From Atractiella rhizophila (taxonomy: Eukaryota), in NCBI GenBank assembly GCA_021432655.1, contig MU271192.1:1-64000 (forward strand): a DNA stretch of 64,000 nucleotides. The letters run 5' to 3'. Below are positions 1 through 64,000 of the stretch, one piece after another. Each line of letters opens with the position of its first letter. Position 1 is the first letter of the stretch. Position numbers and translations under genes: made by a program. The notes below the pieces were generated by a model. The model did no database searches and was not told where the DNA came from. It saw only the letters and a program-made list of their open reading frames with translations.

Positions 1-1889
1 CTCAGTCTCTGGTCTGTCGTGCGTAATCTATTATGTGACTGGTTGTCAAGTTCCTGATCCGTCCCCTTTAGGCTGTTTCTGACCTCGTCATTTCGTAAGC
101 CCGTCGTTCTGACGTTGAGGACATATTCATGATGGTCGTCACAGCGGTATCCTGGCGTTCAAGCTCAGGGAGGCAAAGCAAAACTTCAACGACAGGTGAG
201 ATCCAGTTGTAACCCACATTCAGAAACTTATCGACCGTGATACAGGACGGACTCTTTGCTTCGACAGCTCATTCATCTGGCCATGACGAGCGCTGCTTTC
301 ACTGCTAGCATATCCATTGCCGACGCCATAGTCTTCGCCATTACCTCTCTCTCTTCAAACGCCCATCTCGGTAAGCTTTCTTCCCCACTTTGAACGTGAT
401 AGAGTTCTGATACACATTTCGCAGCACTCTACGTTCTCCACCCTTCCACACACGCTCTCACCACAATCTTTACTCTCAATGCACGAGAGCGCCTCAAGGA
501 CGAGTTGCACAATTCTCGCACTCCAGTCTCTGGTTCGAGAGACATCACGGAAGCAACAACGCCCAAAGCTAGTAGCTATAAGCTCAACAATCTGGCACAG
601 CGTTCGGCCCAGAGAATCACCGTTCATGTCGCCACACAGAGTTTTAGGGACGATTTGGAGAAGAATCCTATTGAGAAGGATCGAAGAGCTATGGAGGTGC
701 GCCGATTTTATTCTACTGCACTGCAGAAGGGGACTCAAGTTGATTATAAGATGGATTCTGATCATCGATTCGCTATTTAAGCCAATAATGTCCTCCTCGA
801 GAGTGGATATTAAAGGACGTTACCTCCCATTCGCTGGAACCTTCATTTTAGCATGGTCATTCACCCGTTCAAAAAAATCTCCATTTTAGAATATCCTTCA
901 GGTGTTGTGGTACATATAATGGTGTTGTGTTGCCCTGACACCTTTTGGGTTTTGTGATCCTTTCAGTGCTTCATCCATCCATCATTGGCCATTTGTGTAC
1001 AGCAGCATGTATTATTCTTCCGGAGGAGGTCAGATCACATGCGGCGTGTGCCGATACCTTGCAAAACTGACGCTTCAAAAGTTGCCTCTACTTTGGACTT
1101 CCTGTTCCGATCCTGAAGTTTCGAAGTCCAACTATAAGGTTACTGCAATTCCAAGGCAAAATGAGCTCTTGTTTATGATTTAATAGCATCTCTTCTCCTC
1201 GTCCTACTTGGCCTTCTCTTCTCACAACCAGATTCATCCCATGAGTTTGCTCTGTTTGGACATGATCAGCCTGCATGCAACGGCCGAGTGTAAATAGTGA
1301 ACTTATTGTTTCCAAGCACGCTGATCCAGTTCTGGTATCGCTCTGACTGGGACTGCGTTCGAAGTTGTGAGTCGAGGTCTATATGAAATTCGAACGCATT
1401 TTGTCTATTTGCCAACGCTCTGGGCACTCAGGTGTTCAAACTGCTCCGTGGTTGTGTTTGGTTTCTAAGCTCACGCGTTGAGGTTTGGCTTGCGAGGGTT
1501 CTGCGAGCCAACGAGAGCTTGTGAGCTTTGAAAGGACCACAAACGAGGTGGTAAGCAAGACGAAAGGCTCACCCCACCTCTAGGGGATTTGGGGTAGCTT
1601 GAGCTCCGCAGTGGAGGGAGGGTTGGGCAAAGAGGATGCGGTCGAAGAGAGTTGAAAGGAGAGCTTGGGAGAGCGGTTGGTTGATGAGTGTTGGTGATTA
1701 GGCCCTGTCAAAAATGCTTTCCGGCTTTTGACAAGATTTACCAGCATTTTCCCCACTTTTTCGGTGTGATGGAAAACTCGCAAAATTTGGGTCAGGTTAC
1801 GGATTTTTTTGCAGTTTTTCAGACACGCGAGAGACTGTTGATTGGCGCAAAAACAGGAATTTCCCTTATTTTCCCAAATTTGCAGCGTC

Positions 1890-3100
1890 TTAACATCTGC
1901 CGATCCCGTTGCCCCTCGCACCTGCACCTACTCCTTCTCCTCCTCCTGCACCCTCCTGCACCCTTTTGAACTTCAACCTCACAATGTTGTCGATGAGCCC
2001 GATGGCTTTGCTGCTGCTGTCTGAGTCGATGCCGATTGTTCCTTCCATCGCCGGTTCCAGTCCTGCCCCATTGAGTTTAGCAAAGCACAAACTTGCTGTA
2101 TTGAACGAGATACAGACCGCTTTTTCAGCTAGTGAAAGCTGTGTATACTCCTTCTTGAAATCTGGTTCTGCTACCAATTTGCCTGCAGCACGCTCTTGCT
2201 CACATTGCTCCATCCGAAACCGCTTGTACATCTCCCTATATGTGAAATGCATGTTTCAGTTACACAGAATTGCCAGCAGGCTGTTGACACACCTTCCGCC
2301 CAGGATACGCTTAGTCGTAGCTCCTTTTGTCGCTGGCAAGTGTCCAATATGGAGCGGTGCCTGCCACTTTTCAGACAAGCTTTGCGTACATTGAGGAAGC
2401 AGCAATAGCTTACCGCAACAGGTGTAAACGTGCGAGGTGGTAAAGCTGTCCTTTCAGCGTACGGCCTCACGTTTGTCACTGGCACCAACACTTAGCGAGA
2501 ATCATAGGAAATAACCGTGGAGTACAGACCTGGCAAGTCCACGCTATCCACCGCGTTGCTTTCTCGCACATCGGCTCCTGGGTAACTCACTGCTGTGCCG
2601 TTACGCTCTGTTGTTTCGAGTTGGCGTACAGGTACAGCACCTGGGCCAGTACGAGGGCTGTCAGCCGCGAAGCAGTCAGGCTGGACAACGCAGACGTTGG
2701 TGGTTTCGGCAACCGGAAGAGCATCTAAATGAGACAACAATGGGCTGTCTGAAGGAGCAGTTGAAGCATCTGTTGTTAAGAAATCAACACGTCAGGAACA
2801 GAAAGAACATACGGCGGACGTTGACTGATATGCCTGCGCCAACTTGAATGCTGAGTTCCTCTGTGATTTTTGGAGTCGTAGAATCAGCGGCGCTGGAGTT
2901 GTTTGCGCGAAACGGAGTATGAGCTGGTCGGGTGATGTTGAGATTGGTGTCTATGGGTAATTGTTTATCAGTAAATGCACCAATGTGATGTGCAAGTGCA
3001 ACATTAGAAACGAGGGACAAGTTTGGAAAGAACATACTATTCTCTACGTCATTTCTTGTTTTTGGCAGCTCTCCACGAGCATCCGTGACGCTGGACCTAG
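1890..3100 (-). CDS. Putative accessory gene (or 3' exons of one) inside the CACTA-like element; unknown function, exon structure unresolved
   Basis: ORF 1890..2252 is a charged helical segment (YREMYKRFRMEQ...FKKEYTQLSLAEK). Further low-complexity minus-strand ORF pieces lie upstream. Confidence 0.35.
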
Positions 3101-3227
3101 TTGGTACGCTGTCTAAACAAAGAGGTAAGTGTTCATGTCACATCTTGAAGAGAGTATCATACCACTGGGGTATCCTGAACTCTGCAACGAAGGGTGGATC
3201 GGAATATCGGTGAAACTGCTCAGTCTA

Positions 3228-4464
3228 TCAGCTTCGTGAAAAGTAAAAGGAAAAGAATACGGGCTTTGATCCTGAAATAGAGCTTGCATTCTTCTTTGCA
3301 TAACTTCGATTCTCTGCTCTTCGCTCCTTTCCTGTCGCAGAGGGAGTTAAATGCTGAGTCAAAGACAGAGCTGGTGGAGAGAGGGATCCTTCTTCTCCAA
3401 GTACCTTCCCCGCATCTTCCTCGACCTTCAGTCGCTTCTCGCGACGCCGATCACCAGCTCTGTAACGTTCTAATTGTCGATGTCTGCATTCAGCGAGGAT
3501 GTGATCTGCCATGGCGTGTCCTTGACACTGCGTTAGCTCAGGAAACTTGCTTTCGAGCACAGCAACGCCTCGGATGCGATGAGAATGGAGAATCTGATGC
3601 CATGTCTTCCGTTGATGCAAAGGTCCATCATACATGGCATCCAGAATCTCGCGAGCTTCTCGTTTGATGTCCATCACGCGTTCTTGAGGAACTTCCACGC
3701 CATTGAAGTCCCTCAACCATTCGTACTTCTTCCCCGCTCTGCCCTCAGCAGAAAGTTTCTGAAACTGCGATCTCCACTTCTTGAACTCCTCACGAGTGAA
3801 CAGGAGACTGTGAGATGGCCTTTTCTGAGCTGGCCGGGGAAGGGTATACTGTTCATATTCCTCGGGTATGATAAGATGTTGAGAGCTGGTAGACTGGGTA
3901 GGAGCAGATTGAGGTTTGTTTGCTGGCATGACACTCGAAGAAAGATTGCACACAGCCAACCTAAGTGACACTTGTTGCCTTATAGCCTGCAGGATAAAAG
4001 CAAGGAACACGCACTGAAGGGACTCATTAAGGCTTCTGAGCCTTTCAACCTCTTTTTTCAACCCAAGATAAACGGAGTTTCCTGACTTCATTAAAGCATG
4101 TTCATCTGCCTGTTGAATCTTCAGCCAGTCTCGTTCAGAAAGCTCAGAGAAGGGCTTTCGACTTTGCGGAGGGACTGAAGGTCGGGAGGAAGGTGTATGA
4201 GAAACATCACGCCTCTGCGTGTGCCGTGACAGACCAGTTGACGGACGGAGCATTGTAAGGTGTTCATATGGGTCAACATCAGACTCTGGCCACAGATTCA
4301 TCAGATGGATATCATTAGAAGGACTGTGGAAGAAAGGACGGACGGGCTTCATGAATATCCTGAACGGACAAGTCCCCATACCCTTCATTATCTGACCAGG
4401 ACATAAAAGCACCTCCTATATCGTCATCGGACTCGTCATAGTTGTAGGAACGTTTTGAAGACAT
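3228..4464 (-). CDS. CACTA-associated accessory protein, divergent from the transposase (probably spliced or frameshifted near the 5' end)
   Basis: 394-aa ORF with a coiled-coil and the motif WLRDFNG..V...R...I...AR...KTW...LESKFPELTQC, which resembles proteins I associate with basidiomycete Tnp21 elements. Likely ATG at 4464 (MSSKRSYNYD). Confidence 0.55.
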
Positions 4465-6120
4465 ATTAAAGAGGTACTGCCGTAAATTAGTAAGGAAAAA
4501 TAGTGAGGAAATATGCAGGTCGTCGTGGAAGAAGAATGAAGTTGATGTACGCACGTGACTCCGATAATTCTGCGCCATTGAGTCCTTCCAACTGCTCTAA
4601 ATCTACCCCAAAACCTGTGATGGCCAAAGGAGATGGCGAGAACAATATTTGGGAGTGTAACTGCACGAAATATTGTGGAGGAGAATGGAGAAGGGTTGGC
4701 AAAAGCTCCTATAACCGCCATGCTCCGTATTGAGAAGCAGATCAGGCTATGATGGGAGGCATAGGGCAAGAAGACATCTCTGCTAGAGATATGGAGGAAC
4801 AGGGAGAAATGGTGGATGATTTCTTGGATGGATCTGAGGTTGGGCCGCTGGTATGTTGTTATTTCAGGTTAATTGTCCTAAGATCCTAAGAGAGCTTCAG
4901 AGCAACAACAACGAACATAACATCAACCTCTCACACCATATTCCTTCGCAACCTCCTTCCGGCTGCGACGGCAGTTCTATGCCTGGGGATGACCCGATCC
5001 AAACCATTCTGAACGAGCTTGAGCGGGTTGAACATCGTCGACTTGTGCGAGACCGATTGGCGCGTCCAATAGTCGGAGAACTAGGAGAAGAGGAACCCCT
5101 AGATGATTTAAGTGAGAATGAGCAGGAGAAAGATGAAGAGGATGAGGAAGAAGGGGAGGAAGAGGAATGTGATGGAGAAAAAGAAAACAGTGAGCAAATA
5201 GGGGAAAATCATGAGCGTACGTACTGATACTAGGAATATTATCATACTGACCTTCAATAGTGGACGAGCTGGCTGCAAATCTCTTGTTGGTGGATGAACA
5301 ACTTCGTCGTCTCTCTTGTGAACAGAGAACAACCCAAGATTCTGACAGACAAGTTCATACTGTCCTGGAGGAAGAGAAATACGAGTATACACCATTAACC
5401 CACGAACAAATTATCTCCCTTGAGCTTTTCATGATTTGCCATGGACGTGCCGCTGGAGACTTGTATGAGGATCTTCGCGCCTGGGTGGAGGAGCAATTCA
5501 AGACAAGCACACTTTCCCTCGATCGTATAAAGCGTTGCATCAAGGAGAAAAGTCATATAATGCCAGAGGCATTTGACATGTGTCCGAACTCTTGCATTGC
5601 GTATACTGGCGAATGGTCTGAACTCACGGAATGCCCAAAATGTCACCTATCACACTATCGAGAACCGACGTCAAAACCAGGAGGCAAGCACAAGAAGAAG
5701 ATTCCTAGACAACAGTATTTCGTGGTTCCATTTGAAGCACCCCTCCAGGCTCGCTGGGCCACCGAAGAAGGAGCGTCTGCTTCAAAGCATAGGGCCAGAC
5801 GGACGAAGGACCGTCTTGAAAAGTGTCCCCAAGATGGGATGCTACCTGATATCCTCGACGATATCTATTGTGGTTCAGATTACCTCAAGCTTGCTCGTGA
5901 AAAGAAAATCTTACCTTCTGATACCGTTCTTGCCCTTTCTCTTGATGGAGCGCAAGTTTTCAACAACAAGAAGCCTTCCGATGCTATCTTTGTCATTATG
6001 ATCGATTACAATCTCCCGCCGGAAATTCGATACAAGCAGCAATATGTCATCCCCATTGCAATTATCCCTGGCCCAAACAAGCCTTGGGATCAAAATTCCT
6101 TTCTTCATCCCATCTTTCAA

Positions 6121-6560
6121 CGGGTCACCCCCGCAAAGGTTTACAACCTTAAAGACGTTTCCCCCACAGCGCCTGTTAAGGTATGACAGAAACCTCTCGA
6201 CGACGGAATGCTAAAACTGGTCGTCAGAACGGCAAACTTAAAGAAGTTCCACCCGAGCTATAAGAAGTCGTCAGAGGCACCCTTCCAAAGCCCCTAGTAT
6301 TAGACCAGCGAGCTTAAGTCTAAGAACTATCAGCTCGCCAGCATCCTCTCATTTTATTATCTATCCTCACGGTCCAACTACGTGAGGTTAATTTCGCGTC
6401 GGTAACTACACCGTAGGCGCTGCCGGTCACACCGGTTGGAGGGGAGGGTAGAGTGAACGTGTCTAACATAGTTTGTCCGGGTCCCGTTACTTTCCTGCCC
6501 TCGCTTTGGTATATAATTTGAGCCTTAGTACCTAGCCTATCGGAAACTGACTTTTGACGA
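6121..6560 (+). mobile_element. 3' fragment of an LTR retrotransposon (pol tail, PPT, start of 3' LTR) running into the gap
   Basis: Transposase homology stops abruptly. Integrase-tail-like peptide (VYNLKD...VVRTANLKKFH). Polypurine tract GGAGGGGAGGGTAGAG (6438-6453) followed directly by TG at 6454, with TATATAA downstream. Confidence 0.5.
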
Positions 6561-7076
6561 NNNNNNNNNNNNNNNNNNNNNNNNNNNNNNNNNNNNNNNN
6601 NNNNNNNNNNNNNNNNNNNNNNNNNNNNNNNNNNNNNNNNNNNNNNNNNNNNNNNNNNNNNNNNNNNNNNNNNNNNNNNNNNNNNNNNNNNNNNNNNNNN
6701 NNNNNNNNNNNNNNNNNNNNNNNNNNNNNNNNNNNNNNNNNNNNNNNNNNNNNNNNNNNNNNNNNNNNNNNNNNNNNNNNNNNNNNNNNNNNNNNNNNNN
6801 NNNNNNNNNNNNNNNNNNNNNNNNNNNNNNNNNNNNNNNNNNNNNNNNNNNNNNNNNNNNNNNNNNNNNNNNNNNNNNNNNNNNNNNNNNNNNNNNNNNN
6901 NNNNNNNNNNNNNNNNNNNNNNNNNNNNNNNNNNNNNNNNNNNNNNNNNNNNNNNNNNNNNNNNNNNNNNNNNNNNNNNNNNNNNNNNNNNNNNNNNNNN
7001 NNNNNNNNNNNNNNNNNNNNNNNNNNNNNNNNNNNNNNNNNNNNNNNNNNNNNNNNNNNNNNNNNNNNNNNNNNNN
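6561..7076. other. Assembly gap (516 N)
   Basis: Run of N. Confidence 1.
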
Positions 7077-7985
7077 TTGTTGCCCAAACACGAAGAGTTG
7101 GGCCTTTCATCTACGTCACTCAATGGACTCTCGAACGAACGATCGGCATTTTAGGATCACGACTTCGACAGCCTTCACGGCCATACCAAAATCTGTCTAG
7201 ACAATGCATCCAGCAAGCTCAATGTCAAGCTTTACGATCAATCGACCCCACGCTCATGAAGAAAAGCGCACTTCGTACCCTGCCTCGAGGAGCTTTAGAT
7301 CTGAGAAATTCATATGCTTTGTTGCGAGCTTCTGTAACTTCGATTTGCAGTGACATAGAAAAGACGGTTGTATCTGCTTTTCTACAGCGAATCCATGGGG
7401 AGATCGCATTGACGTGGGACGGAAGGTTTACGAAATGGGCGCACCTGCAACTTCCTAACGGCGAGAGAGTTCGCACACAATGGAAAGAGCTCGAGCGGCC
7501 TTTCAATGAAGTACGCATCAGTCGGAATATTATGTATCTACGACGAACCGTACCCTGGTTGGAAACAATGGGGCCCACGCGAATTGAAATGCAATATGGT
7601 GAGGTATGCTTTTTCTTGGAAGTTTCACTGGCTTCGAGCGTACATCACCTGGCACTCATTCGACCGTACGGCGATTACGAGCAGCGCGACATCCACTCTG
7701 TTATTCTGAGCTGCAAGCCGGCTGTTGAAGGTTCCCTCGCTGTCATTTCCGTGGAAGATATCAAGGAAGTTGTTGCTGTAATTCCTAGACCGTGGTTCGT
7801 GACTGCTTCATTGTTCATAAACTGGGTTTGAATGTAGATAGTGATTAAATGGATCTCCTCTATATCACATCACTTCTCTGCATTCCCATCCGAGGTAAGG
7901 AAAAGTTTCTGAGCAGACAAGAATCTCTGTGGACGTGAGGAGGAGGCCGTGCGGCAAGATGAGGAGGCAGAGCAAACTGACGGAG

Positions 7986-8537
7986 TATGGAGGTTTGCTG
8001 GGCTATGGGAATTTTCTGCACAATCTTGGGCGTCGTGGGACAGCCACGGACAAGACACGGCCTGGCTCCAGAATTTGTACAATACCTGTGAAAGGTCCTT
8101 GTGATTTCTAGTTTTTTGAAAGTGGCCTCTTCTGAGATTACCGGGGACAGTTTTTGCCTGTCCAAGGAGTCTGGATGAAAACGTTAGGAGAAGTGCAACT
8201 TGTGTTGCTGTGTATTATAGCAGCCCTGGATCACAGCACGAAACATGACTCCCATACGGAAGCAAATCATTTGTCCGTATGGGAGTCATGGTGAGTCATG
8301 CGAGGTGAGCCGCCTTCACTCCGTGAAATCAACCGGAAAGAGGCAACAGTTGCTGGATGTGACTTTGTCCTGAAGGGGAACCTCACGAATCATGAAATGA
8401 AGGACAATCTTATAGCTTATTACCACACATATACAAGTTTGAGTGGACTTGAGTACATCACTGAATCTGCAAAGTCCAGTGACACTTTGGCACCGACTTT
8501 TACTGTAGGTTTCCCCATAGCCCAGCAAACCTCCATA
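7986..8537. mobile_element. MITE-like element (552 bp) with 24-bp TIRs and a central hairpin
   Basis: TATGGAGGTTTGCTGGGCTATGGG (7986) and its exact reverse complement ending at 8537. Flanks ACGGAG/GCGGAG. Perfect 17-bp stem at 8244-8290. Confidence 0.65.
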
Positions 8538-9304
8538 GCGGAGGATGCAGGCGGGTGCTGTGGCCAAACGTGAACGAGAGATCATAAGAGGTCTATATCG
8601 GCAAACAACATAGGTCAGAGGCTAGCAAATAGAATGGAGGACACCTACCTTAACAGGAAGCTGTGCCATTCCAATACTATATCTGGACCACAACGGACAT
8701 AGTATCGTGATGATCCAGCTGAAAGGGCTTTGTCAGTGAACTGGATCAATGTCCAAGATGTCCTACTCACAGCTGCAGCAGAGTACTATTGGCAGAAAGA
8801 GAAAGACTTACTGAGTTTATGCAAGCGAAGCTCAAATATTACCGGAAACCATTGCGAGACCAGAGTTCTACTTGGCGGCAAAGTCTCTGAAGGCTGTTAT
8901 CAAATGCGATGCGGAGCTGATTAGTACCACTGATAAAAAATGACATTGTTGAAACTCAGTTGACAGATTGCGAAAAGCCTTCGACGAGGGAATCAGTGAA
9001 AGAAGTCCAAAGCGTTGGCGATAGAAGCGTGCCGGAGAACGACTAACCCCCTCCTCCCTGCGCTTAACAACAGAGAAGTTCACATTAGCATTGATTAATA
9101 TTGATTTCTTGCCAGCCCCTTTCAGTCCCCCAGAAAATTCCTAATTTTTCCAACTTTTCCCAACTGAGCCAGAGCTGAACTTGCTTTGCTGCAGGCGTTG
9201 CCGTGTCAGTCCAAAAATGCGGAAATTTCGTAGATATTTGTCCGCATTTGTTGCACAATCAAGGAAAGTGTGGGAAATTCAGGAAAGGACTTTTGACAGG
9301 GGAT

Positions 9305-12300
9305 TAGGCTTGGTACACGGTTTTGGATTCCGTCAAAACCTGTGACCCTCCCATCCCCTTCCCCTTAAGGGGATCCCACGGGAGCGGCGGGAAAATCCTT
9401 GCTGGGGAAGGGAAGGGGACGGGAAACACATTTACAAATTCGAAACTCGTGGCTACCCGTGGGGTTGCACGGTTTCTCGAGCAACTGTGCACAAGTTTTC
9501 ACGCTTCATCCTATGCTTCACTCCCGTCCCAACTTGAAAGTAGAGCCCCAGATTTTAAACAGTCCTCGAACAGTCCGTCATTCCTTCCTTTTTTATGTCA
9601 TGGGTGAGCAGGAGAGAGAATTGGATGCCTTCCACTCGATTCTGCACAGGCAAAGGAGAAAGAGCTATGAAAAGCTTAGAGTACAATCTGCTTCTGAAAG
9701 AACCCGGATGAGAATATTGGCAAAATTAAGTGATTCCAAAGAAGTTCTCTGAAGTGGAGTGTACCGAATGTGCTCCTCCTTCAATGAACTGTGCAGATGG
9801 GTTTGAGTCCCTGCGATGAGAGCAGCACGAAGAAATAAATGAAACATTCAAATTCCCAGCAAATGAATGTGCTGTTGATGGCTATTGGCAGCTTCTGTCT
9901 GGCTGCTGGAACACAAAAAATGTCAGTGCCTGCTTCGGACGAGTCCATTGGGGATGACATACCACATCCGTGTGCTCTGTTGACCTTGCAATTGGTAGAG
10001 GATTGCCTCTATCGGCCATACCCAGAAGCGAAAAGTTATAAAACAGGACTGATTTCCTGGCAATCACTTGCACTCATTTCTTGTCTGGTATTCCATCATG
10101 TCCAAGCGCACTCGGAAAGATTCGATGAATTCCGACACCAGTCATCAGAGCCCCTGCCGAACCCCTGACCCTCAAAATATTGCTACCATCGAGCTTGATT
10201 CATCAGATGATGATGTTGGGGACTCCATTCGCAGGTCCCATTGAAAGCACGCTCGGGAACTACCACGAGGGGTGGACTTCAAGATGGACAGCAGCTTTGA
10301 CGGTTGGAAGGATGATGAGATCATTGGTTGGTCTTCTTCCGAGACTCCATCCAAATCTTTTTCTGATATTACAATAGACTTCGATATTCAACGCTGGGGA
10401 AGGTCCAAGTTCAAAAGAATAGCGACAAACCGAGCGTATCTTCATTATCACGAACGCCCAATTCTTCGTCGCGGTACCTATCTGAAGGACACGCGATCTG
10501 GTAGAAAGTCAGGAGAACTTCGCATTTTCTACACGTTTGTCTGCAAGACCAACCCGAACCACACTTATGAACGTGTTGGCGATGACGGAAGCACCAAAGG
10601 CTTGCAAATTAGCGCCGACAAATGCGTTGTGAGCTTTAGATAAGGATCTAAAAAGACTGTCTACAGGGCGACGAAGGATTTTCAAAGAGTCAGCAAACAA
10701 AACTTGTGGTCAGCGAGAATCAGCTATGGGTCAACGCGATGGACCAGACGGACCGCGACACATACCGACATGTCCTTGCTGCTCTCTGGTGCACCACTTC
10801 AGCTCGTCCGTTCAATGTCACACACGATCATTATTTCCAAGAGATCCTCAAGCTTGGGAACGGTGGATCAGAGAGTGTTCCAAACATTGATCGTCACAGA
10901 GTAGTAGAGGATGCGAAATTCTTGCAGGAGTACGTGCGCGCTAAGGTGAAGGCCAGAATTTCAGTACGTGCCGAGTTTGAATCCTGTATACAATACTAAT
11001 AACTGTCAAAGGCTGCTCGTGGGAACTTTTTTCATTACGCTGGACGGCTGGACAGCTCCTCAGGGCTTCAGTTATGTCCTTGTCTACCTTCACTTCCGCG
11101 AGCGGGGAGATACAAAGAAAGTTGCTCTTGGTTTCATTCGGTACAAAGTCCTTCATTATGAGAACCCATTTAATGTAGGAACAGGGTTCTTGATTCACAT
11201 ACGGGAGATAACATTGCTGCTTTGGTCTATGGCTTATTGGATTCATATGAAGTGTGCGAGACGGTGCGTGTTCAAGTCTGCTCATGGAGTCTTTCTTCGA
11301 GAGTTGACATTCTGCGCAGGTCATGGCTCCAACGTGCGACAGTGCGTCTAACAACGATACATTCACAATGGCAATGGAAAACAGGGTCAAGTATCCGAAG
11401 ATGCTTCTCTGGAGAGCAGATTTGCAAGTGCGATGCTTTGACCACATACTCAACTTGGTTGCAAAAGGTACGGTTCTGGCAGTAAAATGTGATGGGAGAC
11501 TGATTAGATGATGCAATGTCCAGGGATTTTTGAGTCGTTTCAAGAAGCCAGTTACGAAGAAACGAGTCATAGAAGGCATTGGGACTTCCATCACTGCGGA
11601 TGAAGTGGCATTATCACAATTGGAAGCAGAACTGAGAGAGTCGGGGTTCACTGAAGAAGCAGAACTAGAAGGTATGGTTTAGCCAATTGGTCTAAACAAT
11701 CTAACGCTTCTGCTATAGACCAAAGTGAAGAAGTGCAAGCACAAGCGGCTGCAATTGATCTAATTCGGGAAGAGGCTGCTCCGAAAGCAACTTGTTCTCC
11801 GAAGGAAGAATTAGAGGCATGTTTCATGCTCACGAAGGTACACTGCATGCATTGTCTTTCACCCTTCACCGTCCTTTAAATCAACAAAATAGCTTGCGAA
11901 TCTGGCCAAAAGGACAGCCTTGAACGATGGGCTTAGAAGCAAACTTGACGACGAGGTTGCCGCTTTCCAAAAAAGAGGATCCTGAAGGACCTCTTAAGTT
12001 TCTATCTCCTCCTGTGCACCTTGTCAAAACCTGTCCCACACGTTGGAATGGCGAAGGTGCGATGATTGATCGAGCAATAGACTTGAAGGACGCATTGCGA
12101 AATCTTTGTGGTAAACCGAGCTTAAAACTTGAGCGATGCCGATTGACAAGAACGGAGTGGGAAATTATGGAGCAAGCAAATCTGACCCTGCAAGTATGTT
12201 TTTCCCGTTTATTTTTTTTATCCAAAAGCTAAGACTTTGCTTTAGCTGTTCCAACAGGCAACAGACTGGATGTCGAGGGCCAACTTCTCCAATTTAGCCA

Positions 12301-13587
12301 GTGTCATCCCCCTCTTCAATAATATCGGTGTCCATCTCTCTCGCCTCTATGAAACTTACGAGATTGATGGCGAAATCCACTTCCCTGACAAGCACGCTGC
12401 TGTCCAAGCCGGCGCTGCAACTGCACAGGCAGTTTTGGACAAATATTTTCTGAAAGTAGTTGAAGATTCGAAGATCTATCTATGGGCTCTTTGCAGGTTT
12501 TCACTACTCAAACATTTCAGCATTGAAACTGACAGATACTCAAGTGCTTCATCCCAACCGCCAGGCTACATACTTGAAAAAATTGGATTGGGAAGAGGCT
12601 TGGATCATGGAAGCCATGGATAGCTTACAGGAGTTTCAGCAGCAGCATTACAAAGCAGAAACGGGTAATTCTGTGCGTCCAACCCGGAACCTCTATACTT
12701 TCCTTCCCACAATTAAGTCCTAATTCGTTGCTCACAGGCATCCACCTCTGTGCCATGCCTACGAAAGAAGGCTTGGACATTGTACGAACTCGACACAATG
12801 ATTGACAATGCAGACGATACCTCCACTGCCGACTACCTTGTAGAGTTTATCAAAGGTGTCCCGTTGCCTATCAAGACCCTGCAGGATGATTCTGGGACAA
12901 CAGAATTGGATGGCCTCAAGTACCACTATCAGCAATGGCAAGAGGTGAAGCGCGCAAAGGAGCATTTCCGTGTGAAGTTCCACGAGATGGCCATGGATAT
13001 TATGGCAGTCCCAGGTATGCAGCTTCATTCATCTCTGTTTTTTACATTGATCGAAGGTGCTAGCAACTTCGGTGGATGTTGAGCGTGCTTTTTCAGGGGG
13101 TCGTCTGACGGTTTCTTGCGTCATCAATTGTCGGACCCCGTCTTTCGTTCGGCCATGATGCTCAAGCTCTGGGAGCAGGATGGATTCATGCCTCCTATGA
13201 AGGAGTTATTTGGAGCTGTGAAACAGAATGACAGGAAGAAGAGGAAGGGAGCAGAGGCGGCAAGGAAGAAAGCGGTGGCGGAGGCGGAGCGTGGGGAGGG
13301 AAGCATGATGATTGATTGATTGATTGATAGGTGAATGATTAATGATTATTGAACTGTGCAGAGAGGTTAGTAGAGTACATGGATAATAATATTGATATCG
13401 CCCCTCCCATCCCGTCAGTGTCCCGTGAACCCTTTGGCTCCCGTCCCCTCCCAGCAATCCTGAGGGAATGCCCCTGCAACGACGGGGAAACCCTTGAGGG
13501 TTCGAGGGCGGGTACGGGATGGCATCAGAGCGCCAAAACCTCCCAGAAAAACCCACGGGGCCACGGGTTCCCCGTGTACCAAGCCTA
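9305..13587 (+). mobile_element. hAT transposon 1
   Basis: 16-bp TIR TAGGCTTGGTACACGG / CCGTGTACCAAGCCTA. 8-bp TSD TTGGTGAT at 13588-13595, with the left copy displaced to 1691-1698 by the CACTA insertion. CCC(A)CGGG-type subterminal repeats. Confidence 0.93.
10098..13319 (+). pseudogene. hAT transposase, multi-exon, with in-frame stops/frameshift
   Basis: ITLDGWT, TCDSASNN, RCFDHILNL, CPTRWN, LHP and the dimerisation motif MAMDIMAVP/ATSVDVERAFS. In-frame TGA codons and a probable frameshift near 13115. Confidence 0.88.
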
Positions 13588-14010
13588 TTGGTGATCACGG
13601 CGCGACTCAGTGACTTACTCACGTGCGTTGGACTAGGACCAGAATTTTGGTTTCTAGGCTTTTAACTTTCAATAAATCTACTGTATCTGGCTCAGGTGTA
13701 GTCAACCATCCTTAAGGGACGGAAGTAAGTCACAACAGGGCTGAATCGGAAGCAACATGGTCACACCGTGCAAATTGTATCGCATGCTCAAAGCATGCTC
13801 CCATTCAATCATATGTTATCTCGATAAAGATGAGAACTTCTTCCGGTTGAAAGTGAAAGGTTGCAGTATTGGCAGATGAGAAAGAGGAGCAGATTCCTCC
13901 ACCTATTTCATGCTTCATCCTTCTGCCGTACAATATTGTTTCGTATTGGAGGCTGACAATCAAATCGCTCACCCACAATTCATTCACAGGTTCCTTCTAG
14001 AATAAATAAA

Positions 14011-14730
14011 GTATGGGAGGCTTTGAGCCATGCCTTCTTCAACCTCCATCTATCCAGACCAAGATGCAATCACACCATTCATCTCACAAGACTGGAGGAT
14101 TGAAACTACCCCCCGAAAAGCTATCTGCAGTCCTCGAGCACCCAATCCACCAACAAACCAGGGTAGTAGGGGTGCCGTTCAGCCTCTCCTCTCTTCATTC
14201 CGGCGCTAGCGGTATAACGAGGGATGTGCCGGGAAGCGATGCCACCACAGGAGCAGATCACAAATCTTTGCGACGAATCCTCCTCAGTCGTCATACGTAC
14301 GCTGCGCTGGCATCACTTCAGACCAACGTGCGCCGTCATCACGCCGTTGAGGACAAGGCACTTGGGTTTCGAGATTACCTTTTCAGGAGGCGCGTACATG
14401 AACAGTGCGGGGAGGGAGAGCTGGATACTGCCTAGCACTTCCTCCTCACATGTCCTGCTTTCATAAATCAGAGGGTGGCGATGAGAAGGGCGCTCAGGAG
14501 GAAGAATTTGAAGTGCGCAAGATTGGAGGCTGTCTTGAGGATAGGATGCGTGCAGGTATCTACGGAAAGAAACATGGATTTGATTCGCAAGTGGGGAAGG
14601 CGAGGAGGCTAGAGAAGAACAAGGCGGAGGGTCAGGAAGGAATGGATGTTTTCTGTTCTAGATGGAGGAGCGTTGTTGGTCATCGAGGAGAGCCTCATAC
14701 ATAAAAAATGGCTCTAGAAATGATGTTAAA
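14011..14730 (+). mobile_element. 5'-truncated, degenerate LINE 3' end (ORF2 Zn-knuckle region + 3'UTR)
   Basis: Translation ...DYLFRR..EQCGEGELDTA*HFLLTCPAF..QR..MRRALRRK is a LINE C-terminal CCHC region. A-rich end. Possible TSD AATAAATAAA at 14001-14010 and 14731-14740 (low complexity). Confidence 0.55.
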
Positions 14731-15426
14731 AATAAATAAAATTTCTCTCCCTTTGCTTGCTCCTCTTCCTTCACGAGGAGAGCTTTCGTTGATGGTCGAA
14801 TTCGAAGTCCCCATCCTGTCGTTGAAGGGCGGCAGCGGTCTCCGGTCTTTCACGTGGTTCGTAGCCGTCTACATCGTCGACGCCTTCTGGGACCATCACT
14901 TGGGGAAAAAGAGCGGAGGAGCAGAGCGCTTAGAGATCGTCCAACGTTACGCCCAGAGACTCAGGAGGAAGAATTTGAAGTGCGCAAGATTGGAGGCTGT
15001 CTTGAGGATAGGATGCGTGCAGGTATCTACGGAAAGAAACATGGATTTGATTCGCAAGTGGGGAAGGCGAGGAGGCTAGAGAAGAACAAGGCGGAGGGTC
15101 AGGAAGGAATGGATGTTTTCTGTTCTAGATGGAGGAGCGTTGTTGGTCATCGAGGAGAGCCTCATACATAAAAAATGGCTCTAGAAATGATGTTAAAAAT
15201 AAATAAAATTTCTCTCCCTTTGCTTGCTCCTCTTCCTTCACGAGGAGAGCTTTCGTTGATGGTCGAATTCGAAGTCCCCATCCTGTCGTTGAAGGGCGGC
15301 AGCGGTCTCCGGTCTTTCACGTGGTTCGTAGCCGTCTACATCGTCGACGCCTTCTGGGACCATCACTTGGGGAAAAAGAGCGGAGGAGCAGAGCGCTTAG
15401 AGATAGTCCAACGTTACGCCCAGAGA
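14493..15426. repeat. Tandem direct duplication, 2 x 467 bp
   Basis: 14493-14959 matches 14960-15426 with one substitution seen (GATCGTCC/GATAGTCC). CT microhomology at the junction. Confidence 0.95.
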
Positions 15427-16533
15427 CTGATACTTGGAGCTTTCCGTACCACCCCAGCAACTGCTCTCGCTTACGACTCAAATCTACCTCCGGCAGTGGC
15501 ACGTCTCGACAAAGTTGCTACAAGAGCAATGCTCAGATTACTCTCCCTCCCCGATTCCAACCCAGCAGGCAAGATCGCGAAAGGAAAGCTCAACTCACCC
15601 CCACCAAAAAAGCATCGATCCCCACTCAACTCGCTCCTGCTCTCCGATCACTTAAATTTTCCCAAGGATCTCAAAATCATTCCGGCCTACGCCACCCATC
15701 CAGGTCACTCCCCGCCATTTGACACCTACATCGCGGACTCGAAGGAAGAGGCCATGCAGGACTTCAAGAAGCTAAAGGAGGAAGAGGACATCTGGATATT
15801 CTCAGATGGCTCAAGAACGGAGGAAGGGGTAGCATGCGGTCTGGCGATGACGAATCCGGAAAGCAAGGCAGGCTATAGGCTCAGCAACCAGGACGACAAC
15901 ACCATCTTCGAGGCAGAGCTCATGGGAATAGATCGAGCCCTAGCTCTAGGCACGGCACTCAACATTTCCAAAGGAACAGTCTCATCCCTCCGCATCTTCA
16001 CGGACTCTCAGGCAGCCATCAAAAACCTGTCGAAGAAACCAAGGTGCAAACCAGGAGTTAACATCGTCCTCAACATCAACAGGTTAACCGACAAATTTCG
16101 AAGACTTTACCCTACCTGCTCCATCTCCCTCCACTGGATACCAGGACACAGCAACATCAAAGGCAACGAGCTAGCGGATGCGGCAGCTAACAGTGCAACA
16201 GATCCAGAAACTGCAACAGGACACATCGTCATCTCGAGAAGCCCAGCCGCACTCAAAGCGATCATCACAACAAATCGATTCACTCCCAAAGAGGCCTCTC
16301 CCCCCCCATCCGGCAAGCACCACCACTCTCTATCTCGTCGACTCTCCCCGGATCAAACCTTTGACATGCTGAAGGAAATGCCACGTGCCCAAGCGTCAAT
16401 CTTCGTCCAGCTACGTTCAGGCCACACCTCCATCAACAATTACCTCCACCGTATCGGGGCATCAGAAGAACCGTCATGCAACTTTTGCGGAATGAGGGAC
16501 ACAGTCACCCACCTTTTTTTCGAATGTGAGGAA

Positions 16534-19500
16534 TAGGGCTGTCCACCGTACCGAACCGGTGCCATAAGGGGTCCTTACGGTCGGTGCGGTTAGGGAATCG
16601 TAACCGCACCGTAACGTTACCGAACTGAACAACTCAAGACGGTCGGTTGGGCATTCGGTACGGTTTAATGAGCCGTATTACGACGTACCACGGTGCAAGA
16701 TAAGGGGGAATAGACAAAATCTCGTTGCAAATACCATGTTGTTCCCGTCAGGCTTCCCGTACTATATCACTTCTGCACTGGTAGTGAGGCCTCCAATTGT
16801 GCAATTGCGGCTCGCAATGCCCGTGCTTCCTGATCTCTCTCCAACTTCAAATGTGCTTTCAGCACCATCAAAACCCGTATAGTTTCCGCCTTCAGGCTAT
16901 GCCTGCGGATCCCAATTGTATCTCTCGCACCTGAAAAGATCCTTTCAACTGCAACAGCACAACCTGCACAGCAAAACATAAAAAATTAGAACACTGGAGA
17001 TAATAAGAAAGACATACCTGGAATGGAAAGGATATCTCGAGCCATCTGAGACCAGTTAGGAAGGTTGCTTGAAGACTGAACCTTGTACCATGCATATATA
17101 TCTTCTTCAGGATCCAGGCGCCGGTGGCTCCATGCAAATTTAGGCTCCAACATCCAAGTGTCATCCATTTCAAAACTTGCGCCAGAAAGTCCATCTCTGT
17201 CTGGTTCTTGATTGGCAAAAACTGCAGCATAGTGCGCATTCTCGGCAGAAGTTGTAGTTGATCGAGGTCGAGAAGGTGGAGGGCGGTAATAATGATCTCG
17301 ATCGAGCTTGAGCAAGTTCTGTTTATGTTGCTCAATCTCCGTTGCGTATCGTTGGAAGGCATTTGATTTGAAAAATGAAGGTCCCAACCGAGGGTCCAGG
17401 ACTGACCAGATTGTCAGACAACTTCTAGAATAAGGAGGAATGCTATACAGGCTGAATAGATATAATATGGAGAATCATCACTCCTGTAGTGATATTCCGC
17501 AAGTCTGGTATGAGCAGCAACGAGGCCATCTCGATATATTGGATCCAGGTTGGCAGGAAAGTTAGCGACAGAGGTACGTAGATGTACAAGGAGGGCCTGG
17601 TACTCCAGGAGGGTTGCAGAAAGACAGGATTTTGAAGTCGTGGACATTCGGATTGTCGCCTTTCGAAACATTTCGAGCCAGTTACAAATGAGTTTGATAC
17701 CAGACCACTCGTTCTCTGATAGCTTATCTTCTAGCTCATACTTCTCTTCATACCGCTGGATTGCAGGTTGATATCTAATTGCCAAGTCAAGCATATCATG
17801 GGTCGATCCCCACCTTGTTCGAACATCAAGAATCAACTTGCGCAGGGTCTCTTCAGACATCGATTCAACTTCTTGGAGCGCAGATTCAAGCTCCTCAAGC
17901 CATTTCTTAGCACGTTGGGGTGAACTACGAATGTACTTGATGAATTCTCGAAGCTGTAATATTATGAGATGAATAGATTGAGCAGTGAGCTACATACCTT
18001 CGGGATTGCTCCTTGAAGCTGCTTCAACTCCTCATCAGTAACCTCCTCGCCGATCTTCCCCTCCAGCTCCGCAAATTCATTCATCTTCTCGGTTACACAT
18101 TCTTGCCAGGGTACCGAGGCTGTCGACGCTTCGCTGGAATTGTGATTTTTGGGCCATACTTGGAGAGATTGAAGGAGGAGGAGAGCCGCAAGGTGAATGA
18201 TATGAGGGAAGCACCGTATCCATCTTTCACGTGAGTTGAATGGAATTCCTCTGCTGTTCAGCTTCTTTTCCAGATGTTGGCCGAGGGTCCCATTATTAGA
18301 AGCGCTGTCAGAGGTGAAAGTTCCCAACTTGGCCATCATTAGCATCATGAAGTAGAAAATACGGAGGGGACATACAAGGTTCGCAAGACCATAAAAATCA
18401 ACAACTTTCATCACTACCTCAGACATGTTTTCTCCAGTATGTCGTCCATCGAGTTCTTGAAAATCCAGAAGAACCTCTTCAGGCTCCCATGCTTCATTGA
18501 TATAATGAGCTATAATTGCAAGGAAAGCAAAATTGTTCTCAGATGTCCAAGCATCAAGTGAGAGATGAACTTTTGTCTTTAGTTGCTATGCTTGCAATGA
18601 GGGCTGGATAAAAGAAATGGGAAAACTGCGAACCTGCAGTTCCTTTGCTAACTTCTCCATGGTTCCCTTTCCCATGCCGACAACTCTTCTCCCAACAGTC
18701 TGTCTACTCAGAAACGGCATTCCAGCCTGCTTCTTTCCCTGTCCCAAGGTCACTTCATCCTCCAAAGCACTTTCTGCTTCCTTTCCTCCGAGGACCCACT
18801 CAGCATTAACAGCAGTGGATGATGAATTCCCGCAGCCTTCGACAATTGGTATGGTCCATTGGCAATAGAGAAGAAGTTCGCGGAATGATGGCGCTTCGGC
18901 AATACTGATGGCTGATCGGTTTCGACAACGAAGCGGTCCAGGAGCTTGAAAAATTGTTCTTTGGAGAAATCCTATACAGGCAACATGCGTTGTTATTATC
19001 AACATATGAGACGGATGATTTACTCACAGTATTATTCCCGAACCTCGCAGGCTGCTCGCTGACCAGGACATCAATCCCCTTTTTTAAACGACGTGCATTT
19101 TCAGCATCAACCTCTGTGATCTGTGTCTGTCATAAGTTATGAGGACCGAAAGGCAGCCAGAAAGCCTACATGATTCTCATTTCTCGCTTTGGCTCTGTCC
19201 TCCTCCGTGATTTCTTGTCGAGATGCCTTCTTTGTTTGGAGCAAGCGCAAGTGGTCCCTGGTCCGCCTGCCATGAACTGACATATCTGATAGGTGCCTCT
19301 CCATCGTTGTCAGGTTCCCCTTCGCCGTCTCAGAGAACCGGTATTCCCACGAGCAATGGCAGCACTTCGCAACGAGAAACTTCAACCCCGTCCTTCTGTT
19401 CTTCTTCTGGGTTTCCTCGAAGAAGAACCAGACAGGATTCCTCCGACTGCTTCGTCTCTAAGAAGATTATTAGCGTGACGGGAAGGATGACAAGCTAAAA

Positions 19501-20851
19501 ATGTTCATACTTCATTGTCATCCGCAGTCGGAGGTGGTGGCGTTGGAACACGCTGGAAGGTTGAGGTAGCGGTCGTTGGCTTACTCTCGGGTTGCTATAA
19601 ACTTGTAAGCAGCAGCATAGTGAATGAAGAAGTACCTACCCTCAACCTCTGCTTTCCAGATTTCTTCCCCTTCTTCTCAGGAGCGACCTTATCATTCTCC
19701 TCCATCACCAGAACAATGTCTTCATTTTCAATCTCTCGAGGATCAACCTCCTTATCCTCCAGCGACACCTCTTCCTCTTCCAGCTCAAACTCCGATCCTT
19801 CTTCGTCTCCAACGTCATCCGCCAATCCCTCCTGAACCAAAATGAAGTGGACACGCGCAGCTCCAGCACAGATGGCCGCTTTCCGGGCATTGATCTCCAG
19901 CGGGCCACGATTGGGAGGCAGCGGGGTAACCTTGAGTAGAGCCCTCCACAGATCTTGCAAGGCTCTGACGCCTTCAAAGCCCCCCATATCGAGAAGAGAG
20001 GTCGGGCTCCAGAGGGAAAAGGCGCGGTGAATTGGTTCGTCGACGTCCTCTTCAACGTTGTCCGCTTGACCGATCAAAGGTTGCAGCATTCTAAAGAGTG
20101 CGGAAGTTTTCTATGCACCTTGTCAGACTACTCCGTACATGTTAAGAAAAGAACTGGACTTACGTGGTTTGGATCTCTTTGAAGCCGCGGCAGTGCTTTG
20201 AATATCAGTTGCAGCTTGTTGTAGTCCGGGATTGTTGAATTCCTGAAGCAGAGTGCGACATGAGACAGGTACCAGCTCATAAACAAACACTCACTCCACC
20301 TTCTTCGTTCTTCTCCTCTTTGCCTCACTCATGGCCGTCCCATCCTCATTATTCTTAACAGCCAGGTCCACCTCTGTTCTCTTTCTCTTGCTCTTTCCTG
20401 AATCTATGTCTCCTGTGCTCGCCATTTTGAATGATATGGAACGCGTAATCCTGTCCAATGACAGCGAATATGGTGGATAAATAATGCAGCGAGTAATGAC
20501 CGTGGGAGAGAGAAGTGGGGTTTGAAGAGAGGGAAAGGCGGGGTAGGAGCACGGCGCCTACGTCGTTTGGCAGCCGTCTTTGCGCTGTCGCAGTCTATAA
20601 GTCACCTCAGTAAAAAAAACAAGCGCCACGGGTGAAAACTCACTAGGTGTCTGTCATTGGCCCATCCCCCCGAACCGCAGGTCACCGTAAACCGCACCAT
20701 ACCGTAATATCCCAGGCCGGAACGGTCGATACGGTGGAATGGAGTGAATCGAATCGTATCGTAACCGTCATGGAAAATCTCGTGCGGACGGTTACGATAG
20801 GGCTACCGAGCAGTACCGTAGCGGTACGGACGGTTGCGGTGGACAGCCCTA
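16534..20851 (-). mobile_element. hAT transposon 2 (possibly intact)
   Basis: Perfect 15-bp TIR TAGGGCTGTCCACCG. Perfect 8-bp TSD GTGAGGAA (16526-16533, 20852-20859). ACCG/CGGT subterminal repeats at both ends. Confidence 0.96.
16767..20425 (-). CDS. hAT transposase (multi-exon)
   Basis: BED-like CCHC..H..H, LSLDAWTS, FTSDSASNN, RCFPHIIHL, DVRTRWGST, LDPR, MARDILSIPG/CAVAVERIFS. Likely ATG at 20425 (MASTGDID). Confidence 0.88.
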
Positions 20852-21699
20852 GTGAGGAACACGAGGACGAAAGGAAGAAACTTAGGAGCAGGCTGAGGAA
20901 GAAGGACATCAAATTCAGGTCTCTTAGCGACCTCCTAAGCGAACCTGAGGCTACGCAAGCAGTGTGGGAATTCATCAGGAAGAGCGGGAAGTTCAGCTTA
21001 TGGATCAAAAGGGCTCAAAGGGTGCTGGATAGGAGGAAAGAAGAGAGGAAAAAGAGGGCGGAAAGTAGAGGGGAAGAGCAAGAGGAGCGAGAGGAGTGGG
21101 AAGACTAGGAAAACAAGTTATGTCTAATCTCACTCTCTACCTATCTAAGGCACCTTCTGCAGGATCCTACCATACCAGGAAAACCAATGGCCTTGAACAC
21201 TAGAGTCGATTATACTTGAGGAGGACTCCATTACATCGTCACCGCATTTCGAAAACTACAACCATTCATACCATAGCCATCGCGATTTAGTAACCCCCCA
21301 TCCGCTTCTTACTCTCATCGACAACATTACTTTTCAAGGGGAATTCAGGGGGCTTCTTTTTACTTACACCTTACACACAATTAGCTGATTCATTCCTCCC
21401 GGCACACTATCATCGTTCAGTTTGTTTCGGCTAGATACTTCTCTTTCTCCAAATGTGACTTCCCCCAAATGTAGAGCTACGTTGACTATAGTCTGAAAGC
21501 TCTGAAATATGATCACAACAACAACAACAAGCCTTCTGGGACATAACCTTCTCCTAGTACCCTGCCTCCACTCTCTTCCACTCTCAATAATCCTCCTCCA
21601 GCCCGTACTTCTTGAGCCTGTTACGACTGTGGATACCGCACTCTTCAGCTCTGATAGCTCCCTCGTTCACCACCTCTTCGCAAACTTGAGGTGAGGAAA

Positions 21700-22360
21700 T
21701 AGGTAGGTAAGAGCTTTGGGGCGGTACCAAGAAAAGATGGAGACTCAAGAACACGAAGGTTGGCGGAACTTCCTCTCCAACGTCAATCGGAACAACTTCT
21801 GGACAGCAGCAACAATCGTGAAAGGGAACTCTGGATCGGATTTCATTCATCCACTTGTCCACAACAACACAACATCCTTCGAGAATGCCGACAAAGCTTC
21901 TCTCCTCCATCACGCTTACAACGCACTACATCCCAACCTAACCCCTGCTTCCGGCAGCGCATCCCCCTCCTCGTGTCACTCTGATTCAGTCTCGGATTCG
22001 ATCGACTTCGGTAGTATCTCAACTGAGGAGCTCGTCGTAGCACACGCAGGAAATCCGCACCTGAAATCGATGGAGGTTCCTACCGTATTCTCAAGGAGTT
22101 TTGGCATATTATCAGACATCCTCTCCACAGCATCATTGCCCCTGCCTACGAGATTGGAACTATCCGAAGAAGTGGAAACACTTCAATACCATCATCTAAC
22201 GGAAACCCAAACGGGTAGACTATTCCGTTCCGAAAGCCTACCATCCCTTCAATGTTCGCAAAGGTCTACGATGGTGTCCCGCCGGCAAACTCTCCTTTTC
22301 CAACAGATTCTCCCTCCTTCTGGATCATCATTTTGGTGTGCGAATGGCCATTTGATCCAC
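21700..22360 (+). pseudogene. Degenerate LINE (Tad1-like) reverse transcriptase N-terminal fragment
   Basis: WRNFLSNVNRNNFWTAA, ENADKA.LL, and in a shifted frame YPKKWKHFNTII*RKPKRVDYSVPKAYHP. Confidence 0.75.
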
Positions 22361-22419
22361 CTTATGTGAATGGCCATTTGATCCACCTTACGTGAATGGC
22401 TATTTGATCCACCGTATGC
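22342..22419. repeat. 3 x 26-bp tandem repeat
   Basis: Unit GAATGGCCATTTGATCCACCTTATGT with minor variation. Confidence 0.85.
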
Positions 22420-23899
22420 GGATCATCCATGCAGAACCAATTTAAATAGAACCAATTTAAATGTTCTGGGTCCTCTTTCTGCTTGCCTGTAAAAGAGCTA
22501 GAATTCACCAAGCACCACAAGACGACGCATAGAATTGCTGCAGCTACGGTCAGGAACTCTGGCATGTTGGGTTCACCCAGCTTGTCCTCGGTTTCTTCCA
22601 TCCCTTCACCGCACCTTACCGGCTCAGTGGTCGTAGGCGCGAATACAGCCAATAGTTCCGCGTCCTCTCACCCAGACTTGCCTTACCGCATCAACCTCGC
22701 CAATTTGATTGTTCCCCTCTTTCCGCGACGAGTGACTAATCGTGACCTTAGGCTCCAACAGTCTGCCTCCGCTGAGATTGCAGGTCTGGTGAATGGAGTG
22801 AAAGGGAACAGAATCAACAACCCGCAGATAGGTGCTCATGACGGCCTTCACGGTTCTCAGCATCATGCACGTCATCTCAGAGGCAATATCGGCATTCCTG
22901 GCGCGATGGCTCTGGGTAGCGGAGAGAAAGAGGAAACTGGTCAAAAGAGCGGTCTGCTCGGAGACATGCTTAACCTAGCTGTTGAGGTACGTTCGGTTAC
23001 AGAGATCTGATTTAACTTGAGTTCTGTCGTCTGTCGTTGCTTTTTTCTCACTGGGTGCATGGAACGATCAACTAGCTTTCAATGCACGATGCACTCCTGT
23101 CCCATGACGTCATCCTTAATCCCTGCGAACAAGTTTATCTTTGGAGTTTGCGGCATTGTGTGATCTGTCCTGTCGGCATCTTGAGAGCATGGCACGATGC
23201 AGGCGAAGATGTTTCTGTTCGTTTTTTTCCTTGTTGTTGGACACAAATTAACCTGAATTCAGCATTTCGACACCCCTCTCATTTTCCCGGAAGGATCTTA
23301 TGTTTAATCTGGTCAGTCTGATCCAACCAAGTGTATTGTTTCTGATCCAACGGTAGTCGGGGGAAGAATTTATGACCCGGATGACACAACCAACAACTTT
23401 GTCAGTTTCCAACAATGTGTTGCAGAGTGTAGATTTCAATTTAACAACAAAAGCCCATCCGAGATACGCGCAGTGAGTACTTTCTAATGATTTTTGCACG
23501 AGCTGGCACGTATTTCGCTGATCGTTTGGAGCAATCAGCATTTTGCGTTGTGCGAATACCGCAACAAGATGCCTGTCGATCCATTGGGCGATTTGTGCGC
23601 GCTCCAACTTGGAGCCGAGAGGAACCAAGCTCTAGCTTTACATGACAAAGAGTTGTTCCGCAGCAATTCATGGTTGTTGGTTGATTGAGTCGTATGTCAC
23701 GGCGCTTAGACTGAGTCAACGTAGCTCTATATATGATGAAGAGGAAATACAAGAGTTTTTCAGAAGAACGAGCTTCTGGATTGATTTTCCCCAACGATCT
23801 CTCTTCCCATACACAGATCTCTTCCCATACATGAACGACTATCTGTAGGTTGTCGATCCTGCCGACGTTGTCTCCGCTTCCTCCCCCTCTCAAAACTCC

Positions 23900-25055
23900 G
23901 ACTACGCTTCGACGATTGAGCTTGGGCCTCGTCCTCCCAACAATTCGCAGATAGGTGCCTATGGCGGCGCTCAAAGTTCTCAGCATCATGTACCTTTGAT
24001 GCAAGAAGAGCATAAGGCGACTCAGCAGGCGACGCAGAACGGTGATGATACAGGCTATCTGAAGCCTTTACCTCCAGGTCTGTTTTTTCTTCCCTCCTTC
24101 GCTTAACGCGACATAAAGCTAACATTGGAAGACATTAATAGATTGTTGGGGAGTATGCGCCCCATTCTTGCTCAATTCTCCAAGTACCTTACTTTGCTCA
24201 TGCGGTGCTTGCGATATGGTGGATAGAATGGTGCCCACCAGCCCAACCCTTTGCAGCCGCCCCATCCCTTTCAACCAGCCTCCGACAGAGAGACTTACTA
24301 TTGGAAGAGCAAAAAACAATTACGTTTGCTTGGACGCGAAGATTATTTCTAATTTCCATTGCGCGATTTGGATAGATCTCAATGGGGACGTTTGGTTGAA
24401 GGATACGTCGTCGAATGGAACGTATGTAATGGAGAGCAAAGTCGGGAACGGAATACTTACAATACTCAAGCTTACGGGGATAAGGTGACCGTTAATATTG
24501 TGTCGATGACGTTTTTGCTGATGAGCACATAAGTTAAACTCGGCAGTCACTCGGAAGGATATTGTGGACCTCCTTTTTACTTTCCCACCACTGTAGGTAT
24601 TGATCATCTGCGATGTAGGTTTTCGTTGGCAAGACGTACCTCTCGCTACGCGGTTTGAGAGGCGTGTTCCAAAGTGGAAGGATTTGCCGGCGGGTACTTC
24701 TCCCAAATGTATGACAGATCTCCTTGATACATTGCTGCGAGTGTTAAAGTGATGTACAGGTTACAACTTCCTCCAACGGCTATGCAGACAAAGGGTAGAC
24801 GAGCGGATGAGCATTGCAGAAGCTTGTCAACACCCCTGGGTCCTGGACGACGCAAATCTTCGGGTGTTGAAAACTCTACCATCTTTCTCCGAAGGACGGC
24901 TTCTGGAGTCGCTTGTTCCCGATCCGTCGTCCACTGCAACGAAAAGTATCCAGCCCATTCCAGAAGCCAACAGGTCTCCCGCCGACTCTTCTCCACATGC
25001 AACTGAAGACCAACTCCTTGCTGAAAGATTCGACCATGGATGCGTCAACCATTAG
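23900..25055 (+). pseudogene. Chk2/Rad53/Cds1-like FHA-kinase remnant lacking most of the kinase domain
   Basis: TQ-rich stretch (ATQQATQ). FHA motifs TIGR..ISNFHC..LKDTSSNGT. Kinase C-terminal signature FLQRL..DERMSIAEACQHPW follows within ~350 bp, with no VAIK/HRD/DFG found. Confidence 0.6.
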
Positions 25056-25468
25056 CTTTCGCATTTCCCACAACTTTACTGTCAACCACTTCCCGCTGCG
25101 ACCAGCAAATCCTGGTCCTGAAAGCTCAAGCTCGAGAAGGCTCATGGGTAGAACGGACATTCATGCAGCCCCTAGTCCAAACGGGAAGAGGAAAGGGGCC
25201 ACAATGACCGCTGCCAAGAAATGGACTTGGGGCATTCTTGACCTCATTTCCATGATTGAGCCGTTTTCTACTTCCCTCCACGCTCTTCAGTTTCACATCT
25301 CCCTTTCTATGTGCCTATGTGCGTCGCTTCGGCACAGCCTGGTCTCCGTCATGCTTTTGTGTCCGTTTACCTGCTTGCATGCCCTCAGTCTCATGGTGAA
25401 ATGAATTTGTTTTACCCCTCGATTTCTGAGTCGTCACTCAGGCGAGCACGGAGTACTGCTTTGGATTG

Positions 25469-26402
25469 TCCTTATATATAAAGCACGACGGGTTATTAGC
25501 ATGACTCACGCATGTACTTTTTGAGCACTTCCCTCACCACCCACAACAAACCTGCCAATAATCTGAGCATACCATCAGAATACGCGTGTCGGCGCCTTTC
25601 GAACCGTGTACAGCAAAGCCTATTTGAAAGACGAAAAAAAATGTTTTCCTTACTGACTCAAGTGACTTCTTGGTCCACAACAACACCACCAAAATTCTGA
25701 GCATACCACCAGAATACGCATGTCAGCACCTTTCGAACCATATACAACAAAGCTTAAAGGACAAAAAATAATTGTCTTCACAAGTGTGTCAACGGCCTCC
25801 GTCCCTCTGGCCCCTCACCCACTTGCAAGGGGCATGGCCCCTTGAACCCTACTGTGACCGTTGTCAGGGTTCGAGTCCAGCACAAAAACACATTTTTCAA
25901 CCCTTTCAAAATAAAATTTCCTTGCAGGTTCAGAAAGGGGGGAAAGCATATGGAATATGATGGTATAATACATTTCATTCTATTGTGTATGGTGAGGGCG
26001 GTGTGAGGGCTCAAAAGTGTGTCTTATGACTCATGCCAAGAACTGATGAATCGTAGAGTAGAGGATAGGATATATAGGATGACTGAGTCAAGTGACCTAC
26101 TTTGCCACTTTTGGCAAGACTTTCCTTGCCTACTCAAAATAAGTTGCACTGCAAAGAGTTTGCCTGATAGTGTAGTTGGTGTTATGGTGAGAATGTGACA
26201 TGATTTGCTTTTGGTGTTGGTTTGATTCTCTGTTCCCTCACATTTTGTCACCCTTGAAGCCATGAGTGCCTGTTACCAATTTAACAGCTATGTAGTTTTC
26301 AAACAAGTGTTATGAGCACTCAATCGCTGATTATCTCTTAGCATGTTCTTAACAGTATAGTCAACCAGCGAAAACTAGATGGACGAGGGCCCCCCCAGCT
26401 TG
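25469..26402 (+). mobile_element. Non-autonomous Helitron derivative (~0.93 kb)
   Basis: Starts TCCTTATATATAAAGCACGACGGG as at 50208 and shares the ~135-bp duplicated subterminal unit. 26285-26365 matches the helicase stop/3'UTR at 53530-53610. Ends GACGAGGGC-8 nt-CTTG|T. Confidence 0.75.
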
Positions 26403-27367
26403 TATAGTACAACGGAAAAGGGAGGTTACTGCGGCTGGTGCATCGTGCAAGTATGGCCCCTTTTCATAAGTAATACGGTGCAGGCCACCTAGTTACAGCC
26501 AGCGCTCCCGCCCAATACAGTTCAGTATGGATGAAACTGTACTAACAAAACTGTTACAAACAGTTGTTGAGCCCACACTGATACTGAGAAGACCACACTA
26601 GCCGATACAGTCTTACGGACTTCTTTTGCCAAAACAAGCTCAGTTTCAGAAGTGACTCAGTATTACGGCTTAGAACTGCGTGCTTCGTCGCATTCACACA
26701 AGAAGAAGAGTTTTTCCACCTTCCTATGCTCACGTTCACAGCATTTGACACTCGGCAGAAGCCCCAATCATCTTCACAGCTACGACCTCTCGACAAATGA
26801 CAACGCGCCTGTCCTGCTGCCACCTCGTATTCGACTCGCATTTCAGCCCAAGCCAACGTTCGGCAAATCTCCAGAAACTTCAAGGTTACAAGACCTTCCA
26901 CTACTCGAAGAGGAATATGCAGAGAAGGAAGCTAGTCAAGGGAGCAGCATTGTTGCTGCCGATGGCGAACAGCCTGGCGGCCCTGAGATTGGATCTTCAG
27001 TAAGTTGTTCATGTTCAATTCGATTAAGGGTAGGGAGTGTTAAGAGTGTGCATGTGTATGGTCAGGCTGCATGCACGGGAACTTCAAACAAAAATACACA
27101 AGTAACCGCTCTGTGTGGAGGGACCTCTGTTGAAAGTGTGGTATGTGACCAATACAATGTTTCTTCATATCATGGCTCATTGAATTGTCCGGTAGAACCT
27201 TTCAACATGCACAGCTATTGTCTCGACGACGAGCCTGTCAACTCCGACATCAGGAAAGACTCGGAAGGTATGTTTTCTACTATCATTTGACATCAATTGT
27301 AGGTACTGACTTGCCTATCACACAGAGCGGAGTGGTGTCTACAGTGTTGAGTACGACTTCCAAATCC

Positions 27368-30300
27368 ATGGGCAAACGAACCAGAGGAAAATACTCCCGC
27401 AAATCTGTACTCGAAATACGAGCTGAACTAGAAGCTCACGGTCCAGCTTCCGATGAAAGCGACGAGGAATGAGAGTTGTTGTTGTTGTTGTTGTGATCAT
27501 ATTTCAGAGCTGTCAGACTATAGTCAACGTAGCTCTACATTCTGGGGGATATCACATTATTGAAAAGAAACACAGTTTACGAGGCGAAATTGGCCATGAA
27601 TGGGTTAACTAAGCGAAGTATACGTGTAATGTGTAAAGAAAAAGGCCCCCAACAATCCCCTTATAATGTTATGGGACTGGTAGAAGTAAAGACCGAGTGG
27701 GGGGTTACTGAATCGCGATGGCTATTTGTGTGAGGTAAATTATGCTTAGAAGATGCTGAATGGCAGATTGTGTTCCTCCTTGGGGACCCATGTGTAGGTG
27801 AAAAGAGTTCCGACCTCCGTCGTACGTTGGGTTCCTGCAAAAAGTGCCTCAGTTCGGAAGTGAAAAATCTGGACATAACTTGTTGTCTTTAATCTTCCCA
27901 ATCCTCCCTGCTGTCATCCTTTTCTCCTCTTGACTCCGCCGTGTGTTTCCTTTTTGCCTTCCTTCTATCCAAAACCCTCTGCGCCCTTGTGATCCATAAC
28001 TTGAATTTCCCGCTCCGTCTAATAAATTCCCATACCGCCTGCGTCGCCTCCGGTTCGCTCAGCAGGTCGCCCAGGGATCTGAAACGAACATCCTTTTTCG
28101 TCCTCATGCTCCTCACATTCAAAAAAGAGGTGGGTGACCGTATCCCTCATGCCCCAGGAGTCGCAGTTCGGTTCTTCCGCAATCCCTATTCGATGCAGGT
28201 AGTTGTTGTTAGAGATGTGACCAGATCACAGTTGGATGAAGATCGATGCCTGTGCTCATGGCATTTCCTTTAGCATTTCGAAGGTCTGTTCGGAGGATAA
28301 GTGCTGTGCTAAGGAGCGGTGGTGTTTGCCGGAAGAGACTGGAGGGGCGGGTACCTTGGGGATGAATTTGTCGGTGGTGATGATTGCTTTGAGAGCGGAG
28401 GGGCTTCGTGGGATTCTGATGTGACCTTGAGCTGATTTTGGATCTGTGGCTTTGTTTGCGGCTGTGTCTGCGAGTTCGTTGCCCTTGATGTTGTTGTGCC
28501 CAGGGATCCAGTGAAGGGAGACCGAGCATACCGGGAAGAGGTCTCGAAATTTGATGGCCAATTTAATGATGTTGAGGACAATACCAATTCCCGGTTTGCA
28601 TTTGGGTTTTTTCGACAAATTCTTGACTGCTGCCTGGGAATCCGTGAATATACGGACCGAGGAAAGTGTTCCTCGTGAGTTATTGAGCGCGATGCTCAAC
28701 ACCAGGCCGCGATCAATGCCCATGAGTTCCGCTTCGAAAACTGTGTTGTCATCGTAGTTGCTAAGCCTATACCCTGCCGCCATCTTTGGGTTCGTCATAG
28801 CCAGGCCACAAGCTACCCCTTCCTCTGTCCTCGAGCCATCTGTGAAAATCCAGATCTCCCCCTCGTCTTCCTTAAGTTCGTTAAAGTTCTGGAGAGCTTC
28901 TTCCTTTGAATCAGCGAGGAAAGAGAGGCTAAACGCAGCAAGAAGAACTTCACACGTGGGGAGGGCAAAGTCGAGGTTTTTTAATTTGGAGGGTATGTGT
29001 TTCATCAAGATTTCTTTACATTCATTTCTGATGGACTTGCCAGCATGACGGGCAGTCTCCGATTTATCCAAAGGGAACACGAAGCAATCCATGTGTCTAT
29101 TACTGCAAGTTGTGTGGGTGTGGGTGATGTTCATTTGTGAGGGTCATGTTGGTTCATTTATTTGTTGTCAGATCTGTACGCAGAGTTTGGGGTAACCAAT
29201 ACTCAAATATGAATAATCATCTTCACAGATGTCGGGAGCGAAAGAAGGCCGACATGGAGCTCCCCGCACTACCTCCTTCTGTTTTACGCGGTCACCAACA
29301 GATCCCAGTCAGTGTCACCATACCCCAAATCGACGAAATCTTTCAAAAGCTTGTTCAGTGGATGGTGCGGCATGATCACCCTTTCAAGATCTTTGATCAA
29401 GAGGAACTGAGAGATGCGTTCCAATTGGCGAGGGCTGGACTATGGATATACGGGTCGACTGCGGCGGAGGAGTGGTCAGGACGGTTGTACGATACGCTGA
29501 AAAAGAGCATGCAAGAAGAAATTGATGTATGTTGCTTTTCCTTTGTCTGTGTGCACATTCTTACATGATGCTGGTGTCAGGCACATCCAGCTGCAATCCA
29601 CATTGAGATTGACGGCTGGACAAGCAATGGATCTCTGCACCATATCGTTGGGATAATTGGGCATTTCATCGATGATGATTGGATCAAGCACGAAAGAGTT
29701 TTACGGTGCTCGGTCCTGCGCAACCCCACGACTGGTTTGGTCCTTGCCAAAAAAATTGCGAAGGTCTGTCAAGATAGAAGGATTCTGGACAAGCTGAGTA
29801 TGTTCATTTTGGTTCTGTGATTATAATTTGGATACAAGGCTAAAGGTTTTTATAGTGAATATCGGTTGTGATCATGCTTCGAACGAATTGTCTGCGTTGA
29901 CATACCTCGGTCCGGAACTGGCGATTCTTGGGCGGCAAGATGGATGGGATGACACGCACAACTTCAGCGGATGTGCACTTTATGTCATCAATCTTGCCGC
30001 ACAAGCTCTACTTGCTTCACTAGGAGCTGCTCCTGAACCCGACGGGCCAACACGAGCAATCCCGTTAGATGCTCCAGATCCCGATGACACCGAACCAGCT
30101 CCAGCTTGCAATGATAACAAGGATGAGGATGATGACAGCATCTCAATTGCGAGTTTGGAGTTGGGCTGGGATGAGATGGAGCTTGAGATAGAAGATGTCA
30201 CAGGGGGGGCCATTGCACTGACCGTGTCATTTCGAGCGGCTCGAGCAAAGGTATGCCGGCAGCCATAATGATCCGAAAAGTGACTTGTGTTCCTGACAGG

Positions 30301-31617
30301 TTCTCACCCTGTCCGCAATGATTCGACGTTCATCGGAACTACAATCAGCATTTTTGAAGGTATCTCGGGCTGTTTATAACCACGATGATCCCCTATATGG
30401 GTTGAAACCATTAAAGAAAAACCAGACTCGATGGAACTCAGAGTTCAGAGTGCTGGAATGCGCATATCAGATTCGAAAGGCAAGCTTCTTTTAATCTTTT
30501 GGTTTGGGTGTATGGAACTGACTTGAATCCTGGATCCAGGCACTCAACAGCTTCTGCTCTAAACATCATCGGCAGTTCGGTAGCTATGATCTCAAAATCA
30601 GTGAGTGGCAAGAAATCTCCATGGTAGTCAACATTTTGAAGGTTAGTCTTTATTCCTCATTTTTTGTGTGACACGCTCCAACCTTTTCTAGCCGTTCTTG
30701 GATGCAACAATGATACTCCAATGCACTTCGTCCCATCTTGGTGATGTTCTGCCAACTCTCTACCGCCTCCATAAATCCCTCGTCAAGGTCATCAATGATC
30801 CTACCAAACAACTAATCCACACGGCGGTCAAGCGAGCATCACAAAACTGAACAAGTATTACAAGCCAATGAAGTCCAAGAAGAATTATATCTTAGCTACA
30901 GGTGAGTTATGTTGCATAATACTCTAAAAAACTCACATCATATCGCACAGGTCTCACACCACAATACCGACTCAAGTTCTTCTCAAAGTTTTCTCCTGAA
31001 ATTACAAGCATGCAGAAGGTGCCATCAAGCAAGAGTACATGCAAGAAGCCAGGAAGTATAATATGGATATGCAAGTTGCTCCGCTTCCAACCATTCCCCC
31101 CACACGCAGCCGTGTCCAGTTGGCCTCTTATGAGTTAGAGCCGCTTTCAGATGATGAAGTGACCACTTGTCCTGTAGTAAAGCATGAGTATGATCAATTT
31201 AATAATAGGGCAGATGCAGCCTCAGGCAGTAGTCTTGGGTTTTGGAAGGTAAGCCTTTTCTGTACTGGACCCCTTGCATGACTGACTGTCTTCTTGCTGT
31301 AGGAGAACGGATCTCTCTATCCGATATGTCAACGCATGGCTCGGAATTATCTTGCGATCCCAGGCTCAAATGCAGCAGTTGAGCGGCTGTTTTCATGGGG
31401 AAAATGGATTGCCTCAGATGTACGGCCTCCATGGAGGATCAAAGATTGGCTAACGGTCTCAGTCGTCTACCTGGCCATCCATTTTGATCCCATACTTGCC
31501 ATTCTCATGCTCGCCGTTCTGATTTCTTACATTGCTTCGTCCAGGGCATTGGCGAAGCACAGGATGCAGAAACTGATGAAGCAGGTAGAAAGTGACAAGC
31601 ATCAACACGCCATGTAG
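27368..31617 (+). pseudogene. hAT transposase 3 (multi-exon, LINE-disrupted; no TIRs found)
   Basis: WMVRHDHPF, IEIDGWTS, GCDHASN, CALYVINLAAQ, NQTRWNS, MARNYLAIPGSNAAVERLFS. The 5' part may extend upstream to ~26650. Confidence 0.85.
27475..28914 (-). mobile_element. 5'-truncated Tad1-clade LINE, same family as 15361-21530
   Basis: RNase H motifs IFTDGSRTEEGVACG..LHWIPGHNNIKGNELAD. Near-identical 3' end with (CAA)n tail. TSD CGAGGAATGAGA (27463-27474) / CGAGGAAAGAGA (28915-28926). Confidence 0.93.
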
Positions 31618-32234
31618 TCCGCATATCTCCTTTCCCTGCCTCTCCATTTCTCCAATTCCTCCCTTCCCTCTTATATCCATGACGTATTTTTGTTGACAAT
31701 GCACCTGTAGACACACCGACACCGTCATGAACTGGGAAGTTGTGAAATACTTCACCGCCGAGAGGTTCGAAAGCAATAGATACTTGAAGCATCGATGATG
31801 TGCCAGGTAAACGAATATGAGGTCCATTGTAAGTGCCCTCCTTTCCGACCACCCTTCCGCTGAATAAAGAAGGATAGCGAGTCTCCAGCTTCTGAATCTG
31901 ACTCAAAACATAATCATCTCCGCTGGCCTGCTCGCCGGTTGCTCCATCGTTGCTTACGGCGTTGCAACTGGACAACAACAGGTTGAAGGGCTCATCCGCC
32001 TCATCACTTACTCGTCCATCTTTCTTCCTCAATGTTTCATCTCCATACTTTTCTACTCTTTTCGACTTAGGAGGCAGGCGTTGACTGACCGGCCGTTCAA
32101 TTCGTGAAACAGGAGGAGCCAGAGATCAAAGTTTCGCCTGGTGCACCGGAAATGCAAGTGATAGGAGCCGTTGAATTCGGTCTGTTCAGCCCCTCCTAGC
32201 CAACAGCAAGGACGATGCTGACTGTCCCTTTTGT

Positions 32235-33020
32235 GGATCGTAGATAATGTTTCTTTCTCGTACGATGGAAAACGTACGACACTTAATAACCTTTCCTTTA
32301 AGATCCCCGCCGGAAGCTCTGTCGCCTTGGTGGGAGAGAGTGGAGCAGGTAAAAGCACCGTGCGTCCTTTCCCTGCCTTTTGTGAATGATGCCGACGTGG
32401 CGAGAATGTCAGATCCTCAGGCTGTTGTATCGCTTTTATGATGTCACTGACGGGTCAATCAAGATCGTCAGTCGGTTTTTGTGCCATTTAGTGTCTGATT
32501 GCTGAGGTTTAAGGGTTAGGATGGCCATGATCTTCATTCCCTTACCCAACATTCACTCCGCTCTCAGGTCGGAGTGGTCCCACAAGACTCGATGGTGTTC
32601 AATGAAACAGTGAGATATAGTACGTATCCTGCTTTTGTTCTTTTAGCGTCGGGGAGTAGGTGAGCAAGTCCGATGGATTGTTATTAGATATCAGATACGG
32701 TAACCCAACAGCGGACGAAGACAGGATCATTTCTGCCGCCAAGGCAGCACAGATCCACGATCGTGTGTTATCTTTCTCCGACGGGCATTCTACCATTGTG
32801 GGGGACGGGGCATCCGATAGTCAGGCGGCGAGGTTCGTTCTGCGTTCCTTCTCCTTTCAATCTTGGAGCACCTAAGTTATGCTCTGATTAATGAATGATT
32901 GTAGAAACAACGAATAAGCATAGCTAGGACCCTCAAGAACCCTCCGATCCTGCTCCTGGATGAAGCTACCAGTGCTCTTGATACACACACTGAGCGAGAG
33001 ATCCAATGTGCACTCACCAA
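32235..33020 (+). pseudogene. ABCB half-transporter (HMT1/ATM1-like) nucleotide-binding domain fragment, intron-containing
   Basis: [51 protein letters not shown], broken LSGGE signature, [16 protein letters not shown]. No transmembrane domain found upstream. Confidence 0.85.
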
Positions 33021-33039
33021 CGCAAGAGGTGTTCAGAAC

Positions 33040-34295
33040 CTTAATTTCAGACAAGAGACATTTGACGAGAGGTTCCCCCCCTCTTCGGCACCTTAGCTAG
33101 CATACAACTGGAATTGAGCGGATGGTGGAAAAGATGGTGGAGCATACTGGTTTCAGGGACAGTCGCGGGGTGACGGCAGGTGAAAAGCTCACTATATTTC
33201 TTTACACGGTTAGGAAAGCTGCTAGCAATCGAACAGTTCAAAGCCGCTTCCAGCATTCTGGAGAAACGGTTTATAGGTATGTTTCTTTTGCTAGCTAGGA
33301 GACAGGGTTATAAAGGGCCTAGGCATTTCCATGATGATCTCAAGCATTTGATTCAACCTGCACTCTACAAGCGATACGTGAAAGCAGTCGATCACAATAC
33401 CCCATCCCTCTGGAGATCAAAGATAATCCGAAATTCTATCCTTTCTTCAAGGATGTGCTTGGAAGCTGTTGTTCCCACGGCAGATCAACCACGGTTTGGA
33501 GATCACAACGGCAACATCACCCAGATTGCACTCATAGCCGTCTCATTCGACTTGAAAGTTGTTACCTGCGTGGCAGGATGGGAAGGGGGTGCAGCTGACG
33601 GTACCCTTTGGCATGCAGCTCGATCCACTTCACTGCGGCTGCCAACAGGGAAGAAGCTTTTGGGAGATGCAGGCTTTGGGCTAGGAGAGGATATACTTAT
33701 GCCCTATCGGAATGTGCGGTACCACCCGAAGGAATGGCATCAGGGAAATCTCAGGTTTGTCCTGCTCCATTCCAGTTCAGTGTCACAGAAGCTCATTTTG
33801 AAGCAGACCGGCAAATGCTCAGGAATTGTATAACCTGCATCATGCACAAGCTCACAATGCAGCTGAGGGAGCATTTGGAGTGATGAAGCGGCGCTTTGCC
33901 ATCCTTGAACTGATGCGAGAATACAAGTTTGAAACACAGGTTTGTAACTTCAATCTGTGCATGTGTGGTCCATCTAACTCTTTGGCTAGGCCGCTCTGAT
34001 CCCCGCTCTTTGTCTGATCCATAACTTCATACTACATTACGAGCCGTTTGAAATCAACGAATTCGAGCTTGAGACCCTCGATGCAGAAATTCAAGAGGCT
34101 GCAGTGCGGGATCAGAACAGAAACAGCAGTGCCGGGTCACTAGGAAGAAGTTCTGTTAGCAGTACAGAGTATCAACAAGCATTAGCAGAGCGGGATAGAA
34201 TTGCACAGGCAATGTGGGATCAGTATGAGGTCACAGTACTAAGGAGAGAAAGAACGGGGCAGAGAGGCAGAGGAAATGGGAGACGGAGGACTTGA
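33040..34295 (+). pseudogene. Harbinger transposase (DDE_Tnp_4), degenerate
   Basis: AGWEGGAADGTLW, KLLGDAGF, MPYRNVRYHPKEW, ELYNLHHAQAHNAAEGAFGVMKRRF, ALCLIHNFI. Confidence 0.88.
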
Positions 34296-34400
34296 AGGGA
34301 CTTTGTAGGATACAAACTCGGAGCAGCGGCAATTTCAAGCAGTAAAGACAGTGCATTTCAAGAGAGGGTAAAGAACATTTTGAGGATCAAGCAGCTATTG

Positions 34401-35734
34401 CTAGACAGGAGTGACACCAAATTTCCGACAGACATCAGACATATATTCCTGCCTATTGTCATCCGCTTCTTCTTCCTTAAGTCCTAGGTAAACTTCGACA
34501 ATAGCAGGATGTTCCCTGAACAACTCGAAGACTCCCGCTATGCTGAAATCGACAAATAATTTATATTGAATTCGGAACAGATTGCAAGCTTCCTGGAGCA
34601 GGGTAGTAGCTGGAGTGGGAGGTTTCTGATCAGGAAGAATGTAACCATCAGTGAATGCTCCTGCAGCCGCCCGTTGAATAACAGAACAGAGAAAGCAGCA
34701 ATGACAAACCTTGACGGAGCAAGGTATTGAAATCCGTGAAGGACTCACCAATACTCGCTAATCCCATCACTCCTGTCATTCTGATTCTCTTAGGAGGTCT
34801 GGCAGAGAGGGTGTTGGGATCAGCAGGCCGTTTCTTGTTGCTGTTGATGGCAGGAGTAGGAACATCGGTTTGTTCCTTGATGACCGGGTTAGTTCAGCAA
34901 ATACACGAGCAAGGCTAAGAAAAGACGCACCTTTTCTTCATCTGAAGCAGCAGCCCACTCATGTGCCAGCTGTCTGTCCCTCTCCTCCACCGTCATAGAA
35001 TGACCCTCCATCAACTCTGAGTCTTCTGCTCCAGGATCAATCGCTGCTGCCCCTGTCGCCGCTGAGTCCTGGCACATTTCGAGCATCTTTGGCCAGAGCG
35101 ACCAAGGATCACGGAACTTCTTGTTCTTCGGATTCTTCTATTCAGTTACAATTGTTAGAACTAGTGGAAAAAGTGAAAGCAAAGCACACACCTCAATGTA
35201 CTCCTTCCAAACACTATCAGGGACAACTGGATGATAGCAATCAGAATTCCAGCCCCAGCCCGACTTGTATTTCAATTGATTGTAGATTTTGAACTTCGCA
35301 ACAAGCTACAAACACCTTAACCCGTTGAACTGCAGCCCGAAGAGAGACGTACCCCACGAAACTTGCTTTGATATGAGCTGGCATCCTTGATGCCTCCATG
35401 ACTGCTTCCCCGAAACTTGCACAATCATTGAATGCTTTCTCCTTGAAATCCACCTTGAGGGCGATCCCCAGAGGTCCAGATGGCATGAAGAGTGCCGACG
35501 AGAATCTGTTCATCCATAGGCGACCAGATGGCCTTTTCAGTCTTCCGTTCCTTCTTATTGGCTGGAGTTCCCGAATCGGCCGTACTAGCGCTCTGTTTGG
35601 CCATTGATCTCGCGTGTCGCAGGTCGTAGGGAGGGAGGAGTGCTGATTGCTAAGTATGGTTTGCTGCACAAATTGGGAACGGATGTTGAGGAGGCTGCTT
35701 TATAGGGATTTGGAGGGAGACTGAAGAGAGACAT
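34401..35734 (-). pseudogene. Harbinger Myb/SANT-like partner protein, frameshifted
   Basis: W..MDEQILV.TL...G....GFK..AF...A motif spread over shifted frames. Convergent with the transposase, as expected for PIF/Harbinger. Confidence 0.6.
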
Positions 35735-36533
35735 GGTCTCTATGACAGGACAGCATCCTACCGGTGAGACTTCCAATGATTGTCAGAAAGGAGTGGGGAA
35801 GCTGTTTGGTTGGAGACAGTGCTGATCATCGGGCAGTCTGAAACATGTCCGGGTGTTCTCGGGGCAACGAAATCACAAATTTGGGATTGAAATACAGCTC
35901 CAAGGCTCGATTTCGATTTTCGAATCCTGGCTAGGGTGAATTGCAATTGCAGATTTGTGAATTGCAATTTTTGGCAGCCAAACGGTACCGTGAATTGCCT
36001 GATTAGGGTCCAATTCACGTCCAATTCAACCCAGCCAAAATTTCAAACTTGGAAGTTGCCAAACAGGCTCTTAGAATCAGTTTTCCTTCTGACAATCATC
36101 ATAGGATAAACCTTTTCGATGCTCTGGTCGTGAGAGTTTACCCAGCTAGTGTAGGTGGTGGTGGACTCTTTCATTCAAGCATTGTAACCGTTCTTCTTAC
36201 CTGGATTTGTCATTCTCATCCACCACCTGCTGCTTCCCTGATATCCGGATTCCAGTAGCGCATGACCCGAAGTCCCTACCACCAGAAAAATTCGAGAAAC
36301 ATCCCACCTCCAGACAAGTGTTTGTTTGAATCTAAGAAGATAAAATTGTTTCAGGTCCTCATCTCCTAAGGATAGACTAAATGTCCAGAACACAATCTCA
36401 AATCCCAATTTCGGGTCCATGACTAGACTTCGATATTTAGGACGAAAGCTGCTTTGGAAAAAAATTATGTGTATACATATATGAAATCCGTAACAGAACC
36501 AAAAGGGAAAGCAACAGTGACCGGGCAATCAGG

Positions 36534-37098
36534 TGTCAACTTGGACAAACATTAATGGGAGGCCAGATCGGTGAACAGGCCCCGGCCAGGGTTAGGTTTG
36601 CCGATTTACGAAAAGTACAAAAATGTACAACTCGATGTTTGAAAACAAATGAAGTTACTCCACCAAGGAGACATGTGTTAGGGCTGACACTATGTACGGT
36701 TGCCGATGGGCGATGCGTCTGTAGTGGAGATAAACCTAAGAGCATGATATGACATGAGAAGACTAACGTGTAGTGGAGATGAACCTAAGAGAATACTCTA
36801 AGGTCACTTCCACTACTCTCTGATCTATATACAAGTGGAATAACACTGCCACAATGTATAGAAGAGAGCAGATGAAACATGTAAGAGAAGTAAAAGGGGA
36901 AAGTGACAGTGGTATTACGTGGGGTTAATAAGAGAAGAATGGACACAATTAGGCTAAGTGGTGATGTAGGCACAAATGGGCAAACAGGCGGCCGGGCACT
37001 GATTTGCACTGTGTGCAAACAGGTGACTGGAGACGCAGAGTCATGTAGAATGCAAACAGGCGAACTGGGGCCGATTTGCGTAAGATACAAACCTGACA
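36534..37098. mobile_element. Possible LTR-like insertion within Gypsy gag
   Basis: TGTCA...TGACA ends, non-coding, with internal direct repeat TGTAGTGGAGAT(A/G)AACCTAAGAG. No TSD found. Confidence 0.3.
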
Positions 37099-37442
37099 CC
37101 GCTTTGCTGCCGACCACTGCTTTGCAACCTCGTGAAGCCAATACCCCGATGATATGGAGGTGGACGCAACAAAGTTCAGACCCCCTCATTGTCAAAGATG
37201 TCAAAAAATCTGACACAAAGAGAAGGAATGCAAGATGTCTGTGAGCAAAGAGCAGAGAATATTTCGACACTCGTCTTGTACAACAAGAACGACGATCTAC
37301 ACAAATTGCCGACCAGTCGCTGAAAACGAGCTTGACAGATCTGGATGAGGATTTTTGAGACGGCAATGTGTGAAAGGAGTGTCCCCATCGCCAACTCACA
37401 ATTCATTTTCGTTAACTAAAATCACTTCCCACAAAGCGCCGC

Positions 37443-37556
37443 TGTCAGGATGGCTGCAGACCAACAGCTAACCAACTGAACTAAAAGAGCTAATGATGGG
37501 AGTTTACACCCACCTTGGTCTGTACTTAAGGTATATCAGGGGCTCGAACCCTGACA
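37443..37556 (-). mobile_element. 114-bp solo LTR with tRNA-like B and A boxes
   Basis: TGTCAGG...CCTGACA ends. Perfect 5-bp TSD GCCGC. About 93% identical to 57638-57751. Confidence 0.9.
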
Positions 37557-39534
37557 GCCGCTTTGCGCAGATTTCCCTTCTCCTGAACATGACTCCCCAT
37601 TTCCAAAGTTGCATTTTCCCTTTTGGAGACAAAGATGTGCAGATGTTGCAAAAATATATGACAAAACCCGCTCATGTTCAACAACTGTATCCCTTGTCAG
37701 CTCGAAAACGAAACTCAGAACTGTGTTTCATCATCCAAATTCCCATCCTTGACATTGCTACATCGGCACTTGTTGACAGCAGGGCAACCACTTCCTTTAT
37801 TTCCCAAAACATTTCTGCATACAACCTACCCGTCACTCAACTCCCTTCCTCAGTGCCTGTTTATAATATCGACAGATCTCTCAATCAGGGAGGTTCCATC
37901 TATTCTGTCGCTTATTTACCCATTTCCGCTGCGCTCATCACAAAGTTTGGCAATTTGTGGTGGCAGAGTTGGGGACGGTTGAGATGATTCTGGGTCATGA
38001 TTGGTTAAGATACCACAACCCAAAGATTAACTGGGTGTTATGGAAAGTTGAGTTCTCTTGCTGCCCCACCAGTTGCAACATGTTTGATGTGTCTACTACA
38101 TGCAAACAATTTCCATCGTTGTCTGCTTCAATACGAGCTGCCATGATGAAATCACAGAAACTAGCGAAAGACGTGGCAGCGATGGGACCAAAAAATGTTG
38201 TTGAAATACCAGCGCAAATCACTGACTTTCAGACATTTTTGACGACGAAAAATGCAAAACTTCACTTCCTCTCCGGTGACCTTGGGGACCATGCCATCAG
38301 CCTCAAACCAGAAGCTTGACCACATACTGGTCCTGTCTACCCTTGAAGAGAGATGAACAAGCGGTGCTCAACCAATTCATCGATGTGGAACTAAGCGCCG
38401 GTCGTATACGTCCCAGCACAGGAGCACATGGCACTTCCATTTTTTTTATGCACAAAAAGGACTCACCTGAACTTCATCCCTTTTTGACTATCACAAGTTG
38501 AATGAAGCCACAGCCAAAGACAAAACATCACTCCCCATCCAAGCTGACCTCTTGTCCATGGTCTTTGCTGAGAAATTCCCCAGCAAGATTGACCTGAGGA
38601 AAGGTTTCAACAATTTGAGCATCAAAGATTGAGCGAACACAAGCGATGCGTCACACAAATTGTGGACTTTTCTAACTGTTGGTAACGTATTTTGGAGTCT
38701 GCAACTCACCAGCGACTTTTCAGGCATTCCTGAACTCTATTTTCGCACGGTGATCATTGCTGTGTTCATCTTCATATACATTGACGATATCCCGATTGTG
38801 ACAGAGACTGAAGAGGAACACTGGGAACGTATTCAACAAGTTTGTCAAATTTCACGCAAAAATGGACTTTATGTAAATTTGCCGAAATGTGTTTGGTGTC
38901 AAGATGAGGTGGAATATCTAGGTTTGATCATTTCCAGCAGAGGGATCAAACCAGATCCAGTACAAGTCACAGAAGTGATGGATTGGCCAGAATCAGGAAA
39001 CATGAAAGAGGTCCAAATGTGCTTCGGCTTCGCTCACTTCTACCACCACTTTTGCGACAGATTCAGTCACATCGTGCGACCTTTATATGAACTGACAAAA
39101 AATGAGGTTTCCTGGGTCTAGGGGTAGATCAGCCACATTCGTTAAAACAGCTCACGATTTCAGCGCCTATTTTGGCACATCCTGAACCAACAGGATGATT
39201 TTTGCTCAAAATGGACACATTGAAGTTCACAACAGGCACCGTTTTGTCGCAAATGAAGTCAGATGACAAGTTTCATCCTCTCAGTTTCGTATCAAAATCG
39301 CTCGATGCTGCCTGGAGGAACTATGACACCTATGACAAAGAGATGCTCGTGGCTATGTGTGGACTGCAAGAATGGAGACATCTCCTTCAGGGCACTGATG
39401 AGCCATTTCTGAATTGACACATCACAAAAACCCACATTAGATCACAGAACTTGAATCTTCCAACTTCACACGTTTATATCGCCCCGGGATGAAATTCCAC
39501 AAAACCAGATGCGCTCAGTCGGTGACTGGACCAC

Positions 39535-40340
39535 AAACCGGCAACTTGCAACAATTTTGGCTCACAATGACGGGGGAATAGATGAGCTTAATCTCACTAT
39601 GTTTCGTGAATTTTGCCGTCGTGGTCGATTGGAGGCTTTCTTAAACGATCCACAGCTGCCAATCAAGCACTCCGCTCTGAAGCACATTCTTCCGAGCACC
39701 ATCTGCTCTCGAACGTCGTCAATGTCACTCAATGACGGCACTTTCGTACTGTCAGATGATCAACTTATCAGCTTTCAAAAGCAATCGAAACTTCTCAAAG
39801 ACTCTGATTACAACTCAATTCTTACGCTCATTAACAGCGAGTTGCGGGCGCGGAAGAAGCAAAAGCATCATACGATGCTTTCTGAGCGCTTATCTCAGAA
39901 GGATCTCTGCAACATTTTTGTGCATTTGGCCGATATCTCCAACAGATCTCGTACAAAGGGGGAATGATCAGTCGAAGAGGAAAACACAAGGGCAACAGTG
40001 GAGTAATATTCCGAAAAGGGGATGCAGAAGAATGGGGAGAAGTTATTGATATCATTCAACACGGGAGGGAGGATGGACAAATTGGTTGGGTATGTGAGGT
40101 TTTCCTTCAAGTTTCCATTTATTCCAACATCGGCGCACGACCTTTATCATTTGACCCATTTCTTAACTTTCCTGGTCTCAAAGCAAAGGCTTTTTACTTT
40201 GGTATCAATAGCTGAAAGGAGATGATCAAACTCAACCAGGTCAAATCACATCATGCACACATTGCACCACCTTTTGGCACGCTTGGTATCAAAGATGAAC
40301 GCATAGTTTTAGCAATTGATTTGGACAGGGGTCATTCTGA
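39535..40340 (+). pseudogene. C-terminal fragment of another CACTA-like transposase
   Basis: GIDELNLTMFREFCRRGRL, GNSGVIF..WGEVIDIIQH and DPFLNFPGL resemble C-terminal regions of fungal Tnp21-type proteins. Confidence 0.5.
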
Positions 40341-42245
40341 ATAATAGTTTGATTTTTTCATTAGCCTGTTGCTTGCAAAGCAGAATATACATTTATGTGA
40401 TATTCACCAATCTCGTAGGATGTCACCATGTCAATTTTAAGATGACTGGTCACCTCCTTCATGCAGCGCATCATGTCCTCACAGCTTGTATCCCCTAAAG
40501 ACCAATGCAGACTTTGTCAGCTGCTGAGTCAAAGACAAGGCTATGGCTACCAGGAAACAAGAGGGCATTGAGCTTGAGAATCTTCTCCTGCGTTGAGGAC
40601 GGTGTGGGGAAGACTCCGATATCGCGACCGAGTGCTGGGACGGTCTGCCACCTCGCCTGATAGGTAAAAGCTCGCCTTGATTGAGTGGGAGGTGAGGCGC
40701 ACCTTTCAGGCTGGCCAAACCTCCGCAATCAGTTGCCGGAGGGCCCTGTCGGCAGGCCAGACCCAGGCATCGTATTCTTCTCATGTTCGCCATGCTGGCA
40801 CAGTCCAGCCTCTCAGGAGGAGCCGAATTATTGATAGGGTGACCTGCAAGATTGACCTTCCTTTTGTCGCCATGGAGCGTTTGTCAGCGCGGATAAGAGC
40901 AGGAGCAGGATGAGGGAGCTTTGGAAGGTCACAGCTGCATATAGGAAACAGGAGGGGCTTGACTTGGAATGAACCTGCATCTAGATAGCAATCAAATAAG
41001 ATAGTGAGAACAAGGTCATGTTCTCACAGAAATGGATGCTCTATCCGGGGTGGATCCGTCAACAACGCAGTAAGATACCACATCTGGAGGAGTAATGTCA
41101 TATTTGGCGGCGAGAATCTACTGAAGTGAGGGCTTTCGAAGTTGTTCCATCGCGCAGGCAGGGATGGGCACATGTCGGCGATGGAATGCAGGAGCAGCGA
41201 AGGACTCCTCAACATACTGTGTGAACTGGAAGGGATTTCGAAGAAACTAGGGAATTCGAGGAAGAGGACGACGCTTGGCATCTCGATGAGTTGCGGAATC
41301 CAACGTTGTGTGTGAAGTCGCATGTAGCCGTCATAACCAGCGAGAGATATGAGGTGCGATTCACTTGCGGTAGGATTCGGAAATGCGGACACATAAGGGT
41401 GGGGAACTGCTCGAAAAAGTAAAGTTAACAGTGGAGTGGAGGTGTAATATAATGATGTACTCGCCAAATTCCTCCTCTCCCTCAATCCTGAACCAGTTCT
41501 CTGCTCCGCCAACCATCGTCCGAGCTCTACCCTACGCGGGCTAGTGCCATACCTGGTAGGGCTAGCCTCATGCTCATCAGCGCAGCGACAAGGTCCTGAC
41601 AAAGTGGCTGGACTCGAACAATTTCGAGTGGCGGAAATGACGTCCGGAGCCGAAAAATCTGGCTCCGGAGCGAATGTTTTGGCTTGACAACAGCTACAGG
41701 ACGGAGGTGGCCGGAAGCGGAGACCTGAATGTGATTCACTTGTCCGTACGCAGAGAACTCCAGTCCAATCCATCATTATTTGCTTTCCTCACTATCCCTG
41801 TTAGGCCAATCTCACCCCAAAATATTGCGATGGAGTTCATCTGAATTCCATTGATGATGCACCCCTGCTGTTACTCCTGTGCGGCTCATGTGATCACCGC
41901 CGAAGGAAGAAAGGCCTTCGTCATCCTCTATTTTTTCCCTCACCACCATCAACTCAACTATTCCCCTCTCCAACTCCTTGGCCTCGCCACATCTTTGTAG
42001 GTGTAATTCTTTGTTGAGCTTGTGAATTCAACACTCATCAGCAAGGGGAAAGACGTTGACAGAGAGGCTAGCCTTGTTACACCCCCGTTAAGCGGAGATA
42101 ATTCCCTCAATTCGCTTTCAATCCCCAATGCCACCGTCACAACATCCCAGAGAGGTCACAACTGAGGAAAAATCTGCGGCCACCTCTAGCTCGACGGCCT
42201 TGACCAGGTCTCCTCCATCGCCAACTTTCTTGACACCACAGAATA

Positions 42246-43292
42246 TTGCAGAAAATACCTTGTGTATGTTATAAATGTCATTTCAATCAATTTCGAGCGT
42301 CACTCACTGTGAGTTTGCTAGCTTGTCTGGGACGGGATGGACACGCAATGACTAAGGAGGAGTTTTTGTCGTACCATTCCACGACCAATCCTTCCATGAC
42401 ACAGACACAGGAATCGTTGTGGAACATCAGCTTCAAGGATGGGAGCGAGAGTTCTGCAACCCATGGAGTCTCGCGAATATATGATGATTACACTTATCCT
42501 CTTGTGCGGTTTGAACTCAGGGTCCTTTCTACGAAGTTCGAGGGCGCGAATCTTCGCCTTGCGTCTTCGTTCCTAGCTGTATGTGAGGACCCAAGCCACG
42601 ACTTAGTTGCAAGAGGAGATACAACAGACACGTTCTATCTGGATCGTGACGTGGAAGGACGGTATTATCTAGTGCATCGCAGTCTCACTTTCTCGACGGA
42701 ACTACGACCTGAACTGCTGGAGCGTCGTCCGCCTGTTCAACTTGACAGCTTTGGGAAGATGGCCCGGAACCGCGATGCTTCAAGACGTTATGATATGTAT
42801 TTGCGGTTAACCTACTTCACGAGGCAGTTGCGAGAGTTGAGGAAGGCTTCGAATCCTTCCTTGGGGTTCTCAGCTCTTGCCGCTTCCATCGCCGCGAATC
42901 CTACCCTTCCCATCCAAGTCAGGAGCGGCTTCGCTGTCACTGGTACGGTCATATCATCCGTATCATGCCTTTTCTTCACTTCTGGGATCCTCGTAGAAGT
43001 CTTGGAGACTAAAATACGACGACTCATTCTCGAAGTCTATTCACAGAGTCAACTAATGGAAACTCATCCTCGTCCTCGCTCTAATTTCACCAGAACAGTC
43101 ACCTCCGTCAAGCGCTACTTGGCACTTTTTGTTGCCTGTGGAGCTGTCGCAGCCTCTGTGGCTTCCCACCCCGACATTCCGGAAAGCACCAGGCGGCTGT
43201 TCGCCACCGCTGGGATCGTCCTTGCCGCCACAGGATGTGCTCTACATCGTCAGCTGGACAGCCTCCCTGATTGTCTCGCATGGTGTCGCTGA
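42246..43292 (+). CDS. Hypothetical membrane protein with two repeated hydrophobic hairpins
   Basis: 348-codon stop-free ORF. Internal repeat FSALAASIAANPTLPIQVRSGFAVTGTVISSVSC / CGAVAASVASHPDIPESTRRLFATAGIVLAATGC. Confidence 0.5.
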   Translation: MQKIPCVCYKCHFNQFRASLTVSLLACLGRDGHAMTKEEFLSYHSTTNPSMTQTQESLWNISFKDGSESSATHGVSRIYDDYTYPLVRFELRVLSTKFEGANLRLASSFLAVCEDPSHDLVARGDTTDTFYLDRDVEGRYYLVHRSLTFSTELRPELLERRPPVQLDSFGKMARNRDASRRYDMYLRLTYFTRQLRELRKASNPSLGFSALAASIAANPTLPIQVRSGFAVTGTVISSVSCLFFTSGILVEVLETKIRRLILEVYSQSQLMETHPRPRSNFTRTVTSVKRYLALFVACGAVAASVASHPDIPESTRRLFATAGIVLAATGCALHRQLDSLPDCLAWCR

Positions 43293-44739
43293 AACTGAAG
43301 TGAAGGGCGAAGCAAACCTGCCGGTGGAGCTCAAGGCTTTTGGTTCTCTCCCCCCACCCTCCGCACTCTTCGGTAACATCCTCCCTGACCTCGCAGCTGG
43401 TGGTAGTGGTGGGGGAAGAGGGGGACTTGGAGGGATGTCGATGGGCTTGGGAGCCTCGCCTATGGCTTCAACTAGTAATCATACGCTCGACATGGGTGGA
43501 TTAGCGGGATTGGGAGTGTCCGGTCTCGGAGGAGGAGCTGGAGCGAGCGCTGGTTCGGCTTTGAGCATGGGTTTAGGTGGAAGTGGGAGCGGACAACCAA
43601 GTCAGGCATGACAGCAGGACATGAGAAACCCCCCTCCGTCCAAACCTCGATCTGAAAGAGATGCTGAAAGCGGGAGGTTCTTCCCAATCTCCACCTGGTT
43701 TATCCTCCATCCCTTCACTCACCGGACCTGGTCCCTCGACGTCCACTAATCCTATGCCGTCCCATCTATCACCCAGCTAGCCCTCTGATCCGATAAAGAG
43801 GTCTTCCACCTCCCTCGATTTGCCCCTCAGATCTTCAACTGGAGCATCGTGCTCAGGAGGTCCTCATGCCTCTTCCTCCTCCTTGTCGACGGCCAAATCT
43901 CCCGATCCGAACAATTTGACGTGTTCCAGGTGCCACTCGGAAGGGGTAAAATGTTACTGGATCACTGGTATCGATAAATTTGTCCCGTGCGCAGGAACGG
44001 GGAAGGGGTGTTCGAGAAAAGATGTGGCCGGAGCTTGAGGGGATAAATCGTGAGTCGTTTAAACGCTACATGGACGATCTGACCTGACTTGATTGGATGC
44101 AGCAATCGAGTGTCCACTTCACATGGTTCGTCTCCAGCACGCCACTTGTCTCCCCATCCCACCCGTCCATTCCCCTCAAACCACACACCTCCATCCACAA
44201 CCCTCCTTTCCCCCTCCTCAGGCTCCTTAAACTCCTTCGACCAACTCGTCAACTCTATGCTTCCGCCCCATTCTGCTCTCAGCCACACCAAAGGCGCCTC
44301 CTCCGCATCCTCCTCCATGCCCCACCGCATCGCGAACAGCGCGCTCGAGGGACTCGGACTCTGAGTGCCTTCTGTTGGACCTTCTGCCCGGATCGAGTTC
44401 GAATGGGAATAACAACGATCCTTTCAGCAATTTCTTGAACCAGAGCTTGAGGAAGACGCCAACGCCGAGCTCAAGCTCGAATTTGGGTCTGGGTTTGGGA
44501 GGAGGAGGGATGAATGGAGGGGGCGACGGGTCTGCTACCATGAGCAAAGGAATGTTTAGTATTGATCGGTTCTGAATCTTTACCAACTTTTCCTTTTCTG
44601 CATGTACAGGAAATTACTCCTGCTTACGGCAGCGAGATGAATTATTTTGGTGGAACGAACAACAATCAAACTTTGACCTGCCTCCTGCCGCACAGGAGCA
44701 TCTAACACTCAGCCCGAGATTCCAACGAAGCTCGTTCAG

Positions 44740-46006
44740 ACCCAGCTGCGTCCAGACACATTTCGGTGGGCCATTCAAGACTTGATGAAGCATAGGAATA
44801 CTCCCATCACGGGAGACTTCTTCATCGATGGGAAGAGGATTGATCTCCTCCGTTTGTTCCAGGCGGTCCTAACGCACGGTGGTTCCCTCTCTACAACGCA
44901 GAAGAATCAGTGGCCAACGGTTGCGCAGGCAGTGGGCTTCCAGATCAATCCTTCCGATCCTCAACGCTCCATGCAAACCGTCAATCACGTCAAGACTCAG
45001 TACACAAACGTGCTAAACCCTTTTGAGGAGCTTTGGCTCAACGCAATCACCAAAGTGCCACATCCAGGATCTTCTTCTGCCGTAGGAGGAAACTTGTGGT
45101 TGCTGCACAACAAGCAGGTTCAGGTGCAAGGACAACATCCTCCTCCACCCCTTCAGCCTGTTCTTCCAAAGGCAAACGAACCTCCTCCAACTCAGCAACA
45201 ACACCTAGTTCTGACTGCTTCATCCATTCTTGCATTGCCCATTGAGCTGTTGGACCTCATTTTTGATTATCTCCTGGCACAAGAGGACAGAAATTCAACA
45301 TGTGATCTCTGGCAAAACCAGTTCCGGAAGTATGGATGAGTGTACAAGCTATGGCAGGTGCGACTGATGGCACTATCACCGGAACCCAGCACAGCGCAAG
45401 AAAAAGTAACTTATCTGAAGCACTTTAAAGTCTTTCAACGACGTTGGTTCACCATCAAATATGGCTATTCGGACACGAACTACATTTCCCTGCATGCATT
45501 GATTTCAGATATAACCCCAAACCAGGCTGTCTCCCATCTATGCCTCGCACATCCTGTGGGTTAAGGAAGAGCGTGTGCCACTGTTGGAGCTGGCTCATCT
45601 CGAAACCATCAAGCAGTTGGAGTTGGATGGTTGGGATGAGCCTACAGCCATTGATTGTTTGCTCAACCGACGGTTTTCCAGTCTCGTGGTAGTTAAATTA
45701 ACGCGATTGCACACACCTCTTTCAGAGCCTGTGGCCAAGCGCGACCTCAGATGTATGAACGTTAAGCAGCCCCATGTTGAATTTGGAAGCGAGTTATTCA
45801 TGTCTTTGCTGATCAATTTTGGAGTTCAGACGGCACACCAAATGTACTTTCGGCCACTTACCCCAATCTCTCCGTTCTCTGATCAACAGCAACAAGCGCT
45901 CCGACTTGCTGTGGAACCGACGATCCCCCATGCTGTTGATCCCGGGATGCTGACTAACTATACGTCACATTCTATTCTCGATGGAACACGTCTCTGCGGA
46001 GCCTGA
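44740..46006 (+). pseudogene. Chimeric ARID (BRIGHT) + F-box fragment, with stops downstream
   Basis: IDGKRIDLLRLFQAVLTHGG..NQWPTVAQAVGF..QYTNVLNPFEELW (ARID), fused in frame to ILALPIELLDLIFDYL (F-box). Stops and frameshift after 45339. Confidence 0.7.
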
Positions 46007-46165
46007 CAGCACACGACGGGTCCAAAAATCGAACCCGCTCAATTTCAAGGTCGATGACAAGACGTCTAGGAAACTGACGACGCAAACCCAGACACAATTC
46101 CAAAAAGCTGGGAGACTTTTCTATGTCGATTACAGAAATCAAGGGGATTCGATCAAACGGGGCTG
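46005..46165 (+). pseudogene. Possible lipoxygenase fragment
   Basis: RRV..NPLNFKVDDKTSRKLT..TQFQKAGRLFYVDYRNQ resembles the fungal lipoxygenase GRLF.VD segment. Confidence 0.35.
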
Positions 46166-46453
46166 ACTCTGACTTGGGGGTTGGCGACAGATTCCGGATT
46201 CCGTTCCAACCTTTGTCATCCTGCTGACATACTTCGCCTAGCGATGCCGAAAGAGTCAAGTGAATAACAGTCAAGGTGAATTGCAGAAAGAATTACTATT
46301 TCGAGACTCGCCTAATGACATGTTTTCATTCCGCGACTGCCGTTATGATGACTGACTTCATCCAACGATCTCCACACATAAAAGGGAGGTCATCTAACTC
46401 TTACAAATCATCGCCAGTTTCGCCTTCTCAGAGTTACCAAATTATTAAAAGAG

Positions 46454-47329
46454 ATGCCTGTTACTTTGCATGGATCATGTCATTGCGGTGGTCTGTCTAC
46501 TCTCTCCTTCAATCACAACCGTTTAGAGCGCTGATGATTCTACAGAGGTGAACTACACCGTCGAATCAAACACGCCTGTTCCGTATCAGATGTGTTCCTG
46601 CTCCATTTGTCGAATGACTGGAGGGTTCATGGGCAACGTGAACATTATGGTCCGCCCCAGTCTAGTTTACCATCTACAACATACATCTGACCTCGATGTC
46701 CTCTACGAATGTGAAGGCTAACACCAATACTTTGAAGGTCACGAAAGGAGAAGACAAGATCAGGTTCGTCCTCTTCCATTCCCAGGTCATGTTTTGGCAA
46801 ATGGTACCTTCAACTCTCTTGCTGATGATGTGTGGGTAGCAAATATGTTGCACACAAAGATGGCAAAAAGGTGAACAGCACGCGCAACTTCTGCTCCAAC
46901 TGCTCTTCCATGCTTTGGCTGCATGATCCCAGCTGGGACGCATGGGGTGCGCACATCTTTCCTTCCTCCTCTATACCTCCAGAAACGTGATCGATGTGCT
47001 TCCCAGTCTATCCTTTGGCAGCCTCGTAAGTTTCGCTCCACTCAGACAGCTCTCTAACAACGCTGATGCTGTCCATTCAACAGCATCGTCTCCCCCAAAC
47101 TGCCAGAAGTACCAGCGGGCGAATTCAAGGTGATCTTGAAATGCGAACCACATTGTCCTTCCTGTGTGCCTACAATTCCTAGTGAGTGTCCTTCCTTGGC
47201 TTCTTCCCTGCTGTTGGAAGTGGTTCAAATGCTCACATCGGTTGGATAGATTCGAAAACGTACGAAGATTACGGACCCGGCGCAAGCATCGAAGAATGGC
47301 ACAAGAAGAATGGGCAGTGGGTGGAATGA
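46454..47329 (+). CDS. GFA/Mss4-like (CENP-V/GFA family) zinc protein, multi-exon
   Basis: MPVTLHGSCHCG | ESNTPVPYQMCSCSICR, RNFCSNCSSMLW, C-terminal SIEEWHKKNGQWVE*. Short GT..AG introns. Confidence 0.85.
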
Positions 47330-47649
47330 GATGGTCAGACAGAAACGGAACCGGAACTTTTGAGGTCTTCAAGAGGATGAAGTAATGTTGGGAACTAGGA
47401 ATGAGGAAAGGAATAAATCCCTTTCAAAATGATGTTGATTTGCATTCCATTCCACCACAATATCGAATATTGAACCTTGAAATAACGGACATGCAGACAT
47501 TCATAAAACAGCCAAATAGGGAGATGAGCAGATATCAATTGCGACTGATTACGAAATGCATTGTTCCTGAAACAAAACTTGATAGAAAAAGGATAGAACA
47601 AACCGAAAGTCGAAGACGACTAATGCGAGGCAGGTAAGGAGGAGGACGG

Positions 47650-50600
47650 CTAAGAAGAAGATGCTACGGTGGTGGCATTGTTGCCATTCGAGTCGGAGAG
47701 TTGGCTCATGGCAGCCACCGGGATTGCCATCACTTGAATGCCACTTGTGTCCTTCGAATTCGGCACAGGAGCAGAAATATTGGGCACATTTGTGCTTGTC
47801 GTAGGGGCAGCAAGTTGCGACGGTATGCACTTCGGTGTATCCATCGATGGGGTTGAGGATGAAGGCACTGGTTGGTCGGGAGGATTCGTGTCAACAGTCA
47901 CGCCAACGGCGCTATGTGCGAAACAGTGAGCGAAATGGACAGAGAGAGAGGAAGTACGAACCTCTTTTCTTTGTGCAACGTCTTGATATGTCGTACAAGG
48001 GTAGAGTTCCTCGTGAACGTCTTTCCGCAATCGTCGATCTTGCACACATGTTTCTTCTCTCCCGAGTGCGTGTTCCGATGTCGGGCTAGGGACGAAGAGT
48101 CCGAAAAGCTACTCTTGCATCCTGGCCAGTCACATAAATGTGGTTTCTCCCCCGTATGCGTGCGATGGTGCACCGTGAGTGCCGACCGCTTTATCACAAC
48201 ATCGCATGGGTTACTTCGGTGGAAAGAAAGCGGAAATGAGATTGAGGGACTGACCTGCATGAACGCTTTGTCGCATCCTGTAACGGTACACTTGAACGGC
48301 TTCTCGCCCGTATGCGACCTCATGTGCCGTTTCAGGTCTCCTGAGCGTGTGAAGACTTTGCTGCAACCCGCAAAAGTGCAGTGGAGCGGAGGATTAACCT
48401 TCTTCTTCTTCGCGCCTTTCGGTCCTCCATCCTCCACCTCTTCCTCCTCCTCCTCCGCATCCGCCTGCCGCAGCGAAAGGCCGGAAATGGACGTCGAGAG
48501 GGGTAACGTAGAGCTTGAGGTTGAAGCTTCAGCACGAAGATCTAGCAGAGATGGTTGCTTGGACATGGACGGGAGAGGAACAGAGGGTCGAGGGAATTGG
48601 AATAAATTCGGATTGGATTGGTGTTGTAGTAGTTGTGGTTGCCGTTGAGATTCGATTCGCTCAAGAGGCATGACGGATCTTCCTGTCTCACAATCGCTAT
48701 AGGATCTTCCCCTGGCGGCAAGTCCAACTATGGCCCCTGATGATGAGATGGGAGGGAAATTCCCAAACATGCCAGCTCGATCCAAAGCGCCGACATATCC
48801 CTTATCGCTCGAGAAAGCGCGTTTCCGTTTCTTTCCCTCTCCCATCATCATTCCAGGTCCCAGTTCCATATTCATGAGGGACATAGAAGCAGATGACGGG
48901 ATGGGGAAGCCGGAGATGGAGTTACTCTTCGCTTTTCCTCTCTCTCTCCTCACGTTTCTCCCCCACAACCATTCGTCTGCCTGCTCATCTCCTATAGCGC
49001 TCACATTCGGCTCGATGGACAAATTCTCCCAATCGAACCCCAGGCTCTCACTGCTCTCAGGAATGCCTGTGCTAGTTTCTGAACTCAGCATCCCAAACGA
49101 ACTGTCGTCGGTAGGGTATAGACTGCTCATGAGCTCGGAATCGAGGTCGTCCCTGCTCCAGGCCGCTCGGGAGAAGGGGTATTCGGAGTCTAATAGGAAA
49201 GATGTTGGCGGAGGAAGGGAGGAGGAACGATGTACTGGTGGTGGAGTGGAAGGCGTGGAGAGGGAGAGGTGTCGGTTGTGCGTAGGCCTACCGCGAGGTT
49301 CGGAGTAATTGGACGGCGCCGTCGAGGTCGAAGCGAACAATATGGGATCGTATGACGACGCGGTCGCTGGAGTGGCAAAAGGTAAGGAAGGAGGATAAGG
49401 GACGGGAGTGGTTGGATGACTTCGCGTCTTTCCTTTATCCTCCCATTCTCCTCCTCCTCTCCCTCCATCAAACCTAAGCCGTTCATTTTCCACCACCAAT
49501 GGATCAAGAGCTCCAATCTCTCCAGACGAAGTGGTAGCAAAGAGATCAAACAGGTGCAGTTGATTGGGCACGGGGGTGGATGGGTGGCTTTTCGCCACTC
49601 TTTCCTTCTCCCGCACTGTGTTGGTGCTGACACCCGTCAGTCCATTTAGGCTCTGATAGAGATCTAAAGGATTTGGATACATGTACGGGGAGCTGGGTTG
49701 AGACATGGTCCGCGGTTCCCGGCGAGGGATTGAGGTACCAGGGGAAGAGAAGGAAGATACAGGAAGAGGGACGTCCATCGGCTTGAAGGGAGAAGTGAGA
49801 TCCATTTCGAACGGCTTGAGCTGAGCTGCTTGAGGTTGGGGTTGGGATTGTGACTGTGATCGTGAGTGAGAGGACAGGGCGGAAGAGCCTGCGAAGGGAT
49901 GATCCGTCCCTGTGTGGGAGTGAGGGAACATCTCGAGCTCCATCTCCATCGCCTCACTCTCAACGCCTACGTTCGCTGCACCAACTCCTACTCCAACACC
50001 TTCCACTCCTCCACCAAGTGGTCGTTCGATCTGTCCACTGGCCGCCGCTTCCATCGCCTTGTTATAGAATCTCCTCGCTTCATCCAAGAACTCATCCAGG
50101 TCCTTAAATTTGAACGCATCGTCCAAGTTGAGGGAATTGAAGAGGTTGCTCGTTGCCTTTGACGCATTTTGGTTGCGCGAGCGGGTTGGGGTGTTCCATT
50201 GTGGAAATCCTTATATATAAAGCACGACGGGTTTTGACCATGACTCACACATGTACTTTTGAGCCCTTATGTCACCACCCACAACAGTCCTTTCAAAATT
50301 CTGAGCATACAGCAAGAATACGCGTGTCGGCGCCCTTCGAACCGTATACAGCAAAGCCCATTTGAAAGACGAAAAAAAAATTGTTTTCCCCAACTGACTC
50401 ATGTGACTTCTTGGTCCACAACAACCCCCTAAAAATTCTGAGCATACCACCAGAATACGCGTGTCAGCGCCTTTCCAACCGTATACAATAAAGCTTATTT
50501 AAAGGACAAAAAATAGTTGTCTTCCATGACTGAGTCAAGTGACCGACTTCGGCACTTTGACAAAAATTTCCTTACCTACTCAAATAAGGTAGTAGCAAGG

Positions 50601-53600
50601 TACAGAGTGTGCGCGATGGTGTAGTTGGTGTATGGTTGGGTAGTTGAGTTTTGGCTGATTGGTGTTGGTGTGGGTTCGATTCTCAGGCATGTCACATTTG
50701 TCACTCCCAAATCCTATTGTATGCAAACTGCGTGACCGCAATTTCTAATTTCTTCAGAGCTTTCTGAGACTTCTCATGTCATGCACCAAAAACTGTTGTT
50801 TGCCAACTATGAGGGAAAGTGAGCAAGCATTCATACAAGTGAAACAGTTTCTTTCACCACAAATATGCTTCCTAACAGTCTACCATAGTATCCCTCAGCC
50901 TGTTAGCATCAAATCAAATCAAGCAAAAAAAGCATAGGTGTGTGGACTCTGGCTTATATATTCTTCACTCATATCATTTTGTTATGTGCAGCAAGCTACA
51001 CTCTCATGCCATGTGCAATTCAGAGAAATCAAACAAGAAATCGAGAGTATCGATCCAAACGGCATCAATGTCTGCAGCAGGAGGCGCCACTATACCAGGG
51101 TCGACCTGTAAGAGAGAGGCAACGCCCTGCACGTTTTAATCCTACTCCACCTACTCCATCTCAACATGAGACAAGATCAACTAGGGCTCCACGTCAGTGT
51201 CAGCGGCACCGTCGAAGCTCTTCACTATCTATATCATCACAACCAGCTCGACGACATTGGACAGCATTCATCCTCCGCTGAGGAGTACAGTGAAGAAGAA
51301 ACCTGATCATACCCATCCTCTCCTGATCCTGATGGTGTGGACAGTGATGAGGATAGGGCATTAATCCCGTTGTTGCGAGGCGAAATAAGGCAACATCACT
51401 ATCCTGCATTCAACTACTCACCTGATATGGATCTTGAGGCACACCACCTCTCTACTTGGGGATTACTTTGTAGACATTGCAAAGCCTTTCATTGGATGGA
51501 AGAGAAGATCGTTAACAGCCCACAATGAAATCCAAAGTTTGCATTGTGCTGTCTCTACAGCAAGGTGCTGCTACCTGTTCCTCCGCCTCCACCTGAAGAG
51601 CTATGAAAGCTTTTTACACATGACAATACAACAGGTAAGTATTTCTATTCAATTTTTTTGCATATACATATCTGAGAGGAACAAGCATTATAGAGTCAAC
51701 GGCATTTCGAGAGCATATCAGGATATTCAATAATGCTTTTGCATTTACATCCTTAGGTGTCCGCCAGGTATCAATTCCTGGACATGGTCCCTACTCCTTC
51801 AAAATTCAGGGAGAGCTGTGCCACCTTATTGGCACTCTTTTACCACAACAAGAAGGGTGTGAAACATTTGCACAGGTCTACATTACAGATTCAGCTGTAC
51901 AGACTGGACGAAGAGTTGGCAACACTTCAATATCACTGAATCGTAGGACGCTTGAAGACCTTCAGGCTATGCTCTTCCGTGTCAACCCATATCCCAGGAT
52001 CTACAAATTTGCAAAAGAAAGAATGGAACAGGATCCCACTACAACACTACATCTTTGCACATCGCCCCACGAGATAGGGACCCAACACGCTACAACATTC
52101 CTGTAGCCAGTGAAGTTGCTGTAGTGAGGTAGGAGACGGTAACAGAGAAGAATATGGAGTGGCCAGAGATATTGTCATCTAGCTCAGGGCAACCAGGACC
52201 GGTAGCAACTTACGGCATGTGAATGAGCTCAACTCAAATTATCTTCCACTTCATTTTCCTCTTCTGTTTCCAAATGGGGACCAAGGATGGCATCCGCAGA
52301 TTCCGTATCGAGACCACCTGCCTGCAGATCTTCCTCCTCGCGAGCGAGAGCACTTCAATGATGACGGCATGCAAGTTGGTAATTCTGGGGTTCGACAACG
52401 TGTCAGCCAAATGGAGTTCTATTCTTACATGTTGCATCAATGAAATGATATATTCTCACTCCCTCTCTACGGTGGTCGGCTACTGCAAGAATTGGTAGTC
52501 GATGCTTATGCTCAAATTGAGGCGAATCGACTCCGCTATCTGCTGTTCAATCAAGTCTATTCTTCGAGCCGAGGTGTATCAAGGTCTTACGGATGCCCTT
52601 GCAGAAGGCTATTCTTTAGAAGATATCGGGAGGCGGACTATATTACCATCAAGTTTCACTGGCAGTCCACGTTCAATGAATCAGCTGTTCCAGGATGCAA
52701 TGACTATAGTTGGTGCCAAAGGACCCCCAAATATCTTTACAACCTTCACTTGCAACCCACACTGGGCAGAGATCACGGAAGCCATCCTACCAGGACAAAA
52801 ACCAGAGGATCGACCAGATTTGGTTTCAAGGGTTTTTTGACTGAAGGCTCTGGAGTACATCAAGGATTTAGTGGTACGACAGATTTTTGGAAGGGTTATC
52901 AGATATGTCTGGGTCATTGAATGTCAGAAGATAGGTCTACCACATGCCCACATCATGTGGATGGCATCAACGATCACTTGATTCAGTGGCTCGAATCCAT
53001 AGGAGATCGGGTATATTATAGTACAGATCAAATTATAGATGATGAGGGAGATCTCAGAAATCGCTTCTCTGTCGAGTACCTGAATACCCTGGAGATCTCT
53101 GGATTCCCTTTGCATTGTTTACACCTCAAGACCGGTGTACCCATCATTCTTCTGCGAAATCTCAATCCATCTGCTGGCCTGTGCAACGGCACGCGGCTCA
53201 TTGTCACTCAGCTTCTCTGACGAGTCATCGAAGCAACCATCATTACAGGTACACATAGTGGCGAATCAGTTCTCATTCCTCGAATTGGCATTGACAGTGC
53301 AGTATCAAACCAGCTTCCTTTTCAATTCCGGCGCTTTCAATTCCCTGTGCGCTTAGCGTTTGCCTTAACTCTGAATAAAGTGCAAGGACAATCTGTTGGA
53401 CAAGTGGGTTTGTACTTAGAGTCTTCTCCTTTCTCTCATGGACAGCTTTATGTTGGTCTTTCACAGGTTTCAAATGCAAACAATTTATGAGTATTGGTCA
53501 AAACAAAGCAAGGAGAAGAAAACAAGCAAACAGATAATGTAGTTTACAAGGAAGTGTTACAAGTACTCAATCACTGATCATCTCTCAGCATGTTCCTAAC

Positions 53601-54026
53601 AGTATAGTCAAAAGCTGAAGTGGTTCTCCGAGGTACGAGGAGACCACTCAGCTTTCATTGTTTTTTGAAGACAGTAGAGTACATATGGTGAGTCTGTGCT
53701 CGCCGAAGGCGAGGCCTCACGCAGTGGCTGCCAGAGGCAAGAGCTCCAGGCAGTGGCCGCCGGAGGCTGGGGTCCAAGGGGCGAAGCCCCTGGCGGGGGG
53801 GGATGCCCGAGGGACGAGGGCACTGACACACTTGTGGGAGAGAAGAGGAGTAGGCGAGGTCGAGAGGGTTGTGTGTCAGGTGGGTGAGGGAATGATGGTC
53901 CGTCGGGCCTAGGGTTCGCGTTTGTTGATGAGGATGGGAGTGCGTCGGGAGAGAGATGTGGGGAAGTGGAAGAGAAGGTGGTGGGATATTGGGAAGACCC
54001 AATGCAGCGGCAAGAGTGGACATCAT
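47650..54026 (-). CDS. C2H2 zinc-finger transcription factor (4 fingers); first exon interrupted by a Helitron
   Basis: Four fingers with TGEKP/SGEKK linkers. Introns at ~48192-48254 and ~47912-47961. Removing 50208-53834 joins MMSTLAAALG..SSLP in frame to FPQWNTP..LDDAFKF. Confidence 0.9.
50208..53834 (+). mobile_element. Helitron (internally deleted, degenerate RepHel), inserted at A|T
   Basis: 5' A|TCCTTATATATAAAG. 3' hairpins GGGGCGAAGCCCC and GCCCGAGGGACGAGGGC, then CTTG|T. RepHel motifs inside. Confidence 0.95.
51070..53577 (+). pseudogene. Helitron RepHel pseudogene with most of the helicase deleted
   Basis: CRHCKAFHW, NNAFAFTSLG, PLLFPNGDQGW, ILPSSFTGSPR, TFTCNPHW, DRPDLVSRVF, VIECQKIGLPHAHI, then a jump (~52955) to LLRNLNPSAGLCNGTRL, QFPVRLAFA..NKVQGQS, HGQLYVGLS. 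Confidence 0.93.
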
Positions 54027-54389
54027 TGCATCCTCCTGTGCTTCATGAAGTTGTGCTGTTGATCTAAGACGGGCTCTTGTTCCGTCTCCCGTGCTTCTCT
54101 GCCCGCGAACAGTGCTGTAGATCCCTGTTCTGCCACACATGCAAGTGGCCTGGTAGGAACAGAATCAGTAGGCTGCCTGCCTGATCCACCGGAGCATTCG
54201 CCCTGCTGCTCTTTTCATCATTAAGTATCACTTAGCGCCTCCAGCTTCTCAAGGAACGGTGCCAAGGGGAGTCATGGAGACACCTCCAATGGAGGGCTTT
54301 AAAAGAGGATGGAAGGATGTCGAAGTAGCATCACTCGAGCATACAACGCATTTCACTTGGCTTCAGTCTCAAAGAATAACATCCAAAAC

Positions 54390-55538
54390 ATGACCTTCAA
54401 AGTTTTCGCCATCGCTGGAATCTCTGGAGTAACCTCCAAGACTTTCTTGCAAAGCGTAAGCTTATCCTCCGTCCTGAAATATTTGTCGACTTGCTGACGT
54501 GGGTAACTGCAGTTTCTCGACCTTCCGACGGTCCCAAAAATATACATCCTCACTCGCCAGGACAAACCTGAGATTCCCTTTCATCCGAATGTCATCGTTG
54601 TTAAAGTAGACTACACTTCGCGGGACACAATTGCCGCTGCTCTTCAGGGCAAGGGGATCGAAGTTCTGATCAGCACGTTCGGCGGAAATCATGGGACTCT
54701 GCTGTCCCAGGAACCTTTGGTCAAGGCAGCAAAGAAGGAGGGAATCAAACTTTTCGTCCCCTGGAATATGGTGCAATCCCCAAAGGTTATTTGCTCTCAA
54801 ACTCATTTCGGTTGGAAATGGAAGCACTGACTGTTTGAGTCCACAGAAAACACCCCTCTGGCGGACAAACTCCGCATTCAAAAGCTGGCGGAGGCGGAAG
54901 TGCTCCCCACTGCAGTCTATAACAACGGACTCTTTTCGGAGCATGTGCATTTGTGAGTCCTCTTCTTTCAATTGCCGCACAATGACGGATAATGGCACGC
55001 TGATTCTAATTCCGACAGGATCTTTGGAATGGAGAAAGTAAGGATCTTGAACGAAGGAAATGGCCACGTCAGCATCACCTCTTCTGCAGATGTCGGTCGC
55101 TTCCTCGCTTGGTCGTTGACCACGTTGCCAGAGCAACAGCTTTACAACTCTACGTGGAGGTTGGAAGGAGATCGCCTCAACGTCAAACAGATTGCGGTAC
55201 GCTTTCCTTCACTCCGTATTGCTCATATCGTTAGCCAATACATTCTCCGACAGGACTTGCTGAAGAATAAGTATGGAGGTGAAATCGTCCACGTTCAAAA
55301 GGACGACCTTCCTCTTACACCGGATTTTCCGGGATTCATCAACTTCTTTCAAAGATATGTTCGTTATTCTTTCTTCAACACCATCAGTTTGAATAACAAT
55401 CCTTGGCAGGTTGATGAGGGTTGTGGGACGACGACTTTCGATTTGGGGCCGAACGATTCTTCGGACCGTATAAATGCTGTTAAGGTCTGGCCAGAGTGGA
55501 AGCCCGAGAAATTTGAGAAGTACCTGAGCACTGCATAA
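54390..55538 (+). pseudogene. NmrA-like / isoflavone-reductase-like NAD(P)-binding protein with an apparent 1-nt frameshift
   Basis: FAIAGISG, VKVDYTS, EVLISTFG, LVKAAKKEGIKLFVP, then EYG out of frame (~54762), SITSSADVGRF, WPEWKP. Introns present. Confidence 0.8.
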
Positions 55539-55918
55539 ACGGATACATAGTGCTTATAGTCTCTGAAACTGAAATCGAGAACAATTATATTGAGAAGCAC
55601 ATGTAGCAAAAGCCAAGTGGTTTGTGGGAGGAAATTAGCTCACCTGGGGCAGCGTGGATGGTTGGGATGATGTACTAGCCAGTTTCACGGCAAACTAGTC
55701 CCCCATAGGTTTTTGCGCCTCAATTTTAGGGGATTTGCGCCAGTGGTCGCCAGTACTGCTTTACCTTACTATACTTTACGCTTTACTTTACCAGTACGGT
55801 ACTAGTCAGGGAAGGGACCGGGCTGTTTTACCAGGCAAAGGATCATAAGGTTCCGAGTTTCTGCAAGAAAAGTTCGTCACTTCCTTCTTTCTTTTTCGGT
55901 GCAAACAAGCTGCCAAAA

Positions 55919-58632
55919 ATGTCTCCCAAGCGAACTGCTGCCCATAGAAACCTCTGCACGATTACTTCTACAAGATTCCAAGGCAAGCCGCTAATAATGA
56001 GAGACTCCATTGCCTTGGATGCTTGTCAGTGAAGAAGGTGGAAATCGAGAACCGTCTCTCAGCCCCAGGGAATGAAGAGGAGCTAAAGAGATACCGTAAT
56101 AAAACGGTGGCAGAGCAGAATCATCAGGCAGCTCAAGAAGTGGGACTGGGATTTGGACTCACGACTTTAGCAAGATGGCAAACCATCTGCATGACTGCAA
56201 AAACGTTGATGCTGAGCTTTGTAAATATGACTTAGATATATCAGATGAGATTAGGACAAAGGCAAATTCCAAGTATCAGGTGAGTTTTGTCCTTATCTTC
56301 TACTACTACACACTAAAGAAGATGATGTAATGTGGCAAAGTCTGCTCCATGATTAAGTCGTTGTCGAGGCATCGCATCACAGCCTTCCCCTCCTCGTACT
56401 CATCTGCCTCCTCCTGCTCCTCCTGGTGCTTCCTCCATGCACTCTTCTCAGACTAAGCTCCCTGTCTTTGCGGCCCCCTCCATGCTTTTGTCAAGCAAAG
56501 AAGCTGAAGACTGGAAGGAGCAACTCTGCCAAGCAACAGCTTCTGCAGGACTTCCCTTCCAATGGATCGAAAATGCAGCAGTCCACAAGTGCTTCACCAT
56601 GCTGAGACCTTCAGTTGATGAGCATTTCCCTTCTGCAAAAACTCTTGGAGGTGCTATTTTGAATCGAGGGACCAACAATGAAGAAATGAAGCAGAAGAAT
56701 GCGCTTGCAAATGCGGATCATCAATGGGTTGGGATTAGTGAAGATGGTTGGTCGACTGGCAAGACTCAGATGACAGCATTCACATCAAGCTATGTGATGG
56801 ATGGAGGAGAGCACTGGTGACATATCCAAGACATTATCGACACAACAGGTCAGGCTAAGGATGCGGATACTCTCATAGTCCATTTTCTAGGCCAAGTAAA
56901 GAAGGTGCAAAGTGAGGAATATGGAGGGAGAGTGAGTTATTTTGTGACAGATGATGGTGGAGAATGTAGTGTAGAAAGAGTCTCCTGTCTACATTGCCCA
57001 ACATTCTCTCATTTTTCTCCTGGACTCATCAGGTTGGTTTCACTCTTTGTCAGTGTTCTGAAATGACAGTTTAAGGACATTATAGATTAACTTGATTGTC
57101 AGAGATTTTCTGAAAGTGGATCCACAAGTTTAGACATTATCAAAACCTCCATTTCTATATCGACTTGGTTCAACAATCACAATGAAGCTCTCAAGTGGCT
57201 GCGACAAAAGCAAATATCCAGTGACCAAAGCGTGTCATTTTCCTTCTTGCTGTCATCACAAGGTGGACAACTCACTTCCTTTGCCTGAATCGGCTACTAT
57301 GCTTACATCGATGTTTTGGTTCTCTGGTTTGGGAGAAGATAGATGATCTCGTCAAGCTTGCAGGTTACGGAATAGTGAGATTAAATGTGGAGAAGCTCTT
57401 CATGGAGATAGAAAATCTGAGCTTTTGGAATAAAGTCGAGCTTATCCAAGATCAACTGTGTCCTGTAGCAATTGCTGCAAAAGTTGCTCAAGGAGGCTCC
57501 TCTCATCTTTACACCATCTTTCTCATGCTAGGACGTCTCTTTACTCATTGTGGATATGTGGAATTCTGTGCCTCCAACACTTACAAAGTTCTGCTTAAAA
57601 GCCTTGAAAAATGTTAGAACCATGCTGATCAACCTATTATCAGGAAGGCTACAGACCAACAGCTAACCAATTGAACTAAAAGAGCTAATGATGGGTGTTT
57701 ACACCCATCTTGGTCTGTACTTAAGATATATCAGGGGCTCGAACCCTGGCACTTATCTTCATCTTTGCTGTCATTCAGGATCCTACTTTCTGTACAGAAG
57801 CTTTCTCCTCTCAATGTGGCATCTCATTCATGTCTCTCCTTTTTCAATTGGAACAAGTTGCATGCAGAATCTTCCCTAACTGGATCGAAACTAACCATGA
57901 CATGTTCAAGACTTCCATGACTGCCTACCTAGCCCAGAAAGGGGACTTCAGTCCTCAAATAATGGAATGGTTCACCAAAAAGAAGGCTCAAAACCCACCC
58001 AACGCCGCAATGCTCGATCCTCTTACCTTTTGGAATCTTGTTGACAGCCATTGACATGGTTTGCCATACGCATCCTCTCAATTGTTCCCAACGCCGGTTT
58101 CTTAGAGCACATCTTCTTTAAAATGGGACACCTCAAACCAGAGCGACACCACAGGCTCAGTACTTAAAAGAATGCAAAGTTGACCCGTCTCTCGATCCGT
58201 ATTGGGGAAGAAGAGAAGGCAAACCTACATATTAAGAAGCGATCCAGGGAACCAGCAGAACTTTGGAACTTTCGATTCAGTTCTCGAGCAATTGGTGAGT
58301 CAGGATGATGGAAATGGGTTCATTGATGGTGTTGGAGAGATTACTGGTAATGATGACTTACCAGAGGCTGGTTTCAGAAGCTTTACGAAGGACTAACCAA
58401 GGAGAAGATGTACCATTATCCAAATGGAGAAAGTAGCTCGTTCAAGGTGAGCCTTCGAGACTTGTTCATGGGAATGCCCGAGGTGGGAGAGGCATTTGAG
58501 CAGTTGGGTAGTAAGAGACTTGAGGAGAAGGAGGAGCTGTTTGACCAGTGGACTATGGAACAGCTAGCAAAGGTGAAAGATGACGAAGGAAATGCTTCTA
58601 CTCAAGTGGACTTGACATTATTTGATGATTGA
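55919..58632 (+). pseudogene. hAT transposase 4 (DUF659-type), heavily degenerate
   Basis: LPFQWIEN, ISEDGWST, YFVTDDGGEC, AVITRWTTH, ADQPI|FIFAV (split by a solo LTR), AIRILSIVPN. Many stops. TIRs not resolved, though TTTAC/GTAC-rich subterminal-like DNA lies at ~55680-55810 and ~58760-58920. Confidence 0.82.
57638..57751 (-). mobile_element. 114-bp solo LTR (second copy)
   Basis: TATCAGG...CCTGGCA. TSD CCTAT/CTTAT. Excision restores the hAT reading frame DQPIFIFAV. Confidence 0.9.
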
Positions 58633-59619
58633 GACCTTTATTACACCTTTTTTACTTGATTCCATCGATAAAACATACATTGTCTACTCTTTATTACCTA
58701 TCTAACTAAGAATATTATGACTAACTGCAAGTGGCAATTAACTCGTGCAAAGGTCACATGCTACACGACGTAAAGCAGTTATGTACGGTATTTTACTAGG
58801 TATGCTTTACCTATGCTGGTATAGTACACTTGGAAAGAGGGTTCCTGACCACGAACGGCAAACACTGATTTGCGCCGCTTTGGTCACCACCATAAAAGTG
58901 GCCCTCGTGGACAGCCCAATTGCAATCTGGAGTGATGAACATGTTCTAGGAGAATTCTATGTTCAATATTTCTGAAATTTCTGAAGCTAAACAAGCGAAA
59001 TAACAATGTAAAAAACTATTACCAATGTCATTATGATCTCTCAATATCATTTGGAAGACAATGTTGTGAACTGGGGTATATTATAGCATAGCTATTGAGA
59101 TTCTCGGATTGACATCAAGTCAAGGTTTAGGGCAAGATATACTCCTTAATAGTAAGTGGCTATGCAGGCATTAGAATTGTTGCAGTGCCTCGTAACTTCA
59201 TACAATCGCTCACACTTGAAGGTCACAGCATCCTCCGTTTAGGTAGTTCATTTTGCCTATGCATGCAGAATAATGTCACATTTTGCAACTGGGTATTCCA
59301 ATTTGAGGATCATTAAAGAAGTTGATTGTGGATGTATTTAATTCGTAAGTCCAAATAAATAAAAGCAGGATCTCAGTTACAACTTTCAACAACCGCTACT
59401 CAGTACAGAAAGACTTTCAAATACACACCAAAATGACAGGATGATGCTCCTTCCTCCTCCCCCAGTGCCAACAGCATCTTTAACTTTGAAACTCTCTGTG
59501 CAGCCTTCACTCTGTCCTTCACTCATCAATCTCTCCTTGATCTTCCTCAGTCCATCCACCAGCTCCATAATTTGCCACCTTCCTAACAGCACTCCCCACC
59601 CTTGCATCATTGTTGGAGA

Positions 59620-62600
59620 CAAGCGTATCAGTGCCCTCGTCCCTCGGGCATCCCCCCGCCAGGCAGGGGCTTCGCCCCTTGGACCCCAGCCTCTGGCAGC
59701 CACTACGTAGAGCCTTGCCTTCGGTGAGCACTGACTCACCATATGGTAATCGGTTTGGTATGAATCTATATGATTTCATGATAGGGTTCATGATAGGGCT
59801 ACATATATCCAATTGTAAAAATTCAAAACTTCTCTGTACACTATATTTTCCGGAAGATTCTTAGCATTTGAAACTCTAGAAAGTCCTACATAAAGTTGTC
59901 CCTGTGCAAAACTGGTGTGTCCAAATACAATACAGCAGTCTCCACCGACTGGCCTTGTGACTCGTTGATGGTGAGATAGAAAGCCAGTTTGACAGGGAAT
60001 TGAAACTGCTGTAAGGTAAACAGGAATGAATTAGTGACCCTGCTATCCAATGCAATGCGTGGGATAAGGACTAAGGTGCTTGTGAATGTGCCTGTAATGA
60101 TGGTAGCCTCAATGACATGCAAGAGCAGCTGGGTGATGATCAGCCATGTACCATTACAGAGCCTAGCTGAAGGATTGAGGTTCCGTATTAGGATGATAGG
60201 GGCTTCTACTTTGAGATGAAGACAATACAGAGGGAGACCATCATATTGAGAGTATTAAGGTATTCAACTGTGAAGCCTTGTTGAACATTCTCGTCCATCA
60301 ATCGGTCAGCAGTTAAGGTAGATTCGTTCCTGTTCGGAGACAAATTGTCAAATAAACTGATTGTTTATCATGTCAACATCAACATTCCAGGCCATAAGGA
60401 CCATATGGTCTTGAAAGTATTGCCTCAACTTGACTATGTTGACGACATCTTGTGTTATGGTGCTCAATCCAGGGTAGATGTCAGTCAGGAGAGGGTCCAG
60501 ACCATGGGAACGCCGGACCATTGTTTGGTCATTCACAGTCAATGGACCACGGCCACAGTCTTCTGGGTTATCAGTTGCGCCATTACCAACTAACAACAAC
60601 CATTCAGCAAAGCCAGAGGCAATCGCAAAGTCTTGGCTACTCATTTCGGCCGGACGATGGAGCAGGCGCATATTTACTGTGAGAGGGAGGACTCGAACTG
60701 CTGGCCAAAAGGGACTGTTGATGACACATGCATCTACAATCTGTGCACGTGAAGCTTTGGGGATGACTGAGAGGCATTGTCACATGTCACCTAATTATTT
60801 ATCAGACATGAACTCTTTGACTTGATGTACTTACCACCAAGAACCAAAATAACTTCACCGAAAGGCGCACCCACCTCACGCATATCTCTCAGCATCCGGT
60901 CAACTGCTTCAAAGCACCATCCATGACACATTCCCACTTCATCCCAATTATCAATTCTGCCTCTCGGCAAAGTCGACCGTGATCACTTTGAGCCGTAACA
61001 CCGCAGACGGAATCAGCTTCAATGTCCAATGGGATCCGGAAGCGAGTATGGGCCGTTCGTCCACCTTCCAGCAGAATAGCGGCAATACCGGAAGAGGCCA
61101 CTGCCAGCGCAATTTTCCCCGCTGAACATACCCTGGCGAGCCATAGGTTTTCAACAAAAGTCTTTCCAGTCCCTCCTGGCCCATCAATAAAAAATAATCC
61201 ATCATTTCCACTTTGCCATGCTTCTACAACCGTGTCATAAGCATGACGTTGGTCCAGATTTAATAACGGTAACTCTGTCTGAATATGTGCGTGAAGTAGT
61301 GGTCGATCATATGCAAGTTCTTCCCCAGTAATCCTTGTCTCACCTCCCCATCTTTGTGGTCGCTCTGCGGATTGTGGTAGTCCAAAGTCACTTAGGGATT
61401 TATCATGAGCTTGGAGGAGATCTTTAATTTCGAGGAGACAGAGGCTGATAATTTGCTCGTTCGTAGGACCGTGTACACCATATTTTGTCCGTAGAAGGTG
61501 TTTACAATCATCACTGCGTTGCTTATGATGGCTGTCCCATAATCTTCTGGGTTCCCTGGCGACTCCGAATAGCAGGATGTAGACATACAGAGACCACATC
61601 GCAAAGCTATTCTTGGCCGTACTGACTTCATTGAGACAATAATCCCATTCTTCGTCACTTTCTAACAACCCAAGAGCCAAACATGTAGCCTTGAAAGTCT
61701 TATAGACAGTTCCCTCTACTGTTCGGATATCCTCAAAAGAAGCATTCAGAGATAGAATAACTCTCCTTATGATGGTGCAACATGATAGTTACGGCCGATA
61801 GCTTCTTGTCTCTCCCGGATTTTCTAAGAGCATGAGCCTGACTTTTAGGTAAGGAATTGAGGAGCCTCAGGATAGCTAAGGTCTTCAGTAACGTTGGAGT
61901 TTTCCTGACAGTGAGTGAAGAACTCCATCAATATTGTTTTAGCAATGTTGTTCCTGCCAAGAATGTCACCCAGGGACTTATCCTGAGGATTAAAGGTCAC
62001 AGAATGCCAGTCTGGGAGGTGTACTGCCAAGCTGATAACCACAGGACAATGTTGGTGTAAAGTAAAATGGAAAATCCTGTAACATGCTGTAAATTGTATC
62101 AAATAAGCCCTAACATCATCTTAGGAGTAGTTCTTAACGCTTACCTTCAGAAGATCCAATGAATCTAGCATACAAGTACTCTTGAATCTCATCCACCACC
62201 CTAACATCACCTTGGGTGCTATGAAGGACAGCTTGTGCCCGATCATTTTCTTTGTAGATGTATTTGAACAGGTATTTGACTGATTTGATGGAGATGCAGA
62301 GTTCCACATTGATATGAGCTGTAAACCGCTGAAGGACATAAGCATCAAACGGCACGACCCATCGATTGTCGTAAATAAATCCATTCCGTGATTTCTGAAA
62401 GGTACGTCCATTGTTATGGCGACAGTAGGTGGGATAGCTATCTTCCTTGATGCCTGCTTCTTCTATGAATGGCTTTGGAAACCCTTTGCCACAGATTTTT
62501 CTTCCAGGATTTTTAGAATCATCTATCATGCATGGAGCATCTGGGTTGATATCTCTAGAGGGTCCATGAAGCATATGATTGCAGAGAATCTCAAACAATT

Positions 62601-63640
62601 CAGGGTCCGAATCCTTATCAGGCAATTTGGCAGACACTATGCAGTCAATCGCCTCGACATTCCTGATGGTATCTTCAGGATTGATGCTGATGAGGATGTG
62701 AGCATGAGGAAGACCACATTTCTGAAATTCAATCACCCAGACGAAATCGACTGACCGTCCAAAGATTGAGTTATCCTTGATGTCCTGCATGTAAGCCTTC
62801 ACCTTTTCATTGAAAACTCTAGGGACCAAGTCTGGTCGATCGGCAGCTGTTTGCCTAGGAAGTAGTGCTTCTGTAATTTCTGGCCACCGTGGATTGCAAG
62901 TGAAAGTTGTGAAGATAGCAGGTGAACTTGGGTTTGTGACAATCACCATAGCATCTTGGAATTTCTGGTTCTTTTGGCGTGGACTTCCCTTGTGTGATGA
63001 TGGTAGAATGGTCCGCTTCCCAACATCTGCAGCATCTCGATCATCTTCTAATGCATCACCCAGCCCAGCATAAGGCTGGGTTCAGAGAAGTTCTTGATTG
63101 TACCTCAGGAACCTGAATCGTCCACTTTCTACAAACCAATTCTTGAAACAGCCGGCCACCATGGTGAATTAGAGAGAATGTGTCCTTCTTTAGGTGAAGC
63201 AGGTAAGAGTAATAGTTCATCTGAGTAACATGTTTCTGTTCCCCCATATTACCAACTATTCGTCCTTCATCGTTTCGATATTCCTCTCGTGGACCCTGTG
63301 GAAGCAGATCTCCACGACTGAGGGGAATATATGCGTGCCAACCTTGCTCGCCGTAGGGGAACAAAAGTGGGAAGCGTAGAGGAAGATAGTTGGCATTCTG
63401 ATCAGTAACTCTCTCAAAGAAATTCTGACCATCGAAGTTTAACTACAATGTCCCTTATGATACCTGCGGTAGCTCCTGACTGTCCGCCAATGAGAAGCAC
63501 TGCAATTTATCCTATGCCATGACCTGTTGGCCTATTGTATCATGGAGGTCCTGATCAGTAGGATTAATAGTTCGAAGGTGGAGGTTCAAAATCGAATTAT
63601 CTTCCATCAGCTCTCTTCATTTTATAAATTTCTGGCCAGG
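59620..63640 (-). mobile_element. Helitron (degenerate RepHel), same 3' terminus as 50208-53834; 5' end not found
   Basis: Reverse-strand 3' end GCCCGAGGGACGAGGGCACTGATACGCTTG|T at 59620. Rep motifs TFTCNPRW, VIEFQKCGLPHAHIL, KYLFKYIYK. PIF1 helicase motifs FIDGPGGTGKT, VASSGIAAILLEGGRTAH, QFPVKLAF. Confidence 0.92.
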
Positions 63641-64000
63641 GATACCCACCACATTTTCTTGTGCTGTACAACAGTCCATGCATCGAGATCCTTGGACAGG
63701 AGTTCACATGCCTAGATTCTCAGAGTCTCCAGATCCACTCCAGATCCGCCCAACGACACCAGATCAACCACCTCCAGCAACTTCGACACCTCCCCCTGTC
63801 ACCAGGCCTTCAAAAATTTATTCTACGAGTAGAGGACGACCTGTCGACAGATTTAGGACCCCAGAAGCACCTCAAAACAACGACGAAGGGTCAACAGATG
63901 AGCTTGGGATGTTGGTAAAGGAATGTGACATCCTCACTGAGCCAGAGACGATGGAATATGGCTATATGCTTGTCACAGAGCATGCCATGAATGCAGCAAC

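Follow-up and report, generated by a model that had tools for sequence, protein, structure and literature searches.

A dispersed 114-bp insertion with tRNA-like boxes in B-then-A order: a probable solo LTR with Helenus as its closest known kind

What kind of element is 114 bp long, ends like an LTR and carries the two boxes of a tRNA-like Pol III promoter in the order B before A? We analysed such a unit in a 64-kb window, by which we mean the whole stretch of DNA under study. The original prediction had described a 114-bp TG..CA unit with a second copy that differs from the first at eight positions, and its coordinates and counts proved correct. We examined how the unit was inserted, what its tRNA-like pieces are, which known elements it resembles and which account of its origin is the most probable.

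Transposons abound in the window: Helitron helicase domains lie at about 59.9-63.1 kb, and there are non-LTR RNase H/zf-RVT ORFs and fragments of CACTA, hAT and Harbinger-type transposases. Host-like genes are few and comprise a C2H2 zinc-finger protein, an ARID domain and an FHA domain. The look-alikes of the encoded proteins, by feature and by structure, are weak and mostly fungal, with Basidiomycota among them, and the homology search returned one weak relative.

Copies, termini and target sites

We compared the two copies by script. They are equal in length and in orientation and show 8 differences, which leaves copy 2 identical to copy 1 at 106/114 positions (94%). The TG..CA termini of copy 1 form a perfect 7-bp inverted repeat. 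The coordinates of the unit, its flanks and its internal features are listed in Table 1. Both copies had been predicted to carry 5-bp TSDs. This holds exactly for copy 1, but the flanks of copy 2 agree at only four of five positions. The two copies are not the two LTRs of a single 20-kb element, because each has flanks of its own and the outer flanks are unlike each other (GCCGC versus CTTAT).

Table 1. Features of the 114-bp unit, its flanks and the surrounding repeat (strand − is the sense of the tRNA-like pieces)
Feature	Positions	Strand	Remarks
Copy 1 of the unit	37443..37556	-	plus-strand ends TGTCAGG / CCTGACA
Copy 2 of the unit	57638..57751	-	plus-strand ends TATCAGG / CCTGGCA
Left TSD of copy 1, GCCGC	37438..37442	.	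exact 5-bp match to right TSD
Right TSD of copy 1, GCCGC	37557..37561	.	exact 5-bp match to left TSD
Left flank of copy 2, CCTAT	57633..57637	.	imperfect TSD, 4/5 versus right flank
Right flank of copy 2, CTTAT	57752..57756	.	imperfect TSD, 4/5 versus left flank
T-arm-like hairpin CAGGG-TTCGAGC-CCCTG	37537..37553	-	unit nt 4-20; 5-bp stem, 7-nt loop, perfect
B-box consensus, copy 1	37540-37550	-	unit nt 7-17, inside the T-arm; GGTTC present
D-arm-like 16-mer, copy 1	37468..37483	-	unit nt 74-89; D-arm/A-box piece extends to about nt 91
A-box-like dodecamer, copy 1	37472-37483	-	unit nt 74-85, part of the D-arm-like 16-mer
B-box consensus, copy 2	57735..57745	-	identical to copy 1
D-arm-like 16-mer, copy 2	57663..57678	-	one purine-purine change in the A box
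Sole T4 run on the sense strand	37483..37486	-	unit nt 71-74; last T is the first A-box base
Central hairpin, 8 bp with 4-nt loop	37495..37514	-	unit nt 43-62; perfect in copy 2 and most other copies
Long-range stem	37454..37524	-	pairs unit nt 33-42 and 94-103; copy 2 has 10 bp, copy 1 has 8 bp
RVT_1 in the repeat around copy 1	38633-39118		domain match
RT_RNaseH_2 in the repeat around copy 1	39199-39414		domain match

Four DNA runs and no RNA run were listed as containing this sequence. We placed public contigs from the two best-matching DNA runs, which come from one sample (X1 and X2), possibly that of the source organism itself, on positions 37100-37900. Three contigs in each run contain a joint from 37437 to 37557 that skips 119 bases (114 + 5), with 6 ambiguous letters. 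The contigs with this joint come from other copies of the flanking repeat, in which the target site is unfilled. Since the site lacks both the unit and one of the duplicates, the unit is a true insertion. A 263-nt contig present in both runs matches 37443-37554 only, with five other letters and one gap, and is flanked by other sequence on both sides; it therefore represents a further copy of the unit elsewhere. The neighbourhood of copy 1 is repetitive throughout in the contigs of both runs, and copy 1 is nested in a degraded Ty3/gypsy-type pol repeat. The inverted TG..CA ends, the 5-bp duplication, the unfilled site and the multiple copies together point to a dispersed mobile element inserted by a retroviral-type (DDE) integrase.

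We searched the window for relatives and partners of the unit. Within the 64 kb there is no paired or head-to-tail unit and no PBS or PPT, and the PBS motif common in fungal Helenus elements has no match there at ≤2 mismatches. A sensitive scan of the window for further, diverged copies found none above the shuffled null (best score 25, versus null maxima of 27-33). One candidate relative, at 25862, shares 14 bases with the 5' end of the unit; the likeness ends after 17 nt and lies within the shuffled null, and we rejected it. We listed all other TGTCAGG/CCTGACA sites in the window and found among them no pair with a matching TSD and no autonomous partner. The regions 50150-50800 and 25700-26350 gave no matches at E ≤ 1. 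Outside the window, a scan of metagenome contigs with a 22-mer of the unit returned one locus, a chance match in unrelated AT-rich DNA. Prokaryote genomes gave no match to a two-anchor pattern, and another scan of them gave a single chance match, in a bacterial MAG.

tRNA-like pieces, their order and the fold of the unit

The unit had been predicted to open, on the minus strand, with a perfect T-arm that contains a B box, and to carry a D-arm-like A box near its other end. Both pieces were confirmed at the predicted positions, in B-then-A order, and the D-arm-like match extends over a whole 16-mer. Both boxes are also kept in the second copy, the B box unchanged and the A box with its one purine-purine difference. 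Only one of the eight differences between the copies falls in the A box and none in the B box, a count that, from two copies, decides nothing about the conservation of the boxes. The A box reads TAGTT, with a T in place of the C of the Helenus/tRNA motif TRGCY.

We assessed by shuffling whether the pieces exceed chance. A 14-mer around the B box has three matches in the window at ≤2 mismatches, against a shuffle mean of 0.36, and 1 of 100 shuffles reaches three. For the D-arm 16-mer pattern, also at ≤2 mismatches, there are two matches against a shuffle mean of 0.09, and no shuffle out of 100 reaches two. The B-box consensus motif used was GGTTCRANNCC. On its own this loose consensus is weak: it has three matches in the window, a count reached by 11/100 shuffles. 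The T-arm/B-box and D-arm/A-box matches, far above chance, show that both pieces are tRNA-derived, and on the minus strand they stand in the order B before A. The sense strand has a single T4 run; this run, which overlaps the first base of the A box, is a candidate Pol III stop and R boundary.

As a whole, the unit is not recognised as a tRNA. ARAGORN reported 0 tRNAs in the window. Rfam gave 0 families at the gathering score in the window and no tRNA match at E ≤ 10 around the unit; the matches that it did return around the unit at E ≤ 10 are a 17-nt T-arm match to the model of mascRNA, which is tRNA-like (E 3.3), and three meaningless ones. We counted pairs by hand in the standard tRNA register and obtained 4/7 for the acceptor, 1/4 for the D-stem and 5/5 for the T-stem, while the anticodon stem reaches 4/5 pairs only in a shifted register. 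The well-kept tRNA features are the two promoter boxes and the T-arm only. A TATA-like stretch follows directly after the T-arm, at unit nt 21-27.

The unit also has a predicted fold. A central hairpin is enclosed, together with the D-arm-like piece, by a long-range stem (Table 1). Copy 1 has two derived changes in the central hairpin. At 37501 and 37513 the majority letters of the other contig copies are those of copy 2, so the perfect hairpin is the majority form of the family. The fold of copy 2 beats 200/200 shuffles on both strands (z −3.8 and −4.1), whereas that of copy 1 is unremarkable (z −1.6 and −1.8).

When two units are set head to tail, arithmetic places the A-box start 47 nt ahead of the B-box start, with 48 nt from T8 to G53. 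In a tRNA with such a D-loop length, the distance from T8 to G53 in standard numbering is about 45-47 nt. Tandem units had been predicted to restore a tRNA-like A-then-B spacing. The claim stands for a direct junction (47-48 nt) but fails for units separated by an internal region of the size known from fungal Helenus (51-354 bp), where A to B would span about 100-400 nt and would not be tRNA-like. We joined each copy to itself by script and ran the four sequences (two single, two joined) through ARAGORN. With default and relaxed settings, 0/4 gave a tRNA. A 96-nt 'tRNA-Ser' called in both joined units at the 80% threshold is spurious, its anticodon CGA being the T-loop. Neither the lone unit nor the head-to-tail pair forms a recognisable tRNA.

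Comparison with known elements

The resemblance to tRNA-derived TRIMs that the original prediction had drawn was borne out, in that Helenus is a real published group and the closest known kind. Helenus elements are TRIMs with tRNA-derived sequence in their LTRs (Kojima 2024, Biology 13:119, PMC10886601). The group comprises 113 families in rust fungi (Pucciniales) and single families in three Agaricomycetes (Kojima 2024, PMC10886601). It is plausible that the DNA analysed here comes from a fungus in one of these groups. Fungal Helenus elements have 5-bp TSDs, LTRs of 106-284 bp, many of them 109-123 bp, and internal regions of 51-354 bp; the whole element is under about 1 kb, with lengths up to 1263 bp (PMC10886601). 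The fungal elements are thought to be mobilised by Copia elements, and many of the fungal families are left only as solo LTRs with 5-bp TSDs (PMC10886601).

Our unit is like these LTRs in several respects. Its 114 bp lie within the range of fungal Helenus LTRs, and it combines TG..CA ends with a 5-bp TSD, exact for copy 1 and 4/5 for copy 2. Its terminal strings TGTCAGG and CTGACA occur in published families: Helenus termini include tgtcagg... (Helenus-6_PGr, Helenus-5_PTrit) and ...ctgaca (several families) (PMC10886601). It also has tRNA-derived A and B boxes that make no working tRNA, here in two separate pieces. Decayed tRNA stems with the boxes kept are a pattern of both Helenus and SINE heads (Kojima 2024, PMC10886601).

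The layout of the unit differs from that of Helenus. In Helenus, a box A motif TRGCY...YGG lies upstream of a box B motif GGTTC (PMC10886601). All Helenus LTR consensuses inspected, among them Helenus-9_PSt (112 bp) and Helenus-6_PTrit (111 bp), have a contiguous block with A before B and then a T-run near the 3' end, and the legend of Figure 2 in the same paper describes the tRNA-like part as aligned to whole tRNAs as one block (PMC10886601). In our unit, in contrast, the B box is at the extreme 5' end, the A box is near the 3' end and the T-run lies directly 5' of the A box. We made 12 substring look-ups in the published Helenus consensus file, in which line wraps can hide matches. None of the five element-specific strings of the unit was present, and the only strings found were generic tRNA-arm strings and short 8-9-mers. 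A limited full-text literature search found no description of an LTR with B before A. The layout of the unit is a variant outside the published description of Helenus.

Cassandra is a second point of comparison. Its RNA has a terminal duplication of only 18 bp, as stated in the introduction of Kojima 2024 (PMC10886601), and tandem arrays of it are reported by Kalendar et al. 2020. With the reading proposed for our unit Cassandra shares the principle that an LTR borrows an internal Pol III promoter, and it has a very short terminal redundancy of the RNA and tandem LTR-internal arrays. It differs in that the promoter is that of 5S and not of a tRNA, and in that it belongs to plants. No Cassandra/Ajax-type 5S promoter was found: Rfam gave no 5S match, either in the window at the gathering score or around the unit at E ≤ 10.

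tRNA-derived SINEs carry A before B at their 5' end, have a LINE-like or simple-repeat tail and are flanked by TSDs of variable length that arise from target-primed reverse transcription. With SINE2 elements the unit shares a tRNA head in which decay has spared mainly boxes A and B, and a T-run as candidate terminator. It differs in its B-then-A order, the lack of a tail, the fixed length of 114 bp, the inverted TG..CA ends and the 5-bp TSD. In the permuted tRNA genes of red and green algae, the 3' part lies upstream of the 5' part; these genes are single-copy, have acceptors that pair and give working tRNAs. The unit likewise carries a tRNA 3' part upstream of the 5' part, but it is a dispersed insertion and its halves are unpaired.

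Preferred reading, alternatives and what the unit may mean

Judging from its sequence and flanks, the unit is probably an LTR, and most likely a solo LTR. Its parent may be a TRIM, a Helenus-like miniature LTR retrotransposon of the TRIMp3 kind, an assignment that we make tentatively and hold at somewhat short of an even chance. The units would then be solo LTRs left by LTR-LTR recombination of a miniature non-coding LTR retrotransposon, and the B-then-A order would be a footprint of LTR assembly (U3-R-U5). In a two-LTR parent, Pol III would begin the RNA in the 5' LTR, a few bases ahead of the A box. This genome-length RNA would cross the PBS, the internal region and the PPT, read through the B box at the 5' end of the 3' LTR and stop at the T-run. 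From such an RNA, reverse transcription would yield LTRs in B-then-A order. The A box would precede the B box, as a working promoter requires, only where the element is complete or units lie head to tail, and a lone LTR would be without a type-2 promoter.

That a split Pol III promoter is actually in use is plausible but seems to us rather unlikely. Slightly less likely again is the full model in which the promoter would be cut by the LTR boundary, with the A box in U5, the B box in U3 and the T-run marking a redundancy of roughly a dozen bases or less, and in which, in the boldest form, the 114-bp unit would be the whole element. The retention of the boxes and the T-arm while the other stems decayed speaks for selection on promoter function and not for uniform decay, and a very short R has a precedent in the terminal duplication of Cassandra RNA. 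Against a split promoter, the T4 run falls within about a dozen bases of the transcript start, where transcription in the 5' LTR would have to read through it, the A box has a T where the motif has a C, and the internal lengths known from fungi would put about 100-400 nt between A and B.

The alternative that survives best is that the unit is the solo LTR of an ordinary Pol II-driven, possibly autonomous multi-kb retrotransposon. The tRNA-like pieces would be inert relics, from an old SINE or tRNA insertion, from a rearranged Helenus LTR or from two unrelated tRNA-like scraps, and the junction spacing would be a coincidence. We regard this as possible, though on the unlikely side. Such an LTR would bear an identical integrase signature, and the TATA-like stretch after the T-arm and the failure of ARAGORN and Rfam to recognise a tRNA both agree with it. 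T-arm-like strings also occur inside the internal regions of published Helenus and Copia elements (PMC10886601), and tRNA-like scraps therefore need not be promoters. By a rough reckoning, we infer that an A box at a random position would come within 3 nt of the tRNA spacing by chance in about 8% of cases. What this alternative explains less well is that the best-kept tRNA features are exactly the two promoter boxes, with the stems outside the T-arm decayed. In addition, 114 bp is very short for the LTRs of autonomous elements and typical for Helenus, and the window yielded no Copia RT (RVT_2) that could accompany it.

The 7-bp inverted repeat and the strong fold of copy 2 count against the LTR reading because they would also fit a MITE with 7-bp TIRs and a 5-bp TSD. 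Such an element would have been mobilised by a DDE transposase, integrase-like or otherwise, and its tRNA pieces would be captured or incidental. We consider this explanation improbable. The inverted termini of copy 1 are perfect, copy 2, whose fold no shuffle out of 200 equals on either strand, is the one nearer the family majority, and hAT, CACTA and Harbinger-type domains are present in the window. To our knowledge, however, the termini of the unit are unlike the TIR starts and TSD lengths of hAT, CACTA and Harbinger elements. Bao et al. 2010 (PMC2836005) give 5-bp TSDs and TGTNR ends for TDD-4/5 of the Ginger2 group, as in our unit, but they also give Ginger TIRs of 40-270 bp, against an inverted repeat of only 7 bp in the unit, and 4-bp TSDs for most members. 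The termini and TSD of the unit closely match those of fungal Helenus/Copia LTRs, and no integrase-type transposase was seen in the window.

A bolder alternative dispenses with a parent. The unit would be a unit-length 'LTR-only' retroelement: read from the T-run, it would be the circular permutation of a complete Pol III unit like that of a SINE, with A box, B box, structured tail and TTTT in turn. A borrowed integrase would cut a circular or tandem intermediate, RNA or cDNA, where two units meet head to tail in a palindrome, and would insert the 114-bp form. At 47-48 nt, the spacing across the junction is almost exactly what a tRNA has, and the permuted unit would finish with the T-run. The junction would be a 14-bp palindrome, because the two termini of the unit are reverse complements, and would thereby be like an LTR-LTR circle junction. 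Tandem arrays are known for Cassandra (Kalendar et al. 2020) and are reported for one Helenus family (Kojima 2024, PMC10886601). Such a life cycle is without known precedent, however, and the transcript would start too near, or inside, the T-run and the A box. No head-to-tail copy was seen, and no contig fitted two places, although contigs built from short words cannot hold the repeat twice. We rate this explanation as very improbable.

Least credible of all, a permuted tRNA gene or pseudogene, with the 3' half placed first, would account for the order of T-arm and would-be 3' acceptor, spacer, would-be 5' acceptor and D-arm, but it is effectively refuted by the TSDs and the unfilled site of a multi-copy insertion and is at odds with the 4/7 acceptor pairs and 1/4 D-stem pairs in register, and chance resemblance is excluded by the shuffles for the D-arm motif.

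The preferred reading, a solo LTR of a Helenus-like TRIM, bears on a puzzle posed by Pol III TRIMs (Cassandra, Helenus and Ajax), in which a promoter followed by a terminator inside each LTR should halt the RNA before the internal region. If the A and B boxes straddle the LTR boundary, promoter and terminator would fit a single genome-length transcript, and if the split promoter is true, a working promoter would arise only in two-LTR, tandem or circular forms and every solo LTR would be silent from birth. If the pieces are mere relics, the unit would be one more small LTR family. Helenus was discovered by tRNA-/SINE-based screening (Kojima 2024, Methods 2.1, PMC10886601). Split tRNA-like pieces escape screens of this type, and such families may therefore be uncounted in fungal genomes.

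Transposon fragments and host-like genes

The features annotated in the window are listed below. The host-like genes (C2H2 zinc-finger, ARID and FHA) are scattered amid the transposons, and a large protein search returned a single weak relative of the zinc-finger protein. Positions 6561-7076 are an assembly gap of 516 N.

Coordinates of transposon-related and host-like features in the window
Feature	Position	Strand	Domains
CACTA tnp2 transposase fragment	5251-6186		
Non-LTR-type ORF	15172-16536		RNase H / zf-RVT
hAT transposase fragment	16989-17474		hAT dimerisation domain
FHA-domain exon	24123-24485	plus	FHA
Harbinger-type transposase fragment	33174-33830		DDE_Tnp_4
Degraded Ty3/gypsy-type element	36800-39414		RVT_1 (38633-39118), RT_RNaseH_2 (39199-39414)
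ARID-domain exon	44677-45336	plus	ARID
C2H2 zinc-finger protein, 718 aa	47898-50054	minus	C2H2 zinc finger
Helitron	59889-63081	minus	Helitron_like_N, PIF1 helicase, Pif1 2B

The domains of the Helitron lie in broken frames, and partial, inverted copies of it occur at 52621-53835. At 14493-15428 a segment of 467-469 bp is duplicated in tandem almost without change (99.8% identity), and the duplication overlaps the start of the non-LTR-type ORF. This ORF has an inverted relative, 73% identical, at 28110-28917.

Copy 1 of the 114-bp unit, the putative solo LTR with split tRNA-like boxes, sits inside the degraded Ty3/gypsy-type element. This element has a high repeat number in the contigs of X1 and X2, two DNA sequencing runs of one sample, and A>G and T>C differences between its copies in these contigs are numerous.

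A repeat pair, one copy with box-like stretches in the normal order

Two copies of a repeat of ~500 bp are found in the window (25469-26251 and 50208-50704). They share 87% identity across 318 bp and contain tandem sub-repeats of ~134 bp. The 25-kb copy carries ~288 bp (25784-26071) that are missing from the 50-kb copy, and no clear target-site duplication was found around this stretch. Within it, TGTCAGGGTTCGAGTCC at 25862 and the beginning of the 114-bp unit have 14 bases in common; the likeness stops past 17 nt and its score falls inside the shuffled null.

An A-box-like stretch, GTGTAGTTGG, lies in the 3' part of the repeat. There the 50.6-kb copy also has a B-box-like stretch, GGGTTCGATTC, and its two box-like stretches stand in the normal order, A then B. 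A search of 25700-26350 and 50150-50800 gave no Rfam tRNA match at E ≤ 1. A decayed tRNA-derived SINE is one possible identity of the repeat; another is a classical LTR of the Helenus type (TRIMs whose LTRs contain tRNA-derived sequence, Kojima 2024; in the consensus LTRs inspected it is a contiguous A-then-B block).
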